Of a stretch of DNA of 64,000 bases, positions 1 to 64,000 are shown piece after piece. Source of the DNA: an uncultured bacterium (GTDB taxonomy: Bacteria; Verrucomicrobiota; Verrucomicrobiia; Verrucomicrobiales; Akkermansiaceae); NCBI GenBank assembly GCA_945947905.1, contig CAMEZO010000002.1, positions 1,871 through 65,870 on the forward strand. Direction: 5' to 3'. Under the pieces are notes generated by a model that was not told the DNA's origin, did not search any database, and worked only from the letters and a program-made list of their open reading frames with translations. The translations under genes were made by a program, and so were the position numbers. Each line of letters opens with the position of its first letter. Position 1 is the first letter of the stretch.

Positions 1-311
1 CGCGTAAAGCGGAACCCGTAGCGCAACAGGGCGCGCAGGGCGATGCCGCGGGACTTCATCCACTCAAAGAACTGCGCCGCTTGGGGGGTGAAGCCCTCCA
101 GCTCGACCCCCGTCAGATCGCTCGGCCGGATGATGCGCGGCCGGTGCGCCTCCACCGTGCCGCTGCGGATGCGGCACTGACCCACGCTGTCCATGGGCTC
201 GGACAGCAGGCGGAAGTTGAAATTAGTCTCCCCGAAGCTGTCGATGCGCCGGTCCGGCACATACAGCACACGCGTCTGCTCCAAGGCATACCGGAAGGCG
301 GAGGTGTTCAC
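1..311 (-). CDS. Conserved hypothetical protein (PVC-type), 3' end runs off the window
   Basis: Not in the ORF track. Manual translation from GTG at 311 gives MNTSAFRYALEQTRVLYVPDRRIDSFGETNFNFRLLSEPMDSVGQCRIRSGTVEAHRPRII..., open to position 1 with host-like codon usage. Confidence 0.7.
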   Translation of the reverse strand, partial: MNTSAFRYALEQTRVLYVPDRRIDSFGETNFNFRLLSEPMDSVGQCRIRSGTVEAHRPRIIRPSDLTGVELEGFTPQAAQFFEWMKSRGIALRALLRYGFRFT

Positions 312-330
312 GGCGCGGCGGGGTGTTGAG

Positions 331-367
331 AAAAAAAGCGGCTCCGCCGAGAATCTGGAGGAGCCGC
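331..367 (-). terminator. Intrinsic terminator after acpP
   Basis: On the minus strand GCGGCTCC...GGAGCCGC stem followed by T7. Confidence 0.8.
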
Positions 368-386
368 CCGGAAAAACGATAGCGTG

Positions 387-626
387 TTATGCCTGCTGCT
401 TCTCGATGTAGTCAACCACATCCTTCACCGTCTTGAGCGTCTCGGCGACGTCGTCCGGCACCTCCACGGAGAACTTCTCCTCGAAGGCCATGATGAGCTC
501 CACGTTGTCGAGAGAATCGGCACCGAGGTCCTCGATGAACTTGGCATCGAGAGTCACCTTCTCGGGTTCGACGCTGAGCTGCTCGACGATGATTTCCTTC
601 ACTTGGGATAAGATACTGTCTGACAT
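387..626 (-). CDS. acpP: Acyl carrier protein
   Basis: [17 protein letters not shown]...[20 protein letters not shown] contains the phosphopantetheine-attachment DSL motif; 79 aa from ATG 626. Confidence 0.97.
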
Positions 627-652
627 AAGAGTTATTGCTTTAACCGCAGACG

Positions 653-681
653 AGCATACACTATTCTGGGGAGGATTGCAA
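653..681 (-). promoter_or_regulatory. sigma70-type promoter of acpP
   Basis: TTGCAA-17 nt-TATGCT on the minus strand. Confidence 0.6.
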
Positions 682-709
682 TCAAATTCTTGCATCAGGG
701 CGGAAAAAA

Positions 710-1471
710 TCACGTCAGGGCCTGCGCAGCGAGGGCAATTCCGTTGAAAGTCAGGTAGGGAGCGATGGTAACTTTGCCGCTGAGATGGGGGGCGATGAGC
801 TCGGCATCCCCACCCGTGAGGACGAGCCCGGCCTCTGTGCCGAGCTCCCTGCGGAGGCCGCTGACGATGGAGCTGACCATGCCGGCGAAGCCGAGGTGGA
901 CGCCGATTTGCATGGCCTCCCGCGTGTTGCGGCCGATGGCGTGGGGCGGGCGGGTGAGCGCGATTTGCGGGAGCTGGGCGGTATTGCGGTGCAGGCTGCC
1001 CGCGAGGGTGAGCAGGCCGGGGGAGATGACGCCGCCGATGAAGCAGGCGCGGCGGTTGCGCTCCACGATGACATCGAAGGTGACGGCAGTGCCCAGGTCG
1101 ATGGCAATGCAGGGCAGGGCGTATTCCACGGCCACGGCCAGCGCATTCGCCACGCGGTCCGCCCCCAGGGTGCGCACGCCGGGGTAGTCGAAGTCCAGCG
1201 GCAGGGGGGAGGACGCCGCGCTGAGCACGGTGACGGGGCAGGGGAGCGAGGCTTGCAGCACCTCCAGCGCGCAGGGAACCACGGATGCGATGACGGCGCG
1301 GCGGAAGGACCAGCCGGTGAGCAGGGCCGCGACGGAGGCGGGGGTGATCTCCACCGTGGGGATGGAGCGCATGCTGCCGTGCAGCAGTTGCCCCTCCTGC
1401 ATGAGCAGGAACTTGGTGCGCGTGTTGGAGTTATCGACCAGCAGCGTGCTCTCTAGCGGGGGGCAACTCAT
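710..1471 (-). CDS. coaX: Type III pantothenate kinase
   Basis: [11 protein letters not shown]-terminal motif, [22 protein letters not shown] and LTGGDA motifs. Confidence 0.93.
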
Positions 1472-2562
1472 GAGAAGAAGTGGCGGGTGACCGCGTGGTA
1501 GATGGCAGCGGCGGCCCCGCGGGTGTTGTTGGCGGCCATGGCGGCGCTCATGCTCTGCCAGCGGGCGGCGCCTTCGGCCAACAGGGTGTCGATGGTGTGC
1601 AGCAGGTCGCGCGCGCCGCAGGCGTAGGCTCCCCCGCCGTCCTGCAGCAGCTTTTGCAGGTTTCCCTGCTCTTGGCCGGGGAGGGCGTAGTTGATGATGA
1701 CGGGAAGGTGGCAGGCGTAGGCCTCGAAGACCGTGGCGGCACCGGCTTTGCCGATGTACAGGTGATTGTTGCGGAAGAGAACGTGCATCTCCCGCGTGGC
1801 CGGGAGGATGGTCAGGCGGCCGCTCTGCTCCTCGGCCGAAAGAAGGCGGCGGAAGCGCTCGGCACGTCCCCCGGCGATGAGGGTGATGCGGCAGCCGGGG
1901 TAGGCGGACAGAAGGCTGCGCAGGTCATCCGTCACCCGGCGTGTGCTGTCATAGGCGCCGTAGACGATGCCCAGGTTCTGCGGACTCGGGAGGCTGCGCT
2001 GCTGCGGGGGCGTGAAGGCCCGCCGCACGGGAAACCCGGTGGTGCAGGCGCTCTCGAAGAAGCCGAAACGTTCCTCCATCATGCGGTGGGACTCGGCATC
2101 CGGCAGGCAGACGAGCCGCGCGCGGGATTTGATCCATGGGCGGCTGATTTCGATGGCATCCGTGACGACCATCGTGCAGGGGATGGTGATGCCGGCGTCA
2201 TCGAGCATGTAGGCATACAGCGGGTAGGTGCAGATGATGGCATGCGGGGCATAGGCCCGCACCTCCTCCGCCAAGCGGCGGGTGCAGCCGCGCAGAATCG
2301 GCAGGCGCACGCCCTCCGCCCAGTCTGCGGTGTCCGTCTGGGCATAGGTGACGCGCCACAACCAAGGCATGCGGCGAACGCAGAAGTTGTAGAACATCTG
2401 CGTGGCGCGGAAGACGGTCGGGCTGCTCAGGGCGCAGGGGTCCAGTGTGCGGGTCTGCCAGCCGCGGGCCTCGAACTCCTCGGCTATGGCGGCAGCCGCG
2501 GCATTATGACCTTGCCCGTAGGCAACGGTCAGCAGCAGCAGGCGCTTGGGGGCGGTTTCCAT
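1468..2562 (-). CDS. Monogalactosyldiacylglycerol synthase / UgtP-like glycolipid glycosyltransferase (GT28-like)
   Basis: YGQGHNAAA N-terminal motif, TGFPVR, GKAGAATVFEA and PGQEQGN motifs; stop overlaps the coaX start. Confidence 0.85.
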   Translation of the reverse strand: METAPKRLLLLTVAYGQGHNAAAAAIAEEFEARGWQTRTLDPCALSSPTVFRATQMFYNFCVRRMPWLWRVTYAQTDTADWAEGVRLPILRGCTRRLAEEVRAYAPHAIICTYPLYAYMLDDAGITIPCTMVVTDAIEISRPWIKSRARLVCLPDAESHRMMEERFGFFESACTTGFPVRRAFTPPQQRSLPSPQNLGIVYGAYDSTRRVTDDLRSLLSAYPGCRITLIAGGRAERFRRLLSAEEQSGRLTILPATREMHVLFRNNHLYIGKAGAATVFEAYACHLPVIINYALPGQEQGNLQKLLQDGGGAYACGARDLLHTIDTLLAEGAARWQSMSAAMAANNTRGAAAAIYHAVTRHFFS

Positions 2563-2582
2563 CGTGGCGTGTTTCCTGTGAT

Positions 2583-2611
2583 AAAAAAGGCCCCGGTGGT
2601 GTGCCGGGGCC
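2583..2611 (-). terminator. Intrinsic terminator of the polysaccharide export operon
   Basis: GGCCCCGG-cacacca-CCGGGGCC followed by T6 on the minus strand. Confidence 0.85.
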
Positions 2612-2634
2612 CGAGGTGGGGATGCAGCGGGCGA

Positions 2635-3240
2635 CTACGGGCCGATGCTGCCGGGGCGTCCCTCGTAGATCGGGCGGCGGGGGACGTAGATTTCGTCATC
2701 CGGACGCAGTTTCAGGGCGCGGTCGCGGGCACTGAAGTAGTCGTAAGTGCGGGTCTGCGTGCCGCGGGTCACCTGAATGTAGCGGCTGCCCATGTCCGAG
2801 ATATCACCGCACTCGATGAGGGCCTGCAGCAGGGTGAGGTTCTCGCGGAAGGGAAGGTTCTTCTTGGCTCCCACGTAACCGGTGACCATCACCGTGCGGC
2901 GTACCACACTGCCCTCGTCGGAGTCAATCTGCACCTGCACGATGGGGTCGGAGTAGATTTTCTGCTCCACATACATATCCCGCACCACACGCTCGATGTC
3001 ACGAGCCGTTTTGCCGGAGACCTTGACGCCGCTGCTGAGGTAGGGCAGCTTGATGGTGCCGTCGCCTCGGTTGACGGTGTACTTACCGTTGACGGTGCCC
3101 GCATCTTCGGAGGGCACATTCTTGACGTTGATGATCACATCACCGCCCGGCATGGCACGCACCTCCGTGGAGGTTTGGGCCATGGCCGGCAGCAGCATGA
3201 GCATGACCGCCAAGAGCATCTGTATCAGTTTTGTCTGCAT
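2635..3240 (-). CDS. Polysaccharide export protein (Wza/Poly_export plus SLBB domain)
   Basis: Signal peptide, then PGGDVIINV, YTVNRGDGTIKLPYL, VSGKTARDIE, VMVTGYVG, LTLLQALIECG and LRPDDEIYVP. Start taken at ATG 3240. Confidence 0.85.
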   Translation of the reverse strand: MQTKLIQMLLAVMLMLLPAMAQTSTEVRAMPGGDVIINVKNVPSEDAGTVNGKYTVNRGDGTIKLPYLSSGVKVSGKTARDIERVVRDMYVEQKIYSDPIVQVQIDSDEGSVVRRTVMVTGYVGAKKNLPFRENLTLLQALIECGDISDMGSRYIQVTRGTQTRTYDYFSARDRALKLRPDDEIYVPRRPIYEGRPGSIGP

Positions 3241-3244
3241 AGCT

Positions 3245-5440
3245 TCAGTAGATGTCTCCTTCGTTGTTCTCGGTCGCGGCGATCTCGGGCTTGGGCGCGG
3301 TCTCTGCCTGCTTGGCGGCAGCCTTCGGCTCCTTGCGGCTCTTGTCACCGGAGTAGTAGGAATAGTAGGTGGTGTAGTATTGGTACTGCGTGTCGCTGGA
3401 GATGTCCACGTTGTTCATCACCAGGCCCATGATCTGGCCGCCTGCGTTCTGAATGGTGGTTTTGGCTCGCAGCAGAGCCTTCACGGGCATCTTGCGGGGC
3501 TGCAGCACCAGCAGCGTGGCATCCGCTTTGCTCACCAGCAGGGAGGCATCGCTCACGCCCAGAGCCGGCGGGGAGTCGAACAGCACGTAGTCGAAGCGGG
3601 CCGTCGCTTCCTCGATGAGCTGCGTCATGCGGTGCGAACCCAGCAGGCCGGAGGGGTCCGTCGGGATGGGGCCGGGGGGCAGGATGTACAGGTTCGGTAC
3701 CTTGGTTTTCACCACGACGTCGCGCAACTCCATGTTGGAGGAGAGGTAGTTGCTCAGACCCACGTCGGCAGAAATCTCGGCATAGCGGGCCAAGCGCGGG
3801 CGGCGCATATCGGCGTCCACCATCAGCGTGCTGTAGCCGCCCTGTGCCAGTACGTAGGCCAGGTTGCTCAGCGTGGTCGTCTTACCTTCACCGGCATTGG
3901 CGGAGCAGATGCAGAAGGTCGTGGCCTTGAAGACGCTGCGCTTCAGCTCGATGTTCGTGCGCAGAATGCGGTAGGCCTCGGCATCCGGGCTGTCGCCGTC
4001 CTGCAACATCAGAATGCCGGCATCCTGCGGGATGACACCCAGCACGGGCAGGCCCAAGCGCACCTCGGCGTCCTCCAGGGATTTGATGGAGGTGTCGAAG
4101 TAGTTGAAGGTGAAGGCGGTGATGATGGCCGCGATGAGGCCGATGACGGCACCCACAATGGTGTTCAGGTTTTTGTTGGGGCTGCTCGGGGCGCTGGCCT
4201 CGTAGGGCTGGCTGTGCTGCTTGTAGCAGGGACGCGGCACCTCCAGTCGGGCGCACTCACTCAGGAAGCGGTTGTTGAGCTCATCGTAGCGGGCTTTTTC
4301 GGCCTGGTATTCCTGGATGGCGGTGTTCACGCGGCGGTCGTCCAGCGTTTTCTCGCGCAGGCGGTCGCGGGCTTCGTCGCTGCGCTGGGCCAGCTTGGCC
4401 AGCTCGGACTTCTTGACGTCGATTTGGTCGGCCATGGCATCGCGCATGCCCACCAGCTCGGCGTACAGCTGCTCGCGCGTGGTCTTGTGTTGCTCGTCGA
4501 GGCGCTTGATGTTCGGGTGGTTCTCCCCGTAGCCGCTCAGTAGCTTCTGGTTGCGCTCGTCGATTTCTTTGGTGAATTGCTCGTTCAGGCTGCGCACCTT
4601 GGCAGAGCAGTAGGACTCCGCCGTCAGCAGGCCCGTGCGGGTCACATAGCTCAGCAGATCGTCGTCCTTGAGGTTCTGCAGCTTGCTGATATGAACCGTC
4701 ATCTGGGAAATCTCGTTCTCCAGGCGGCGCTTGTCACCCAGTAACTGGCGCACCTCTTCTTCCTCGGCGTTGGCGGAGATGGCGCCCACGTGGCTGGTGC
4801 CCAGGTTGGAAACAATGTATTTGTTGGAGCGGATGAGCTGGCGGATGACGTCCTCTTTCTTCTCCAGGTCGTCCTGCTTGGCGCGCAGCATCTCCTCCTG
4901 TTTGGCAATGGCCTCGCGGATGAGGGAGTTCTCTTCCTCGTCACGCAGTTCCTTGTAGCATTCCAGAACAGCTTGGCAGATGCGCTTGGCTCGGGCAGCG
5001 ATGCCGTCCGAAACAATCAGGTCAACGATGTTCGTGTTTTTGCGGGGGGAGACGATGATGGAGCCCATCAGCGCGCGGCCTGCCTGCTCCTTCGTTGTAT
5101 GCCATTCCGTGTCCAGCCCCAGTTTGTGCGCCACGGCGGCCAGATTGCGCTCCGAGACGAGAATCTCGAACTGTGTCTGCATGTACGAGCCGTCGCCGGA
5201 AAGTCGGGCACTCACGTTCGGGTCAACGCCGGAGACGCTGAAGAGGTCGCGCGAGGGGATGATCTCGAAGGACATCGAGCTCTTGTACGTCGGTGCCATC
5301 GTGTATGTCATCAGCACGCAGCTGGTGAAAATCAGGATGAACACCAACAGCGCTTCCTTCCAACGGTCTCGGATGACTTGCAGGTAGTCCTGCGCGATCA
5401 GAATGGACTCTTCCTTCCTGTTACCTACGCCTTCTGCCAT
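3245..5440 (-). CDS. wzc: Polysaccharide co-polymerase / BY-kinase (Wzc-like)
   Basis: Two TM segments around a coiled coil, AEAYRILRTN, Walker A AGEGKTT, VDADMRRP, FDSPP and a C-terminal Tyr cluster QYQYYTTYYSYY. Confidence 0.92.
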   Translation of the reverse strand: MAEGVGNRKEESILIAQDYLQVIRDRWKEALLVFILIFTSCVLMTYTMAPTYKSSMSFEIIPSRDLFSVSGVDPNVSARLSGDGSYMQTQFEILVSERNLAAVAHKLGLDTEWHTTKEQAGRALMGSIIVSPRKNTNIVDLIVSDGIAARAKRICQAVLECYKELRDEEENSLIREAIAKQEEMLRAKQDDLEKKEDVIRQLIRSNKYIVSNLGTSHVGAISANAEEEEVRQLLGDKRRLENEISQMTVHISKLQNLKDDDLLSYVTRTGLLTAESYCSAKVRSLNEQFTKEIDERNQKLLSGYGENHPNIKRLDEQHKTTREQLYAELVGMRDAMADQIDVKKSELAKLAQRSDEARDRLREKTLDDRRVNTAIQEYQAEKARYDELNNRFLSECARLEVPRPCYKQHSQPYEASAPSSPNKNLNTIVGAVIGLIAAIITAFTFNYFDTSIKSLEDAEVRLGLPVLGVIPQDAGILMLQDGDSPDAEAYRILRTNIELKRSVFKATTFCICSANAGEGKTTTLSNLAYVLAQGGYSTLMVDADMRRPRLARYAEISADVGLSNYLSSNMELRDVVVKTKVPNLYILPPGPIPTDPSGLLGSHRMTQLIEEATARFDYVLFDSPPALGVSDASLLVSKADATLLVLQPRKMPVKALLRAKTTIQNAGGQIMGLVMNNVDISSDTQYQYYTTYYSYYSGDKSRKEPKAAAKQAETAPKPEIAATENNEGDIY

Positions 5441-5463
5441 ATATGTTTTTTGTTTTCTGTGTA

Positions 5464-5505
5464 GAAAAGAAGTGGCCCCTCCCGCAGGGTGGGGAGAAGC
5501 CACTT
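5464..5505 (-). terminator. Terminator-like hairpin between the beta-barrel gene and wzc
   Basis: AAGTGGCTTCTCCC...GGGAGGGGCCACTT then CTTTTCT on the minus strand. Confidence 0.6.
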
Positions 5506-5524
5506 GTATGGGAAAATCAGTTCA

Positions 5525-6709
5525 TCAGAAGGTGTACGAGACGCCGGCCGAAACCTTGTTGCGGTAGTAGTCACCCGCATCCTTGTTGGCCTGCGTGAAC
5601 GTGTAGTCCATCGACAGCGACCAGTTGCGCGCCACCTTGTAGCTGAGCCCCGCGTGGCACATCCACGTCAGGCGGTTCTGGTTGCCCATACCGCCCGTGC
5701 CGCGGCTGTACTGTGCCAAGTACACCGAACCGCCGAAGTTGAAGGACAGCTCCGGGTGGAACGCGTAGGAGAGGTCGGCACCCAGACGCAGGGTCTGGTC
5801 AGAGCGGAAGTTGAAGCCGCTGTGGTAAGTGTCCACGTTCTCGTTCGTCCAAGAGAGGTAGGTGTTAGCGCTCAGGCCGTCCGAGAGCGTGCGGCGGTAG
5901 CCGGCCGTGATGTGCGGGGAAAGGAAGTTGGTGCCGCTCACGAACTTGATCTGCGTGCCCATCGTCAGGCTGCAGCTGGAGAGCGTGTCAATCGAGTGGT
6001 TGACACCTACCGTCGTGTAGATGCTGTCACTGTCGAAGCCCGTGCGACGGAAGTCGTGGGAGTAGGACAGGCTTACGTTGTAGGAGGTAAGCGGGGTGTC
6101 CTTGTAGCTCAGAGACAGGGAGGTGGAGACATACTGGCGGTTGTCATCCTTGTAGTCACCCTCCGTGTACAGGTTACCGCTGTAGGAGGCACTCGCCGAC
6201 CAGCTGAAGCGGGAGTCGATCGGGCGGCTGTAGCTGTGAGACATGCTCCAGTTCAGCACATCGCCCTGCGAACGGGCAGCAGAAATGCCGCTGGCGTACT
6301 CCGGCTCCGGCTTGTAGTTCAGCGTCAGGGAGGTGTTGTATGTAGCGCCGTCCCCGCAGTTGTGCGTCAAGCCCGCGTTCACGGAGATGTCACCGAACAA
6401 ACGCTGGTCGGAGCTGTTGGCACGCTTGTTGTACAGCGTAGCACCCGTGTGGGCGGAGAAGCGAACCTTGTCCACAGATTCGTAGTCCGCATAGCTGGCG
6501 CTCACACCCAAGTTGGAGAACATGCTGCTCTCCCGGTTCGTGCTGGAGGAGTTGATGTTATCTTCCCAACCCATGCCGACGTTGGCGCTGAAGGTGAGCT
6601 GCTGGGACTCCGTGAGGCCCACGAGCGGGGCGGAGTCAAACAGGGAAACACCCATGGCGCAGGGGGCGAGCAGCGACAGGGCTGCCATCTTAAAGAAAGC
6701 CGATTTCAT
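5525..6709 (-). CDS. Outer-membrane beta-barrel protein linked to polysaccharide export
   Basis: Signal peptide, alternating beta-strand pattern rich in Y/S/G, terminal GVSYTF; directly upstream of wzc. Confidence 0.8.
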   Translation of the reverse strand: MKSAFFKMAALSLLAPCAMGVSLFDSAPLVGLTESQQLTFSANVGMGWEDNINSSSTNRESSMFSNLGVSASYADYESVDKVRFSAHTGATLYNKRANSSDQRLFGDISVNAGLTHNCGDGATYNTSLTLNYKPEPEYASGISAARSQGDVLNWSMSHSYSRPIDSRFSWSASASYSGNLYTEGDYKDDNRQYVSTSLSLSYKDTPLTSYNVSLSYSHDFRRTGFDSDSIYTTVGVNHSIDTLSSCSLTMGTQIKFVSGTNFLSPHITAGYRRTLSDGLSANTYLSWTNENVDTYHSGFNFRSDQTLRLGADLSYAFHPELSFNFGGSVYLAQYSRGTGGMGNQNRLTWMCHAGLSYKVARNWSLSMDYTFTQANKDAGDYYRNKVSAGVSYTF

Positions 6710-6733
6710 GATTCAGATCTGTTCCGGGTTCTA

Positions 6734-7330
6734 TCAGTTCGAGGTGGGCGGAGGGGTGGGGGGCGTCTCCGGGGTGGGAGGCGTGCTCGGCGCAATCTCC
6801 GTGATGCCGCCGGCAAGCTGCTCCGCCGGGCTCGGGGCCGCCGTGCGCACGTTGCGCACGATCGCGTTGTACACGCTGCCCTCAATGTTCTGCACCACAA
6901 TCAGGCGGGCGATGTTCTCCGCCATGCCGCGCAGGTGAGCTTCGTTGTTCGTGCCCGTCGTCGGCGTGTTGCTCGCTGTGCCGCGCGCCGTCGCGTTGCC
7001 CTGTGTGTACTCCTTCGCTACTTTCTCCAACGCAGGCGGCATATACGGGTCCAGCGCCGGCACCGCCAGCAGAATCGCCCGCAAGATCGCGTATACCTCC
7101 GAGGATTTCCAATTCGTGCGCTGCTTCAAAATGCGCTCGAAAACAACGTCGGCCTCTCCCGGGCTCTCCGCCGCGGCAATATAGGCTCCTTGGGTGATTT
7201 TGCTGATGCTCGCCCCCGAATTCGGAAGCGCATCGGCTACCACCTTGTCCAGGCTCGGCCCAACGGCCAGCGCGCTGCCGCAGGCCATAGCTGTCAGCAG
7301 GGCAAGTGATATGCGTGTTGCTCGTTTCAT
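6734..7330 (-). CDS. Secreted hypothetical protein with Pro/Thr-rich C-terminus
   Basis: Signal peptide MKRATRISLALLTAMACGSALA; C-terminus TPPTPETPPTPPPTSN; first gene of the operon. Confidence 0.7.
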   Translation of the reverse strand: MKRATRISLALLTAMACGSALAVGPSLDKVVADALPNSGASISKITQGAYIAAAESPGEADVVFERILKQRTNWKSSEVYAILRAILLAVPALDPYMPPALEKVAKEYTQGNATARGTASNTPTTGTNNEAHLRGMAENIARLIVVQNIEGSVYNAIVRNVRTAAPSPAEQLAGGITEIAPSTPPTPETPPTPPPTSN

Positions 7331-7359
7331 AAACTTGTCTCTTGGGGTTGAAACAGGAG

Positions 7360-7430
7360 AGCGGGTAGCGGGAATCGAACCCGCATGGCCAGCTTGGAAG
7401 GCTGGAGCTTTGCCATTAAGCTATACCCGC
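7360..7430 (-). tRNA. tRNA-Gly (TCC)
   Basis: Cloverleaf GCGGGTA TA GCTT AATGGCA AAGC T CCAGC CTTCCAA GCTGG CCAT GCGGG TTCGATT CCCGC TACCCGC T. U73 discriminator; CCA not encoded. Confidence 0.95.
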
Positions 7431-7441
7431 GTTGCAAAAGC

Positions 7442-7470
7442 AATTTAGCACTTTCTATCCCATGATGCAA
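7442..7470 (-). promoter_or_regulatory. Promoter of tRNA-Gly(TCC)
   Basis: TTGCAT-17 nt-TAAATT. Confidence 0.55.
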
Positions 7471-7508
7471 GCCTTTTTTTCTTTTTTTGTTCTTTTTTCA
7501 ATTTTTTC

Positions 7509-7537
7509 TTGACAATTCACCCCCTCTCCCCTATAAT
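7509..7537 (+). promoter_or_regulatory. Consensus sigma70 promoter of tRNA-Gly(CCC)
   Basis: TTGACA-17 nt-TATAAT, preceded by T-tracts. Confidence 0.9.
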
Positions 7538-7556
7538 TCCCTCGTCACCTTACCAT

Positions 7557-7627
7557 GCGGGCGTCGTTCAATGGTAGGACGTGTGCTTCCCAAGCATGCG
7601 ACACGGGTTCGATTCCCGTCGCCCGTA
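7557..7627 (+). tRNA. tRNA-Gly (CCC), atypical acceptor end
   Basis: GCGGGCG TC GTTC AATGGTA GGAC G TGTGC TTCCCAA GCATG CGAC ACGGG TTCGATT CCCGT CGCCCGT A. G1-U72 and A73; no CCA. Confidence 0.85.
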
Positions 7628-7636
7628 GAAAAATAC

Positions 7637-7672
7637 ATTTCGCCTCGCGGTTTTCAGGCTGCGAGGCGAAAT
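7637..7672 (+). terminator. Stem-loop after tRNA-Gly(CCC)
   Basis: 12-bp perfect inverted repeat ATTTCGCCTCGC / GCGAGGCGAAAT. Confidence 0.65.
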
Positions 7673-7841
7673 CTGTTTCAGTACATGTTGCGATAGGGGT
7701 CGCTCTACCACTTTAACACTGTCGTGAGAAGATATTCCGAGCTTTGCATGAGTTCGCCCGAGATCCGTTCGAATCTGTGTTGATCCGTGGACGAATTCCG
7801 GAATCCCGTTGCATTAAATCAGACCGGGAAGTTCGGGGAGC

Positions 7842-8327
7842 CTACTGCCGCAGGCGGAGGACAAATTGGGCGAGGGCGGCGGCGAGGTCGGTGCAGCCGT
7901 AGTACTCGGCGGAGCCGAGGCGGTCGGCCTGGTTTGCGATGCGGGCGTTGATGCGGCGAATGGCGGGGGCGATATCGCCTTGGAGGCGTGCGAGGTCCTC
8001 CGGGGTGGGGTCGGGCAGGCCGGCGAAGCCCGCGGCCCAGTCATGCAGCTCGCCGGTGAGGCGCACGATAGCCGGCACCGCGGCGGCGGCGGAATCCGCA
8101 TCCTTGACGCCCAGCAGGACGCGGTGCAGCTCGTGTAACTTCTGCACCCCCGCCTGCAGGCGTTCCTCCGCCGCCTTGATTTGCTCCCGGTAAGCCTGAT
8201 CCTGCGCCGCATCGACCTGCTCCTCCTCGGCCGGGAGGTCCGGCAGAGTGGGCAGGGAAGGGAGGGACTCCTGAGCCGCAGCAACGGCGATCCCGAGAGC
8301 AGTCAGAGAAAAGCGCAATAACATCAT
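7842..8327 (-). CDS. Secreted helical hypothetical protein
   Basis: Signal peptide from ATG 8327, which overlaps the upstream stop (ATGA); shares a VK-x-x-DSA motif with its neighbour. Confidence 0.7.
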   Translation of the reverse strand: MMLLRFSLTALGIAVAAAQESLPSLPTLPDLPAEEEQVDAAQDQAYREQIKAAEERLQAGVQKLHELHRVLLGVKDADSAAAAVPAIVRLTGELHDWAAGFAGLPDPTPEDLARLQGDIAPAIRRINARIANQADRLGSAEYYGCTDLAAALAQFVLRLRQ

Positions 8328-8743
8328 GAGGCCAGCAACATGGAAAGCAGTTGGAACGACTTGGCGAACGCCGTCGAGCGGAAGCAATGTGCGGACTGAA
8401 TGCGGAAGATTTCCCCGTATACCTTGCCCCACTTCTCCCGCATCGGGCGCTCGTATTTACTGAGGATGAGCTGCTGCTGCTGCGGGCTGAGGGCCTTGAC
8501 CGCGCTGAGCTCCTTGCTGAGCTTCAGCACCTCCACGGCCTGCAGGCGCAGGGGCTCGGCGGCCTGCTCGGCAGAGTCGCGATTTTTCACCTGTTGCAGG
8601 AGCGGCAGCAGCGTATCCGGCAGGGCCGTGTAGCGCGCAAACGCCGCATCCAGCTCCGGCGGCAGCTCCTCCGCCGCGCAGCAGAGGGGCAGCGCCGCCG
8701 GAAGCAGCGCGAGCATACACAAGGGCATCCCCGGGTGCATCAC
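8324..8743 (-). CDS. Secreted helical hypothetical protein, apparent paralog of 7842..8327
   Basis: LLQQVKNRDSAEQAAEPL versus VLLGVKDADSAAAAVPAI; coupled to both flanking genes by 4-nt overlaps. Confidence 0.7.
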   Translation of the reverse strand: MMHPGMPLCMLALLPAALPLCCAAEELPPELDAAFARYTALPDTLLPLLQQVKNRDSAEQAAEPLRLQAVEVLKLSKELSAVKALSPQQQQLILSKYERPMREKWGKVYGEIFRIQSAHCFRSTAFAKSFQLLSMLLAS

Positions 8744-10269
8744 TCTTCCTCCTCCTTGGCCTTGGCCTCGTTGCGGGCCTTCTCCTCCGCAATCTGGTCC
8801 AGCGTATCCGTTACCCGAGTATCGAGAGCATTCACGGCGCGCTCAAAGTCGCGCTCGCGGGCCTCCAGCTTGTTCTGCACGCGCTGCAGGTTCTGGGTGC
8901 AGCGGCGCAGCTCGGCCTGCATATCCGTCAACTGTTCCGTCATCGGGCGCTTGTACTCCTCCGGCAACTCAAAACGCTTCAGGCGTACGATTTCCTTGGG
9001 AAGCTCGGCATCGCGCAGCATCTGCTCGGCCGCCTCGTACTCACCCGTGCAGAGCTTAGCATGGGCGGCATCGATGAGGGCCCAGTACTCGGTAATCATC
9101 TTGGGTACATCCGGGCGATCCTTGTCCGGCTTTTCTTTCTCCGTGCGGCGGATGGCATCCTTCACCTTGTTAATCGAGGTGGAGAGCATCTTGAGGTTGC
9201 GTGTGCCCGGGGTAAACCACACGGTGGCGATCTGCTCACCTTCCTTGGCCAGCTCCTTCTTCACGCGCTCCAGCTCCGCCTCATCCGCTTCCTCGGCAGC
9301 CTTCCGCTTGGAGGCGTTCATCTTCTCGCGCACCTTGGTCTCCTTGGTCTGCATCTTGGTCCACTTGTCCAACAGGGAGCGGAGGGTCTGGAGATATTGG
9401 TCATAGGCCCGGCCGTATTCCGGCAGACCCTGGTAGCGCTCGCGCAGAATCTCGAACTTATCCAGCCCGCCCACCTTGCGGCTGCCCTTCTTCTGTTTCA
9501 TGTCCGCCTGCATGGCGTTGTAGGCCGCCTTGGCGTCGCGCTCATAGCGGTCACGGTCTTCGGGCTTGATCTTCGTGAGCTGATAACTGCTCTTGGAGAG
9601 AGCCGTGCGGGAGGAATAGAGGTCCTTCACATCGTCGCGCAGCTTCTCGATGCGGGCAAACTCACTCTCCAAGCGTCCCTGCACGCTCTTGCAGCGCGAC
9701 TTGAGGGTGGGGGAGGGGGTGCCCACGGAAGCCAGTTCGGTCTCGATGCTCGCCGCCTTGTCCTTGAGGGACTGCACGGTTTTATCCAGCTCCTCGAGCG
9801 CCTGCACGCCCTCCTTGGAGGAAGCGATAGCAGCGGTGGCGGGGCCGGAGGGCTGCACCTGCTCGGTTTGGGCGGGTTTGGGGGCGTCCTTGTCCTTGGT
9901 GGGATCATAACTCTCCGGGCGGGTGGTGCGCTCCTCCTCTTCGCCGGCGTCCTCATTGGCCTCCTCCTCGGCGGCAGCGGGCTCGGGCTTCGGGGCGGGT
10001 TCCTCCTTGGCGGCGGGTGCCGGTTCCTCCGCCTTCGGCTTTTCTACCAGCTTGCGGAGCAGAATATCCGCCGATTTCACCGTCTTGGTCACCTCCTTGC
10101 CGGAGGGATCCTTACCCCGGAACTTCGTGTCGGTGGAGGACTCGTAAACGATGGTGCAGTCGGTGTACTTGTCGGAATTGGCCAGGGTGATGTCAAACAC
10201 CTGCCTTGCCTGTGCCGCCAGGGCAGACACGGCAAACAGGGCCATACAGAGCAGAGAACTTTTCTTCAT
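8740..10269 (-). CDS. Secreted coiled-coil hypothetical protein
   Basis: Signal peptide MKKSSLLCMALFAVSALAAQA, Glu/Ala/Pro linker, long Lys/Glu-rich helical region. Promoter TTGCAT-17-TACCAT at 10328..10300. Confidence 0.75.
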   Translation of the reverse strand: MKKSSLLCMALFAVSALAAQARQVFDITLANSDKYTDCTIVYESSTDTKFRGKDPSGKEVTKTVKSADILLRKLVEKPKAEEPAPAAKEEPAPKPEPAAAEEEANEDAGEEEERTTRPESYDPTKDKDAPKPAQTEQVQPSGPATAAIASSKEGVQALEELDKTVQSLKDKAASIETELASVGTPSPTLKSRCKSVQGRLESEFARIEKLRDDVKDLYSSRTALSKSSYQLTKIKPEDRDRYERDAKAAYNAMQADMKQKKGSRKVGGLDKFEILRERYQGLPEYGRAYDQYLQTLRSLLDKWTKMQTKETKVREKMNASKRKAAEEADEAELERVKKELAKEGEQIATVWFTPGTRNLKMLSTSINKVKDAIRRTEKEKPDKDRPDVPKMITEYWALIDAAHAKLCTGEYEAAEQMLRDAELPKEIVRLKRFELPEEYKRPMTEQLTDMQAELRRCTQNLQRVQNKLEARERDFERAVNALDTRVTDTLDQIAEEKARNEAKAKEEEE

Positions 10270-10356
10270 GGTAAAAATAAACAGAGATTCGGTAAGCGTA
10301 TGGTAGCAGATGCGCGCCGGAAATGCAACCGAAAAGCGCACGCGGGACGGAAAAAA

Positions 10357-11412
10357 TTATGAGACGGGGCATTCGTTGCGGATAGCCTCGGCGCAGCCGC
10401 GCACCAGGGCCGGGCCGTGGTAGATGAAACCGGTGTAGATCTGCACCAGGGAAGCCCCCGCACGGATCTTCTGCACGGCGTCCTCCGGGCAGGTGATGCC
10501 GCCCACGCCGATGATGGGGATGCCGCTGCCCCGCAGCTCCTGCGCGAAGGCCTCCAGCGTCTCGTTGGCGCGGTTGTAGAGCGGCTTGCCGGAGAGACCG
10601 CCGCTTTCCTTGGCGGCGGGGTGCTCCTCCACCCCTGCGCGCGTGGTGGTGGTGTTGGTGCAGATGAGCCCGTCCAGCTGATACTCCCGGAACACCTGGG
10701 CGAGTGCGTGGATCTGCCCCTCCCCCATATCCGGGGATACCTTCATCACCAGCGGCACCCGGCGCTTGGTGTCCGCCGTTAGGTTGGCCTGCTCGCTCTT
10801 GAGCACGGAGAGCAGATCTGCCGCGGTGTCGGCCTTGGCCAGGTCGCAGAGGTTGGGTACGTTCGGGCAGGAGAAGTTGATGGCGATGTAGTCCGCCACA
10901 TCCCAGGCGGCGCGCATGCAGGCCAGGTAGTCCTTGCGGGCTTCGCTGTTCGGGGTGTCGTGGTTTTTGGAGATATTGACCCCCAGGATGGCGGGGCACT
11001 TGCCCGCGCGGCGCGTGTCGGCGAGGTTCTGCACGCCTTCATCAACGCCGGGGTTGTTGATGCCCATGTGGTTGATAATGGCCTGCTGCGGAATGCAGCG
11101 GAAGAGCCGGGGCTTGGGGTTGCCCGGCTGGGGGCGGGGGGTCAGCGTGCCCACCTCGACAAAGCCGAAGCCGAGTTGCGCGAAGGCCGCGGCCGTGTTG
11201 GCTTCCTTATCCAGCCCGGCGGCCAGCCCCACGCGGTTGGGGAAGCGCAGGCCCATGACGGTAACGGGGTCTTGCACCGGCGGGGGTATCAGCAGCGGCA
11301 GCACGCGCAGGCGCTCGGCGGCCCGCAGGCCCTTCATGGTGAGAATGTGGGCCGTTTCCGGGTCCAGCCGGAAGAGAAAAGACTTGGCGAGTTTGTAGAG
11401 AATGGGATTCAC
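10357..11412 (-). CDS. pyrD: Dihydroorotate dehydrogenase (quinone), class 2
   Basis: DPETAH, GLAAGLDK, GFGFVEVGTLTP, INFSCPN, KVSPD, GGLSG and LVQIYTGFIYHGP motifs. Promoter TTGCAA-17-TATACT at 11483..11455. Confidence 0.96.
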   Translation of the reverse strand: MNPILYKLAKSFLFRLDPETAHILTMKGLRAAERLRVLPLLIPPPVQDPVTVMGLRFPNRVGLAAGLDKEANTAAAFAQLGFGFVEVGTLTPRPQPGNPKPRLFRCIPQQAIINHMGINNPGVDEGVQNLADTRRAGKCPAILGVNISKNHDTPNSEARKDYLACMRAAWDVADYIAINFSCPNVPNLCDLAKADTAADLLSVLKSEQANLTADTKRRVPLVMKVSPDMGEGQIHALAQVFREYQLDGLICTNTTTTRAGVEEHPAAKESGGLSGKPLYNRANETLEAFAQELRGSGIPIIGVGGITCPEDAVQKIRAGASLVQIYTGFIYHGPALVRGCAEAIRNECPVS

Positions 11413-11505
11413 GATGATGCGTTAAGATGTGGGGGTGCCGACACCCCTCTGCGGAGTATACTACAGCGGCGGGCGGATTGCAATACCTAACTTCCTCCCC
11501 GGGGA

Positions 11506-12375
11506 TTATTCCGCCACCACGGTTTGGGTGACGCTGCCGATGGAGGGGCAACCGAACTCGACCACATCCCCGGGGCGCAGGTAGCGCGGGGGCTGCATGC
11601 CCATACCCACGCCCCCGGGGGTGCCGGTGGAGACCACGTCCCCTTCGTTGAGCGTCAGGAATTGAGAGACGTAGGCCACCAGCTCCGCCACGGGCATCAG
11701 CAGTTGCGATGTGTCGGCCTGCTGGCGCAGCTCGCCGTTCACCTTCAGGTACAGTTCCAGCTTGTCCGGGTTCGGCAGCTCATCCTTGGTCACGAACACG
11801 GGGCCGAAGGGGGCGAAGGTGTCGTAGCTTTTCCCCTTGGTCCACTGCCCGCCGTGCTCCAGTTGGTAGGCGCGTTCGGAGTAGTCGCACATGAGGGTGT
11901 AGCCGATGATGGCGCGGCGTGCTTCCTCCGGGGTGGCGCGGTGCAGGGTTGCTCCCAACACGGCGGCCAGCTCTACCTCGTAGTCCAGCTTCTCGGCCCC
12001 TGTCGGGTTCAGCACAAAGGAGAGGTCGGAGCTGATGGCGGACGGTGCCTTGAGGAAGAGGGAGGGCTCGGTGGGCTCGTCGCTGCTGAACTCGCGCGCG
12101 TGCGCGGCGTAGGTTTTACCCAAGCAGGCGATGGTGCAGGGCTGCACATGCAGTGCGCTGCTCGTTACCAGGCCCTCGGGGTCCACGGGTACGCCGTCGG
12201 GGGCTCCTTTGGCGATCCAAGTTTCTATTTCCTTGCGAAGGCGTTTGCCTCCGGGCAGCATGGCCGTCCACAGTTCGGCATCCTTGGCCGTTACATCGAT
12301 GAAGCACCCGCGCTTGGGTACCCAAAGCCCCACGACGCTCTCGCCGTCCTCGTCCGCGTAGTATTGCAGTCTCAT
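11506..12375 (-). CDS. Fumarylacetoacetate hydrolase family protein
   Basis: CLGKTYAAHA, LFLK, LDYEVELA, WTKGKSYDTFAPFGP and TGTPGGVG motifs. Confidence 0.92.
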   Translation of the reverse strand: MRLQYYADEDGESVVGLWVPKRGCFIDVTAKDAELWTAMLPGGKRLRKEIETWIAKGAPDGVPVDPEGLVTSSALHVQPCTIACLGKTYAAHAREFSSDEPTEPSLFLKAPSAISSDLSFVLNPTGAEKLDYEVELAAVLGATLHRATPEEARRAIIGYTLMCDYSERAYQLEHGGQWTKGKSYDTFAPFGPVFVTKDELPNPDKLELYLKVNGELRQQADTSQLLMPVAELVAYVSQFLTLNEGDVVSTGTPGGVGMGMQPPRYLRPGDVVEFGCPSIGSVTQTVVAE

Positions 12376-12394
12376 GGTTGTGTCAAAAATCGTG

Positions 12395-13021
12395 TTACAT
12401 GTCCGAGATGGTGTCCGGTATGTCCTGTATGTACTTGGGCGGCTCCGTGTTGGCGGGGGGAATGGGTGCGGGGGAGGTGCTCTCGCCTTCCTCCGGTTTG
12501 TCTTTCAGTCCGAAGGGATTGCTCACCGGGCCGCTGTTACTGGGGGGAAGGAAGGACGGCGTGTCGGTGGGGGCGTCCGGCAGCAGGGAGGCGATGACCT
12601 CCGGCTTGGCCGGGGCCGTCTGCTCTTCGGGTACCTGCTGGTCCTTGGCCTCCGGCTGCGCAATCTCGCGATACCGGTAGACGCGGTCGCCTCCCACCAC
12701 GGTGCCGCTGCGGACGGTGGCTGCCACGATGCCGCTGCGGGCGTTACGAGAGGCGTTCACCGACAGGTTGCCGATGCGTTCCGTGGAGCCGTTGGCAGGG
12801 TGGGTGATGAGGGTTTCGCCTTCCTCCGGCACCGGGCCGATGATGCGCAGCAGCGCCAAGCCCTTGTCCGGGTACACCTGAAAGACGGAGCCCAGGTACT
12901 GCGGCGGCGGGGTCTTCTTGGTCGCGTTCGCTTTCGTGTCTGTGGGTTTCTGCTGCTGTTGGCAGGCCGTCGACAGCAAAAGCAGCAGGGCTGCGGTCGG
13001 CAGGAGGAGGCACTTCATCAT
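12395..13021 (-). CDS. Hypothetical lipoprotein
   Basis: Lipobox LLLLSTAC, Pro-rich tail. Promoter TTGACT-17-TAGGAT lies 7 nt before ATG 13021. Confidence 0.7.
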   Translation of the reverse strand: MMKCLLLPTAALLLLLSTACQQQQKPTDTKANATKKTPPPQYLGSVFQVYPDKGLALLRIIGPVPEEGETLITHPANGSTERIGNLSVNASRNARSGIVAATVRSGTVVGGDRVYRYREIAQPEAKDQQVPEEQTAPAKPEVIASLLPDAPTDTPSFLPPSNSGPVSNPFGLKDKPEEGESTSPAPIPPANTEPPKYIQDIPDTISDM

Positions 13022-13134
13022 AACCGCCATCCTACACCATTTCCCCGCGTGAGTCAAGGCCACTCTGCGGCACCGCCGCCACGCCGCATGCGTTTTTTCT
13101 TGACATACGCCCTTCCCCGCGTCACAATATCCCC

Positions 13135-13353
13135 ATGCACACCATGCCGGCCGTCTTCACCTCCCCTTGGCAGTGGACCATCCTCCTGCTCGCCTGCCTT
13201 CTTGTCTTCGGCGCCAAACGCCTCCCGGAGATCGCGCGCGCCCTCGGCAGAAGCCTCGCCGAATTCCGTAAGGCTCGCCGCGACTTCGAGGATGAACTCA
13301 CCCGCACCGAGCACCGTGAGGACGATCGGGAGGAAAAGGACGACCGCAGGTGA
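13135..13353 (+). CDS. tatA: Twin-arginine translocase TatA/TatE subunit
   Basis: WQWTILLLACLLVFGAKRLPEIARALGRSLAEFRKA. Promoter TTGACA-17-CACAAT lies 6 nt before the ATG. Confidence 0.93.
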   Translation: MHTMPAVFTSPWQWTILLLACLLVFGAKRLPEIARALGRSLAEFRKARRDFEDELTRTEHREDDREEKDDRR

Positions 13354-13390
13354 GCATGCTCGCCTGCGCCCTATCGGTGACGATGCCGTA

Positions 13391-13821
13391 GAACTACCGA
13401 GCGGATGATGAGAACTACCGGACCCCTCTCCCGGACCGAATAAGAACTACGGAACAGGCCGTTTCAACTACCGAACGGGCTCCGGGAACTACCTTTTCTA
13501 CTACAGCACTTGTTGACAACGGGAGGAGAAAAACCATATGGTACAAACGCTTTGTTGTTTTGAGTTTTCTAACATCCATGCTTTAGTCTCCGATTTTTCC
13601 CCCATGCACACACGCGCGCGTAGCGTATTTTTCAGCCGCAGTGCATGGTCCCCGGTCAATGCCTATATCCCGAAAACCCTTGATATTATTATGAATTCTC
13701 CTTATTATAATAAAATTTTTATATAAAAAAGGTAGTTGAAAAGGGGTGGGTAGTAGTTCAAAAAGGGGTTCCGGTAGTTGTAACGGGGCTTTCAGTAGTT
13801 CAAACGGATCTTTCGGTAGCC
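13391..13821. repeat. Inverted sets of 21-bp-phased iteron-like repeats flanking an AT-rich core (replication-origin-like)
   Basis: AACTAC at 13392, 13413, 13445, 13466, 13487. Its reverse complement GTAGTT at 13732, 13753, 13774, 13795, plus GTAGCC at 13816. AT-rich tract ~13681-13730. Confidence 0.8.
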
Positions 13822-13957
13822 CCTTTTCTTTCGCCGCTGCCAAGACCCGACCGCCCCGGGAAATGAGCTGCACCGGACCTCCCGCCGCCGCGGCTGTCGT
13901 CAGCGAGTAGGGATGAACGCGGAATTTCGGGAATCATCGGAAAGGGCTGATTGTCGC

Positions 13958-15373
13958 CTATTCTCGCCGGATGACGGCGCGGCCGGAGTCGGTGTAGTTG
14001 ACGGACTTGACCTTCTCGAGGTAGCGGAAGATCGCATCGGAGGCGCGGAGGCCGAGGCGGCGGGCGGAGGAGACGGGTAGGCCGGGGGTGACGGCGGCGG
14101 CGTAGTCGTTGGTGACGACGCGGTAGGTTTTGTTCGGGTCGAGGGGCTTACCGTTTTCGGCCCGGATATCGGTGACGGTGAGGTTGAAGGAGGAGTCCAG
14201 GACCCCGGTGTAGGTGATACCCGCTACGCAGGGGGAGCCGTGCCCGTCCGCCTTGGTGAGGGACGTGAGCATCTGCACGAGCTCGGCGGGGCGGAGGCGC
14301 AGCTCGATCAGCTCGTTACCGTAGACATCGAGGCGGTGCACATCTGCTACCGTGATGGGCCCCGCGGGCAGCATGCCGATGCGGATGTTCCCGTAATTCT
14401 GCACGACGATATCAGCCCCGGTCGCATAGCGGATAGCATCCGTCTCCAAGCAGCCGAGCGCCTCCCTGTGAACCATGGGCAGCTCGTTGTGACCGACCAC
14501 GCGCTGCAAAGCCGGTGTCGCGGTGTATTCTGCCACCCGTGCGCAGAGATCGGCATCCGGCGGGTAAAGATCCATGCTGACGGTTTCCGCCTGCTTCGAG
14601 ACCACCTTACCATCTTTCACCTCCAGGGTTATACGCGTGGCATGGGAGGCCCGACCGGCCGTTTGGGTGATGAGCACACCGCCCTCCGAGGTGATGCGGT
14701 TGACAGGCGTGTAACTCCCGCCGCCGACGATGACATCCGCCTCCGGCAAGAGCGCCGCGAGCTTGCGGTCATTGTCAAAACCCAGGTGGGTGAGCAGCAC
14801 GAGCACATCGCACTCGCTGCGGAGCCGGCGGTACTCCGCGGCCACCTGCAACGCGTGCTGAAACACGAGCCCCGGCAGGGAAGCCGAGCGCCCGGCCGGG
14901 AAGCCGCCGCTGCCCACGCAGGTGAGACCCAGCACGCCGATGCGCACCCCCTTGCGCGTGAAAATACGGTAGGGATGCAGGGTCAGCACGCGCTTGGTAT
15001 CCGGTTGCACATTGGCACAGATGAAGGGGAAATGCGCCGCGCGCACATTATCCCGCAGCGCCGGCAGCCCGCCGTCGGCATCGTGCAATCCCAGCCCGCA
15101 GGCATCGAAGCCCAGGCGGTTCATCAGGTCAATGACAGGGCGCCCCGGATGCTTGACGGCATCGCATGCCGGGTGCCCGGTTCGGGTGTCGCCGGCGCAC
15201 AGCAACAACGCGCCGGGGTCGGCGGCCTTGGTTTCCTGCACAAAACTCTGCAAGCGCGGCATCATGTCCAGTGCGGCGTGAATATCATTTGTCCCGATAA
15301 TAGTGATGGTTTCCGCAGGGCAGAAACCCGTGAAGAAGAGCCAAATGGCGGCAAATGCGGCGCGTGCGTTCAT
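13958..15373 (-). CDS. 5'-nucleotidase/UshA-like metallophosphoesterase with degenerate metal site
   Basis: TNDIH, AGD, FICANV, LLTHLG and a C-terminal 5'-nucleotidase domain (YRVVTNDY). GNHE is replaced by GLHD and GGHSH by GGGSY. Confidence 0.8.
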   Translation of the reverse strand: MNARAAFAAIWLFFTGFCPAETITIIGTNDIHAALDMMPRLQSFVQETKAADPGALLLCAGDTRTGHPACDAVKHPGRPVIDLMNRLGFDACGLGLHDADGGLPALRDNVRAAHFPFICANVQPDTKRVLTLHPYRIFTRKGVRIGVLGLTCVGSGGFPAGRSASLPGLVFQHALQVAAEYRRLRSECDVLVLLTHLGFDNDRKLAALLPEADVIVGGGSYTPVNRITSEGGVLITQTAGRASHATRITLEVKDGKVVSKQAETVSMDLYPPDADLCARVAEYTATPALQRVVGHNELPMVHREALGCLETDAIRYATGADIVVQNYGNIRIGMLPAGPITVADVHRLDVYGNELIELRLRPAELVQMLTSLTKADGHGSPCVAGITYTGVLDSSFNLTVTDIRAENGKPLDPNKTYRVVTNDYAAAVTPGLPVSSARRLGLRASDAIFRYLEKVKSVNYTDSGRAVIRRE

Positions 15374-15533
15374 CGTGCGGTCAGTTTAGCATGATTCGGT
15401 AGACGAGCGCAAGCAAAAACGCCCGCCGAGGGAGCAAAAAAACCGAAACTGCGGTCAAAAAAAGCCCCCCTCTGCGTGTCCGCGGTTTTGCAACCTATTG
15501 ACCCGGATACGGGAAAATCGGATGATGAAAGGC

Positions 15534-16763
15534 ATGGCAATACTGATAAACGAATGGGGAACGACGCCCATGCCGCCCGCCGCGCCGCATCTGATGCTGC
15601 AAGGCGTAGCCGGTGTTGACGCCGCCGCCCGCACGCTGGGCAAGGGCCTGACGGATGCCGCCGACGCCGCGGCAGAGTTGGCCGACGAACAGGAACAGGT
15701 AACAGGCACGGGAGAGCTCGCCGGCTTCGCCGCCCGCCTGCACCGCATAGGGCAGGAAACGCGCGAGGAGATGGCCGCCCGCCGCATACGCGACTGGGAT
15801 GCCGCCTGGCAGCAGACCAGCGAGCCCCTGCTGCTGGAGGCCGTCAACGAGCTGCCCGAAAACGTCCGCGACGCCGGCCGCGAGCTGGCCCGCGCCTACA
15901 ATGCGCAGGAGGCCGTGCGCGCCCGCCGGGAATACGAGCTGGGCCGCATCGAAACCGCGCGCATGAGCTGGCAGAACTGCTTGGACAACGCCGTGCAGAG
16001 CGGCGACAGCACCGCCCTGGACGCCTGGCTGCAGGCCGGCCGCGGTGTGTTTGTGGCAGAGGACAGGGTGGAACCCATGCGCCGCGAGCTGCGCAGCCGC
16101 AGTTGCCTGGCACAGTGGCAGCAGCGCCTGCAGCAGGAGCCCCTGGACGCCCTGACCGCCCTGTCCGGGGACGATGCGCGCCCCGAGTGTGCACGGGATG
16201 TCCGCGCCCTGGAGCAAGCCGTCGCCACCGCGCGCCGCAGCGCCTCCGGCTCCCTGGCCCGCCGCTGGCAGCAAGCCCTGGAGCAAGGCCTGGAACCCGA
16301 TGCCGACAGCGTCGCCCGCGCCCGCGCCGCCGGCCTGGTGCCCGCCGCGCCCGAGACCGCCCCGCAGCCCATGACCCCCCGCGAGAAAAGCGAGTGGCTG
16401 GGCCGCATTGATGAGCGAGACGCCGCCGACGAACAGACCCTGCGCCTGCAGATAGCCCTGGCCCCCCTGCCGGTGCAGGAGCGCAGCAGCCTCTTGCAGC
16501 GCATGGACGCCACCTGCGCCATCCCCGCCGATGACCGCCGCCGCGTGAGCCTCGCCCTCCGCCGCCTGTACCGCCGCGGGGTGCTCGGATGCCCCGGGGA
16601 TGCCGCCGCTCACCGCCGCCTGGGCCGTCTGCAGGAGGAGGCACTGCCCATCCTGCAACAGGGCGGGGCCGCCGCCGCAGAGCGCTGGGTCAGCAGACTG
16701 CCCTCCTACAGCGGGCGCTGGGTATGCTACGGCGATATGCAGCAGAAAGGAGTGCAGCGATGA
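15534..16763 (+). CDS. Phage-derived hypothetical protein (internal virion/ejection-protein-like)
   Basis: Ala-rich helical 409-aa ORF; first gene of a coupled operon ending in a terminase. Function inferred from context only. Confidence 0.55.
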   Translation: MAILINEWGTTPMPPAAPHLMLQGVAGVDAAARTLGKGLTDAADAAAELADEQEQVTGTGELAGFAARLHRIGQETREEMAARRIRDWDAAWQQTSEPLLLEAVNELPENVRDAGRELARAYNAQEAVRARREYELGRIETARMSWQNCLDNAVQSGDSTALDAWLQAGRGVFVAEDRVEPMRRELRSRSCLAQWQQRLQQEPLDALTALSGDDARPECARDVRALEQAVATARRSASGSLARRWQQALEQGLEPDADSVARARAAGLVPAAPETAPQPMTPREKSEWLGRIDERDAADEQTLRLQIALAPLPVQERSSLLQRMDATCAIPADDRRRVSLALRRLYRRGVLGCPGDAAAHRRLGRLQEEALPILQQGGAAAAERWVSRLPSYSGRWVCYGDMQQKGVQR

Positions 16764-19700
16764 CGGAGGAGCAGCCCCTTGCCGAGGCCCCGACGGCGGA
16801 GGAGGATCTCTACAGCCGCCCCCGGTCCCATACCCCCGCCGCCGACCCGCAGGCGGCCGAGGCCGATATGCCCGCCACGACGGAGGAGGAGAAGGAGCGC
16901 TACTGGCAGCGCGTGCTGACCGGTAACCCCGAAACCGTGCCCGCCGATGTCATTCGGCAGGCCTGCGCCGATGACCCCGCCGTCCCGGAGGAAGAGAATA
17001 CCTATGACCTCCTCACCGGCATCAACCGCTCCTGGTATGCCGACCACCACCCCGAAGAGAGCCGGGAGGAGCTGCTCCTGCGCTGGGCGGATGTGCGCCG
17101 CTCCCTGGCCGAGGAGCTGAACGTGGCCAACGACGAGCGCGAGGTCTTCACCGCCCTGGCCGACGAAAAGCCGATGGAGGAGCGCCGCCGTCTGGCCCGC
17201 GAGACCTACGGCCGCGCCTACCTGGCCGCTCTGCACGGCGAGGCCCGTCCCGAGCCGTCCCCCGGGGTCAGCCCCGAGGACCGGGAGCACCTGCAGAACA
17301 TCTGCCGCCGCGCCGAGCAGGATGCCGAGGAAAAGATGGCCCGCGTGCGCCCGCTGGTGGATGTGGTGGCCGACGGTATGGACGCCTTCATCGCCACGGA
17401 GCAGGAGGTGGCCCCCCCGCTGAGCCTGCGCGTCTACGGCGACAAGATGCGCCTGATGGAGGCCTGCTACCGCCTGGCCGAGATGCCGCAGGAGGACCGC
17501 GAGCTGCTGTACTATATGGCAGCGGACAAACTGCGGAAGCGCGTGAAGCCCGACTCCGCCGAGCCGGAGGGCTTCCTCTCCGCCGCCGCGCGCGCCTACA
17601 GACGCGGGTTTACGGACATCGGCACGGGGCTGGCGCAGGGCCTGGGGCACATCGGTGTGGCTACGGGGCGCAGGCTGGGCCATTTCCTGGACCTGCCCTC
17701 GGTGAACGCCGCGGCGGATACGGCGGAGGGCGGACTGCGCGTGTTGGATGAGATACGCGAGGCCGCCCAGCAGGATGTGCTGCCGCTGGACCTAGGCGAG
17801 GGGGCCGGCCTGGCAGAGCAGTACTTTGTGGAGGCCATGGGCAATGTGCCCGCCGCCGCTCTGGCCCTGTGCGGGGGCGTGGGCTTCGGGGTGCTGGGGC
17901 TCAGCGGCATGGGGCAGAGCGTGTCCGAGGCCCGCCGCCGCGCGCCGGAGAACAGCCAGGAGCTGCAACTGGCGGCCGGTGCGGTGGGCGGGTGTGTGCA
18001 GGCCGGTATCTGCGCCCTCATGGGCCGGGTGGGCGGCAAGCTGCTGGAGCAGAACCTCACCGCCTTTGCCCGCGCCCACGGACGGGGCATCGGGGCGTAT
18101 TCCCTGGCGGCCCTGCGCACCTCCGGCGGGGTCGCGGCAGAGGGCGGCAAGATGCTTGCAGCCGTCCGCTTGGGGCAGGCGGCGGAGCAGGGGGCGCAGG
18201 AGCTGGCCGCGCAGGCGGAGCAGCGGGCCTCAAATATCAACTGGCAGGAGTTCGGGGACAACCTCACGGACATCGAGGCCAACATGCGGGAGGCCGCCGT
18301 GAACCTGCCCTTCGTGCTCATGGGGGCCGGCAAGGCCTCGCTGCATCACTTCCGCTGCCGCCGCCAGCTTCTGGACCCGCAGGGCGGCGCCGGGGAATGG
18401 GGGCTGAAGCCGGAGGAGCTCGCCCGCATCGCCGCCGAGCCGGATGCCCTGCGCAGCAGCGAGATGATGCGCGAGGCCATCCGCAGGACCCCGCGTTGGA
18501 ACTCCGCGCAGAAGCTGCTGCCGCTGGCACGCCGCGCGCTCAACCTGCTCAATACGCAGCAATTTCGCCCCGCTTACAGCACGGGCGAGCTCTGCGATTT
18601 CTTGGGGATGCCCGCCTCCTTCGGGGAAGGGGTGAACCCCGCCGCCCCGGCGCCGGCGCGCCGCAGTCTGTCCGCCCGCTTGGCGCAGAATGATGAATGG
18701 ACCGCCCTCGCCCGGCCCGGGGAGGCCCTGCACCTTCCCGCCCAACTGCCGCCGCCGGAGAAGCCCCGTGCGTGCGAGGCTGCCGTGAAGCTGGCCGCGG
18801 AGGACCTGCAGATGCTCGCTTACCGCCGTATCCTGGGCGCCCAGGCGGACGGGGAGCTGGCCGCGGGAGAGGCCGCCGCCGGGAAGTCCGAGCTGATGCG
18901 GCGCGAGCTGCCGGATGCCGTGAGCCGCGCGCTGGTGCGCTGTGCGCAGGGGGAGCTGCCCGCCTATGCCCTGCGGGATCTGGAGGGCGAGCTGCTGGGG
19001 GAGCCTTCCGGCTTGCATCCCACCGCCCGCCGCTACCTGCTCCGGCGCATGGCGGCCTACTCGGACTTTGCGGCCACGGGGGCGGAGCCGCAGATGGCCA
19101 AGCAACTGGCCGTGCTGGGCGCGCGCCGCTGGGCGGAGTCGCTCTACTACCTGCTGCCGCGTTGCCCGGCGTTTCAGGAGCTGCTGGTCAGCGGTCGCTC
19201 GCCCGCGCAGGCTTTCGCGGAGCTCTCGCAGCGTTACCTCGGCAGTGCTGCCTGCGAGGTGCCGCCGCCGGCGGAGTCGAATGCCGCCGTCTTTGCGCGC
19301 TATGCCGCGCTGACCGGTAACAAGGTGGAGAGTGCCACGGGGCCGGACGGCGTGACGCGCCTGCGCGCTCGGCGTCCGGATGGTCGCTACACGCCCTGGC
19401 ACAGCACGCAGGAGCAGGTGATGAACGATGTCGCGGGCCACGCAGCGCTGATGTTCGGCGGTTATATGAGCACCGGGGGCATGGCGAACATGCGGCCCCG
19501 CGTCTTCTCCCGCTTCGATCAGCTGGGGGCGCTGGCGGTGCACGACCTGTACGGGGCGTGGTTCGGCAGCGCCACGGGGTGGGTGCCGGGCTTGCAGATC
19601 GAGCGGCTCCGGCACTCCATGCGCGGTGCCTGGCGCGGGGATGGCATCACGCCCGTCCTGCTGAAGGAGGCGCGCGGACCGCAGCAGTACACGGCGGAGC

Positions 19701-21652
19701 TCTATTCCGTCGTCAATCCCGTCTCGATGCTGCAGGCGCGCCTGGCTGCTTACTGGCGCGGGCAGATAGAGGGCGGCCACACCACCGCGGAGCAGGTCAT
19801 GGACTTCCTCGCGGCGCACGACCGCCTCACCCCGGAGGAGCGCGCGTCCACGGAGGCTATCGCGGCCCTCCGTTTCCGGCGCGAGCCGGGGGGACCGCGC
19901 ATCATGCTCCCGCGCGATTTCCCCGGTATGTACAACGAGGTCGCGGGGCGCATGGCGGAGTATATGACGGAGTACCTGGTGCAGAACCCGGACGCCGTGC
20001 CCCTGCCGGGGTCCGTGCGCCGTTGGCTGGATTACGCTCCCTTCATGCCCCCGGAGAAGCCCGCCGGGGTGACGGCCGATCACAGGAGCCGCGAGGTGGG
20101 GGAGAAGATGGAGCTGCTGGGCGTAGACTCCAACCGCCTGGCGGCCCGGAAGGTGCAGGGCTGGGCAGGGCGCGCGGAGGCTCTGCGCCGCGAGGTATCG
20201 GCGGAGGATGCGGCCTTCTTCCGGCAGCATCTGCAGGGGGCGTTCACGCTGCCGCCGGCGCAGCAGCTGGAGCAGGGCTGGGCTTACCGCTTGGGCGGGG
20301 AGCAGGCTGCCATGGCGACGGGCAGTACCCTGCGGCGCTTGCTGACGGACCCGGGGCGGGAGCTGCCCCGCCTCTCGGCGGAGGATTCGGAGCACCTCCT
20401 CCCCATGGCGGAGTCCGTGGTGCGGGCTTTCCCGACGCTCGCCGCAGAGGGCTCCGCACCGCAGGGGGCCGTGGGGCAGGCGCTGGGCAATCTGGCGGCG
20501 GTGCTGGCCGAGCACCCGGAGCTGCATGAGTACGCGCCGGCGCAGGAGCACTTCCGCGTGCACCGTATGCAGGTGCGGGATCTGCCGCCGGCGCAGGACC
20601 CCGGTACCTTCGCTACCTGGGCTACCCGGCCCGCAGGGATGAAGCCCGGTTATGCGCTGGAGGAGAACATTCCCATGCCGGAGTGGATGCGGCAGGACCC
20701 GCGGGCCATCCCGGCGCTTCATACCATGCACGCCCTGCGGATGATGACGGCGGACGGGCCGGTCTATACGCCCATGGGTATCCTGACGCCGCAGGGCTTT
20801 GTGGGCGGGCGCTACGGGCAGAATCCCGCCCCGCTTCGGGGCTGGCGCTCGCGCCCCGCGCTGGAGAATATCCTGCGCATCCTGGATGAGGCGTACGCCA
20901 CCGGCGGCGGGGAGCCCGTGCCCGTCTGCGGAGTGCGGCTGCGGGGGCTTAACCTCGCGGAGCTGGACCTGCGGCCTCTGCGGGACATCACGGTCTACAG
21001 CAGCCCGGAGACTTCGGGCGGTTGCTACCGCTTGATGCCGGGGAACCCGGAGATGCCGTCGCTGAAGGTCGCGGAGCCTTACCTCGTCAAGAGTTTCGAC
21101 GGTATCCTGTGCCGGGGTATCGGCGGCATCCCGGCCAAGGAGCTGCGCGAGTCGGCCCCGGCGCCGGAGTCGTACGCCGTGCCGCTGCGCGGGTTTGTGC
21201 GCACGCGTTTTCAGCCCTGCTCGGAGTACATGGCCTACGAGAATACCCTGGCGGCTACCACCCGCGCGGTGGATGAGATGCTGGCCCTGGGGGAGCGCTG
21301 TTACTTGGCCCCGCCGGATGCCTACCTGCGCTTCGCCTTGCAGGAGGGCATCTGCCGCCTGTGCGAGGATACGGGCTTCTCGTACTTCCTGGAGGGGCAG
21401 GGGGTGCAGGAGCTCTCGCCCGGGCAGGCGCGCGCCGTGGCCTGGGTGCGTACCATGGTGGCGGCTCTCGGCGACCCGTCGGAGGAGTCGTTCAATGCCT
21501 TCGCGCAGGCTTGCCGCAGCATCAGTGCCGATGAGGCGCTGCGGAAGCAGATGGTGGAGGTGTTCAACTGTGAGCGCGACCCCGCAGACCCGCCGCCTCC
21601 GCGTAAGCGTACCCGTAAGAAGAACCCGGATAACATTAACATGCTCTGGTGA
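16760..21652 (+). CDS. Large (1630 aa) phage-derived protein, ejection/DNA-transfer-protein-like
   Basis: ATG 16760 overlaps the upstream stop (ATGA), RBS GAAAGGAG. Central Gly/Ala-rich hydrophobic helices (AALALCGGVGFGVLGLSGMG). No catalytic motif recognised. Confidence 0.6.
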   Translation: MTEEQPLAEAPTAEEDLYSRPRSHTPAADPQAAEADMPATTEEEKERYWQRVLTGNPETVPADVIRQACADDPAVPEEENTYDLLTGINRSWYADHHPEESREELLLRWADVRRSLAEELNVANDEREVFTALADEKPMEERRRLARETYGRAYLAALHGEARPEPSPGVSPEDREHLQNICRRAEQDAEEKMARVRPLVDVVADGMDAFIATEQEVAPPLSLRVYGDKMRLMEACYRLAEMPQEDRELLYYMAADKLRKRVKPDSAEPEGFLSAAARAYRRGFTDIGTGLAQGLGHIGVATGRRLGHFLDLPSVNAAADTAEGGLRVLDEIREAAQQDVLPLDLGEGAGLAEQYFVEAMGNVPAAALALCGGVGFGVLGLSGMGQSVSEARRRAPENSQELQLAAGAVGGCVQAGICALMGRVGGKLLEQNLTAFARAHGRGIGAYSLAALRTSGGVAAEGGKMLAAVRLGQAAEQGAQELAAQAEQRASNINWQEFGDNLTDIEANMREAAVNLPFVLMGAGKASLHHFRCRRQLLDPQGGAGEWGLKPEELARIAAEPDALRSSEMMREAIRRTPRWNSAQKLLPLARRALNLLNTQQFRPAYSTGELCDFLGMPASFGEGVNPAAPAPARRSLSARLAQNDEWTALARPGEALHLPAQLPPPEKPRACEAAVKLAAEDLQMLAYRRILGAQADGELAAGEAAAGKSELMRRELPDAVSRALVRCAQGELPAYALRDLEGELLGEPSGLHPTARRYLLRRMAAYSDFAATGAEPQMAKQLAVLGARRWAESLYYLLPRCPAFQELLVSGRSPAQAFAELSQRYLGSAACEVPPPAESNAAVFARYAALTGNKVESATGPDGVTRLRARRPDGRYTPWHSTQEQVMNDVAGHAALMFGGYMSTGGMANMRPRVFSRFDQLGALAVHDLYGAWFGSATGWVPGLQIERLRHSMRGAWRGDGITPVLLKEARGPQQYTAELYSVVNPVSMLQARLAAYWRGQIEGGHTTAEQVMDFLAAHDRLTPEERASTEAIAALRFRREPGGPRIMLPRDFPGMYNEVAGRMAEYMTEYLVQNPDAVPLPGSVRRWLDYAPFMPPEKPAGVTADHRSREVGEKMELLGVDSNRLAARKVQGWAGRAEALRREVSAEDAAFFRQHLQGAFTLPPAQQLEQGWAYRLGGEQAAMATGSTLRRLLTDPGRELPRLSAEDSEHLLPMAESVVRAFPTLAAEGSAPQGAVGQALGNLAAVLAEHPELHEYAPAQEHFRVHRMQVRDLPPAQDPGTFATWATRPAGMKPGYALEENIPMPEWMRQDPRAIPALHTMHALRMMTADGPVYTPMGILTPQGFVGGRYGQNPAPLRGWRSRPALENILRILDEAYATGGGEPVPVCGVRLRGLNLAELDLRPLRDITVYSSPETSGGCYRLMPGNPEMPSLKVAEPYLVKSFDGILCRGIGGIPAKELRESAPAPESYAVPLRGFVRTRFQPCSEYMAYENTLAATTRAVDEMLALGERCYLAPPDAYLRFALQEGICRLCEDTGFSYFLEGQGVQELSPGQARAVAWVRTMVAALGDPSEESFNAFAQACRSISADEALRKQMVEVFNCERDPADPPPPRKRTRKKNPDNINMLW

Positions 21653-23247
21653 TGGATAAGCGGGCTCCCATTCGCCGCAGGCTGAACTCGCCCCTGTGGC
21701 GGCTCAATCACCTGTATTGGATCGAGAATAAGCAGGGGCAGGTGCAGCGTTTCACCATGAATGCCGCGCAGCTCCGCCTGCATCGCAACCTCTGGTCTCG
21801 CAATGCCGTGCTCAAGGCGCGTCAGTTGGGTATCTCCACCTATGTGGCGCTCTTCATGTTGGATTCCTGCCTCTTCACCCCGGGCTTTCACGCCGGTATC
21901 GTGGATAAAACGCTGCCGGATGCCGAGTTGAAGCTGGAGAAGATCCGCTTTGCCTGGGAGCACCTGGACTACCTGCCGCCGGGGGCGGGGGCGCAGGAGC
22001 GTTCGCTGGCCTACCTGGGCAGGGTGGTGAAGCGGGGCACCGGCCTGCTGCGCAGCGGGGCGGAGGTGCTGCCGGCGGATGCCCGCGAGCGTCTGGCGTT
22101 CTCCAACGGCAGCGATGTGCGCCTGGGTACCACCATGCGCGGCGGTACGCTCAACCTGCTGCATGTCTCGGAGCTGGCCCACACCTCCGTGCACGCCCCG
22201 TGGCGTGCGCGCGAGGTGCTGACGGGCGCGGTGAACAGCGTGCCGCTCTCCGGGCGCGTGATCCTGGAGAGTACGCACGAGGGCGGGCGCTACGGGGTGA
22301 ACTATGAGCTGATGCTGCAGGCGATGGAGAACCGCGCCCACCGGGTGCTCTCGCCGCTGGATTTCCGCTTCTTTTTCTTCGGGTGGTTTGATAACCCGGA
22401 GTACGCTCTGCCCGGGGCGCTGCCGGCGGGGGATGCGCTGCATGCGTACTTCGCCGGGCTGGCGGAGCAGGGGATCTGTCTGTCGCAGGCGCAGCAGGTG
22501 TGGTATGCCCGTATGGCGCGCACTATGGGGGGCGCTATGCGGCAGGAGTACCCTTCCTCGCCGGAGGAGGCGTTCAGCGTCGGTAATGAGGGTGCCATCT
22601 ACGCCGCGCAGCTCATGCGCCTGCGGGAGTCCGGGCGCATCGGGGCGGATTTCGCGGTGCATCCCTTCGCGCCGCTCTACACGGCCTGGGACCTGGGGAT
22701 GAGCGACCACACGGCTATCTGGCTCGTGCAGGCCATCGGGGGGCAGGTCTACTGGCTGCACCACTACGCGGCCAATCAGCTGCCCGTGGAGCACTATGCC
22801 GCCAAGATCCGCGAGTGGGAGCAGTCCTACGGCCGCTGCGAGGCGCACTTCCTGCCGCATGATGCCGCCCACCGCGACCCGCACGGGCAGTCCTATGTGG
22901 AGTGCCTGGCGCGGCTCGGGATCACAGCGGTGCGGGTGGTGCCGCGTACCACGGATGTGTGGCGCGGTATCAATGACCTGCGCCGCCTGCTGGTGAACAG
23001 CTGGTTCCACCGGAACACGTTGGAGGAGCGCTCCGACCCGGCCGGCCGCCGCGTGCCTTCCGGGCTCGCCTGCCTGGAGAATTACCGCACCGCGCCCCCC
23101 TCGCCCTCCGGTTCCTTCCGCGAGGCTCCCCTGCACAATGAGTTCTCCCACAGCGCCGACGCCGCCCGCACCTTCGCCGAGGCCGCCTCCCACGGCCTCC
23201 TCACCCCTCTCTCCTCCCGCCGCCCCTCCCTCGCTCGCATGCAGTGA
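21652..23247 (+). CDS. terL: Phage terminase large subunit
   Basis: RLNHLYWI N-terminus, Walker A LKARQLGIST, Walker B LHVSE, LESTHEG coupling motif, QEYP, nuclease AWDLGMSDHTAIW and HSADAAR. TGATG overlap with the upstream gene. Confidence 0.92.
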   Translation: MDKRAPIRRRLNSPLWRLNHLYWIENKQGQVQRFTMNAAQLRLHRNLWSRNAVLKARQLGISTYVALFMLDSCLFTPGFHAGIVDKTLPDAELKLEKIRFAWEHLDYLPPGAGAQERSLAYLGRVVKRGTGLLRSGAEVLPADARERLAFSNGSDVRLGTTMRGGTLNLLHVSELAHTSVHAPWRAREVLTGAVNSVPLSGRVILESTHEGGRYGVNYELMLQAMENRAHRVLSPLDFRFFFFGWFDNPEYALPGALPAGDALHAYFAGLAEQGICLSQAQQVWYARMARTMGGAMRQEYPSSPEEAFSVGNEGAIYAAQLMRLRESGRIGADFAVHPFAPLYTAWDLGMSDHTAIWLVQAIGGQVYWLHHYAANQLPVEHYAAKIREWEQSYGRCEAHFLPHDAAHRDPHGQSYVECLARLGITAVRVVPRTTDVWRGINDLRRLLVNSWFHRNTLEERSDPAGRRVPSGLACLENYRTAPPSPSGSFREAPLHNEFSHSADAARTFAEAASHGLLTPLSSRRPSLARMQ

Positions 23248-23286
23248 GGGCAGGGGCGCGAGGGCTTAACAGAGAGCGAAAAAAAA

Positions 23287-23669
23287 GCTGACCGCGGAAG
23301 GGAAGGTGCATCAGCAGAGCCGCGCGAGGGCGTATGAGAGACTTCACACCGCCGTGCTGATAGGAACCGAGAAGTTGCTGACCGCGAAAAAACAGACTTC
23401 ACGCCGCTGGGGTGGGAGAGAGCGAGAAGATGCTGACCGCGGAATAAAAGGAATTCTTGGAGAGTCGGTGGCCTGCATAGCTCGGTTCAGACTTCACGCC
23501 GCCGGGGTGGTAGGTCCCTTAGTTATTTTAATAAATAAATGATGCTGCCTACTATGACTTTGCTCTGAAGTCTTGCTGAAGTCCCGAAGGCCAATCAGTC
23601 TCCGAAAATTCCTTTTATTCCGCGGTCCTTTTCCACTCGCCCACGACAGATACAGCGGGATGAAGTCTC
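23287..23669. repeat. Composite palindromic repeat, copy 1 (left arm around the GxxExxY gene)
   Basis: Motif A CAGACTTCAYRCCGC at 23338, 23393, 23488 and inverted at 23655. Motif B GACCGCGGAATAAAAGGAATT at 23432 and inverted at ~23600-23627. Inverted core at 23508-23600. Confidence 0.9.
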
Positions 23670-23695
23670 CCATTCCCTCTGCCCGGCTCCGCTTA

Positions 23696-24127
23696 TTAAG
23701 GATGGGGGATTTGCTCACCGGCCGATTTTGCTGCACCTTTGGTACATACAACACGACGCCATTCGCAACCCCCTTGTTTGCCGAAATTGAACAGAAGCCC
23801 GACCTGTAAGTGACTTGCTTTAAGGTAGTTGTAAACCTGGTTCTTGTGGGCGTCAACGAGTTCAGAGACAGCCTTCAATTCAACAATGATCTTGTCGAAG
23901 CACACGAAATCCGCCTTGAATAAAGGCTCCAGAATGCTATCCTTGTAATGGATTTTCAACAAGGCCTCCCGCTGAAAGGGGATTCCCCTTGCCTTGAATT
24001 CACTGGCAAGCGCATGCTGGTACACAACCTCCGAAAAGCCATGTCCCAAGACTTCATATACCTCAAGAGCAGCCCCTATAATGGCACCGGTCATGCTTGA
24101 ATCAATGATTTTTGAGTACTTCGACAT
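23696..24127 (-). CDS. GxxExxY family protein (PD-(D/E)XK nuclease superfamily)
   Basis: GHGFSEVVYQHAL signature, ADFVCFDKIIVELKA (D...ExK), QVYNYLKA and GLLFNFG. Visibly AT-richer than the host genes. Confidence 0.92.
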   Translation of the reverse strand: MSKYSKIIDSSMTGAIIGAALEVYEVLGHGFSEVVYQHALASEFKARGIPFQREALLKIHYKDSILEPLFKADFVCFDKIIVELKAVSELVDAHKNQVYNYLKASHLQVGLLFNFGKQGGCEWRRVVCTKGAAKSAGEQIPHP

Positions 24128-24242
24128 GCCTCTATCTCATACTACAGTTCATTCCTCAAGTCAAGACCAAACCACCTTATTTCCCCTTTTTTTATCACTT
24201 ACCTACCATGCAGCCCCCTCTCCGCCCGTCTCCTCCAATACG

Positions 24243-24761
24243 GCGGCATGAAGTCTGTACTGAGCTATGCAGGCCACCGACTCTCCAAAAATTCCCTTTA
24301 TTCCGCGGTCATCCTCTTCTCGCTCTCTATTGTCACAGCGGCATGAAGTCTGCACCAAGCTATGCACGGTTCCGATTTTTTCCAAGCTCCCCCTTCATCC
24401 CGCTGTAGCTGTCGTGGGCGAGTGGAAAAGGACCGCGGAATGAAAGGAATTCTCGGAAACTGTCTATCATGCTATTCACAGTCAAGACGTCGGAGCATAT
24501 TCATTGTAGGTAGCTTCGGATTTTAATTAAAACAACTCAGGGACCTACCATCCCTGCGGCATGAAGTCTGCACCGAGCTATGCAGGCCATCGACTCTCCA
24601 AAAATTCCTTTTATTCCGCGGTCATCCTCTTCTCGCTCTCTATTGCCACAGCGGCATGAAGTCTGCAAGGAGCCAAGCATGTCAATCAGTTTCCGTATCC
24701 TTCCTGAAATTCTGCGTTCTGAAAACTTCAGCTCTCTCCCACCCCGGCGGTATGCAGTCTG
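24243..24761. repeat. Composite palindromic repeat, copy 2, plus an inner 95-bp tandem
   Basis: Inverted motif A at 24243, 24338, 24556, 24651, 24747 (95-96-bp steps within each run). Core at 24460-24550. 24393-24665 is the reverse complement of 23393-23665. Confidence 0.9.
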
Positions 24762-24789
24762 TTTTTTTCGGACGTTTTCAGAAATACGC

Positions 24790-24818
24790 TTGACTTTCTA
24801 CCCGTTTGAAGCTACAAT
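24790..24818 (+). promoter_or_regulatory. Promoter of the large PEP-CTERM gene
   Basis: TTGACT-17 nt-TACAAT. Confidence 0.7.
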
Positions 24819-24848
24819 TTCCACGGCCCATTGTGGCCTGATGTCGTC

Positions 24849-27800
24849 ATGAAACTCCGTCTTCCTCTCCTCCTCCGCTTGGCTTTGTTGTCTACTGCTG
24901 CCGCCTACACGCTCGGCAGCGGCTGCCTCTTCGCTGATGATGCGCCCGCCGATGCCGCGCAGGACGACCCCATCGCCGAGGCCGTGGACGAGGAAGAAAG
25001 CGACAGCCCCGCCATCGGCTTCGAGGGCTATACCGAGTCTCAGTTGGTGGATATTCAGTCATCCGACTCCGCAGGCTCCGTCATCCGGCAGATGCTGGAG
25101 AACTCCACCACGGGCGCGGTTGCCAACGTGGGAACCACCTCCTCCACCTCCAACGGCGCCACCACCGCCGCCGAATCCCCCGCGCTCACCCTCACGGCCC
25201 CCGCCGAGCCCGTGACCGACACCTCCCTGACCACCTCCACCCTTTCCGATTCCGCCGGCGAGGGGGCTGTCGCCCCCTTCTTCAGCGCTGAAGAAGCCGC
25301 CGCTCTCGTTGTCGCAAGCCCTGCAACGAGTACACCCTCCCTTAAAAACACCTCAACAGCCACCCTCTCCTCGTCCGACGCATCGGACGAAACTACCTCT
25401 TCCGTGGCTGCTAACGGTGCCTCCTCCTCCATCGCCTCCGTAGGCTCTGCCGGCGGCGCCGGCGCCTCTTCCGGTGGTGGTTCTGCTTCCTACTCCATCA
25501 CCTCCTCGGCCCCCGATAGCTCTTCCTCCCTCGTCATCACCACCCCCACCGACGACACCTCCTCCGACCCCATCGCCGACGACACCTCCTCCGACCCCAT
25601 CGCCGAGGATGTCCTCGAAGACTCCACCACCGAGGACACCACCACCACTTCCACCCTCTCGGATTCTTCTGCCTCCACCCTTGCCGGCACATCCTCTACC
25701 TCCGCCACCATCCGCACCCTCCCGGCGTTGAAACTGCTGGGCGCGACGGAGACATCGACTCAGGGAACAGTTAAGGTTGATGGCGTTGATAGACCATCCG
25801 GTGAAAAATCCGATAAAGGTGTGCAGTTTTTGTATGGCAAGATGGGTGGTAGCGGAGATGATGTCAATATCATTTATTTACATAATGACCCGTCAACCTA
25901 TCCCAGCGTTGTCGAAGTAGACGCTAATTCGTTTTATATTTGCCCGAATAACAAAAGTCCCAAGTTCAGTATAGGGGCTCTCAAAACTGATACCCCTGCG
26001 GCTACTGTTAAAATCCAAAATAACGAGTGGAGCGGGAATGAAAATTCTACGCTGACCCTCACTCTGGATACTCTTTCCGTCAACGGCTCGGCTTCATTGG
26101 AAGTCAACCAGACTCGCACCGGCGCAATTACCGTTTCCATAGGTAAGGTGGCGAATAGCTCAACGGAGTCCACAACGGGTCCTCTTCTCACCAGCGTCAA
26201 AAACTCCGGAACGCTTAATCTGGGTACAAACGCCTCCGGAGAAGGGGAGTCAAAAGTTACAGCGTCGTCCATTTCCATTGGCTCTCTGACGAACAGCGGC
26301 ACGATGACTCTGAATGGAGAGACGACCATTACGGAGAAGCTGACAAACACCGGTACGTTGACGGTAAATAGTGGCGCGACTCTTGTCGGAAAGATTGATT
26401 CAACAGGGACACTGAAGTTGGATGGTGTATGGGATCTTCGCGGTCAAGATAATATGATTAAAGATGGTACCGACCGTCTCGAGACACAGCTTAGAAAGAT
26501 CAATGCGGGTTCCGGAACTGTTAAGGTTAAGGCTGACGGTGCGTATGTTTTCATGCAAGATTATGCCTTGGGTGGACTGTCGCTGGAATTTAGCGGTACC
26601 AGTACCAGTGTCGCTGAGATTAACGGCTATGGATATAAAGACGGTAGTTCCGAGGTCACTGTTGGTGTCGGTTCCCAAGTTAAGACAGGAGGGAATCTGC
26701 GCATTGAATCCAAAGCTACCCTCCTTGTATCCGGAGGAACTGTAAATTGCGGCGGAACCTTGCAGTTAGGGCACGAAGAGACTGGTACAAATGGCAAAAA
26801 TTACGGTCGTTTGACTGTTGCGGAGGGTGGTCACTTGACTGCGGCGAGTATAGGGCAAACGGGAAATCAATATTCCGTGGTCAAGGATGGGAATTTGTTT
26901 ACCATGACAGGAGGAAAATTGACTATTACCTCTGCGATAAATGATGCAATATCGAAGGTTTATACTGTGATTTCCGGGGGTACACTCGATACGTCGCAGG
27001 CCGCTTGGGGAATTAAAGGTAATGGTGACGGGAGTGTGAGTGTGGGCGGTGTAACTGTTTCCGATGCCTATACGACAGAGGAGGGGACGACAGCCTACAG
27101 CCGCAACGCCCTGACATTGACCGGAGCGAACATTACCGGCAACATCAGCTTGGCAGGGAAGGCTGACTTGAACCTGAAGAACGTGACGGTCACCGGGGAG
27201 GATGTCACAGTGGGGGGCGATAACCGAACGATCAGTGTGGCCGAGGGCAGTCTGACTGTTGAGAAGTCTGTTACGACAAAGGGGCTTTTGCAGGTTCAGG
27301 AGAATGCAACCCTGAAACTCAACAACGCGGATACGACGGTGACCACCATCACGAACCGGGACGGTTCTACGGAATCTGCCGCGATTACCGGTGGTAGTGT
27401 GTCGATGACATATGATACTGCTGATAATAAGGGCGTCATCTCCGGGGCGACAATCAGCAATGCTGCAATTGATGTGTCACAGCGGAGTGTGTTGGCGCTT
27501 TCGAACTCTACGCTCGATAGCGGAGTAATTACCCTGAACAGCAATGCTGTGCTCGAGTTGGCCGCTTCAGTCAACGGGACTCTTACCGGTAGTATCGTGT
27601 CTGCTGAAAATGCTACGGAAACGACGCTTCGGGTGAGTGGCTCCGCCGTTGAGACCTTGATCGGGACGGTGAATGTGGCTGCAACGGAGGTTCAATCCGG
27701 TACATTAACCCTGAGCGGCGATAGCATTGCGCACAGCCTGGGGGCTGTGACGGTGGGGAGCAACGCTGCACTGAACGTTGAAGGAAGTTCGCAGACCCTG

Positions 27801-29900
27801 AACTTGAGTGCTGTGGTGCAGAACCAAGGAACCCTGAGCCTCGGTGGTGTTTCTACATTGACATTCACGGTGTCGGATGTGTTCGATAGCTTCTCGTACA
27901 CAGATACAGTAACCGGAGCCGGGGCGAAGAATGGGTTTATCGACCGGTATTGGCTCATTCGGAACAGCGGAAGCGGGACGATGAGTGGACTTGCAGTTTC
28001 GGCGGTGACCGTCAACAGTACTTCCAAGAATGCTATATCTGAAACAACCGGTCTGTATGCCGCAGTGGAGGCAGCAGATCTTGGGTTGACGGATGGTACC
28101 GACCTGAACAACATCTACGTTGTCAACGAGGGCAATGTGGTCTACGATGCAGACTCGAATAGTTCCGGAGCTTCCGCCGTGAAGCAGCTTTGGCTGACGG
28201 GTGGCACGCTGGCATTGGATCAGTCCGATATTAAGTCCGGGGTGGGTGTGCATGTGAAGCAAGACAGCACGGTGAATATCGGAGCTGATCGCACCTTGAC
28301 GGATTCACAGGTGGCCTCTGTTGCGAGCGGGAAAACGCTGACTCTGACGGGTTCGGGAACCTATAGTTTGGCAGTTGATCAAATAGGCGAGACCGCATTG
28401 TTGACATCGGGGGTCGCATTGGCCACGGGTGAAAGCGGTTTCACGGGGACGGTATTGTTGAACAAGGGCACGACCTTGAACGGAACGGATTTGAGCGCGT
28501 TGACCAACGGCAGTTACTCCTCCGTGACAATGAACGGCGTGTCCGGGACGCTGAAATCCGGTGACATCAGCACGAATTTGGTGTTGAAGAACCATGTTGA
28601 TACCGGAAGTGCCGATATTGTAGCTTTGTCGCTCGAAGGAGGTGGAGCGAATATCAATTTCAACGGGGCTATCAGCGGTACCGGAGAGATGAAGATCGCT
28701 CCGAGCGATGCCGCCGCCGAGAATACTCTTATTTTCTCCGGTGATGTAAGCGGATGGACGGGTAAGTTGGAGGTATTCAAAGGTATAGCGAACGTGACAT
28801 TTACCGGAGAGGCCAAGGAGATCAATGCCTACGTTGCTGATACGTTTAGTGATTCTGTGCTGAATATGGTAGTCGATGCCTCGGAGGGCAGGAGTTTCAC
28901 TCAGGGCATTTCGGCGGATACCTTGCGGTTGACAAATGGAACGGAAGGCAAGGTTGTCGATGTGTCAGGTGGTTCCTATATTGTTTCTGCGAAGACAGAC
29001 CTGACAGAGAGTAATGTCATTCTGCAAGTCAAAGGAACAGGGTCTGAGGATAGTAATCTGTATAGCTCTCTTACAGAGTTGGCCTCTGATGGTTCCTCCG
29101 GCATTAATATCTCCGATAGTGAAAAGACTTTGACGAAGATTCGGACTAATACACAAGATGCTTCAAGCTCCGGAAACGCAACTCTTTCATCCTGCACGTT
29201 TACTTATAATAATTCCACCGCAAAGATCTCGGGATCTACCATCGACCGGGCGGTCATTGATGTGGTGAACGGCAGCACCTTGGAATTGAGCGGTGTGGTG
29301 CTCACGAATTCCTGTTGGGTGCGTGATGATGACGCGAGTACCCCGGCGCCTACCGGGAAATTGGTTTTAGACGGGGTGGAGCTGCAGATGGCTAAGGGGA
29401 CCGCGAGCACGGAGGATGGCTCGGGGGTGGCCCTGACGCTCACCGGCGGCACGACGGCAGCTAAGAATGCTGATGGTTCGGCGAAGACGCTTACCGGAAA
29501 GGTCTATGTGATGGATCTCACCCAGATCTCCGATTTTGCCACTATCTCGGGCAGCGGGAATGGGCTGACCCTGAACTTCGATACATACGGGAATGGCTTT
29601 GCAGAGCTTTATGAGACCCTGAAGGGCTATGATTATGTCGCTGTGAAGTTCAGCGATGATGTGCTCTCGGTAGACTTCGAGACCCTGAAAGTGACCTCAA
29701 AGATTACAAACGGCCAGAATGCCGAGGCAACATCGCAGGGCTACTATTACAATAACAACGGCGCCAGCGGTGTGGTGGTTTACTTCGATGCTATCGCTCT
29801 GCCGGAGCCGACGACGAGCACTCTGGGCCTGCTGGCCTTGGCGGCCCTCTGCGCACGGCGCCGTCGCTCCCGCACCCGCGCGCACGCCGAGCATGCATAG
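24849..29900 (+). CDS. Large PEP-CTERM surface protein (Ser/Thr-rich linker plus beta-helix-like passenger), 1683 aa
   Basis: Leader MKLRLPLLLRLALLS, S/T/D-rich stalk, Gly/Thr/Ser beta-rich repeats, C-terminal LPEPTTSTLGLLALAALCARRRR. Confidence 0.88.
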   Translation: MKLRLPLLLRLALLSTAAAYTLGSGCLFADDAPADAAQDDPIAEAVDEEESDSPAIGFEGYTESQLVDIQSSDSAGSVIRQMLENSTTGAVANVGTTSSTSNGATTAAESPALTLTAPAEPVTDTSLTTSTLSDSAGEGAVAPFFSAEEAAALVVASPATSTPSLKNTSTATLSSSDASDETTSSVAANGASSSIASVGSAGGAGASSGGGSASYSITSSAPDSSSSLVITTPTDDTSSDPIADDTSSDPIAEDVLEDSTTEDTTTTSTLSDSSASTLAGTSSTSATIRTLPALKLLGATETSTQGTVKVDGVDRPSGEKSDKGVQFLYGKMGGSGDDVNIIYLHNDPSTYPSVVEVDANSFYICPNNKSPKFSIGALKTDTPAATVKIQNNEWSGNENSTLTLTLDTLSVNGSASLEVNQTRTGAITVSIGKVANSSTESTTGPLLTSVKNSGTLNLGTNASGEGESKVTASSISIGSLTNSGTMTLNGETTITEKLTNTGTLTVNSGATLVGKIDSTGTLKLDGVWDLRGQDNMIKDGTDRLETQLRKINAGSGTVKVKADGAYVFMQDYALGGLSLEFSGTSTSVAEINGYGYKDGSSEVTVGVGSQVKTGGNLRIESKATLLVSGGTVNCGGTLQLGHEETGTNGKNYGRLTVAEGGHLTAASIGQTGNQYSVVKDGNLFTMTGGKLTITSAINDAISKVYTVISGGTLDTSQAAWGIKGNGDGSVSVGGVTVSDAYTTEEGTTAYSRNALTLTGANITGNISLAGKADLNLKNVTVTGEDVTVGGDNRTISVAEGSLTVEKSVTTKGLLQVQENATLKLNNADTTVTTITNRDGSTESAAITGGSVSMTYDTADNKGVISGATISNAAIDVSQRSVLALSNSTLDSGVITLNSNAVLELAASVNGTLTGSIVSAENATETTLRVSGSAVETLIGTVNVAATEVQSGTLTLSGDSIAHSLGAVTVGSNAALNVEGSSQTLNLSAVVQNQGTLSLGGVSTLTFTVSDVFDSFSYTDTVTGAGAKNGFIDRYWLIRNSGSGTMSGLAVSAVTVNSTSKNAISETTGLYAAVEAADLGLTDGTDLNNIYVVNEGNVVYDADSNSSGASAVKQLWLTGGTLALDQSDIKSGVGVHVKQDSTVNIGADRTLTDSQVASVASGKTLTLTGSGTYSLAVDQIGETALLTSGVALATGESGFTGTVLLNKGTTLNGTDLSALTNGSYSSVTMNGVSGTLKSGDISTNLVLKNHVDTGSADIVALSLEGGGANINFNGAISGTGEMKIAPSDAAAENTLIFSGDVSGWTGKLEVFKGIANVTFTGEAKEINAYVADTFSDSVLNMVVDASEGRSFTQGISADTLRLTNGTEGKVVDVSGGSYIVSAKTDLTESNVILQVKGTGSEDSNLYSSLTELASDGSSGINISDSEKTLTKIRTNTQDASSSGNATLSSCTFTYNNSTAKISGSTIDRAVIDVVNGSTLELSGVVLTNSCWVRDDDASTPAPTGKLVLDGVELQMAKGTASTEDGSGVALTLTGGTTAAKNADGSAKTLTGKVYVMDLTQISDFATISGSGNGLTLNFDTYGNGFAELYETLKGYDYVAVKFSDDVLSVDFETLKVTSKITNGQNAEATSQGYYYNNNGASGVVVYFDAIALPEPTTSTLGLLALAALCARRRRSRTRAHAEHA
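25549..25602 (+). repeat. 27-bp in-frame tandem duplication in the stalk
   Basis: CCGACGACACCTCCTCCGACCCCATCG x2 (DDTSSDPIA x2). Confidence 0.9.
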
Positions 29901-30375
29901 CCTTGAGCAGACTTCACACCGCTGTGGTAGAAGCTCCCGAGAAGTTTCTGATCGCGGAATAAAGGGAATTTTCGGAGAGGGAGAGGCATGCATAGCCTTG
30001 AGCAGACTTCATACCGCCGTAGTGGGAGAACCCGAGAGGTTGCTGACCGCGGAATAAAAGGAATTTTCGGAGACTGTATATCATGCTGCTCTCAGTCAAG
30101 ACGTCAGAGCATATTCATTGTAGGTAGCTTCAGAATTTTATTAAAATAACCAAGGAGCCTACCACCCCGGCGGCATGCAGTCTGTACCAAGCCAAGCATA
30201 CCACCGACTCTCCAAAAATTCCTTTTATTCCGCGGTCCTCCAACTCCCGCTTCCAACCATCCCGGCGGCATGCAGTCTGCATCGCGCTAAGCACGCTGTC
30301 AACTCTCCCAAAAATTCTTTTTATTCCGCGGTCCTTTAACTCCCGCTTCCTACCACCCCGGCGGCATGAAGTCTG
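29891..30375. repeat. Composite palindromic repeat, copy 3
   Basis: Motif A at 29908 and 30003, motif B at ~29948 and 30042, core at 30072-30164, inverted motif A at 30170, 30265, 30361 (95/96-bp steps). Confidence 0.9.
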
Positions 30376-30430
30376 CCACCCCTTTGCTCCTTCTGCGTTC
30401 GGTTTTTGAGGGGGCGGTGGAGATTTTCTC

Positions 30431-30459
30431 TTTACAGCGAGGCGGGGCGGGGGTATAAT
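30431..30459 (+). promoter_or_regulatory. Promoter of sulP
   Basis: TTTACA-17 nt-TATAAT. Confidence 0.75.
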
Positions 30460-30478
30460 GCGGGTCTGACGCACAGCC

Positions 30479-32188
30479 ATGCATTATCCCAGCCTCATCA
30501 GCACGCTCAAGAACTACGACAAGAAGAAATTTACTGCGGATTTAACGGCCGGGATCACGGTAGGCGTGGTAGCGCTGCCGCTGGCGATAGCCTTTGCGAT
30601 TGCCTGCGGCGTGAAAGAAATCACCCCCGCCTCCGGCCTGATCACGGCGGTGGTGGCCGGCTTCATGATCTCCCTGTTAGGCGGAAGCAAGTTCCAGATC
30701 GGCGGCCCGACGGGCGCCTTCGTGGTCCTGATCGCCGGCGTTGCGGGCAGCTACGGCATCCAAGGCCTGATCCTCTGCACCCTGATGGCAGGCATCTTCC
30801 TCATCCTCTTCGGCCTGGCGCGATTGGGCGCCCTCATCAAATACATCCCGTACCCCGTCACGACCGGCTTCACCTCCGGCATCGCCGTCACGATCCTGAC
30901 CACCCAGGTACGCGACCTGCTGGGCCTGACGATCGAAGGCGAGATACCCGCCGCCTTCATCCCCCGCTGGGGATGTTATTTAGAAAACCTCGGCAGCATC
31001 AACCCCTGGGCGGTCGGCCTCTCCGCGCTGACCCTGGCCGTCATCCTCCTGACCCGCCGCCTGTTCCCGCGCGCCCCCTTCATGCTCGTGGGCATGCTGG
31101 TCGCCACCGCCCTCTGCGCCTGCTTCGACCTCCCCGTCGAGACCATCCAATCCCGCTTCGGCGAGCTGCCCACGGGCCTCCCCGAGCTGCGGATGCCCGA
31201 GTTTGAATGGGCCGCGCTGCCCGCCCTGGTCAAGCCCGCCTTCATCATCGCCCTGCTCGCCGCCATCGAATCCCTGCTCAGCGCCAGCGTGGCGGACGGC
31301 ATGACCGGCAGCCGCCACCACCCGAACACCGAACTCATCGCCCAAGGCGCGGGCAACATCGCCTCCGCCCTCTTCGGCGGCATCCCCGCCACCGGTGCGA
31401 TTGCCCGCACCGCCACCAACATCCGCGCCGGCGCCAAGAGCCCCGTCTCCGGCCTGGTGCACGCCGTCACCCTGCTGCTCATCCTCCTGCTCGCCGGCCG
31501 CTACGCCGGCATGGTACCGCTCGCCGCGCTGGGGAGCATCCTGCTGCTGGTATGTTGGAACATGGCGGAAGTCGACACCTTCCTGCACCTGCTGAAAGGC
31601 CCGCGCCGGGATGCTGCGGTGCTCTGCATCACCTTCATCCTCACCGTGCTGGTCGACCTGGTGGTGGCCGTGGAAGTCGGCGTGGTGCTGGCGTCCCTCC
31701 TCTTCATCGGCCGCATGGCACAGATCAGCAACGTGGCCTCCATCAGCGCCGAGATCATGGGCGAAGACCCCGACGAGATACCCGCCCGCTCCCGCTACCT
31801 GCGCTATGTGCCGGATAACGTTGAAATCTTCGACGTGCAAGGCCCCTTCTTCTTCGGCGCGGTGGAGCAGTTCAAGGACATCGTCTTCAAGACCCTGGAG
31901 CACAACATCGAATACGTGTTACTGCGCCTGCGCCTGGTTCCCGCGCTGGATGCCACGGGCCTGCATGTGCTTGAGGACTTCCTGGAGTACTGCCACCGGC
32001 ACAACATCACCCTGCTGCTCTGCGGTGTGCAACCCCAGCCGATGAAAGTCATCAACCGCGACTTCCCCTTCCTGAACGACCTGCACAAAGAAAACATCTG
32101 TGAAGACATCGACGCCGCCCTGGCCCGCATTCAGGAGCTGGAGACGCAGAAGATGCTCGTGCATCTGCACGCCCCCGCCGAGCCCTGA
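30479..32188 (+). CDS. SulP/SLC26 family anion or dicarboxylate transporter with STAS domain
   Basis: DLTAGITVGVVALPLAIAFA, GGSKFQIGGPTGAF, ESLLSA, GGIPATGAIART and a C-terminal STAS (FFFGA, LDATG). Confidence 0.93.
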   Translation: MHYPSLISTLKNYDKKKFTADLTAGITVGVVALPLAIAFAIACGVKEITPASGLITAVVAGFMISLLGGSKFQIGGPTGAFVVLIAGVAGSYGIQGLILCTLMAGIFLILFGLARLGALIKYIPYPVTTGFTSGIAVTILTTQVRDLLGLTIEGEIPAAFIPRWGCYLENLGSINPWAVGLSALTLAVILLTRRLFPRAPFMLVGMLVATALCACFDLPVETIQSRFGELPTGLPELRMPEFEWAALPALVKPAFIIALLAAIESLLSASVADGMTGSRHHPNTELIAQGAGNIASALFGGIPATGAIARTATNIRAGAKSPVSGLVHAVTLLLILLLAGRYAGMVPLAALGSILLLVCWNMAEVDTFLHLLKGPRRDAAVLCITFILTVLVDLVVAVEVGVVLASLLFIGRMAQISNVASISAEIMGEDPDEIPARSRYLRYVPDNVEIFDVQGPFFFGAVEQFKDIVFKTLEHNIEYVLLRLRLVPALDATGLHVLEDFLEYCHRHNITLLLCGVQPQPMKVINRDFPFLNDLHKENICEDIDAALARIQELETQKMLVHLHAPAEP

Positions 32189-32257
32189 GTGCGCGCCGGC
32201 ACAATATGTCCGGGATTTTGCTTGCACCCGGCGCGGCGGCGTGCTACAATGCGCCCC

Positions 32258-32782
32258 ATGAAGAGCGGCGCGATAGGAATACTGATGATGACCCTGACGC
32301 TGGCGACAGCCCCGGCGGTGATGGGGCAGAGTGCTGACCTGGTGGGCGGGGCCCGCGACAGTGTGCGCGTGATGCGGCACCCCAACGGTGCGCGGTCCAT
32401 CTACAGCCGGCAGAGCAACATGAAAGGCATGCGCTGCAGCACCTACCAATCCGACGGACGCCTGGTAGCGGTGAACGACTACATCGAAGGCCGCAACGGC
32501 GAGCTGGTAGCCTGCAACATCTACGACCACACCAAGCGCAACATCATCTACCGCGTGGCCTACGGCTATGACTCCTCCGCCAAGCTGATCGAGGAACGCA
32601 TGTACACCAACCCCGAGGGTAAGTTGGTGCAGCGCGTAATCTATAAATACGACGCAGACGGCAAGCGCTCCAAACCCATTATCGTCTCCCTGAACCCCGC
32701 TGCCGCCAAGAAAGCCATAGCCCCCACCATGAGCGGCGAGGTGGAGAGCATGCACCGCCAACTCAAAAACGGCAAACGCTGA
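32258..32782 (+). CDS. Secreted hypothetical protein with YD-like beta repeats
   Basis: Signal peptide; YGYDSSAK and YKYDADGK. Promoter TTGCAC-17-TACAAT lies 7 nt before ATG 32258. Confidence 0.65.
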   Translation: MKSGAIGILMMTLTLATAPAVMGQSADLVGGARDSVRVMRHPNGARSIYSRQSNMKGMRCSTYQSDGRLVAVNDYIEGRNGELVACNIYDHTKRNIIYRVAYGYDSSAKLIEERMYTNPEGKLVQRVIYKYDADGKRSKPIIVSLNPAAAKKAIAPTMSGEVESMHRQLKNGKR

Positions 32783-32788
32783 ACGAAG

Positions 32789-33082
32789 ATGGAAACATTC
32801 TCCTGGCAGGACCGCGATGAAAGCGGCAACAAAGTCATCTACGAGGCCGCCTACTTCGGCGGCTGGTGGCAGCTCACCGTAGCGCCCAAGGTCGGGCGCT
32901 CCCAACGCGACGAGGTCGAATTCGTGCCCGCCGAGTTTACCCCGGAGATATGGCAGGCCCTGCGCGACCTGCTGTGGCGCAAGTACCAACGCCGCCGCGT
33001 CTCCTGGGACCTGGTGCAGCATGTGGACGACATCCTGGCCGGCAAGGCCGTGAACGAACGCAGAGACAGGAGGCACAAATGA
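32789..33082 (+). CDS. Hypothetical protein
   Basis: 97-aa Trp-rich ORF with host codon usage, coupled to mazG. Confidence 0.7.
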   Translation: METFSWQDRDESGNKVIYEAAYFGGWWQLTVAPKVGRSQRDEVEFVPAEFTPEIWQALRDLLWRKYQRRRVSWDLVQHVDDILAGKAVNERRDRRHK

Positions 33083-33900
33083 CGGAAGACGAAATGATCA
33101 ACTGCCGCGAACCCGAGCGGCAGGTAGAGCGCGCGGTGGCCATCATGCACCGCCTGCGGCAACCCGGCGGCTGCCCCTGGGACGCCGAGCAGACCCACGA
33201 AAGCATCCTGACCAACCTGGTGGAAGAATGCTACGAGTGCATCGATGCCCTCCGCGAGCGCGACTGGGCGCATGTGCGCGAGGAGCTGGGCGATGTGCTG
33301 CTGCAGGTGATTTTCCACGCCGAGCTGACGCAGGAAAACCCCGAGGCCGCCTTCGGCCTGAACGAGATCGCCTGCGAGCTCTCCGATAAGCTGGTGCGGC
33401 GGCATCCCCATGTGTTCGGGAACGCCGATGCCAAGGACACCGACGCCGTGCTGACGCAGTGGGACCGCATCAAACGCCGCGAGCATGCCAACGAGGACAA
33501 GCCCTACCTGCAGGACTGTGGCAAGGGGCTGCCCGCGCTGATGAAGGCCTACAAGCTCACCAAAAAAGTGGCCAAAGTGGGCTTCGACTGGCCCACGGAC
33601 GACGGCGTGGTGGACAAGATACGCGAGGAGACCGCCGAGGTGCAGGAGGCCCTGGCCCTGCCTGCGGGGCATCCGCATGTGGAGGAGGAGCTGGGCGACC
33701 TGCTCTTCGTGGTCGTGAACCTCTGCCGCCGCCGCGGGGTGAACCCCGAGATGGCCCTGGCCGCCGCGAATGCCAAGTTCGAGCGCCGCTTCAACCGCCT
33801 GGAGCAGATCGTGAAAGGGCAGGGGATGAGCCTGGCCGAGGCCTCCGCCGAGCAGATGGAAGCGGCCTGGCAGCAATGCAAGCGCGAGGAAAAGCCATGA
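33079..33900 (+). CDS. mazG: Nucleoside triphosphate pyrophosphohydrolase
   Basis: LRQPGGCPWDAEQTHES, EELGDVLLQVIFHA, KLVRRHPHVF, GFDW and a second EELGDLLF motif. Start ATG 33079. Confidence 0.95.
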   Translation: MTEDEMINCREPERQVERAVAIMHRLRQPGGCPWDAEQTHESILTNLVEECYECIDALRERDWAHVREELGDVLLQVIFHAELTQENPEAAFGLNEIACELSDKLVRRHPHVFGNADAKDTDAVLTQWDRIKRREHANEDKPYLQDCGKGLPALMKAYKLTKKVAKVGFDWPTDDGVVDKIREETAEVQEALALPAGHPHVEEELGDLLFVVVNLCRRRGVNPEMALAAANAKFERRFNRLEQIVKGQGMSLAEASAEQMEAAWQQCKREEKP

Positions 33901-34817
33901 GCCGCCCGCCGCTCCGCCGTTTGCTGCTCCCCGCCGCGGGCCTGCTGGCTGCGGCCTGCACCACCGTGCACACCGAGGAGGTGCAGCTGCGCGCCGGCTC
34001 TACCCCCGCCGCTATGAACGCCCCGGAGGGCAACCCCTTGCTCGTCAACCGGCAGGATGCCGACGCCATCAACTACAACGTCTCGACCTCCGAGGAGCTG
34101 GAGCAGATCGACAACGGCGCGGAGGGCGAGGTCTACTTCACCGACCCGACCAACCCGGACAAGGTGATCGAGGGCATCGAAGCCGCCTTCGCCGCCCGCC
34201 GCAGCGGCAACGGCTGGCTGGAGGACTACGCTGCCGCCACGCGCCTGAGCCGCCGCAAGCAGCGTCCCCTGCTCATCTGGTTCCATGATTCCGTGCTGAG
34301 CCCCAAGAGCAAGCAACTGGGCGCGGCCCTGCTGAACACCGCCAAGTTCAACACCTGGTGCAACGACCGCATCATCCGCCTGAAGCTGGACAGCGGCGCC
34401 GAGGTGGAGGGCAACGGCAAGACACCCAAGTACAGCCGCAGCCGCATCCGCAACCTGGCCCGCAGCTACGGGCTTACCAAGACGCCCGCCCTGGCCGTCA
34501 TCGCGCCGAACGGTAAGCTCATCGCCTCCGTGAACGGCTTCGACGGTTTTCAGGAGACCGTGCAGGAGACCATCGAAAAGGGGGTGGAGGACGGCTACAA
34601 GGAGATAGCCGCCGCCCGCAAGCGACTGGAGGCCAAGGGCTACCGCGACTGGAGCACCGCCGATGCCAAGATGGAGACCTTCGCCAAGTTCCATCGCTAC
34701 GATTCGGGCAGCGGTAACGTCTACCTCAAACAGCCGGGGGGCAAGATTACCCGGGTGAAGCTGGACCGCCTCCGCCAGCCGGATATCGACTTTGTGGAGG
34801 CGCAGAACAAGCACTGA
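33897..34817 (+). CDS. Lipoprotein with thioredoxin-like fold and C-terminal SHD1-like domain
   Basis: Lipobox LLAAAC; WLEDY...PLLIWF; RSYGLTKTPAL; C-terminal YRDWST...VYLK...VKLDRL. Confidence 0.7.
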   Translation: MSRPPLRRLLLPAAGLLAAACTTVHTEEVQLRAGSTPAAMNAPEGNPLLVNRQDADAINYNVSTSEELEQIDNGAEGEVYFTDPTNPDKVIEGIEAAFAARRSGNGWLEDYAAATRLSRRKQRPLLIWFHDSVLSPKSKQLGAALLNTAKFNTWCNDRIIRLKLDSGAEVEGNGKTPKYSRSRIRNLARSYGLTKTPALAVIAPNGKLIASVNGFDGFQETVQETIEKGVEDGYKEIAAARKRLEAKGYRDWSTADAKMETFAKFHRYDSGSGNVYLKQPGGKITRVKLDRLRQPDIDFVEAQNKH

Positions 34818-34820
34818 CCC

Positions 34821-35456
34821 ATGAAAGCCACCGGCAAATCCGACCGCACCAAGGCGCAGATGATGCGCGCCGCCATCCGTGTGTTCACCCGCCTGGGCTA
34901 TGAGGGGGCCACCGTGCGCGATATCGCCGGGGAGGCGGGGGTGAACATCGGGCTCATCCGCTACCACTTCGGGCACAAGGCGGACATCTACCGCGACACC
35001 CTGGCCTATGTCTCCGAGCAGTATAACGAGGTGTGCCTGGGCGCCCTGCACGCCGCCGCCCCGAGCGGTGACCCGGAGGAAATCATCTACGCCTGGCTCG
35101 CCGCCCCCATCATCGGTTGGCAGGATGCTACCGTGGCCACGGGCGAGGAGGTGCTGCGCTTCCTGAACCGCATGGGCTACGAGGACCCCGAGCTGACGCG
35201 CGAGGTGTACGAATCCCACTTCTCCTACGCCGAGCGCGAGTGGCAGGACACCCTGCGCGCCTTCTTCCCCCGCATGACACGCGGGGACTGGCTGTGGTGC
35301 CTCACGGCCCTGCGCGGCATGTACTTCAACGTGGTGGCGCACGATGACTTCACTCTGTGGGGCCTGCCCGCCGTACAAGCCCGCGAAGCCGCCGTCCGCC
35401 GCCTGGCCGGCGACGCCGTAACCCTCCTACGCGCCTACGCCGGCGGGGCAGAGTAG
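34821..35456 (+). CDS. TetR/AcrR family transcriptional regulator
   Basis: AAIRVFTRLGYEGATVRDIAGEAGVNIGLIRYHFGHK helix-turn-helix. Confidence 0.92.
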   Translation: MKATGKSDRTKAQMMRAAIRVFTRLGYEGATVRDIAGEAGVNIGLIRYHFGHKADIYRDTLAYVSEQYNEVCLGALHAAAPSGDPEEIIYAWLAAPIIGWQDATVATGEEVLRFLNRMGYEDPELTREVYESHFSYAEREWQDTLRAFFPRMTRGDWLWCLTALRGMYFNVVAHDDFTLWGLPAVQAREAAVRRLAGDAVTLLRAYAGGAE

Positions 35457-35525
35457 GGGGCAAATGCGCCCGGCGGGAATTTTTGCTGGACAAGTCGTGC
35501 GGTGGGGAGTATACTGGGCACGCGT

Positions 35526-36167
35526 ATGAATCCCCCCGCCATAGCCATAGACGGACCGGCCGCCTCCGGCAAATCCACCGTTGCCAAGTTGATTGCCCGC
35601 GAGCTGGGCTACACCTTCATCAACACCGGCGCCATGTACCGTGCGGTGACTTGGTATGTGCTGCAACAGGGCGTTGACCCCGCCGATACTGCCGCCGTGG
35701 AGGCCCTGCTGGGGGACATCCCGCTCTCCTTCGGCAAGGACGGGGCTGTCTCCACCGTGATGTGCCGCGGGCAGGTGCTGGGCGCGGAGCTGACGGAGCA
35801 GGCCGTGAACGAGCGCGTCTCTGCCGTGGCGGCCATCCCCGCCGTGCGTGAATTGCTGGTGCGCAAGCAGCGGGAGTATAACACCGCCGAGCCCGTGGTG
35901 ATGGAGGGGCGGGACATCGGCACCGTGGTGTTCCCGAACACGCCGTTCAAGTATTTTGTCACCGCCTCGGAGGAGGTGCGCGCCGCCCGCCGCGCCGCCC
36001 AGGGCATCACCGATTCCATCGCCGAGCGCGACCGCAAGGACAGCAGCCGCGCCTGCGCCCCCCTGACCAAGGCCGAGGATGCCACCTTGGTCGATACCTC
36101 GGACATGAGCATTGAGCAGGTGGTGGCCTTCATCACGGCTGATATTCGCGCCAAACTGGCCCGCTGA
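35526..36167 (+). CDS. cmk: Cytidylate kinase
   Basis: IAIDGPAASGKST, NTGAMYRA, VMEGRDIGTVVFP. Confidence 0.96.
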   Translation: MNPPAIAIDGPAASGKSTVAKLIARELGYTFINTGAMYRAVTWYVLQQGVDPADTAAVEALLGDIPLSFGKDGAVSTVMCRGQVLGAELTEQAVNERVSAVAAIPAVRELLVRKQREYNTAEPVVMEGRDIGTVVFPNTPFKYFVTASEEVRAARRAAQGITDSIAERDRKDSSRACAPLTKAEDATLVDTSDMSIEQVVAFITADIRAKLAR

Positions 36168-36187
36168 ACTTTTTTCTATACGATACC

Positions 36188-36820
36188 ATGAACCTTTTGG
36201 ACTCCCCCTTCGGCTACGCGGTCTGCAGCAACCTGATGCGCGGCATTGCCCAATCTCTCTTCTCCCTTAAAGTGATCGGCCGGGAGAAACTCATCGACGA
36301 CGGTCCCTGTGTGGTGGTGGCGAACCACCAGAGCTTTCTGGACCCGCCCATGATCGGCTGCCTGTTTTATAACCCTATCTATTATCTGGCACGCAAGCAG
36401 CTCTTCAACAACCCGCTTTTCGGAGCGCTGATCCGCAGCTGCAACGCCTTCCCCGTGAACCAGGAGGAGGCGGACCCCGGCAGCCTGCTGAAGCTGATGC
36501 GCCTGGTGCGCGGCGGCAACCGGGTGCTGCTCTTCCCGGAGGGCGGTCGCACCCGCACAGGGGATTTCCAAGAGCCGATGAACGGTATCGGTCTCATTCT
36601 CAGCAAACTGGCAACCGTGCCCGTGCAGCCCATCCGCATTCACGGCGCTTATGAGGCCTGGCCCATCCACGGCCGCCTGCGCTTCCGCCCCGTGACCATC
36701 TCGGTGGGCGATCCCATCCCCTTCACCCCGGCGGAGCTGCGTGTGCGCGGTCGCGCGGCCCAGCATGCCTTGGCGCAAAAGGTGATGGCGGCGATACGCG
36801 CGCTGCCCGTCACGGCCTGA
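36188..36820 (+). CDS. plsC: 1-acyl-sn-glycerol-3-phosphate acyltransferase
   Basis: ANHQSFLDP (HX4D) and FPEGGRT motifs. Confidence 0.9.
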   Translation: MNLLDSPFGYAVCSNLMRGIAQSLFSLKVIGREKLIDDGPCVVVANHQSFLDPPMIGCLFYNPIYYLARKQLFNNPLFGALIRSCNAFPVNQEEADPGSLLKLMRLVRGGNRVLLFPEGGRTRTGDFQEPMNGIGLILSKLATVPVQPIRIHGAYEAWPIHGRLRFRPVTISVGDPIPFTPAELRVRGRAAQHALAQKVMAAIRALPVTA

Positions 36821-36822
36821 CC

Positions 36823-37878
36823 ATGCTGAACGTCCTGCGCCTCCGCAGCTTCCGCTGCTACAGCACCCTCCGCTGGGAAATCCCGCCGGAGGGCGCTCTG
36901 CTGGTGGGCGCCAATGCGCAGGGCAAGACGAGCCTGATGGAGGCGCTGTGCCTGGTGCTCACGCTGCACTCCCCGCGTACCAATCGGCCGGACCACTTAG
37001 CGCAGCACGGGGCGGAGAGCTTCGGGATTGTGTTAGAGTCCGATGACTCCACGCGTCGCCTGCTGTGGGAGGAACGCAAGCTGCGCATGAGCCTGGACGG
37101 CATGCCCGTGAACGAGGGCGCGGACTATGTGGCCGATGCGCCGCCCGTGGCTTGGCTGGGGAACCGGGACATCGCCCTGGTGACCGGTCCGGCGGAGGAG
37201 CGGCGGCAGTACCTGGACTTTGTGGGCACGCAGTGGCACCCGGCCTACCGCAACGCCCTGCGCCTCTACCGCCGCGCGCTGAAGGCCCGCAACGCGCTGC
37301 TCCGCAATCCCCGCTGCACCCCCGCCGCGCTGGCGGGCTACGATGAGCAACTGGTGCGCCACGGCTCGCTGATCATGCAGATGCGCAGCCGCCTGCTGGA
37401 GCTGCTGCAGCCGCACATTGCCGCCTGCCATGCGGACATCTGCGGGGAGCGCCGCGAGCCCGTGGGCCTGGCCTACATGCCCTCCGCCGCGCAGCCCCTG
37501 CGGGAGGCTCTGGCCGCCGCTGCGGAGGCCGATGCGCGCGTGGGCTACACCACCGTGGGCCCGCATCGGGATGACTTTGCCCTGACCATCCACGGCGCTG
37601 CTGCCGCCGATTTCGCTTCCGAGGGCCAGCAGCGCACTCTCGCCACCGCCCTGGTGCTCGCCCAGGCCTACCTACTGCAGGTGGAGACCGGCCGCGCCCC
37701 TCTGCTGCTCATCGATGACATCTTCGGCGAGCTGGATCCCCCCCGCCGCCGCGCCTTGCTCCGCTCCCTCCCCGCAGAGTCACAGGTGATTATCACCACC
37801 ACCCACCTCGACTGGCTGGGCCGCGAAACCCCGCCCCTCCCCGTCCAACACCTCCGCCCCGGCGGGATTATGGTTTAG
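36823..37878 (+). CDS. recF: DNA replication/repair protein RecF
   Basis: FRCY, GANAQGKTS, ERRQYLD, TVGPHRDD, SEGQQR, LLLIDDIFGELD. Confidence 0.95.
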   Translation: MLNVLRLRSFRCYSTLRWEIPPEGALLVGANAQGKTSLMEALCLVLTLHSPRTNRPDHLAQHGAESFGIVLESDDSTRRLLWEERKLRMSLDGMPVNEGADYVADAPPVAWLGNRDIALVTGPAEERRQYLDFVGTQWHPAYRNALRLYRRALKARNALLRNPRCTPAALAGYDEQLVRHGSLIMQMRSRLLELLQPHIAACHADICGERREPVGLAYMPSAAQPLREALAAAAEADARVGYTTVGPHRDDFALTIHGAAAADFASEGQQRTLATALVLAQAYLLQVETGRAPLLLIDDIFGELDPPRRRALLRSLPAESQVIITTTHLDWLGRETPPLPVQHLRPGGIMV

Positions 37879-38507
37879 GGGTGGCCTTTGAGGTCTTGGA
37901 AAACTGCGCGGAGGGCGGCGGGATTCTTGCGACCGGGGGAGAGCTCCACGCCGCTGTTGAGGTCGATGCCGTCCGGGTGGCAGAGGGAGAGGAGACGGGG
38001 AAGATTGGCGGGAGAAAGACCGCCGGCGAGGAACCAAGGGTGCGGGAAACGGAGGCGGTCGAGTGCGGTAACATCAAGGCAGCGACCCAAGCCGCCGGAA
38101 GCTGCGGCGCTGCCGGCATCCAACAGGTAATAGGCACAGAACGGGGCCCACGCGTCAATCTGCGCTTGCAGAGTCTCGGGGGATGTCTTCTCCGGCCAGA
38201 GAACGCGGATGATGCGCTCCGGCCCCAGAGCGGCGGCGTCCTGCGTGCTGTAGGGGCCGTGCAGCTGTAACAGGTCCAGACGAGCGGTGCGGGCGATCTC
38301 CGCTATCTCCCGCACCTCGGTTCGCACGAAAACGCCCACGCGTCGGCAGGGGCCGCTTGGGATGGCCGCCGCCTGTTGTGGCGTTACGAAACGAGGGCTG
38401 GAGGGGTGGAAGATGAAGCCCAGCAAATCCGCCCCGCAAGCCGCTGCCACAGCGGCGTCCTCGGCGTTGGTCTGCCCGCAGACTTTCACCAGGAGATGTA
38501 GGCTCAT
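37875..38507 (-). CDS. trpF: Phosphoribosylanthranilate isomerase
   Basis: VKVCGQT, GFIFHPSSPR, LQLHG, LAGGLSP, DLNSGVE. Confidence 0.93.
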   Translation of the reverse strand: MSLHLLVKVCGQTNAEDAAVAAACGADLLGFIFHPSSPRFVTPQQAAAIPSGPCRRVGVFVRTEVREIAEIARTARLDLLQLHGPYSTQDAAALGPERIIRVLWPEKTSPETLQAQIDAWAPFCAYYLLDAGSAAASGGLGRCLDVTALDRLRFPHPWFLAGGLSPANLPRLLSLCHPDGIDLNSGVELSPGRKNPAALRAVFQDLKGHP

Positions 38508-39271
38508 GGCAACAATAGGTGATGCAGCATCTCATCCGGCGCAGGACTGCGCATGAGGGCCGTGCCGATCAGCGCTGCCCGAAAGCCCGCTGCTCCCGCC
38601 TGCTGCAAATGTTCGCGCGCGCTCATGGCACTGGCTGCTATGCAGCATTCCCCGGGCAGGCAGTGCGCCGCCATCCGCAGGCAGGCCTCGCGGTCCGTGC
38701 GAAAGGTCTCGAGGTTGCGGGCGTTGATTTGCAGGATACGCGCCCCCGACTCCCGAGCGAGGTCCAGCTCGGCCTCGGTAAACACTTCCACCACGGCATG
38801 AATTCCCTGTGATTCCGCTAACAAACGCAGATCGCGCAACTGAGCGGCATCCGGGGTGAGGGCCACGATGAGCAGCAGGGCCGAGGCAGGCGTGGCGAAG
38901 GTCTCGCGCACCTGCAACTCGTGGAAGATGAAGTCCTTGCGAAGCAAAGGCAGCCCCACCCCCGCCGCCGCTGTCAGGTCTGCGGTGCTGCCGCAGAAGT
39001 AGCACTGCTCGGTCAGCACGCTCATGCAGGTAGCCCCGCCGGAGGCGTACAAACGAGCGGCCTCCTGCGGGGTGCGAGTGTTGTTAATCACACCCTCGGA
39101 AGGCGAGCTTCGCTTGAACTCCGCAATGACGTGCAGCGGGGCCCCGGCGCGGGGAGCGGCCCGCAGTGCGGCCTCGAAATCCGGGCGCGGGGCCGCCAAC
39201 GGAGCCGGCATGACGCGACGCAGGGCAGCCAGCTCTTCCTGCTTGGCATCGATGAAGCGTTGCAGGTTCAT
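38504..39271 (-). CDS. trpC: Indole-3-glycerol phosphate synthase
   Basis: IAEFKRSSPSEG, SVLTE, LLRKDFI, INARNL. Confidence 0.95.
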   Translation of the reverse strand: MNLQRFIDAKQEELAALRRVMPAPLAAPRPDFEAALRAAPRAGAPLHVIAEFKRSSPSEGVINNTRTPQEAARLYASGGATCMSVLTEQCYFCGSTADLTAAAGVGLPLLRKDFIFHELQVRETFATPASALLLIVALTPDAAQLRDLRLLAESQGIHAVVEVFTEAELDLARESGARILQINARNLETFRTDREACLRMAAHCLPGECCIAASAMSAREHLQQAGAAGFRAALIGTALMRSPAPDEMLHHLLLP

Positions 39272-40281
39272 AACTCCGCAAAATGTTGCAGCACGGGCAG
39301 AGCCACGGCATCCGCTACAGCGCGACGAGCCTTATCGGCGCAGTCCCTGAGGCTTGTCTCAGGCTCCAACAAATGGAGTGCTGTCGCTGCATTCAGAACC
39401 ACCATGTCCCGCATGGCCGGCGACCCCTCCCCGTGCAGCAGGTCGCGCACCGCTGCGCGCGCTTCCTCGGTGGTCGACACGGTCAGGGCAGCCTCGCCGC
39501 CGGCGGGCGGGGTGAATCCCAACTCGGCGGGGTCGAAGTCCGCTTTTCGCACCTTCCCGTTCTCTACCAAACGAGCCTGAACGGGCCCGAAAGTCGTGGC
39601 CTCATCGTAGCCGCCCGCTCCGTGCAGCACCAGGGCGCGCCGGTAGCCGCAGCGTGCGAGCACCGCCGCGATGCTGTCCAACATGGAGGGCTTGGCCACG
39701 CCCATCATCAGGAAATCTGGGCGCGCAGGGTTGATCATGGGCCCCAGGACATTGAAGAGGGTCCGCACGCCGAGTTGTTTGCGAATCGGCACAATGGCAC
39801 GGAAACCGGGGTGGAAGTTCGGGGCCAGACAGAACGCGAAGCCGGTCTTCTCCATACTGCGCCGCACGCCCTCGGCATCCAACCCAAGGGGATAGCCCAC
39901 GGACTCCAGCGCATCCGCCGCGCCCGAGGTGGAGGAAACGGCGCGGTTGCCGTGCTTGCATACCTTATAACCCAGTCCCGCCACGATGAGCGCGGTCACC
40001 GTGGAGCAGTTGAAGCTGTTTTTGCCGTCGCCGCCCGTGCCGACGATGTCGATGCAGCCCGCAGGCAGCCCCTTCACCGGCACCGCGCGGCTCAGACAAC
40101 TCTGCACGGCGGCTGTCAATTCGGTAGGCGTCTCACCCTTCACGCGAAGCAGGAGCAGGAAGGCCCCCGCCACCGCCGGCGGCAACTTGCCGTCCATCAG
40201 CTCCGCCATGCCGTAGGTGGCTTCCTCTGCCGTCAGGTCGATGCCCTCGGCCAGTTTGTCGATAATTGCAGTGATGTTCAT
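39268..40281 (-). CDS. trpD: Anthranilate phosphoribosyltransferase
   Basis: DIVGTGGDG, KHGNRAVSSTSGAAD, RTLFNVLGP, GYDE. Confidence 0.96.
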   Translation of the reverse strand: MNITAIIDKLAEGIDLTAEEATYGMAELMDGKLPPAVAGAFLLLLRVKGETPTELTAAVQSCLSRAVPVKGLPAGCIDIVGTGGDGKNSFNCSTVTALIVAGLGYKVCKHGNRAVSSTSGAADALESVGYPLGLDAEGVRRSMEKTGFAFCLAPNFHPGFRAIVPIRKQLGVRTLFNVLGPMINPARPDFLMMGVAKPSMLDSIAAVLARCGYRRALVLHGAGGYDEATTFGPVQARLVENGKVRKADFDPAELGFTPPAGGEAALTVSTTEEARAAVRDLLHGEGSPAMRDMVVLNAATALHLLEPETSLRDCADKARRAVADAVALPVLQHFAEL

Positions 40282-40284
40282 GTT

Positions 40285-40857
40285 TCAGAGAATGTTTTTC
40301 GGAAAATTAGCAATCAAATCCAGCCCGTTTTCGGTCAGAATGGACTCCGGGTGATACTGCACGCCCACCCAGGGGCGATCGCGGAAGCGCATGCTCATCA
40401 CCTCCCCGTCCTCGTCCCGGGCGGTCACCTCCAGCAGCGGATGGTCCTCCGGCACCTTCACCACGAGCGAATGATAACGCCCGATGGTCATCGGCGACGG
40501 AATACCCGCATACAGCCCCGTCCCGGGGTGCTCGATGCTGCTGGTCTTACCGTGCATCACCCGCGGCCCCCGCACCACGGGACAGCCCGCAAAGGCGCCG
40601 AGGCACTGGTGTCCCAGGCACACCCCCAGCACGGGGATATGCTTCGGCAGCCGCGCCAGGAACTCAAGGCAGTACCCGGCGTGCTCCGGGTTACTCGGCC
40701 CCGGGGAAAGCACCACGGCCTCCGGCTCCGGCGAGGTAGCCAGCCCCGGCACGCGTGGGTCATCATTGGTCAGCACCGTGGGCTTGCGTCCCGTGCGGAT
40801 GAAATACTGTACGATGTTATAGGAGAAAGAATCGTAATTGTCGATAAATAAAAACAT
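40285..40857 (-). CDS. trpG: Anthranilate synthase component II (glutamine amidotransferase)
   Basis: IDNYDSFSYN, SPGP, LGVCLGHQ, RYHSL, VQYHPES. Confidence 0.95.
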   Translation of the reverse strand: MFLFIDNYDSFSYNIVQYFIRTGRKPTVLTNDDPRVPGLATSPEPEAVVLSPGPSNPEHAGYCLEFLARLPKHIPVLGVCLGHQCLGAFAGCPVVRGPRVMHGKTSSIEHPGTGLYAGIPSPMTIGRYHSLVVKVPEDHPLLEVTARDEDGEVMSMRFRDRPWVGVQYHPESILTENGLDLIANFPKNIL

Positions 40858-40869
40858 GGCGTAAAAAGG

Positions 40870-42261
40870 TTAGATATGATCCTCGGCGAGAATAGCATCC
40901 ACGATGCGCCCCTTGTTGCGGCACTCGAGCCACTCCTGCTCCGGTACAGAGTCATAGACCAGCCCGGCTCCCGTCTGCCAGTAGAGGCGGCCATCGCGCT
41001 TCCAGAGCGAGCGGATGGTGATACCGGTGTCCAAATGCACGGCATCTTTATCCAGCCCGAACCAGCCGATGCAGCCGGCGTAGGGCCCGCGGGGCACTTC
41101 CTCGATCTCGTGGATAATCTGCATGGCCCGCACCTTGGGGGCGCCGCTCACCGTGCCGGCGGGAAAGGTCGAGGCGAGCAGGTCCCAGCCGTCGTACTCG
41201 GGGGAGAGGTCGGCAGAGATGCGGCTGGTCATGTGCATCACATGCGAGAAGCGCTCTACGTCCATCAGCCGCTCCACCTTTACGCTGCCGCCCTGTGCCA
41301 CGCGCCCCAAGTCGTTGCGGCCCAGGTCCACCAGCATCACATGCTCGGCGCGCTCCTTGGGGCTGGCGGTCATCTCCGCCGCCAGGGCGAGGTCTTCCGC
41401 TTCATCCCGCCCGCGGCGTCGGGTGCCGGCAATGGGGGAGAGCAGCAGGCGGTTGTCCGTGCAGCGCACCATCACCTCCGGCGAGGCCCCGAGCAGCTCC
41501 AGGTCATCGAAGGCCATGCAGAACATGTAGGGCGAGGGATTCAGGCGGCGCAGGCGGCGGTAGAGGGTGAAGGCGTCGCCCTCGAACTCGGTGCTGCACT
41601 GCGAGGCGCCTACCACCTGAATGGCCTCGCCCTCGTGCAGCATGGTGCGCACCTTCTCCACGCAGCGGCAGTAGGCCTCGGCAGAGGGTCGGTAGCTCAC
41701 CTCCCCCGTGCGGCAGGGCGTGGGGTGCGTATCGCGCAGCGGCGGCAGGCAATCCAGACGCCTCGGGGTGCCGATGCTGAGGTGGTAGAGGCGGTTGTAC
41801 AGGTGGTCGAAGAGGGCAATGGTAGCAGGCAGCACCAGTCGGCACTCTGCGGAGGCGGGGTCGATGGTCTCGGCCATTTTCGGCTGAAACACCGCCACCA
41901 TCTCGTAGCCCCAGTAGCCGTACAGCGCGCGGGTGATAGGCGGCAGCCCCGGTTTGTCCTGCACCAGGTTCAGCATGGCGGTGGCGGCGCGCATCCCTGC
42001 GATGTAGGGCATGCCGTCGCAGGCCTTCAGCGGCTCCAGCTCCGGACTGTGCGTCTGCACCGCCAGTCTCCCGCCGCGGCAGGAGAACTCGGCCAGGAAG
42101 TCCGTGGCGATCACGCTGTACCGTCCCCGGCGTCCGTCCACCTCCGCGCTTTCCAGCAGCAGGGCGTTCGGATTCGCCTGCCGCAGTTGCATGAAGAGCC
42201 GGATCGGGGTCTGCGTGTCGCCGTCCGGCACGGTATCGCATTGCTGATGTAATTGAATCAT
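40870..42261 (-). CDS. trpE: Anthranilate synthase component I
   Basis: LLESAE, NPSPYM, GASPE, PIAGTRRRG, AEHVMLVDLGRND, FPAGTVSGAPK. Start ATG 42261. Confidence 0.95.
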   Translation of the reverse strand: MIQLHQQCDTVPDGDTQTPIRLFMQLRQANPNALLLESAEVDGRRGRYSVIATDFLAEFSCRGGRLAVQTHSPELEPLKACDGMPYIAGMRAATAMLNLVQDKPGLPPITRALYGYWGYEMVAVFQPKMAETIDPASAECRLVLPATIALFDHLYNRLYHLSIGTPRRLDCLPPLRDTHPTPCRTGEVSYRPSAEAYCRCVEKVRTMLHEGEAIQVVGASQCSTEFEGDAFTLYRRLRRLNPSPYMFCMAFDDLELLGASPEVMVRCTDNRLLLSPIAGTRRRGRDEAEDLALAAEMTASPKERAEHVMLVDLGRNDLGRVAQGGSVKVERLMDVERFSHVMHMTSRISADLSPEYDGWDLLASTFPAGTVSGAPKVRAMQIIHEIEEVPRGPYAGCIGWFGLDKDAVHLDTGITIRSLWKRDGRLYWQTGAGLVYDSVPEQEWLECRNKGRIVDAILAEDHI

Positions 42262-42295
42262 ATAGTTTGAATAGGAATTAGAAAAAGGGAGAAAT

Positions 42296-42330
42296 AAAAA
42301 AGCCTCGGCATCCGTTCGGGAAGCCAAGGC
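42296..42330 (-). terminator. trp attenuator terminator
   Basis: GCCTTGGC-TTCCCGAACGGAT-GCCGAGGC-TTTTTT between the leader peptide and trpE. Confidence 0.85.
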
Positions 42331-42377
42331 AACCGACAGCCGTTCGCTGTTCTTGTCACTCAGAAAAGAACTTCCCG

Positions 42378-42455
42378 TTACCACCATGTGCTGCGCCAAA
42401 GCCAAGCTCCCATCTGCTCGGCTGCCTTATCGCGCGTGTGGTTCAAGAAAGTCAT
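42378..42455 (-). CDS. trpL: trp operon leader peptide (25 aa, 4 Trp)
   Basis: MTFLNHTRDKAAEQMGAWLWRSTWW*. Promoter TTGCAA-16-TAAAAT ends 7 nt before this ATG; alternative start at 42464. Confidence 0.85.
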   Translation of the reverse strand: MTFLNHTRDKAAEQMGAWLWRSTWW

Positions 42456-42587
42456 CGCCGTCATTTTAGTCCTCTTCCCCGCCATTGCAAGAAAAAAATG
42501 CGGCAGCGAGGTGATTTTTTTGCCCTGAGGGTGCTTTATCGTCTTATCATTCATTCGGTACAAGAGTTTTTTCTCCCCTTGAGAACG

Positions 42588-42621
42588 AAAAGACCGCCCT
42601 TCCGGTGGGGAAGGACGGCCT
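42588..42621 (-). terminator. Intrinsic terminator of the AP2-like gene
   Basis: AGGCCGTCCTTCC-ccacc-GGAAGGGCGGTCT then TTT on the minus strand. Confidence 0.75.
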
Positions 42622-42644
42622 CAAAAACGATGTGTCAATGAATA

Positions 42645-43046
42645 TTAGGCCTGGGGCTCCTCGGCGGGAGCGGCAGATGCCTCGGCGGCCTTAACGGCCT
42701 CCTCCTGCTTGAGGAGCTTGCGACGCTTGCGCATGTAAGCGGCGCGCTTGGGGTTCTTGACGGGGCGCTTGACCTTGGTCTCACGCTGCCACTTGCGAAG
42801 GCAACGACCGACGTTGTCCGTGTTAGCCAAGTCGGCCAAGATGGCGTCGCGCATGGCAACGGCAGCGCGAAGGCTCTCCACGGGGGAGTTGTCGTGCATG
42901 CTGTCAGCCACGTAACGGATGAACTGGTATCCCCGGCGGGAGATACAAACGCGCCAGCCGTGGAAGTACTTGCCCTCCGTCTCGTACCGAGTCAGGTTGC
43001 GAAGCGTGGTTCCGGGGGGCAGGCTTGTCAGGTATTGTTCGTTCAT
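42645..43046 (-). CDS. AP2-like DNA-binding domain protein with basic tail
   Basis: GWRVCISRRG...RYVAD...SLRAAVAMRD resembles bacterial AP2 domains; Lys/Arg-rich C-terminus. Start taken at ATG 43046. Confidence 0.55.
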   Translation of the reverse strand: MNEQYLTSLPPGTTLRNLTRYETEGKYFHGWRVCISRRGYQFIRYVADSMHDNSPVESLRAAVAMRDAILADLANTDNVGRCLRKWQRETKVKRPVKNPKRAAYMRKRRKLLKQEEAVKAAEASAAPAEEPQA

Positions 43047-43360
43047 GATGTATGTTTGTTGTGTGGAAGAAACATGATTTGCACAGATCAACGTAAGTTG
43101 TTGACCCAAGGAGAAAGCCGTTCTACTTCGTGCAAAAGCATACCCTTATAATAACGATAAAATTTTGAATGTCAACGAAGAAAATGCGTGCTGTCGCAAT
43201 TTTTTTCGTTTTTTTGCCTCTCTGAGCCGTTATTATAATGTACCCCTATGAGAAATTGGCCCGTTTCGACCGAAAAAAGGGCCGTTTCGGGTGCAAAGCG
43301 GGAATACTCCCGTCATTTGACACGCAAAACGGCCCGAAACGGAGTGCGTTATTTCCTTAC

Positions 43361-44833
43361 TTATTCACCGTTGTGCACAGGCGATTCCGGCTCCGGGGTA
43401 TCGGAAGGCGCCTCGGCGGACGGAGCGGCCTGCTTGGGCTTGGAAGGGGCCTTCCCGGAGCGTTGTTTGCGGCGGGGGAGGCGCTCACGGGTGGGTGCAG
43501 GCGGCGCGGCCTCGCCCTTGGGGTACCAGAGGGTATTGTCGTTCATGACCACCAGGAAGCCCTGCTCGAGCAGCCAGATGAGGTCCGCAGCGTAGGGCGC
43601 GAAAGCCTGTGTGGATTCCTCTGTGCCCGCGGCGGTGCCGGAGAGGGCCGCAAACATGGCATCCACGCGCTCCCCGGAGTGCTCCTTAGCCCAAGCCACA
43701 ATGGCCGACATGCGGTCGGCGAGGGTGGTATCCGCCGGGATGGCGCGCACGCGGCTGGGGCCGGTGTAGTGGTTGCCCTGCCACTTGAAGATGGGCATAT
43801 GCGTGCGGGCCATGCCGTGGCAGAGGTTGGGGATGAGGATCTGCGGGTGCTCGCGGGTGCGAGAGGCTTGGGTGTAGAGGTGCGCCTCCAGACCGGGGGA
43901 GAGGAGCGCTGCCGGCGTGGCGCCGTTCACGAAGACCTTGTCCACGACCTCGTAGGCGTCGGTGTAGTGGTTGGCCAGGAAGTCGGCCTGCACGTCCTTG
44001 AGGCTCTCCAGGGGAGTCTCGGCAGCCCCTTCCCGGGTGGGACGCCAAACGTTCTTGGTGCTGACCTGCTGCAGCCACTGTGCGACGACCTCCTCACCCT
44101 TCTCGGTAACGATGCTGTTCTTGAAGGCATCCAGCGGCATGCGGGAGTATTTGGTGCGGTAGAGCTGCATGAGGGCCGCCTGGTGGCCATGCCAGCTGTT
44201 CGGGCCGATGAGCTCGCCGCCCAGGCTGCACTTGGCAATGGCGGAGAAAGCGCCCTTGGGAGGATCTGCCTGCAGCTGCTCCGTCGTGTAAAATTCGGAG
44301 AACCAGGGGGCCTTCGGCAGGTAGTCCAAGGCCTCCTCCTGCGTCAGCCAGCAGGCGCCGTCGCCTTTCTTGGAGTGGATGAGCATGGGGCCGTTATCCA
44401 GCCGCATGAAGACGAGGTCATAGCGATCCTTGCCGGCCATGATGAAGCTCGCTACGCTGAGGAGCGGGAAGGCGCGCTTGTGCTCCTGCACCTCCTTGGC
44501 GAAGACCTCGAGGCTGCTGTTGGTGGGGCGAAGTTCCACGCGGAAGCCCTCCGCCGGTTTGACCGTGCGGCGTGCCGGGCGCCTGTCTTCCCTCCGGGGG
44601 CGCCGCTCGCCGCGGTCTGCGCCGCTGCGTCGCTCACCGACCGGTGCTGCGCCGTCGCGTCCGGGCCGACGCCCGGGGCCGCCGGGGCGGTTACCCCTGC
44701 GTTCGCCTCCTTTGCGGGGCTCTCGGGGTTCGCGGTATGTTATCGGTGTGGTCGGTGCTCCCTCCTTGGCCCAGTCCGGCGCAAAGCGGAAATCTGTCAA
44801 ATCCGAAAGGTCAAATTGCGGTTTTTCACCCAT
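43361..44833 (-). CDS. Conserved hypothetical protein
   Basis: 490-aa ORF with an Arg/Gly/Pro-rich N-terminal region and host codon usage; no family recognised. Confidence 0.75.
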   Translation of the reverse strand: MGEKPQFDLSDLTDFRFAPDWAKEGAPTTPITYREPREPRKGGERRGNRPGGPGRRPGRDGAAPVGERRSGADRGERRPRREDRRPARRTVKPAEGFRVELRPTNSSLEVFAKEVQEHKRAFPLLSVASFIMAGKDRYDLVFMRLDNGPMLIHSKKGDGACWLTQEEALDYLPKAPWFSEFYTTEQLQADPPKGAFSAIAKCSLGGELIGPNSWHGHQAALMQLYRTKYSRMPLDAFKNSIVTEKGEEVVAQWLQQVSTKNVWRPTREGAAETPLESLKDVQADFLANHYTDAYEVVDKVFVNGATPAALLSPGLEAHLYTQASRTREHPQILIPNLCHGMARTHMPIFKWQGNHYTGPSRVRAIPADTTLADRMSAIVAWAKEHSGERVDAMFAALSGTAAGTEESTQAFAPYAADLIWLLEQGFLVVMNDNTLWYPKGEAAPPAPTRERLPRRKQRSGKAPSKPKQAAPSAEAPSDTPEPESPVHNGE

Positions 44834-44950
44834 GTTGAATATCGTTAAGCTCGCCTATAGCCTACCCCGAAAAAGGCGGTTTGGCAATACTATTTTGCGG
44901 CCCGGACGCAAAAAAAGCGGATTTTCGGGCATTTCTGCGGGCCTGCGGGG

Positions 44951-46576
44951 CTATTCCTCGGTGAATTCCACGCCCAGCAGGCAGATGTCATCATCCTGTC
45001 CGGGCTTGCCGGCGTAGGAGTGCATGGCGTTCAGGGAAGTCTCGATGACCTGCTTGATGCCGTCGGGCGGGTTGTCCTGCAAGATGCGGAGGAGGCGGTC
45101 GACCCCCAGCTCATCGCCGTTGGTGTCGCGGGCCTCGGTCAGGCCATCGGTGAAGAGCATGAGCTTCATACCCGGCTCGAGCTTCTGCTCACTCTCCCGG
45201 AAGTTGGTGTGGGGCAGCAGGCCCAGGGCAGGGGACCGGGGAATGACGGGCTGGTGGGCTTTGCCGTCTGCGGTGATGATGATGGGGGCGGGATGACCGG
45301 CCCCGGAGAGGGTGAGGCGTTTGCGCTCCAAGTCCAGGTAAACGTAGAAGGCGGAGGCAAACATAGAGATGTTGGCCTGGGTGAAGATGCGGTTGAGTTG
45401 GTAGTTGAGGGAGTTGAGCAGCAGGCCCGGTGTGTCTGCCAAGTTGGCTACCTGTTCCGTGAGTCCCCGCAGCATGGAGACGATGAGGGCGGCGTGCACC
45501 CCGTGCCCCATCACATCGCAGATGAGCATGCCGAGGCCGCTGTCCCCCACGGGGAAGACGGCATAGCAGTCTCCCGCCACGCCGTCGCAGGGCATGTAGA
45601 CATGGTGGAAGTGCGCGCGGCTGGTCTTGCCGTCCTTGCGCACGCAGATGCGGTCCGGAATGCTGCGGGGCTGCAGGGCCAGCTGAATTTCCCTCGCCAG
45701 GCTGATCTCGTTTTCGAGGACGTCCGTGCGCTCGCGCAGTTCCTCGGCCGCGCGCTGGTAGCGGTGGCGGGATTCGATAAGCTCCGTGACGTCTGAGGAG
45801 ATGCCGACGATGCCTTTGATGCGGCCGGCGGAGTCATACCACGGGAACTTGGAGACGCGGCTCCACGAGTCCGCCCCGCCTTTCCACGTCTCGTGGTGGA
45901 TGCGGTTGGTGATGGGTTTGCCGGTCTGCATGATTTGCAGCTCCTCCCGGCGGGCAATGTCGCTCATCTCGCCGGAGAAGAAGTTGTCGTCCCGGCACCC
46001 GATGAGGTCGGCGGGGGTGGGGACGCCCATTTTGCGGGCTGTGGCTTCGTTGGCGATGACGAAGCGTGACTCCCGGCTCTTGAAGTAGATATTGTCCGGC
46101 AGGTGGTTGATGAGGGTGCGGAAGAGGTCGCGCTCCTCCATGGCGTGCCAGTCGGCCATCTTGCGGCGCGTGATGTCGACCCACACGCCCACCAGGCAGT
46201 CACTGCCGTCCTCGGCGTTTTTCTCCAGCAGACCGTTGACGCGTACCCAGCGCCAGCCGCGGGAGTTCTGGTTGAGCAGCCGCACCTCCACACGCAACGG
46301 GTTCATCGTGGGGCGGTCGATGTAGTGCTGCACGGTGGAGAGGAAGAACTTGCGGTCCTCCTCATGGATGCAGATGTCGGCCTCCGTGAAGATGTTGGGC
46401 GCAATGTCGTGGATGGGCATGCCCAGCATGTGCATGCACTGCTCCGTGTAGTAAATCTGGTTGTTCGTCAGGTTCCAGCAGTAGACACCCTCTTCCGCCG
46501 CCTTCAGAGCTTTCCTCAGAAGACGCCACCCGAAGACCCCGGGGGCTGTGCGCGTCACTTTGCCGTCGTCTTTCAT
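44951..46576 (-). CDS. PAS-PAS-PP2C (SpoIIE/RsbU-type) phosphatase
   Basis: Two PAS/PAC regions; AREIQLAL, VAGDCY, CDVMGHG, FTDGLTE, DDICLL. Start ATG 46576. Confidence 0.9.
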   Translation of the reverse strand: MKDDGKVTRTAPGVFGWRLLRKALKAAEEGVYCWNLTNNQIYYTEQCMHMLGMPIHDIAPNIFTEADICIHEEDRKFFLSTVQHYIDRPTMNPLRVEVRLLNQNSRGWRWVRVNGLLEKNAEDGSDCLVGVWVDITRRKMADWHAMEERDLFRTLINHLPDNIYFKSRESRFVIANEATARKMGVPTPADLIGCRDDNFFSGEMSDIARREELQIMQTGKPITNRIHHETWKGGADSWSRVSKFPWYDSAGRIKGIVGISSDVTELIESRHRYQRAAEELRERTDVLENEISLAREIQLALQPRSIPDRICVRKDGKTSRAHFHHVYMPCDGVAGDCYAVFPVGDSGLGMLICDVMGHGVHAALIVSMLRGLTEQVANLADTPGLLLNSLNYQLNRIFTQANISMFASAFYVYLDLERKRLTLSGAGHPAPIIITADGKAHQPVIPRSPALGLLPHTNFRESEQKLEPGMKLMLFTDGLTEARDTNGDELGVDRLLRILQDNPPDGIKQVIETSLNAMHSYAGKPGQDDDICLLGVEFTEE

Positions 46577-46768
46577 CCGTATTCCCCCAGTATACACCAT
46601 CCCCACCGCCTTTCAAGCAGAAAATGCGGAAATCAGAAAGAAAATCTCACCCCAAAGGCGTATGCCGAGCGGGGATGGGCTTACAGAGTCCGGGATATAG
46701 AATGAGACAAAATGTGGACAATTGAATAAGAAATGTAGACCTTTTGTCCCCATCATCCCCCGAAACAA

Positions 46769-46802
46769 CGCCGCCGAGCTCGGCTTGCGGAACTCGGCGG
46801 CG
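46769..46802 (-). terminator. Stem-loop after the M42 peptidase gene
   Basis: CGCCGCCGAG / CTCGGCGGCG 10-bp inverted repeat. Confidence 0.55.
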
Positions 46803-46824
46803 GGGGAAGAGAGGTGAGGGGACC

Positions 46825-47901
46825 TCAGCTCAGGGAGCGGGTCTTCTGCTGCCAAGACCAGTCCCAGCGGGTGAGGTTGGTGAAGCAGGCAGCCAGCATG
46901 TCCACGGAGGCTTGGATGTCCGACTTGTTGGCCATCTCGATGCTCTGGTGGACGTTGCGCACGGGGATGGAAACGGCTCCGGTGACAGCGCCGCCGGCGG
47001 TGAATTTCTGCATGGCACCGGCGTCCGTGCCGCCTGCCGCGAGCAGCTCGAGCTGGTAGGGGATGTCCTTCTCCTTGCCCAGGGCGGTCATGTACTTGAC
47101 CATGCGGCTGTCTGTTACCAGAGTTCCGTCGTACACCTTCACGGCCGTACCCTTGCCCAGCACGGTGCATTTATCATGCGCGCCGGAGCCGGGGGTGTCG
47201 AAGGCGATGGTGGTGTCCAGCGCAAAGGCGAAGTCGGGTTGAATCTTGAGCGTAGCGGCGTGGGCACCGCGCAGGCCGACCTCCTCCTGCACCGTGAAGA
47301 CGGCGTAGAGGTCGTAGTCCGGCAGGTCACCCTTGCTGCGGATGTCGCGCACGGCCTCGATGAGCATGTAGCAGCCGCCGCGGTTGTCGATGCTCTTCAC
47401 GTTCAGGCAGTCGCCCATCTCCACCAAGTCACCGATGCGGGTGATCGCATCGCCGATGGAGACGTATTTTTCGACCTCCTCCTTGGGCAGGCCCAAGTCG
47501 ACCACGTAGTCCGTGAGGGCCGGCATTTTGGTGCGCTCCTCCGGGGTCATCACATGGATGGGCTTCACCCCCATGCAGCCGGGCAGGTCCTTGCTGCCGT
47601 GCACGGTTACGCGCTGGGCGGTCAGGGTCTTGGGGTCAAATCCGCCCAGGGGGAGGATGCGGATGAATCCGTTGTCATCGATGTGGCGCACGATGAAGCC
47701 GATTTCGTCCATGTGGGCGGCGCACATGATCTTCTTGTCGGAGCTCTTGCCCTTAATGAGGCAGGTGACGTTACCGATGTTGTCTACCTCCACGCTGTCG
47801 GCCAGCGGGGTCATCTCGCGCAGGATGAGGTTGCGGATGCCGTACTCGAAGCCCGGGGCGCCGGAGGCCTCGCACAATTCCTTGAAGAGTTGAATGTTCA
47901 T
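46825..47901 (-). CDS. M42 family metallo-aminopeptidase
   Basis: AAHMDEIGFIV, LGGFDP, SIDNRGG, TVQEEVGLRGA, GGTDAG. Promoter TTGCCA-17-TATAAA lies 7 nt before ATG 47901. Confidence 0.92.
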   Translation of the reverse strand: MNIQLFKELCEASGAPGFEYGIRNLILREMTPLADSVEVDNIGNVTCLIKGKSSDKKIMCAAHMDEIGFIVRHIDDNGFIRILPLGGFDPKTLTAQRVTVHGSKDLPGCMGVKPIHVMTPEERTKMPALTDYVVDLGLPKEEVEKYVSIGDAITRIGDLVEMGDCLNVKSIDNRGGCYMLIEAVRDIRSKGDLPDYDLYAVFTVQEEVGLRGAHAATLKIQPDFAFALDTTIAFDTPGSGAHDKCTVLGKGTAVKVYDGTLVTDSRMVKYMTALGKEKDIPYQLELLAAGGTDAGAMQKFTAGGAVTGAVSIPVRNVHQSIEMANKSDIQASVDMLAACFTNLTRWDWSWQQKTRSLS

Positions 47902-48003
47902 CGAGCTCTTTATACTCCTTTTCCGGCGGAATGGCAAGGCGAAATCGGGGATGCAGGCGTAATTTTTGCTTGACTCGGCGGGCGGGTTTGCTATGCTGGG
48001 AGC

Positions 48004-50301
48004 ATGACTAAACCAGCCATGCTAGCGCTTGCCGTTGCACTCGCTGCTGCTCCCGTGCCGGGGCAGCAGCCGTTGCAGAAGATCGCGGATTCCCTCGAGG
48101 TGACCTCGCCCGCCCCCGGTGCAAAGACCTTGCAACTGCCCAAGGCGCAGAACGCCAAGGTGGAGTTCCTGTGCGCGGACTACGAGCAGATTGTGGACAA
48201 GAAGGGCAACATCAAGGCCGATGCGCTCCTCAGTGAGGTGCCGGTGAACGTGGCCTTCAAGGTGACGGGCGCGGATGGTAAGAGCGTCATCAGCAAGGAT
48301 TACGAGCTGAAACTGCAGCCTGCCGATGCGGCGCTGCAGGGGAATGCCAAGCCCGTGGTGGTGCCGGCTTTGTTGGAGTGGCGCGGAGGCGAGGGGAACT
48401 TCACCTTCGGCAACAGCATTGTCGCTCCCAAGGAGCTGGCGGAGGTGTTCAGCAGCGAGTTCGGTGCCGTTGTGGGGCGCCCCGTTTCCGTGAAGAATAA
48501 GGCGGGGAAGGGGAGCATTTTGTTCTCGGTGGACAAGGCATTGGATGCGGAGTGCTACACGCTGGATATTCGTCCGGAGGGTGTTGTGGTGAAGGGCGGT
48601 GACCGGGCCGGTCTGGTGTGGGGTGCCCGCAGTCTCATGCAGATTCTTCGACAAACAGGTGGCACCGTTCCCTGCGGACGGGCGGCGGATATGCCGCGTT
48701 TCCGGGTTCGCGGTTTCATGTTGGATGTGGCCCGCACGCCCATTACGCTTGAGGCGATCAAGGACATCATCCGCATGATGTCGTGGTTCAAGATGAATGA
48801 CCTGCATTTGCACCTGAGTGATAACTATATCTTCCACGAGCAGTATGTGGACGAGGGTAAGGACCCCTTCAAGGAGAGCTACGCGGCGTTCCGCTTGGAG
48901 TCGAATGTGGTCGGCCCCAACGGGCACAAACTGACGGCGCAGGATGTTTTCTATACCAAGAAGGAGTTCATGGAGCTGGTGCAGTTCGCCAAGCTGCGCG
49001 GTGTGAACATCGTGCCGGAGTTCGATGTGCCCGGGCACGCGCTGGCCTTCACCCGTGTGCGTCCGGATCTCATTTATCAGGGTCCGATGAATCATTTCGA
49101 GAAGCGCCGCTGCGAGATGCTGGATGCTTCGTCCGATGAGACGCTGCGCTTCGTGAACAGCGTGTTCGATGAGTTCCTGAACAAGGACGCCAAGCTCGGC
49201 AAGGCGGTGTTCGGGGATTGCAAGGTGGTGCATGTGGGGGCGGATGAGTTCTTCGGCGCGGCGGAGGATTATCGCCGTTTCGCGGACGGCTTGCTCAAGC
49301 ATGTGCTCGCCAAGCACCACACGCCGCGCATCTGGGGCAGCCTGAATACCAAGAAGGGTAAGACGCCCGTGCAGGCTAAGGGGGTGCAGATGAACCTGTG
49401 GAACGGTGGCTGGGCTAAGGCTTGGGATTCCGTGGAGCAGGGCTATGATGTGATTAACACCAATGACGGGCACCTCTACATTGTGCCCTTTGCGCCCTAC
49501 TACCGCATGGATAAGAATCACAAGTGGGTGTATAACCACTGGTTGCCCAACCGCATCGGCAACGAGACGCTGCCTGCCGGGCATCCGCAGTTGATCGGTG
49601 CGACTTTCGCTGTGTGGAATGATATGACGGACCGCAAGCACACGGGCTACGGGGCCTATGACCTCTGGAAGACCATCAGTGAGTCCTCTGATATCGTTTC
49701 GCAGAAGATGTGGGGGACGACGTCGGTGCCGCGTGATTTTGAGGCTCATCGCGCGCTGATTGAGAAGCTCGGTTTTGCTCCGCAGTGCAACCCGCTTTAT
49801 CTCCCGAAGGAGTACAAGCCCATCGAGGCGAAGGTGACTTCCGTGCCTTACCGGCTCAATCGCCCCGCGCTCGGGCCGAATTACGAGCTTACCATGGAGG
49901 TGGAGCTGAAGGATAACAAGACGGCCGGGCAGGAGCTGCTCAGCGGGAGCTCCGGTCGCTTGTTGGCGGTGAACAGCCGCGGGCATGTGGGCTTTGTGCG
50001 CGATGATACCATGGAGTTCGATTTCGGGGTGGCTCTGCCCGTCGGTAAGAAGGTGAAGCTGCAGCTCATCGGCACGCCGGGTTCCACGCGCCTGTTCATT
50101 GACGGGCAGGAGGCGAAGGATGTCTCGCTGGTGTCTTTCCACGATAACAAGGCGGATCTCTGTTCCACCTTTATTCTGCCGCTCAACACCATCGGCATGA
50201 ACCTGCGCGGTACGGTGTCTTCCTTCCGCGTTGTGCCCTCCAAGCCCGGTGAGAACGCAGCGGCGGGTATCATCAAGGAGGGACAGGCTACTCAACTTTA
50301 A
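48004..50301 (+). CDS. GH20 beta-N-acetylhexosaminidase
   Basis: Signal peptide; D-x-PRFRVRGFMLDVAR, IVPEFDVPGH, catalytic HVGADE, FAVWND. Confidence 0.93.
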   Translation: MTKPAMLALAVALAAAPVPGQQPLQKIADSLEVTSPAPGAKTLQLPKAQNAKVEFLCADYEQIVDKKGNIKADALLSEVPVNVAFKVTGADGKSVISKDYELKLQPADAALQGNAKPVVVPALLEWRGGEGNFTFGNSIVAPKELAEVFSSEFGAVVGRPVSVKNKAGKGSILFSVDKALDAECYTLDIRPEGVVVKGGDRAGLVWGARSLMQILRQTGGTVPCGRAADMPRFRVRGFMLDVARTPITLEAIKDIIRMMSWFKMNDLHLHLSDNYIFHEQYVDEGKDPFKESYAAFRLESNVVGPNGHKLTAQDVFYTKKEFMELVQFAKLRGVNIVPEFDVPGHALAFTRVRPDLIYQGPMNHFEKRRCEMLDASSDETLRFVNSVFDEFLNKDAKLGKAVFGDCKVVHVGADEFFGAAEDYRRFADGLLKHVLAKHHTPRIWGSLNTKKGKTPVQAKGVQMNLWNGGWAKAWDSVEQGYDVINTNDGHLYIVPFAPYYRMDKNHKWVYNHWLPNRIGNETLPAGHPQLIGATFAVWNDMTDRKHTGYGAYDLWKTISESSDIVSQKMWGTTSVPRDFEAHRALIEKLGFAPQCNPLYLPKEYKPIEAKVTSVPYRLNRPALGPNYELTMEVELKDNKTAGQELLSGSSGRLLAVNSRGHVGFVRDDTMEFDFGVALPVGKKVKLQLIGTPGSTRLFIDGQEAKDVSLVSFHDNKADLCSTFILPLNTIGMNLRGTVSSFRVVPSKPGENAAAGIIKEGQATQL

Positions 50302-50308
50302 CCCGACT

Positions 50309-50647
50309 ATGGACGCTGACGAGGAGTTCCGTCTCGGTGCCGAGTGCTTCCGTTCAGGTCAGGCCGCGGCCGGCGCAGATCACCTGCGCCGTGCCGCCTT
50401 CGCCGGGCATCCGGATGCGCAGAATCAGCTGGCCCGCATCTACTTTGCCCAAACCAAATCGCGCCGGGACCTGGCCTCCCTTGAGTCCGCCGCCCAAGCC
50501 GGCGACCACGTCGCGCTCTTCGTCCTCGCTATGTGCCTCATCCAAGGCACTATCATCGACAAAGACACCGACAAGGCCCTCGCCGCCCTCCGCCTCGCCG
50601 CCGACCGCGGCAACCTCATGGCCGCCTCTATGCTCGCGCATTCCTGA
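50309..50647 (+). CDS. Sel1-repeat protein
   Basis: AAFAGHPDAQNQLA, AAQAGDHVALFVLA, AADRGNLMA repeats. Confidence 0.75.
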   Translation: MDADEEFRLGAECFRSGQAAAGADHLRRAAFAGHPDAQNQLARIYFAQTKSRRDLASLESAAQAGDHVALFVLAMCLIQGTIIDKDTDKALAALRLAADRGNLMAASMLAHS

Positions 50648-50648
50648 G

Positions 50649-50676
50649 CCCCCTACCGGGAGATACCGGTAGGGGG
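50649..50676. terminator. Hairpin between convergent genes
   Basis: 11-bp perfect stem CCCCCTACCGG / CCGGTAGGGGG. Confidence 0.65.
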
Positions 50677-50714
50677 GGGCATTGCGGGACTCTCTTCCTT
50701 TGTATTACCCTTCT

Positions 50715-53417
50715 TCAGTGTTGCACACTCCTCCTGCGGCGGCGGTATGCTGTCCCGAGGAGGGAGATCAGCGCAAGTATGGCGGTTGATGGCTCCGGAA
50801 CGATGGTGAGCGAGCCGCTGAGTACAAGTGTATTGCCGCTTACCGAATAGACTGCGTTGTTGACCGTTATGCTCCAATCGGATACGATATCCGGGTTAAA
50901 CAGGCCTTCTGTTTCATCCGTCAGGGTGAATGTTGTGTTCTGCAACAGGGTGGCTAAGACGTCGCTGCTGAGAGCCTCGTACCCGGCCCCCCCGGTAATC
51001 AGTGTCAGAGAGAAATCTTGAGACGTATGGAGCAGGTTGATATCCAGCATGTTCCCTCCCAAGGCAATGACGATCTTTGCCCCGTCTTGAATGGTCAGAG
51101 TGCCCGAATTCAGAGTGATCTGGGAGTAGGTGTTGCTGGCCCAGCCGACGTTGCTGCCGGAGGAGGGAGTATCCAGCCCGTCAACGCTAAATACGGTAGT
51201 AGAACCTGCCTGTAGCTCCAGGCTCTCATAGTTCGGGCAGCCGGGGGAATTCCCCACCACAAGCTGGCCTCCGCTTTGTATCTGCACCTTGCCCGCGACT
51301 GTGCCGCTACCGGAGAAGGTGCCGAGTACATCGACCAAGCTCACTGTCACATTTCCATCATTCGAAAGTACACTGTCGCTCACGACACGCAGTACTCCAT
51401 CGTCTGATTCCGGGGTGACTTTGATGCTGCTGCCTGCACTCAGGCGGCTCGTCTCATGGCTGATGGTTTCCAGCGCTGCCCCTTTCCACTCTAAGGTGCT
51501 GCTGCTTCCTTCCTGCAGGGCAACTCGAGCCTCCGTCTCTTTTGAATTGTTGACATAGGTGCCGATGGTACCCACGGTGCACTCTTCGGTGCCCTGTTCT
51601 ACCGTCATGCTACCTCCGCTCAGGGCAATGTTCTCACTTCCTGTTTTCTTGTTCAGCTGGTCTGTGCTCAGGCCTAAGGTGATGTTCTCGCCGATCTCGT
51701 GGCGGTAAGAGAAGGTGTAATTTGCGTGGTCAGATGTCAGCCCGATCCCGTTACGCAGCGCCGTGTTGATGCTAGCCAAATCCGTTTGACTCAAATACTG
51801 CATGCTGTCTTTGCCCACCAGCAGTGTCCCGAGGGTGATGACTCCGCTATCGGCGGTCGCCTCGCTACCGTAGGCGGCACCATAGACGGCATTCATGGAG
51901 CTTAAGCCTGTTTGCAGGTCGATCGTCATTTCCGGTGGGGTGGTTGTCTCCTGCGCGGTGCGTCCGGAAATACTTGCCGAGCCGGTTTGAAATTCTGCGC
52001 CGCCGTATAACACGATTGTTCCGGTTTCTCCGTCTCCGCCGCTGTACTGAATTGTCCCGTGATTCACTACCGGGCTGCCGGAGTAGATCTCACAGGATTT
52101 TGCAGTGAGGGTTGATGTGTCATCGATAGTCAGAGATGCTCCTCCATAGATAGCAATGCCTTCAGTAGCTACAATCCCTGAACCATTCGATAGTGATGTG
52201 GTAGCAGAATTCAAGTATACAGCTGCACTCTTGAGAAACGAATGGTCGGTTGCTGTTACGTTAGCCCCATTGTATATTTTCAACTGGCTGTCTGCCTGAA
52301 TAAGCCCATTCGTCGATACAACAATCTCCGGTTTAAAACCAGCATTACCGAAATAGATGGTCTCAGTGGCGTGTAATTTTGCCCCGTTTGAGACGGTAAG
52401 TGAACCTGTTGCATCTTCCCGTCCCTCCACTGGTGTTCCCACTGCAAAGTATAAGGTTCCGTTGATTTCATAGGTGGAGGCATTCCCTTCTGTATCTGTG
52501 CCATCTATCAGCATGTTGACATGTGTGTCTGCATAATATGCGGCATAGACAGTAGTTCTTACGGTGTCAGTGCCGGCGCGCATGATAGCACCATCTGTGA
52601 TATTGATATGGTTTTGGGATGACCCGACCCATCCCCATATGACATAGTTGGGGGAATCAACCGAGACTGAAGTAAACTCTGACCCGGTGCCAGTTACATT
52701 GAGTGTTAAGTTTCCGGCGTAAATCCCCATACCGAGATTAAGTTTAGAGCCACTTTCTACACTGATCTCTGCGGAGCTGAGGACGTTTCCACTTGGTGCC
52801 GTATCACATTGGAATCCCCCGTTCGCTATGCTGTACTCGCGATAGAGTGTGTCGCCCTCCACTCCCTGATATGTTCCGCAAACATGCCCTGAGGTGTTTG
52901 AGTCCTGCGGAAGCGTGGCATATGAAATTGAGCCGGCAAAAAGGCAGTGATAGACGTAGAGTTCAGACTTGTTCTTCAAAACCAGCTTGCCGTCACCATC
53001 CCGACCTCCTACAACCAAGGAATTGGAATAGCCCCTACCTGTTGAAGTCGGTCCTGTTTGTTTGTAAGTGGCATTGTCGAGCTCAAGGCATGCGTTCACG
53101 CCGCCTATGGTCAGGTTCGGACCATCTCTGTAGGTGTCATTGGTAATGTGGTAGTTTGTGAGCTGCATCGTGCCCTCCCGCACCACAAGGGAGTAGAGCA
53201 TGGCTGCATCTCGATTCACGACAAGGGTCCCCTGTCCATCTTTGACGATAACAGTCTGACTCTTATCCGTATTTTCGGTTCCCAAATTGCCCGTAAAGGT
53301 TTCCGTGCCGGTTGAGACCGTGATGATCTCCTCCGGGCGCATGGCATCGTATGCCCACAAGCTACTCTGGGCGGCAAGTATCCCCAGCACAGCCGCGATA
53401 AACAGATTCCTTTTCAT
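50715..53417 (-). CDS. PEP-CTERM surface protein with autotransporter-associated beta-strand repeat, 900 aa
   Basis: Signal peptide MKRNLFIAAVLG, KDGQGTLVV repeat, GNSPG motif, C-terminal VPEPSTAILALISLLGTAYRRRRR. Confidence 0.88.
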   Translation of the reverse strand: MKRNLFIAAVLGILAAQSSLWAYDAMRPEEIITVSTGTETFTGNLGTENTDKSQTVIVKDGQGTLVVNRDAAMLYSLVVREGTMQLTNYHITNDTYRDGPNLTIGGVNACLELDNATYKQTGPTSTGRGYSNSLVVGGRDGDGKLVLKNKSELYVYHCLFAGSISYATLPQDSNTSGHVCGTYQGVEGDTLYREYSIANGGFQCDTAPSGNVLSSAEISVESGSKLNLGMGIYAGNLTLNVTGTGSEFTSVSVDSPNYVIWGWVGSSQNHINITDGAIMRAGTDTVRTTVYAAYYADTHVNMLIDGTDTEGNASTYEINGTLYFAVGTPVEGREDATGSLTVSNGAKLHATETIYFGNAGFKPEIVVSTNGLIQADSQLKIYNGANVTATDHSFLKSAAVYLNSATTSLSNGSGIVATEGIAIYGGASLTIDDTSTLTAKSCEIYSGSPVVNHGTIQYSGGDGETGTIVLYGGAEFQTGSASISGRTAQETTTPPEMTIDLQTGLSSMNAVYGAAYGSEATADSGVITLGTLLVGKDSMQYLSQTDLASINTALRNGIGLTSDHANYTFSYRHEIGENITLGLSTDQLNKKTGSENIALSGGSMTVEQGTEECTVGTIGTYVNNSKETEARVALQEGSSSTLEWKGAALETISHETSRLSAGSSIKVTPESDDGVLRVVSDSVLSNDGNVTVSLVDVLGTFSGSGTVAGKVQIQSGGQLVVGNSPGCPNYESLELQAGSTTVFSVDGLDTPSSGSNVGWASNTYSQITLNSGTLTIQDGAKIVIALGGNMLDINLLHTSQDFSLTLITGGAGYEALSSDVLATLLQNTTFTLTDETEGLFNPDIVSDWSITVNNAVYSVSGNTLVLSGSLTIVPEPSTAILALISLLGTAYRRRRRSVQH

Positions 53418-53662
53418 CAAATTGAGTGTACGGCATTTTGAATGCTGTAGCAAGCCAAAAATGCGGATTTCCCTCATTTTTTCAGCACTTTTTTCTGGCC
53501 TTCTGCCGAAAAAAAAGGAGAGGGCAAAAACACCCAAATTCAACGCAACTCGTTGAGCATCAACGAGTTATATGCCCTATGCATTCTGAATGCTGTAGGC
53601 ACGCTCCCTCCGTCGCATTCCAAGTGAGGTGCCTTATCGGAGGAATGCCTCACCCGATGGAA

Positions 53663-55221
53663 TTAGCCCTTCTTCCACATGAGCATAATTCGTCTGGGGT
53701 CACTGGGATTCTTTACAGAGGATATGCAATGGTAGCCGCTTTCACGAAGAAGAATAGCGCTTCTTCTATCAGCTTTCATGGTAGCAAAGCACCCTTCTTC
53801 CAGTTCTGGCTTCCCCCACCACTGAGATTCGATAACATAGTCCGGTATGCGCCGGGCTATTGCTCGTGCCGGTGCATCGGTAGGGGGAGCACCGTTCAGT
53901 GAACACCATTCCGGGATGGCCGGTAGCGCACGGCTCTTGAGTCCGAATCCTTCGTCAAGGTGGCCTATATACAGAATTTTTGATTCGGGGTGTTGCGCCA
54001 GTTCCCGTTCAATAAAAGCCACATCAGGCGCCGGTTTGCTTGTGATTCTGTACAAGTTGAGTTTGTGCCAATTTCCGCAGAACTGAATGGAACACAGCGC
54101 AATGATTCCCATGGCTATTCCCGTGGTTCCCCAACGCGGAGCGTGTGCCCATTGATTCAGAAGCGCGGTGCAGGGGATGATGACAAGGGGTGAAATCATG
54201 AGTAAATAATATCCATATTGGCCGGCTGCATTCGGAATATAAACAGAGGCCACCAACAGTAACAAACTGCTGCGCATAAAGAGTCGACATTCGCCTTTCA
54301 GGGGAAGCGCAGCTATTGAGGAAATAATGATGATAGTCATGGTAGCGCCTACCCATTGCAGGCTCAGCCCGAAGAGACGAATGAGATTCACGAATGAAAC
54401 AATGCTGCCCTGGTATGAGTTATAGGTGCTGAAATTAAGAGTGAAATAGACTCGAATGAAGTCATCCCAGATTCCTGTCGCAGAGAAATAGATACAAAAG
54501 GGCAAAGCCCATAATGCTGCACCTATGCAGAAGGCGGTGCAGTAACAAAGTAGCAACACTGCGTTTCTGCTTGTTCGTATGATATGTATGAAGATGAGAG
54601 CAGAAAGTGCGAGCGGGAACAGAATGTTGTTGTATTTAATGAGCATGCAAATGGAGAAGCAGGAACCTGCTGCAATTCCCGTTATGATAAAATCAGCAAA
54701 ACGAACCTTTCCCGCGATGACTGTGCGAATGAAATGATAAAGGCAAATAGCAGTGGGAACCATCATGATGATTTCCGACTGATTGCCGCCGCCGAACATG
54801 AGCGGATTGACCACATAAAGCAAGATCAATGCCGGGGCTAACATCGACTTCGTGGATGAGTGCAAAAATAATAGGGCTGTTCTGTACGAATAGAATAGCG
54901 TGATACTTACAAACAACGCATGGATAAGGTAGACAACGTACGGATTGCCGGGACTGATGAGGTACGCAAATGCGTAAACGGCCATCAGAAGCGGGCCTTT
55001 CACATCTACGATATCAACATATGGGAGATTTCCGTCTGCCCATACTTTTCCCAACATGTAGAACATGGCTTGGTCACAGCCGAAAATATGGGAAAAGATG
55101 GGAGAAAATGTATTGCAGAAAAACAGGGTAGCATACGAGAAAAGACAACAGAGCAAGAAGGCTCGGACTAATGAAATCTCGGATTTCTTATGCTGGGCTG
55201 GGCTGGGCTGGGCTGGGTCAT
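53663..55221 (-). CDS. GT-C fold membrane glycosyltransferase, frameshifted at a pentanucleotide tract (apparently phase-OFF)
   Basis: DQAMFYMLG...PYVDIVDVKGPLL, GGNQSE, multiple TM helices. Natural ATG 55221 overlaps the upstream stop but is out of frame with the 53663..55156 ORF unless the repeat number is 4 or 7. Confidence 0.75.
55192..55216 (-). repeat. (CCAGC)5 simple sequence repeat
   Basis: (GCTGG)5 on the plus strand; on the coding strand it begins 2 nt after the ATG at 55221. Confidence 0.92.
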
Positions 55222-56363
55222 TGTTTGCTATCCGTTATAGTGTGCATGCAGTTTTCCTTCCCCCGGAAGGTTTGGCCGTTGAGGGCGGGGAGGAAGAGGT
55301 GAGATGGGATGTGGGAGAGGCGGAGGGCGGCGGTGAGGTCGTCGAGGGTTTCTTGGTAGCCTTCGTTGGCGAGTTGCCAGGTGCCGAAGTGGCAGGCGAG
55401 GGCAAGGCGGGGAGAGAGGGTGCGGAAGCAGTCGACGGCTTCGTAGGGGCCCATGTGGTTATTTTTGATCCAGTCCGGGCGGTAGGCGCCGATGGGGATG
55501 AGCGCGAGGTCCGGGGAGCCGAGGCGTCGGCGGATGTCCGCGAAACAGGGGGAGGCTGCGGAGTCACCGACGTAGTAGAGGGAAGGCCCGCCGGGGGAGG
55601 TGAGGTAGAGTCCGCCCCAGAGGGAGCGTCGGGCGTCGGCGGAACCCTTGTAGCGGTTGCTCCAGTGGTGGGCCGGGGTGAGGGTGTAGGTGATACCGTT
55701 ATAGGTATGCGACTGCCACCAATCCAGCTCGATGCAGCGGACTGGGCCGCAGTGGTAGCGCAGCAGGCTCTTCAGGCCGAGCGGAACGATGTAGAGTGGG
55801 TTATCCCGCTTCGTGAGACGGCGCAGGGTGTCGGTATCGAAATGGTCGTAGTGGTCGTGCGACAGGAAGCATACATCGATGCGGGGTAGGGCGTCCCACT
55901 CAATCCCGACGGGTCGGCAGCGCTTCGGTCCCGCGAACTGGACAGGGGAGGTGTAGTCGCTCCAGACGGGATCCGTCAGGATATTCTGCCCGGCGGTGCG
56001 GAGGAGAAAAGTCGAGTGGTTGACGAGCGTGGCCTCCCACTCCTCACCCTCCACGCGCGGGGCAAGCTGCGGGCTGTGCTCATTGAGATCCGTGCGCGGA
56101 TACTCGCCCCGAGTGGGGCGGTCGGCCAGCCATTTGCTCCAGCTTGCATGCAGCTTGGCAGCGGGGCGTCCGTTGTGGAAACGCTCCCCGTCGAAGTGGT
56201 CGGAGACAGGCCCGCTCCACGAACCCGGGCGGCAAATGAGCCTCGGCAGGGCTGCATCCACGAGCAGGCAGACCGCCGCCAAGCTGATGAGCGCAGCGAC
56301 GACCTTCAGCAGGCCAATGGCCAAGCGGCGGCACAGCGTGCGCGGTTGCTCGGTGGGTTGCAT
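55218..56363 (-). CDS. MBL-fold metallo-hydrolase (NAPE-PLD/RomA-like)
   Basis: NHSTF, LTDPVWS, SHDHYDH, PAHHWS, YVGDS, IPIGAY, HFGTW. Promoter TTGCCA-17-TACAAA lies 6 nt before the ATG. Confidence 0.9.
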   Translation of the reverse strand: MQPTEQPRTLCRRLAIGLLKVVAALISLAAVCLLVDAALPRLICRPGSWSGPVSDHFDGERFHNGRPAAKLHASWSKWLADRPTRGEYPRTDLNEHSPQLAPRVEGEEWEATLVNHSTFLLRTAGQNILTDPVWSDYTSPVQFAGPKRCRPVGIEWDALPRIDVCFLSHDHYDHFDTDTLRRLTKRDNPLYIVPLGLKSLLRYHCGPVRCIELDWWQSHTYNGITYTLTPAHHWSNRYKGSADARRSLWGGLYLTSPGGPSLYYVGDSAASPCFADIRRRLGSPDLALIPIGAYRPDWIKNNHMGPYEAVDCFRTLSPRLALACHFGTWQLANEGYQETLDDLTAALRLSHIPSHLFLPALNGQTFRGKENCMHTITDSKQ

Positions 56364-56445
56364 GAGTCATTTGTAGCATAATCGGCGACGTTTGGCAAGC
56401 AAAATACGTTGGACACGGCGCGTCGGATGGTGTATGATGGTGCCC

Positions 56446-57174
56446 ATGAAAGTACAATGGACATTCCATGAGCTGCCGGAGTGCGACTCCACCTTCCTCG
56501 AGGCCCGCCGGCTGCCCGCTTGGTCGGCGGTGAACGCTATCACGCAGCATCGGGGAAGGGGGCGCTTCAACCGCACCTGGTTCGGTGAACCCGGTGGCCT
56601 GTGGATTTGCTATAACGTGCCCTTGGACGTTGAGAGCGAGCGCAACTGGGGCCTGCTCCCCTTGGTGGCGGGCGCGGCGATGATGCAGGCCCTGTCCCCC
56701 TATGGTATCCCCGGGCTGCGCCTGCGCTGGCCGAACGACGTGATGGTCGGCCGCGGAAAATTAGCAGGTATCTTGGTGGAACGGCCCGCGCTCCGTATGG
56801 CCTCGATCGGCATCGGTGTCAACATTGCCAACGACGTCGCAGGACTTGCCGGGCGTACGCAGGATGTCGCCGTGCGCCTGGCTGATTTGGTGACGCATTG
56901 CCCGAGTGTGCATGCCTTCCGCGCCGAACTGGCGGAGCACCTCGCCGAGGTCTTTACCGCCTTCTGCGAGCGCGGACTCGCCGCCGTTACCCCGCTGCTG
57001 GAGGCCGCTTGGGATCGCAGCGTTGTGTCCGAGGTCGAGACCGACACCGCCCGCTACCGGGGTCTGTTTGCCGGCATCGCCGAAGACGGCTCCCCCCTCC
57101 TGCGGCAGTCGGACGGCAGCATCCTCACCATCCCCGGCATCACTGTCAATCGCCTCACCGAGCCGCAGGCGTGA
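56446..57174 (+). CDS. birA: Biotin--protein ligase (no N-terminal HTH)
   Basis: CDST, QHRGRGRFNRTW, RWPND, KLAGILVE, IGIGVN. Promoter TGGACA-17-TATGAT lies 7 nt before ATG 56446. Confidence 0.9.
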   Translation: MKVQWTFHELPECDSTFLEARRLPAWSAVNAITQHRGRGRFNRTWFGEPGGLWICYNVPLDVESERNWGLLPLVAGAAMMQALSPYGIPGLRLRWPNDVMVGRGKLAGILVERPALRMASIGIGVNIANDVAGLAGRTQDVAVRLADLVTHCPSVHAFRAELAEHLAEVFTAFCERGLAAVTPLLEAAWDRSVVSEVETDTARYRGLFAGIAEDGSPLLRQSDGSILTIPGITVNRLTEPQA

Positions 57175-58720
57175 GCTGGCTCGTGTCCTCTTGGAGACCG
57201 GATTTCTTCCATGCAGAGATGATGGAATTGCTGCCGTTAGGGCATTTCGCACTTGCGAAGCAATAATATCCGCTTTCCTTTAGTATTTCATCTTTTATAT
57301 TCTCTGCTCCTTGAATCTTACGATAGGGATCTTCACAGACAAAGACATAATCGGGAACTCCTTTGTTAAGGGATTTTTGTAAATCCTTGGACGTCACTTT
57401 GAGCCCATTAAGCCTACACCATGTGGGTACAGCCGGTAATGACGATCCCCTAAGTCCTAATCCTATGTCCAATGTGTCAACATACATAATCCTCGATTCC
57501 GGGTGTTCGAGTAGCTCCTGCTCAAGTAATTTGATGTCCTGAGGTGTGTGATGAAATATGGATAGATTGTTTTTTGCCAGCCAGTTTCCGGAAAACTGAA
57601 CAGTCATGAGCGCATTAACGAACAGAAGAAGCAATGTGGATGCGAAATGTAGTGTAGGAGAACAACGTAGAACGAGGTAGATCAACGGAAAAATTATCGG
57701 TGGGCACGTCATCAGGTAGTAGTAGTGATAATAATTTCCACCTTGGTTCGATATGTACAACGATACAATCAATAGTGAAAAGAGTAAGCTGGGGGCCTTA
57801 TTCGCAGAAGATCGGAATACGGTTGTGTGAAGAGCGAGTATAGAAGTAATTAGTGTAATCGAGCTGGCGTGTTTGACGAAAAGTATGGACGAAACTATTA
57901 GCCGTGAAGAATTTAGGAGCCCTCCACGAGATGCAGAATATGTCTCAAAATTCAGTTTGAAATAAACGTTAATAAAATCATCCCAAGTTTTCGAACATGT
58001 TAAATATATGATGAAAGGTGTTAAGAGTAATAGAGATGATACTATGAAATAGCAAAGATAATGTCTGAGGTATATGGAAAAATCTCGCTTGAGAAGAGAG
58101 AAAACCAGCATGAAAAGGGTTAGTGTGCTGGGGAAGACGATGTTGTTGTATTTAATCAGGAAGCAGATAGCAAAGCATGAACCTGCTGCGATTCCCAAAG
58201 AGCGGTACTTCCTCTTCTCTTCTCGATTTGTGTAAAAAAAACATGTAGTATAGTAAATACATATGGAAACCGGGAGCATCATAATGATCTCCGATTGGTT
58301 TCCTCCGTGATAATACCAGGGGGCGCAGATACAAGGCAGGACTAAGGCGGCGGCCAAGATTGCTTGGTACGTATTTTGTAGAAATAGACTTGACGTTTTG
58401 TATGAGAAGAAGAGAGTACCCGCAGTAAACAGAGAGTTGAAGACATACACCATGCATGGATTCCCCGGACTCGTCAAATAGATGAGTGCGTATATGGCGA
58501 TCAAGAGGGGCCCCTTTACATCAATGATGTCTGCATATGGAAGATAACCTGCACACCAGGCTCTCCCGAGCATATAGAACATGCAAGGGTCCGGTTCAAA
58601 GAGGTGTGAAAAAAGGGGGGAAAATCGGTTGCAAAACAGCAGTGTGGCAAGAGTGTAGAGAACAAATCCGAAGAAGATAAGTACTTGCATACGCCAAGAA
58701 CTAGCATTTGTCTTAATCAT
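57155..58720 (-). CDS. GT-C fold membrane glycosyltransferase, paralog of 53663..55221
   Basis: DPCMFYMLG...PYADIIDVKGPLL, GGNQSEIIMM, KYNNI-x-FP. Promoter TTGACT-17-TATAAG at 58794..58766. AT-rich. Confidence 0.8.
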   Translation of the reverse strand: MIKTNASSWRMQVLIFFGFVLYTLATLLFCNRFSPLFSHLFEPDPCMFYMLGRAWCAGYLPYADIIDVKGPLLIAIYALIYLTSPGNPCMVYVFNSLFTAGTLFFSYKTSSLFLQNTYQAILAAALVLPCICAPWYYHGGNQSEIIMMLPVSICIYYTTCFFYTNREEKRKYRSLGIAAGSCFAICFLIKYNNIVFPSTLTLFMLVFSLLKRDFSIYLRHYLCYFIVSSLLLLTPFIIYLTCSKTWDDFINVYFKLNFETYSASRGGLLNSSRLIVSSILFVKHASSITLITSILALHTTVFRSSANKAPSLLFSLLIVSLYISNQGGNYYHYYYLMTCPPIIFPLIYLVLRCSPTLHFASTLLLLFVNALMTVQFSGNWLAKNNLSIFHHTPQDIKLLEQELLEHPESRIMYVDTLDIGLGLRGSSLPAVPTWCRLNGLKVTSKDLQKSLNKGVPDYVFVCEDPYRKIQGAENIKDEILKESGYYCFASAKCPNGSNSIISAWKKSGLQEDTSQLTPAAR

Positions 58721-58821
58721 TGGATGATGTCGAGAGATTAAATGATGAACAACTGTGAATGATTTCCTTATAATAGTAATGTGCAGGAAAGTCAAGACAA
58801 ATCATCCGTCGTTGGCCGTAT

Positions 58822-60291
58822 TTAGCTACAAATTTTCTGCCGGCGCAGCAGGAGCAGGGCGGCAGCGCCGGCGGCCAAGATGATGCCGGCCCGGGTTCCG
58901 ACGGCGGAGGGAAGCTCGATGCCGCAGTCCTTCGAGACGAGCAGGTAGGCCGTGCAGACCACCGTCATGAAGAGTGCGGGTATCAGCGCCGGCCAGAAGC
59001 AGCGACCGTTGCGGCGCAGGAAGACCGTAATCATCCAAAGCGTGATGCACGAAAGCGCCTGGTTACTCCAGCCGAAGTAACGCCACAGCAGGCTGAAATC
59101 AATTTGCGAAATAATAATCACGGCCGCAAAGAGGGGCAGGGCGATCGAGAGGCGAGTCCAGGGAGAGTTCTGCCGCAGCCGCAGCGTATCCGCCAGCATC
59201 AGGCGGCAACTGCGCATGGCCGTGTCCCCGGACGTGATGGGCAAGATGGTTACCCCCAGCACGGCCAACACCGTTCCGAAGCCCCCCATGAGCGTATCAC
59301 ATGCCGAGGTTACCGCCGTGGCCGGGGAGGCCAGGGTGAGCTGCATGAACGAGAGCGCTCCGCCCTCTGCGCCGAGCACGGGCCCATCCGCCCCCATGGC
59401 GTAAGACGTCAGCGTGTCACGCAGCGAGAGCCCCACGCAGGCCCAGATGAGCGCCACCGCCCCCTCACAAATCATGGCACCGTAGAAAATGCGGCGCATC
59501 TCCTTCGGACGACGGGTGCAACGCACCATCAGCGGGCTCTGCGTAGCGTGAAATCCCGAGATAGCCCCGCAGGCAATCGTCACGAAAATCATGGGCCAGA
59601 TATCCACCCCTTTGGGATGCACATTTGCTGTTATGTCGAGATTCGGCAGGACAGGAATGCCGCTGAGAGGCAGCCCGATGAGCAGCCCTAAAGCCATGAC
59701 CACAAAGAGGGCCCCGAAGACGGGGTACACCCGCCCGATGATGGTGTTGATGGGCAGAATCGTCGCTGCAAAATAGTAGCCCAAAATAATCACGCACCAC
59801 CAGGTAACGGAAAGCCCCGGGCAGAGGCTGTGCAGCATACCCGCCGGGCCCTTGGTGAACACCACCCCTACCAGCACCAGCAGCAGCACACACACACAGC
59901 GCAACGCGTACAGTGCCGGCCTGCCCAGGTAGCGACCGATGGTTTCCGGCAGGTTCTCCCCGTCATGCCGGGCGGAGATGAGCGCGGCGTAGAAGTCATG
60001 CAGCGCCCCGGCAAAAATGCAGCCCAGCACAATCCACAGCAGACAGGCAGGCCCGAACAGGCACCCCGCCAAGGCCCCGAACACCGGGCCCAGCCCCGCG
60101 ATGTTCAGGAGCTGAATCAGAAAAATCTTCCACCACGGCAGCGGCGCGTAATCAACTCCGTCTGCACGGGATATGCAAGGCATCACCTTCTCATAATCAA
60201 CCCCGAACAGCTTCTCCGCCAAGCGACCGTAGACCACATAACCGGCACCCAAGAGCAGGAGACAGAGGAAAAAAACAGATAAGCCCGACAT
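58822..60291 (-). CDS. cstA: Carbon starvation CstA family transporter
   Basis: IQLLNIAGLGPVFGA, GALHD, IACGAISGFHATQSP, ITSGDTA, WRYFGWSNQ. Confidence 0.93.
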   Translation of the reverse strand: MSGLSVFFLCLLLLGAGYVVYGRLAEKLFGVDYEKVMPCISRADGVDYAPLPWWKIFLIQLLNIAGLGPVFGALAGCLFGPACLLWIVLGCIFAGALHDFYAALISARHDGENLPETIGRYLGRPALYALRCVCVLLLVLVGVVFTKGPAGMLHSLCPGLSVTWWCVIILGYYFAATILPINTIIGRVYPVFGALFVVMALGLLIGLPLSGIPVLPNLDITANVHPKGVDIWPMIFVTIACGAISGFHATQSPLMVRCTRRPKEMRRIFYGAMICEGAVALIWACVGLSLRDTLTSYAMGADGPVLGAEGGALSFMQLTLASPATAVTSACDTLMGGFGTVLAVLGVTILPITSGDTAMRSCRLMLADTLRLRQNSPWTRLSIALPLFAAVIIISQIDFSLLWRYFGWSNQALSCITLWMITVFLRRNGRCFWPALIPALFMTVVCTAYLLVSKDCGIELPSAVGTRAGIILAAGAAALLLLRRQKICS

Positions 60292-60332
60292 AGCGGGGGA
60301 AAGGGTACACCCGCCGCGCGTTATTTGCAAGG

Positions 60333-60860
60333 CTAAAATGTGTCCGCCCCCGCGCCGATGGAAGGCTGCCAAGCCCGGAAGTCCTCCAGCATCTCCTCCG
60401 AGAAATCCCCGCGCACCAGCAGAGAAAGCGGCAGCGGCGGCAGCCCGGGGTGGTAGGGCGGTTGCGTATGCGCGCAGGGCAGCAGACGGTAGCCCGCATG
60501 CTCATAGAAGCGCAACCTGCGCGCCGTGGCGTCATCGCATACCGGCTCAATCTCCAGCACAACGGGCAGGGGAGACAGCAGCTCCAGCACCGCCGTGCCC
60601 AGCCCCTGCCCCCTCCGCGAGGGATGCACGGCCAAGTGCTCAAGGTAGACATAACCCGGGCGCACCCAGTAAAAGAGCAGGGCCACAGCCTGCCCGTCCT
60701 GCTCCACCCGCATGCAGCGGAAAGCCTCATCGCTCATGGCACGCTGCTGCCAATCCGCATCGTGCCGCTCCTCCCATGGGAAGCTCGACTCGTATAACTG
60801 CCACAGCTCCGCAAAGAGAGGATCCTGCGGCTCCGTGAGGCGGCGCGTCGTCAGGTTCAT
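60333..60860 (-). CDS. GNAT family N-acetyltransferase
   Basis: LYESSFP, YLEHLAVHPSRRGQGLGT, RRLRFYEHAGY. Confidence 0.88.
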   Translation of the reverse strand: MNLTTRRLTEPQDPLFAELWQLYESSFPWEERHDADWQQRAMSDEAFRCMRVEQDGQAVALLFYWVRPGYVYLEHLAVHPSRRGQGLGTAVLELLSPLPVVLEIEPVCDDATARRLRFYEHAGYRLLPCAHTQPPYHPGLPPLPLSLLVRGDFSEEMLEDFRAWQPSIGAGADTF

Positions 60861-62611
60861 TCAAACAAGGTTGGGTAAGAACGCAGTGCCAGCTCCTTGG
60901 AGAGCTTGCGGATGGTCCGGCTGTCCTCCGCTGCCAGAGCCTTCTCCGCCATGCGGCGGCATTCCTCGTAGTTCAGGTGACGGACAGCATAGCGCACGGC
61001 AGGCAGCAGGTGCGTGCCCACGGAAAGCTCACTTGCGCCCAGACCCACCAGCAGCGGCGTCAGCGTCAGGTCCGCCCCCATCTCACCGCAAATGGCCGTG
61101 GGAATCCCCGCGGACATCGTGCCGTGCATGAGCCGGATGACCCCCGGATGCGTGGTGCGGAACATGGAAGCCACGCGGTAGTTCACGCGGTCCACCGCGA
61201 TGGTGTACTGCGTCAGGTCATTGGTGCCGATGGAGAAGAAGTCCACATACTTGGCCAAGATGTCCGCCATCACCGCCGCCCCCGGCACCTCGATCATGAT
61301 GCCCACGCGCATCTTTTCATCGAAAGGCAGCCCCTCCGCGCGCAGCTCATTGCGGCACTCCTCCAGCAGGCTGCGCGCATCCAACACCTCCGTCAGACCG
61401 GACACCATGGGGAACATCACCCCCACCTTGCCGTGGGCCGAGGCTCGGAGAATGGCGCGCAGCTGCTCCTTGAACATCTGCGGGCGGCTGAGCGAGACGC
61501 GGATGCCGCGCCAGCCGAGGAAAGGGTTGGCCTCCTTCTCCCCCACAGGTTCGCAGGGCAGCTTATCGCCCCCCGCATCCAGCGTGCGGAAGATGACCTC
61601 ATGCGGGGCGCAGTTCTCCACCAGCTTGCGGTAGTGGGCGTACTGCTCCTCCTCGCCGGGGATTTCCCGGTTCTCGCCCAGCAGGAAAAACTCCGTGCGG
61701 TATAGGCCCACGCCCTCCGCACCACTGCGGCGTATGGCATCGGACTCGTGGGTAAACTCCACGTTCGCCGCCAGGCGGATCCGGTGCCCGTCCAGCGTCT
61801 CTGCCGGCAGGTCGCGCAGCTCCTCCAAACTCTCGTAGGCCCGCTGCTTCTCCGTGCGCATCCGGCGGTAGCGCTCCTCCGTCTCAGCGGTCGGGTTGAT
61901 GATCACCAACCCATTGAAGCCATCCACAATGGCACTCTGCCCCATGCGGGACTCCAACATGAGGTTCGGCACGGCCACCACGGCCGGCAGCCCGAGCGAG
62001 CGGGAGAGAATCGCCGTGTGCGACACCGCAGAACCCACCTCCGTCACGAACCCGATGATATTTCGGCTGTCCAAGTCTGCCGTGTCACTCGGTGCCAGGT
62101 CATAAGCCACCAGTACGCGGCGCTCCCCCGTGTCCTCCTCTTCCTCGGTGCGGGTGACGGGCTCCATGTTGCGCAGCACGCGGCGCATCACGTCCTCCAT
62201 GTCCGCGATACGGGAGCGCAGATAGGGGTCGTCTACCTTCCGCATGGTGCCGATGAAATTCATCACCACGGAGTAGTACACCGCCTCGATGTTTTGGCCG
62301 CGCTTGGGCAGCTCGGCCTGCAGCCGCTTCATGATGAGGCGGTCGCGCACGAAGAGCAGGTGGGCATCGAAGATGGCCGCCTCCGTCTCGCCGGAGAGCT
62401 CCTGCACACGCTCCTTCAGCCGCTCCAGCTCCTTCTCTGTCTTGTCCAGCGCTGCCTCCAGACGCTGCCATTCTGCGGGCAGGGCTTCCTGTGCCACACG
62501 ACGCACGGGCGGGGCCGCGTTCTTGGCGGTCTCCACCAGCATGGTGCCCATGGCAATGCCCGGGGACACGGGCATGCCCTGCAGGATGTGCTCGAAATGC
62601 TCCTCTGTCAT
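60857..62611 (-). CDS. ptsI: PEP-protein phosphotransferase (PTS enzyme I)
   Basis: IFDAH, SHTAIL (phospho-His), GVGLYRTEF, RTLDAGGDK, NPFLGWRGIR, FSIGTNDL, CGEM. Confidence 0.96.
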   Translation of the reverse strand: MTEEHFEHILQGMPVSPGIAMGTMLVETAKNAAPPVRRVAQEALPAEWQRLEAALDKTEKELERLKERVQELSGETEAAIFDAHLLFVRDRLIMKRLQAELPKRGQNIEAVYYSVVMNFIGTMRKVDDPYLRSRIADMEDVMRRVLRNMEPVTRTEEEEDTGERRVLVAYDLAPSDTADLDSRNIIGFVTEVGSAVSHTAILSRSLGLPAVVAVPNLMLESRMGQSAIVDGFNGLVIINPTAETEERYRRMRTEKQRAYESLEELRDLPAETLDGHRIRLAANVEFTHESDAIRRSGAEGVGLYRTEFFLLGENREIPGEEEQYAHYRKLVENCAPHEVIFRTLDAGGDKLPCEPVGEKEANPFLGWRGIRVSLSRPQMFKEQLRAILRASAHGKVGVMFPMVSGLTEVLDARSLLEECRNELRAEGLPFDEKMRVGIMIEVPGAAVMADILAKYVDFFSIGTNDLTQYTIAVDRVNYRVASMFRTTHPGVIRLMHGTMSAGIPTAICGEMGADLTLTPLLVGLGASELSVGTHLLPAVRYAVRHLNYEECRRMAEKALAAEDSRTIRKLSKELALRSYPTLFE

Positions 62612-62650
62612 ACCTGTCGCGGCGGGGTGGGGGGCAGAAGCACCCGGGCA

Positions 62651-62917
62651 TCAGGCCTCGCCGAACTTGGAGTCCACCAAGGCCTCCAGCGCCTCCATGG
62701 CCTCGGCCTCATCCGGGCCGTCCGTCGTTACGGTGATGGTCGAGCCGCAGCCTACGGCCAGCATCATCAGGCACATGATGCTCTTGCCGTCCACGGCCTC
62801 ACCGTCCCGCTCCACGGTCACATCGGCCTCGAAGCGTGCCGCCTCACGGACGAACTTGGCCGCCGGGCGGGCGTGGATTCCCAATTTGTTCAAAACGGTG
62901 ATCTGTTTTGTTATCAT
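62651..62917 (-). CDS. ptsH: Phosphocarrier protein HPr
   Basis: GIHARPAAKFV (His15) and DGKSIM (Ser46). Start ATG 62917. Confidence 0.96.
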   Translation of the reverse strand: MITKQITVLNKLGIHARPAAKFVREAARFEADVTVERDGEAVDGKSIMCLMMLAVGCGSTITVTTDGPDEAEAMEALEALVDSKFGEA

Positions 62918-63017
62918 AATTCGCTCAATCTGTTTGAAGTCTGTTTTGACGAGTATTATACCCTTTTCCGCGCGCAATGCGAGCTTTTTTTGCGCTAGCG
63001 GCGAAAAAAGGGCTGTT

Positions 63018-63707
63018 TCATGCCTTCTTCAGCCAGATTTTCGCCTGAAGGGCGGCTGCGGCCGCTGCCATCTCCGCCTTGTGCTTGCTGGGGGCCACGG
63101 CGCTGCCCAGCTCGCGCCCGTGCCACAGGGCGTGCCCGCAGAAGGGACCCTCCGGGTGTTTGGGGTCCGCAGGTTCCACCGTATAGACGGGCGGGGTGTT
63201 GTCGATGCTTTGCAAAATCTCCAGCAGGGCCCCCTTATAGTTTACATCCATGTATTGCCGCGCGTTGGTAATACTTGTCTGCATCAGGCGCAGGGCCACC
63301 TTGCGCGCGGCGTTGTAGTTGGAGTCCATCATCACGGCGCCGATCACGCTTTCGAAGGTATTGGCCATGATGGACATTGTGGTGCGCCCGCCGGTCTTTT
63401 CCAGTTGCGGGCTCATGTTCAGTTGCTCACACCAGCCCAGCTCCCGGCACAGCCCTGCCAAATGCTGGCGGCTCACGATGCCGGAGCGCAGCTTTGTCAG
63501 CTCTCCCTCATCGCTCTGCGGAAACTGCGTGAACAGCTCGCGGCTCACCACCAGCTCCAGCACCGCATCCCCCAGATACTCCAGCCGTTCGTATGCCAAG
63601 CCCGCTGCCCGCCGCTGGCTGTAGCTGGGGTGCGTCAAGGCCTGCTGCAGCCACACTTTGTCCGTGAATACATACCCCAAACTTTCTTCGATCAATGCTA
63701 TATCCAT
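63018..63707 (-). CDS. rnc: Ribonuclease III
   Basis: QALTHPS, ERLEYLGDAVL, EGELTKLR, FESVIGA and a C-terminal dsRBD. Confidence 0.96.
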   Translation of the reverse strand: MDIALIEESLGYVFTDKVWLQQALTHPSYSQRRAAGLAYERLEYLGDAVLELVVSRELFTQFPQSDEGELTKLRSGIVSRQHLAGLCRELGWCEQLNMSPQLEKTGGRTTMSIMANTFESVIGAVMMDSNYNAARKVALRLMQTSITNARQYMDVNYKGALLEILQSIDNTPPVYTVEPADPKHPEGPFCGHALWHGRELGSAVAPSKHKAEMAAAAAALQAKIWLKKA

Positions 63708-63801
63708 GCTTGCCCCCTATCGTACACCATACCCGCCCCCGACGCAAGCGAAATCGACCGGACTTCTCACAGTTAGGAACCGGGTAATCGGGGAAACCGG
63801 C

Positions 63802-63831
63802 TTGACTTTTCTCCCGAAAATGTGATATAAT
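63802..63831 (+). promoter_or_regulatory. Promoter of the RhuM-like gene
   Basis: TTGACT-18-TATAAT with an extended TG. Confidence 0.7.
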
Positions 63832-63846
63832 ACTGACACGAACGTT

Positions 63847-64000
63847 ATGAAGAACCAAATTTCCATCCGCAGTTCCGCGGCAGAATATCTGACCTACATC
63901 GCCGGCGTGGGTGAGGCTGCCGAGCAGTTCGAGGTTCGATATGAGGACGAGAATATCTGGCTGACGCAGAAGATGCTGGGCGAACTTTACGGTGTGGAGA
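63847..64000 (+). CDS. Virulence RhuM family protein, 5' fragment
   Basis: Manual translation MKNQISIRSSAAEYLTYIAGVGEAAEQFEVRYEDENIWLTQKMLGELYGVE matches the RhuM N-terminal pattern (SSAAEYLT...ENIWLTQK). Confidence 0.8.
   Translation, partial: MKNQISIRSSAAEYLTYIAGVGEAAEQFEVRYEDENIWLTQKMLGELYGVE

Follow-up and report, generated by a model that had tools for sequence, protein, structure and literature searches.

What are the intergenic arrays of short repeated motifs in a 64-kb stretch of DNA from an uncultured bacterium (the window), and do they act on the genes beside them or merely spread between them? The first-pass annotation had proposed an undescribed BIME-like family, a structured-RNA array or a protein-binding lattice, built from 95-bp units of two motifs, A and B, around a ~90-bp core. 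We searched the window for motif A (CAGACTTCAYRCCGC) and obtained 14 matches at ≤2 mismatches (0.54 expected), all within 23338-30375 and close to the ~15 copies claimed. Motif B gave nine matches at ≤3 mismatches (0 expected); with degenerate extra copies at 23290-23306, 23370-23386 and about 24694-24730, this agrees with the ~11 full or partial copies described. Neither motif occurred again in the rest of the window. The A-to-A steps of 95-96 bp were exact as listed, and TRF returned periods of 95 and 96 at 29891-30073 and 30161-30376. The core was recovered in three copies, one of them inverted, as claimed, and the palindrome attributed to its second copy, TTTTAATTAAAA, sits at 24522-24533. 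The motifs, the 95/96-bp period and the three cores are far above chance. They lie in the intergenic regions 23287-23670, 24243-24762 and 29891-30376, in keeping with the claim of a non-coding repeat, and the number of units per side varies in the window as had been stated. The elements in these regions (E1 to E3) and their neighbours are:

23287-23670, minus strand: element E1, between a 532-aa ORF and the GxxExxY gene; core reversed (C-); degenerate outer units 23287-23392, then A+ 23393, B+ 23435, A+ 23488, core, B- 23607, A- 23655
23435-23627, minus strand: E1 module within inverted repeats, 193 bp; 29-nt repeats 23435-23463 and 23599-23627
23528-23555, plus strand: E1 promoter candidate TTAATA-16-TACTAT, rightward, to the 3' end of the GxxExxY gene
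23696-24127, minus strand: GxxExxY / PDDEXK_3 nuclease-family gene, low GC, inverted elements on both sides
24243-24762, plus strand: element E2, between the GxxExxY gene and the 1683-aa PEP-CTERM-type gene; reverse unit 24243-24352, degenerate A+ near 24393, B+ 24431, core (C+), A- 24556, B- 24603, A- 24651, degenerate B- near 24694-24730, A- 24747
24431-24623, plus strand: E2 module within inverted repeats, 193 bp
24503-24532, minus strand: E2 promoter candidate TTTTAA-18-TACAAT, leftward, to the start of the GxxExxY gene
24790-24818, plus strand: the giant gene's own promoter-like site TTGACT-17-TACAAT, outside E2
24831-29900, plus strand: giant Thr/Ser-rich surface protein gene with PEP-CTERM-like C-terminus, low GC
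29891-30376, plus strand: element E3, between the 1683-aa PEP-CTERM-type gene and the SulP transporter gene; two forward units (A+ 29908, B+ 29950, A+ 30003, B+ 30045), core (C+), A- 30170, B- 30217, A- 30265, B- 30313, A- 30361
30045-30237, plus strand: E3 module within inverted repeats, 193 bp; 29-nt repeats 30045-30073 and 30209-30237
30117-30144, minus strand: E3 promoter candidate TTAATA-16-TACAAT
30479-32188, plus strand: SulP/STAS transporter gene; own promoter-like site 30431-30459

E2 lies upstream and E3 downstream of the giant PEP-CTERM-type gene, the middle part of which is highly variable among strains; on its right, E3 is anchored by the SulP/STAS gene in every strain. The two 29-nt repeats of E3 differ at one position, and its promoter candidate has a weak hairpin and T-run ahead of it on the same strand (30168-30154).

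A repeat family of one pig-gut species

The arrays belong to a non-coding repeat family that is spread through the genome of an uncultured pig-gut Akkermansia species. A single genome, the sister MAG SFDX01, contributed 42 of 45 loci with exact B, and its contig SFDX01000048 is ~95% identical to the window; the 35 core modules found in this MAG bear out a genome-wide distribution. In pig-gut DNA runs, read as k=31 Logan contigs, which break at B, the repeat k-mers reached roughly 40-50x the depth of the flanks. Among about 185,000 species representatives searched, none besides this species had more than single matches, and sister species lack the family at their rplI and SulP loci. The family is confined to one species. 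Its layout is BIME-like, no Rfam family matched (see below) and we found no description of it in the literature. To this extent, the suggestion of an undescribed, composite palindromic family is supported.

Most copies are solitary, between core genes and without cargo. Many lie after the terminator of the upstream gene and before the downstream gene's own promoter, with rplI and rplT among the neighbours. At least 11 of the 42 MAG loci, as well as E2 and E3, adjoin surface-protein genes (autotransporter or giant PEP-CTERM-type), and in many of these cases the element follows the gene instead of preceding it. Crude gene calls placed 2 of 32 copies in divergent promoter regions and about 10 of 32 between convergent genes, where a promoter would have no obvious target. 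No recombinase gene recurred beside the elements among the ORFs of the loci and the best 25 Pfam families listed; this, the convergent copies and those between a terminator and a gene's own promoter speak against the promoter-switch reading discussed below. The ORFs of the 45 loci included no autonomous IS with shared termini, and the single IS seen (locus L051) has 23-bp termini unrelated to the family. A tblastn search with an approximate RAYT query gave no match in 498 kb around the copies, nor was RAYT among the best 25 Pfam families listed.

Module anatomy and conservation

Two parts of the first-pass description had to be revised. The core is not an entity of its own but the junction of two mirror-image arms, and the element is polar because the left half of the core is a diverged A unit (CAAGACGTCGGAGCA). 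Likewise, the key unit is not the 95-bp repeat but the B...B span of 182-195 bp, which is the best conserved and functionally bounded part. In this module, a polar core of ~135 bp is bracketed by two near-invariant, near-perfect inverted repeats of ~29 nt, which are extended forms of motif B (GACCGCGGAATRAARGGAATTTTYGGAGA). We found 38 B+..B- modules of 182-195 bp (35 in the SFDX01 MAG and three in the window). Mean column conservation was 0.94-0.95 in the B arms vs 0.80 in the interior. The interiors have a mean identity of 70% and are homologous copies, with subfamilies and recombinant copies present; some at unlinked loci are 94-98% identical, and identity falls to family level (~62%) exactly outside B. 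Most copies have one unit per side only, and the outer units fade out with no sharp boundary. Around B..B and the outermost A motifs, we found no direct repeat above chance level that could be a target-site duplication.

Judged by its sequence, one strand of the core has a conserved candidate for a sigma-70-like promoter. The motif, TTGATA-N16-TAC(T/C/A)(A/G)T, occupies a fixed position in about 27 of 37 copies, a count that includes a 9-nt-deletion subfamily with TTGATG at equal spacing, and a weak terminator-like hairpin lies ahead of it. The opposite strand of the core had no comparable promoter-like site in the 37 copies.

Could the arrays act as RNA, for instance as an sRNA array, a long-hairpin terminator or an mRNA stabiliser cut to ~95-nt pieces? 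Folded in full, the element gives a highly stable hairpin (-211.8 kcal/mol, z = -12.3), elements are found in metatranscriptome contigs, and many are located at gene 3' ends. However, the consensus fold consisted of the invariant B/B' stem only, with compensatory change in 3 of 44 pairs; arm complementarity was 0.626 within the same element vs 0.615 between elements (p=0.09), and the candidate local stem showed no covariation. In metatranscriptome contigs, which are without strand direction, the repeats had 5-8x the flank depth vs up to roughly 40-50x in DNA, so that RNA depth per copy is below that of the flanking genes. Many copies lie beyond the upstream gene's own terminator, and no curated covariance model of Rfam matched at gathering score or at E≤1, bar one chance lncRNA match at E=0.88. 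We regard a structured RNA as highly improbable, and the corresponding proposal of the first-pass annotation is not upheld. A REP-type hairpin motif was likewise rejected, since candidate stems lacked covariation and the arms of one element do not co-vary.

The conservation of B as primary sequence points to a protein site, and to this extent the earlier idea of a protein-binding lattice survives. In its full form, A and B would be spaced about nine helical turns apart and bind a nucleoid protein, gyrase or an IHF-like factor, as BIMEs do, to organise DNA or insulate transcription units. The fixed period of 95/96 bp, the conservation of B and parts of A without structural covariation, and the position of the elements between transcription units are consistent with such a host-recruited array. 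Yet one unit per side, as in most copies, makes no lattice, and unit number is free to vary among strains; inspection of the consensus revealed no IHF-type site at the centre, and the polar core, the promoter-like motif and the inversions would be left unexplained. A lattice is therefore very unlikely, and the anatomy fits recombinase inverted repeats around a polar promoter segment, known from Akkermansia invertons, better than helical phasing.

Rearrangement among strains

What the first-pass annotation had missed is that inversions, indels and synteny breaks among strains cluster at this locus. Synteny among strains breaks at the elements. Across five assemblies, both orientations of the ~960-bp GxxExxY segment, which has inverted units at its ends, were seen. 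The MAG and L127 carry it inverted, L217 lacks it, and in pig-gut DNA runs the contig depth of its gene was 6-30% of that of the flanks. E1 has 1, 3 or 4 left units across three strains. A 216-bp stretch (about 24400-24615) around the E2 module is present in the window and missing in strain L046. Deletions recurred between similar 10-11-mers of A+ and B-, and breakpoints had no single fixed position.

Inversion within a module was examined at the orthologous locus of L124 and the MAG (L044). The right repeat and its flank are collinear. The half of the interior with the promoter candidate lies in opposite orientations in the two strains and reaches ~97% identity only when one copy is reverse-complemented; as the non-promoter half is only ~70% identical, this is not a clean recent flip. 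The cores of E2 and E3 had one orientation in every assembly examined (5-6 for E3). Because the MAG assembly collapsed some palindromic cores, an orientation taken from a single contig carries some risk.

At one site, the cargo between two direct elements differs among three strains: the window has none, L046 has ORFs of 216 aa and 66 aa, and the MAG has an insert of 931 bp. This low-GC cargo, and the element-bracketed GxxExxY gene that is present, absent or inverted among strains, would suit attC-like or shufflon-like sites at which a dedicated recombinase captures and exchanges small accessory genes. Such a role is nevertheless very improbable for the family, given mostly solitary copies between core genes without cargo, the lack of an adjacent integrase in our searches and breakpoints at no one fixed position. 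An integron attC or cassette array was rejected on the same dispersal of copies and missing integrase.

Proposed promoter switch or spreading repeat

We consider it most likely, with about as much confidence as doubt, that the modules are invertible promoter switches (invertons) with flanking amplified arm units, and that the elements mark sites of genome rearrangement beside surface-protein genes. The B repeats would be the binding sites of a trans-acting, site-specific recombinase that turns the core segment round, so that its promoter faces now one flank, now the other. The modules would be this species' counterpart of the Akkermansia muciniphila CGGATTTNAAATCCG invertons beside PEP-CTERM, autotransporter and capsule genes. 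The flanking A-B units would have arisen by tandem amplification of arm segments, supplying further B sites in mirror orientation. Where direct copies recombine, 95-bp units and whole cassettes could be gained or lost; where inverted copies do so, larger segments could flip; and exchange between copies may create near-identical interiors ending exactly at B. From these patterns we infer the recombinase, the promoter activity and flipping within the population.

That the interiors are homologous copies (mean identity 70%), unlike those of the A. muciniphila invertons retrieved, looks more like a spreading repeat. An alternative, possible if somewhat unlikely, is a selfish, non-autonomous palindromic repeat (BIME/NIME/REPIN/MITE-like) that is dispersed without any dedicated role as a switch. 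It would spread to harmless intergenic sites by a trans-acting enzyme or gene conversion, its arrays would lengthen and shorten by slippage or unequal exchange, and homologous recombination or template switching between copies would incidentally produce the inversions, deletions and synteny breaks. Full-length homology with subfamilies and recombinants, near-identical copies at unlinked loci, restriction to one species, fading outer units and the recurrent deletions between A+ and B- all agree with it, as do positions after terminators and before promoters, housekeeping genes included, and the scarcity of copies in divergent promoter regions. Against it, no target-site duplication was found, and the ~0.5 Mb surrounding the copies showed no related transposase, RAYT or autonomous element. 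Moreover, the uneven conservation (B near-invariant, promoter-like motif one-sided) needs selection on sequence, an inversion of 195 bp between 29-nt repeats is hard to achieve by RecA-type recombination, and size, layout and neighbours are as in proven Akkermansia invertons.

A combination of the switch and spreading readings, which we hold to be doubtful, is a self-propagating inverton, that is, a promoter-carrying invertible module that is itself a dispersed, copy-spreading element and has its recombinase sites amplified in 95-bp tandem units. If true, it would be a shufflon-like multi-site switch in which one trans-acting recombinase flips promoters, alters unit number, exchanges cores from locus to locus and inserts or deletes gene cassettes by surface-protein genes, and it would link selfish REP/MITE-like repeats to phase-variation switches.

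BIMEs of enterobacteria and NIMEs of Neisseria (dRS3/RS arrays) are, like the arrays described here, intergenic mosaics of short conserved motifs with semi-conserved linkers; they are species-specific, vary in copy number, often lie at gene 3' ends and are tied to rearrangements and variable genes. Here, in contrast, single motifs are not palindromic, units are tandem within an arm and mirrored at the centre only rather than alternating, the polar core has a promoter-like site, and ~0.5 Mb around the copies revealed no partner of RAYT or IS110 type. REPINs and MITEs (e.g. Correia elements) share terminal inverted repeats, a short non-coding interior, dozens of dispersed copies and subfamilies, and can supply promoters and hairpins. 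They differ from our family, for which no target-site duplication, sharp outer ends, autonomous relative or RAYT was found, and the 135-nt interior exceeds the typical REPIN spacer. A MITE with target-site duplication and sharp ends was rejected, as no flanking direct repeat was present and outer units decay gradually. Shufflons (R64 Rci) and the Mpi-controlled promoters of Bacteroides resemble the locus in having several site copies in both orientations at one locus and segments in alternative orientations. Mpi serves many dispersed sites with one recombinase, which is conceivable here too; shufflons, however, consist of coding segments beside a recombinase gene, whereas the segments here are non-coding and no adjacent recombinase was found.

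A. muciniphila has at least 32 invertons with a common inverted-repeat motif; the closest known systems are the repeat motif of Jiang et al. 2019, 'inverton group 138' and the cps1 inverton, which was validated by PCR and qPCR. One example, 191 bp in total and adjoining autotransporter genes, switches its orientation in vivo, and the neighbourhood of these invertons is enriched in PEP-CTERM genes. Those we retrieved were 182-191 bp long, with the repeat CGGATTTCAAATCCG and mutually unrelated interiors. This repeat and CGGATTTNAAATCCG (quoted as CGGATT..AATCCG) were absent in ~0.6 Mb of the pig-gut species, window included, and B has only CGGAWT in common with the known Akkermansia motif. The repeat here is 29 nt (GACCGCGGAATAAAAGGAATTTTCGGAGA) instead of a quasi-palindrome of 15-17 nt, the interiors are homologous copies, and 0-4 tandem 95-bp units with extra repeat copies and A motifs replace unique flanks. 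Flipping within populations is proven in A. muciniphila, whereas here we infer it. Both families belong to the same genus, place an inverted-repeat pair containing CGGAWT around ~150 bp with a promoter-like motif inside (182-195 bp here vs 182-191 bp), occur in tens of copies per genome and neighbour PEP-CTERM, autotransporter and surface-structure genes. In size, layout and neighbours, the modules match the experimentally shown invertons of A. muciniphila.

Motif arrays and their distribution

The short motifs A and B together form a unit of ~95 bp. Searched across the window, motif A gave 14 matches at ≤2 mismatches (0.54 expected) and motif B nine at ≤3 mismatches (0 expected), all of them within 23338-30375. 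TRF reported periods of 95 and 96 bp, and a repeat finder recovered three cores together with the large inverted relationships, confirming the first-pass annotation, which had described A and B copies at this period around three cores. The resulting arrays E1, E2 and E3, each with a core between mirror-image arms, are all intergenic:

23287-23670: E1, after a 532-aa ORF
23696-24127, minus strand: GxxExxY/PDDEXK_3 (nuclease-family) gene
24243-24762: E2, between the GxxExxY/PDDEXK_3 gene and the 1683-aa giant gene
24831-29900: giant gene, 1683 aa, Thr/Ser-rich, with a PEP-CTERM-like anchor at its end
29891-30376: E3, between the giant gene and a SulP/STAS transporter gene

CRISPR was ruled out by the semi-conserved spacers and the 95-bp period, and a DNA-uptake sequence by the restriction of motif A to the elements.

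Several other features of the window were recorded. The stretch 16589-23247 is very GC-rich (0.69-0.73 vs about 0.62 elsewhere) and holds ORFs of 1687 and 532 aa, both without Pfam matches, the shorter being terminase-like in appearance (by eye only). With E1 starting right at its end, this stretch may represent a prophage or island boundary. The giant gene has an atypically low GC content and a weak GC3 bias. Two tRNA genes, at 7360-7430 (minus strand) and 7557-7627 (plus strand), diverge around a T-rich spacer (7474-7510). Low-GC blocks (0.46-0.51) at 50715-55156 and 57155-58795, with long minus-strand ORFs of 942, 497 and 546 aa lacking Pfam matches, possibly form another accessory island; a metallo-beta-lactamase-fold gene lies on one side of them and a CstA gene on the other.

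A scan of about 185,000 species, each represented by a single genome, for exact motif B gave 45 loci, 42 of which came from the sister genome SFDX01 (the MAG), labelled 'Akkermansia muciniphila W0P28.008'; the repeat is thus not confined to one locus. The window is ~95% identical to one SFDX01 contig. Outside the species cluster the nearest match of SulP is just 80% identical, indicating that the host is a separate Akkermansia species, which was found in pig-gut and faecal metagenomes. A relaxed B pattern gave multiple matches in SFDX01 alone and chance single ones in other species genomes, and the JGI metagenome scan yielded 0 matches to motif B. In pig-gut DNA runs, repeat k-mers reached up to roughly 40-50x flank depth. 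We conclude that the repeat family is genome-wide and species-restricted.

Rfam returned no match at gathering score and, at E≤1, one chance lncRNA match (E=0.88); blastn against phage and plasmid collections gave no match, and a description of such repeats in Akkermansia was not found in the literature. The family is real and, as initially supposed, previously undescribed.

Anatomy and conservation of the elements

Motif mapping revealed one grammar across all loci, (A+ -42- B+)n, core, A- -47- B- (-48- A- ...), with 38 modules of 182-195 bp, each delimited by a forward B and the reverse B that follows it. The module alignment shows that each element as a whole forms a single long, imperfect palindrome. 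Its core is polar because the inner arm on the left consists of a systematically diverged A unit (CAAGACGTCGGAGCA). The consensus of the 95-nt unit is CAGACTTCATGCCGCCGTGGTGGTAGAAAGCGAGAGGATGCTGACCGCGGAATAAAAGGAATTTTTGGAGAGTCGGTGGCCTGCTTAGCTCGGTT. The outer units form a second type that is more degenerate, and array ends fade gradually with no sharp boundary. Motif A (ACTTCATGCCGC) is similar to the outer end of reverse B (CTTTCATTCCGC), e.g. window 24393-24403 vs 24605-24623, and each A-B unit is therefore itself a weak inverted repeat.

The two 29-nt B arms hardly vary, with a mean column conservation of 0.94-0.95 vs 0.80 in the interior. Module interiors have a mean identity of 70%. For several pairs from unlinked loci the value is 94-98%, and this high identity extends precisely as far as the outer edge of each B. 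A structured-RNA array, proposed at first pass, was not borne out: the RNAalifold consensus contains the invariant B/B' stem only, with compensatory change in 3 of 44 pairs, the arms do not co-vary within an element (similarity 0.626 vs 0.615 between elements, p=0.09), and the local stem GGYGGCNTG/CAYRCCGCC lacks covariation. The very stable hairpin predicted for the whole element follows trivially from its inverted repeat. Elements were present in metatranscriptome contigs, but at only 5-8x flank depth, which gives no sign of abundant element RNAs. The near-invariance of B without structural covariation indicates that the primary sequence is what is conserved, the pattern that a protein-binding site would show and a structured RNA would not.

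One core strand carries TTGATA-N16-TAC(T/C/A)(A/G)T at a fixed position in about 27 of 37 copies, and the opposite strand has no comparable promoter-like site. In a 9-nt-deletion subfamily, TTGATG takes the place of TTGATA at unchanged spacing. The core -10 hexamer is similar to those before real genes of the host (e.g. GCTACAAT, GGTATAAT), and a weak hairpin followed by a T-run lies ahead of the promoter candidate on the same strand. In the window the TTGATA-type motif positions are:

23528-23555, plus strand: promoter candidate in E1
24503-24532, minus strand: promoter candidate in E2
30117-30144, minus strand: promoter candidate in E3

Rearrangements among strains

We compared the ENA contig L124 with contig L044 of the MAG at an orthologous locus, where their flanks are 97% identical. 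On the right, repeat and flank align collinearly; within the interior, the promoter-bearing half is ~97% identical only as reverse complement, and identity in the remaining half is just ~70%. Inverted units bound a segment of ~960 bp with the core of E1 and the GxxExxY gene. This segment is oriented alike in the window, L046 and L124, is reversed in the MAG and L127, and is absent in L217 (L-numbers denote contigs of the MAG or of other strains' assemblies). The contig of this segment was at 30% and 6% of flank depth in two pig-gut DNA runs. The GxxExxY/PDDEXK_3 gene itself is low in GC and a polymorphic cassette (either orientation or absent), occurring also in L023, L046, L124 and L127; with only one copy near elements, the nuclease was ruled out as mobiliser.

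The number of units varies, as had been suggested from the window alone: the left side of E1 has 1, 3 or 4 units in three strains. A 216-bp stretch with the E2 module is absent in L046, the junction lying in CCGC common to A+ and the end of B-, and a 59-62-nt remnant upstream of SulP in L051-L053 has the same junction type. Two independent deletions have their junction in a 10-11-mer common to A and reverse B. The right side of E3 is constant among strains and its left neighbour is variable.

Left neighbour of E3 in the window and other assemblies
Window: giant gene
L046: 1.1-kb cargo between two direct elements
MAG: another cargo
L051-L053: T6SS cluster and IS (IS in L051 and L052)
L226: Ldh gene

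L051-L053, a ~94.5%-identical lineage, carry the T6SS cluster (Hcp, ImpE, TssE/F/G, ClpV) instead of the phage-like region and the giant gene. The IS (DDE_Tnp_1) upstream of SulP in L051 and L052 has 23-bp inverted termini; that of L051 was ruled out as parent element, its termini being unrelated. The middle part of the giant gene is hypervariable (strain homologues of 1114-2545 aa, aligned over just 17-52% of the query). Element pairs of the MAG bracket small gene sets (L018 2500-4800 and L014 2750-4750), one pair enclosing a phage-like replication-organiser ORF and a DnaC/IstB-like ATPase ORF, the other two paralogous small secreted proteins.

Target-site duplications were found neither around B..B nor at the outermost A motifs. 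No ORF family recurred near elements, and there was no transposase among 148 ORFs near elements (Pfam, top 25 families listed). A RAYT-like query of approximate sequence, taken as a lead only, had no match in 498 kb. By these searches the repeat family does not look like a classical transposon.

In pig-gut DNA runs, k=31 Logan contigs end at B. The public MAG contig L039 and L127, from the same sample and otherwise 100% identical, differ in two palindromic cores, 74 and 57 nt shorter in L039. The shortened cores and the many contigs ending at B point to assembly collapse or breaks at the elements, so that MAGs of this species need careful reading around them.

Interpretation and comparison with known invertons

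Our best-supported reading, to which we give an even chance, is that the family consists of promoter modules with inverted repeats, putatively invertible by a trans-acting recombinase. An Akkermansia-type inverton (a promoter segment flipped between inverted repeats) with a different repeat would have multiplied and gained tandem arm units. The main rival, which we consider somewhat unlikely, is a selfish BIME/REPIN-like repeat with the rearrangements as by-products. E2 and E3 have an identical orientation in every assembly examined (5-6 for E3). Many copies, some of them next to rplI and rplT, have an upstream terminator on one side and, on the other, the promoter belonging to the downstream gene. 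By crude gene calls, of 32 copies 10 fall between convergent genes and just 2 into divergent regions. The rplI and SulP loci of sister species have no element, the rplI locus no inverted repeat either. These observations, together with the copied interiors, fit a spreading, largely neutral repeat. The switch and selfish-repeat readings are not mutually exclusive; their combination, a self-propagating inverton, seems to us improbable.

Akkermansia is a widely studied gut commensal, the surface variation of which is known to be controlled by invertons. In the pig-gut species the elements coincide with inversions, cassette gain or loss and synteny breaks next to giant PEP-CTERM and autotransporter genes and the T6SS locus, and thus probably drive surface and genome diversity at the strain level. 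If the promoter-module reading is true, the switches of a sister species rely on another inverted repeat, presumably with another recombinase, and switch modules are able to behave as a proliferating repeat with amplified recombination sites.

A. muciniphila has at least 32 invertons with one common inverted-repeat motif, and PEP-CTERM genes are enriched near this group. One of these invertons, 191 bp in total and adjacent to two autotransporter genes, switches its orientation in mice; the inverton upstream of capsule locus cps1 has been experimentally verified. We retrieved the cps1 inverton via its published primer, and its repeat then gave three more. All four are 182-191 bp long and bounded by CGGATTTCAAATCCG, with unique flanks. 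The pig-gut modules are the same in size, layout and kind of neighbours, autotransporter or giant PEP-CTERM-type genes adjoining at least 11 of the 42 MAG loci. In contrast, the repeat differs, being a 29-nt sequence in the pig-gut species and the CGGATTTNAAATCCG repeat in certain other Akkermansia species; the known A. muciniphila repeat was absent from 0.6 Mb of the pig-gut species. The interiors differ as well: they are copies of one sequence in the pig-gut family, whereas those of the retrieved A. muciniphila invertons are mutually unrelated.

Follow-up and report, generated by a model that had tools for sequence, protein, structure and literature searches.

A probable SSR contingency locus: a pentanucleotide tract at the start of a predicted GT-C glycosyltransferase gene in pig-gut Akkermansia

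Pentanucleotide tracts serve as coding-region switches in Neisseria, as in opa with (CTCTT)n and modB with (CCCAA)n. More broadly, SSRs located just 3' of the start codon in low-GC accessory genes for glycan transferases are the classic contingency loci of Haemophilus influenzae, Neisseria, and Campylobacter (PMC2651432; PMC8437040), among them the H. influenzae LPS glycosyltransferase genes lic2A, lgtC, and lex2A, which carry tetranucleotide tracts at their 5' ends (PMC2651432). The pentanucleotide tract of H. influenzae hsdM, (GACGA)4, switches at a high rate with only four units (PMC2651432). In Akkermansia muciniphila, phase variation has been described for Amuc_1413, through slipped-strand frameshifting at a poly-G9 tract (PMC13055324), and for cps1, through DNA inversion at an inverton (PMC13343947). 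No pentanucleotide or GT-C case of phase variation in Akkermansia was found in the literature that we searched.

The locus described here lies in a 64-kb stretch of DNA (64,000 nucleotides, referred to below as the window), and we consider it probable that it is a slipped-strand SSR contingency locus acting on an accessory, low-GC GT-C gene of pig-gut Akkermansia. Such a locus would combine a known mechanism with a new organism and a new gene family. It shares with the H. influenzae LPS genes a perfect SSR directly after the start codon, a unit that is not a multiple of three, a unit number that varies between strains, and a low-GC accessory gene. It differs from them in its pentanucleotide unit, CCCAG, in its 5 or at least 7 units as against typically 10-38, in its polytopic GT-C product where theirs are soluble GT-A/GT-B enzymes (GT2, GT8, or GT25), and in its host, a verrucomicrobial gut commensal. 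With hsdM, opa, and modB it has in common a 5-nt unit in the 5' coding region, giving three-phase ON/OFF/OFF behavior, whereas those are restriction-modification or adhesin genes with other repeat sequences. The two A. muciniphila systems belong to the same genus and exert stochastic ON/OFF control of surface polysaccharide functions, but they operate through a homopolymer or an inversion; here, the repeat is a pentanucleotide and the gene is a strain-variable GT-C gene in a pig-associated lineage of 61% GC.

The GT-C gene starts on the minus strand, as do all of its features given below, at an ATG (55219-55221) that overlaps the TGA (55220-55218) of the upstream MBL-fold hydrolase gene (55218-56363, minus strand; 381 aa; Pfam Lactamase_B_2, E 4e-40), whose last ~10 codons lie in the low-GC insert. 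This ATGA overlap (55221-55218), which an earlier note on this DNA had pointed out and which reads the same way on the minus strand here, suggests translational coupling of the two genes. Codons 2-10 consist of a perfect (CCCAG)5 tract (55193-55217), followed by an extra C at 55192, so that the layout around the start is ...GATAGCAAACA ATGA (CCCAG)5 CATAAGAAATCCGAG..., or, written out in triplets, GAT AGC AAA CAA TGA (CCCAG)5 C ATA AGA AAT CCG AGA TTT CAT TAG. Tandem Repeats Finder calls the tract at 55192-55217 as GCTGG x5.2 with 100% matches. In the whole 64-kb window it is the sole repeat of unit size 4-8 with at least three copies, and in 300 first-order Markov simulations of the window, pentanucleotide tracts of at least four units never arose. 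The tract is hence a perfect tandem repeat in 5' coding sequence, with a unit length that is not a multiple of three, beyond what is expected by chance.

At five units, the frame opened by the ATG reads MTQPSPAQPSIRNPRFH*, a peptide of 17 codons closed by a TAG at 55168-55170, which bears out the main claim of the earlier note, namely that the tract after the start codon puts the gene OFF. Varying the unit number in silico, we found that n=1, 4, 7, and 10 fuse the ATG to the long ORF, giving proteins of 512, 517, 522, and 527 aa, and that with every other n the ATG frame terminates within 7-27 codons; the frame arithmetic proposed before (4 or 7 units ON, 5 or 6 OFF) holds accordingly. The long ORF itself covers 497 codons from a TTG at 55156 (53663-55156), which is, as also previously stated, the earliest canonical start in that frame and lies 11 nt past the OFF-frame stop. 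Between the tract and this TTG, the codons HKKSEISLVRAF (55157-55192) encode a positively charged N-terminal tail and the first third of TM1; their translation requires n=1, 4, 7, and so on, and they are kept as NNKSDISLIRVF in a 78%-identical orthologue (L004). Further into the ORF lie an invariant Asp codon, GAC (55075-55073), and the Met picked by gene callers (55066-55064). The strain of the window would thus be in the OFF state, with a unit number that comes from one assembly and may reflect a consensus or an error of assembly.

The glycosyltransferase label of the earlier note is right at the level of the fold, because the predicted structure matches GT-C enzymes and homologues of the protein match PMT_2. 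Direct matches were absent: Pfam and NCBIfam searches with E values up to 10 yielded no match for the GT-C protein or its paralogue, and PDB sequence searches with 6- and 100-sequence profiles returned only noise for both. A word-indexed search of 5.8 billion proteins recovered only four clusters; an exhaustive HMMER search of 1.84 billion representatives with a 6-sequence profile recovered 3,526 relatives at E<=1e-3, with 110 at <=1e-30. Ten relatives were sampled, found at E 1e-83 to 1e-32: five match PMT_2 (PF13231) above the gathering cut-off, one (P0110) carries a fused GT2 domain, and one a fused GDPD domain. A scan of proteins on JGI metagenome contigs gave no relative.

An AlphaFold2 model built from a 6-sequence alignment had a pLDDT of only 38 and was replaced by one from a 100-sequence alignment, which reached a pLDDT of 92.5 and a pTM of 0.93. 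All 21 Foldseek matches of this model in the PDB at E<=1e-3 are GT-C enzymes, including STT3, ArnT, PglB, DPY19, AftA, and AftD (TM 0.58/0.55 for ArnT, 5f15). Numbering from the His codon at 55192 as residue 1, the model places TM1 at residues 5-26 (EISLVRAFLLCCLFSYATLFFC) and a small extracytoplasmic domain at the C-terminus. Among 100 family members, D40, D60, D63, K65, E140, and K186 are invariant or nearly so (D40 in 96/96, D60 in 97/100, and D63 in 96/100 in alignment A3); in the model, the conserved acidic residues fall in the first extracytoplasmic loop after TM1, where we take the Asp residues to be catalytic, by reference to PglB, ArnT, and PMT. The predicted fold, the order of TM1 and a loop with an invariant Asp, and the small C-terminal domain are those of the PMT_2/ArnT enzymes (PF13231; ArnT 5f15/5ezm), from which the window protein differs in having no direct Pfam match and only 11-14% sequence identity to solved structures. 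On the model, then, the product is a GT-C fold glycosyltransferase, which would take a sugar from a polyprenyl-phosphate donor and attach it to a glycan or protein outside the cytoplasm; the GT2-fused homologue is compatible with a polyprenyl-phosphate-sugar donor.

The run searches returned 44 runs, all in the form of k=31 Logan contigs; those with the locus are pig-gut, faecal, and digester metagenomes. Alleles were compared over the sequence between the MBL stop and a conserved CATAAG. L004 has no repeat and is ON. L008 (an ENA MEGAHIT contig) and L009 (GCA_004563385.1) share an interrupted tract of four-unit length, ATGA-TCCAG-CCCAC-CCCAG-CCCAG, and are likewise ON, reading MIQPTPAQHKESE... 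over 517 aa; the interruptions have likely stabilized this tract. The window, with (CCCAG)5, is OFF, as are L011 and L012 (also runs X10 and X14), which have three units, ATGA-ACCAG-(CCCAG)2, with the remainder of the gene intact. In L014, two units (TCCAG-CCCAG) leave the gene OFF, with a -1 frameshift downstream; L005 and L010 (also X17) have three units and have lost the start (ATG to ATA), with two single-base frameshifts besides. Both states therefore occur with an otherwise intact ORF, ON in L008/L009 and OFF in the window and L011/L012. The ON alleles read directly have an interrupted tract (L008/L009) or none (L004), and no perfect 4- or 7-unit ON allele was spanned.

Longer tracts are indicated by where contigs end. 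On the gene side, the k=31 contig breaks off exactly 30 nt into pure repeat in L001 (9 samples), in L013, and in eight runs (X1, X2, X6 at 48x, X7, X8, and X18/X19/X25 at 22-28x), and the MBL-side k=31 contig of L006 likewise ends after 30 nt of pure repeat. In de Bruijn simulations, homogeneous tracts of up to 6 units are spanned by k=31 contigs, mixtures with a shorter allele break after 5 x n_min + 1 nt, and a 30-nt end arises only if all alleles have at least 6 units and some at least 7. Taken together, the contig ends and the simulation indicate that tracts reach at least 7 units in many pig-gut metagenomes. Among strains that are 95-97% nucleotide-identical across the gene, the tract hence spans 2 to at least 7 units, with all indels being whole units. 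The earlier note had proposed counting units in other strains and regarded a number invariant at five as evidence against a switch; with 2, 3, 4, 5, and at least 7 units observed, the number is not invariant.

Fragments of the GT-C gene are present in pig-gut metatranscriptome contigs (X40-X42), which makes its transcription in vivo probable. In one RNA contig the repeat breaks off after 26 nt, which fits five units mixed with longer alleles and coverage dropout equally well. RNA run X39 contains two 31-nt pure-repeat contigs at depths of 10.5 and 29.5, compared with ~4.3 for the flanking gene contigs; the excess could come from a tract of far greater length (some 8-13 units) or from repeat k-mers of other DNA. 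We rejected an estimate of tract length from repeat depth in this run, as the same 31-mers possibly come from the host or other DNA.

The verrucomicrobial host proposed in the earlier note can be narrowed to Akkermansia. A scan of GTDB genomes returned one locus, SFDX01000004.1 ("MAG: Akkermansia muciniphila W0P28.008"), and one member of a cluster bears the name Akkermansia sp. The GC content of the window is 61%, and that of A. muciniphila proper is about 56%, which suggests an Akkermansia lineage other than A. muciniphila proper.

Comparison with relatives, together with the AlphaFold2 placement of TM1, supports ATG 55221 as the true, ancestral start of the GT-C gene, in agreement with the earlier note. 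The repeat-free L004 has the homologous ATG in frame (MSQSCSIPNNKSDISLIRVFLLCCLFSY...), and in L004, L008, and L009 alike this ATG opens into the complete ORF of 517 aa; the spacing from the Met to KS(E/D)IS is nine residues both in L004 and in the four-unit form of the window gene. At the position of TTG 55156, L004 has CTA, so the TTG start is not conserved. The enzyme could alternatively be expressed constantly from a start 3' of the tract (TTG 55156, re-initiation after the 17-codon uORF, or Met 55066), with the unit number having little or no effect. The short distance of 11 nt from the OFF-frame stop to the TTG makes termination-reinitiation conceivable, and automatic gene calls start at the internal Met (467 aa) in all relatives, including those with an open 517-aa ATG frame. 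We nevertheless judge constant expression to be most unlikely. A TTG start would cut the charged tail and, in the AlphaFold2 model, 8 of the 22 residues of TM1; it would leave 17 residues ahead of a conserved Ser, compared with a family median of 31 (94 of 96 homologues have a longer N-terminus, and only 2/96 have <=18 residues), and the peptide upstream of this position is conserved in the ATG frame of L004 despite its CTA. Met 55066-55064 sits downstream of TM1 and of the Asp that is invariant in 96/96 homologues and, with both lost, would be unable to give a functional enzyme. Public protein entries (P0001/P0002/P0159) lack TM1 and the invariant Asp because they were called from this internal Met.

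The two other readings that we weighed concern the alleles themselves. Repeat tracts are prone to assembly error, and the exact sequence of the window occurs in none of the runs (the best share of window 31-mers in any run is 0.66); five units might then be an artefact of assembly or consensus in a strain that truly has 4 or 7 units (ON) or is mixed, at a locus that would still be repeat-variable. Ordinary reads easily span a 26-nt tract, however, and independent assemblies agree on the short alleles (L008 with L009, L005 with L010, and L011 with L012), which makes such an artefact very unlikely. Plain decay of an accessory GT-C gene, with the tract as a mutational hotspot and no selected reversible switching, has more in its favor: L005/L010 combine the missing ATG with two more frameshifts, L014 has its extra -1 frameshift, the gene is missing from many co-occurring strains (whose contigs diverge at 55247-55259), and tract-length variation within one clone was not seen in the k=31 contigs that make up the data. 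As judged from substitution rates, purifying selection nevertheless acts on the GT-C ORF. The window allele has an unbroken 509-codon frame 3' of the tract and differs from L001 and L008 by a dS of about 0.08-0.09 and a dN of about 0.02, a dN/dS of about 0.2, and the long perfect-tract alleles likewise have an intact 509-codon ORF with dN/dS of about 0.2. Additional frameshifts are confined to 2-3-unit alleles that are out of frame or lack the ATG, and at least 7 perfect units in many independent samples are the mark of a maintained hypermutable tract rather than of a single lesion. We therefore regard decay as unlikely. A handful of alleles would fit a picture in which reversion of long perfect tracts is frequent enough for the ORF to stay under selection, and short OFF alleles are in effect locked and decaying.

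Under the contingency reading that we prefer, slipped-strand mispairing at (CCCAG)n during replication would add or remove units, and the frame would shift with every change because the unit is 5 nt long. With 1, 4, 7, or 10 units, the ATG would be linked to the enzyme, such ON alleles differing from one another only by PSPAQ pentapeptides in the cytoplasmic tail before TM1; with any other number, translation would terminate upstream of TM1 and of the catalytic-loop Asp (OFF). The tract would in this way switch on and off the translation of a GT-C enzyme whose gene is tied to the MBL gene by translational coupling at the ATGA overlap. Switching may be frequent and reversible within a lineage. 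Read on the plus strand, the tract is (CTGGG)n, with runs of three G and 2-nt loops, and forms a formal G-quadruplex motif from four units upward; such a structure might promote slippage. The enzyme would act on LPS, capsule, or protein outside the cytoplasm, and the switch would presumably vary the cell surface; it may serve evasion of phage or of host immunity, as the earlier note had proposed.

A search for an inverton or another inverted-repeat switch around both GT-C genes found none, and a scan for promoters and terminators gave background levels only. Elsewhere in the window, two arrays of ~95-nt tandem units (29891-30073 and 30158-30376) stand in opposite orientation, with arms of 69-79 nt that are 76-78% complementary, and fill the intergenic gap between a 1689-aa ORF (24831-29900) and a 569-aa ORF (30479-32188). 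Invertons are common in Akkermansia, and the arrays might be an invertible or regulatory element. The only Rfam matches of the window are two divergent tRNA genes, at 7360-7430 (minus strand) and 7557-7627 (plus strand).

The neighbors of the GT-C gene encode the MBL hydrolase, a BirA-like ligase, CstA, a PEP-CTERM protein, a TPR protein, and a GH20 protein; adjacent GtrA/GtrB-like or other glycan genes were not found among them. GtrC-type enzymes modify O-antigen, and we considered a Gtr-type (GtrABC) O-antigen cassette, which was ruled out as a gtrA flippase gene and a gtrB GT2 gene are not adjacent to the window gene, unlike in GtrC-type systems. Phase variation of the Salmonella gtr genes is, moreover, epigenetic (Dam/OxyR) and not SSR-based as at the window locus.

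Several features mark this part of the window as strain-variable. At 55247-55259, much deeper contigs of the MBL gene from several metagenomes leave the window sequence for unrelated DNA, which indicates that the GT-C gene and the last ~10 MBL codons form an accessory low-GC island absent from co-occurring Akkermansia. The paralogous GT-C gene (57155-58720, minus strand; 521 aa; 41% identity; GC about 40%) has no SSR and a promoter-like upstream region of its own. It lies between cstA and the birA-like gene as an insert that varies among strains (57155-58795, minus strand; GC about 38-45% compared with 62-65% for the neighbors): the window, L006, and L007 have it, and L005 lacks it, its cstA ending at 2044 and its birA starting at 2048. 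Cluster P0004 (L006) is a mosaic that agrees with the window paralogue over its first ~195 and last ~40 residues and is strongly diverged in between, a pattern suggestive of diversification by recombination.

On the other side of the GT-C gene, a gene for a 942-aa PEP-CTERM-anchored protein (50715-53543, minus strand; GC 47-56%) lies before the TPR/Sel1 gene. This gene is a second strain-specific insert: L001, L005, L008, and L010 lack it, and in them the TPR gene and GH20 come immediately after the GT-C gene. The 5' region of the PEP-CTERM gene contains an A8/T8 homopolymer (53509-53516) upstream of the likely signal-peptide start. In L014 (2094-2424 of that contig), a sulfatase gene follows the GT-C gene in place of TPR/GH20, and the island thus occupies more than one genomic context.

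A wider reading, which we advance tentatively and short of endorsing it, is that this is the first pentanucleotide contingency locus described in Verrucomicrobiota and that its populations display the whole life cycle of such a locus: a repeat-free ancestor, the birth and expansion of a perfect tract with a possible template-strand G-quadruplex, "locked ON" alleles that have been stabilized, and "locked OFF" alleles that have decayed. In that case, the gene under its control would belong to a GT-C subfamily not classified before, through which a gut commensal varies its surface as a defense against phage or the host's immune system.

Akkermansia is of interest as a beneficial member of the gut flora, and both its association with mucus and its signaling to the host are governed by surface glycans. 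Phase variation in the genus is documented to date for an inverton and a poly-G tract; a pentanucleotide GT-C switch, if true, would add a second, pathogen-style contingency mechanism. The locus also carries a warning for public data, as gene callers mis-start the GT-C gene and k=31 assemblies break it systematically. It points to an unannotated GT-C subfamily of about 3,500 relatives, of which this member is without a direct Pfam match. The tract would, if the switch is real, provide a simple PCR-sized marker for surface heterogeneity in pig-gut populations.
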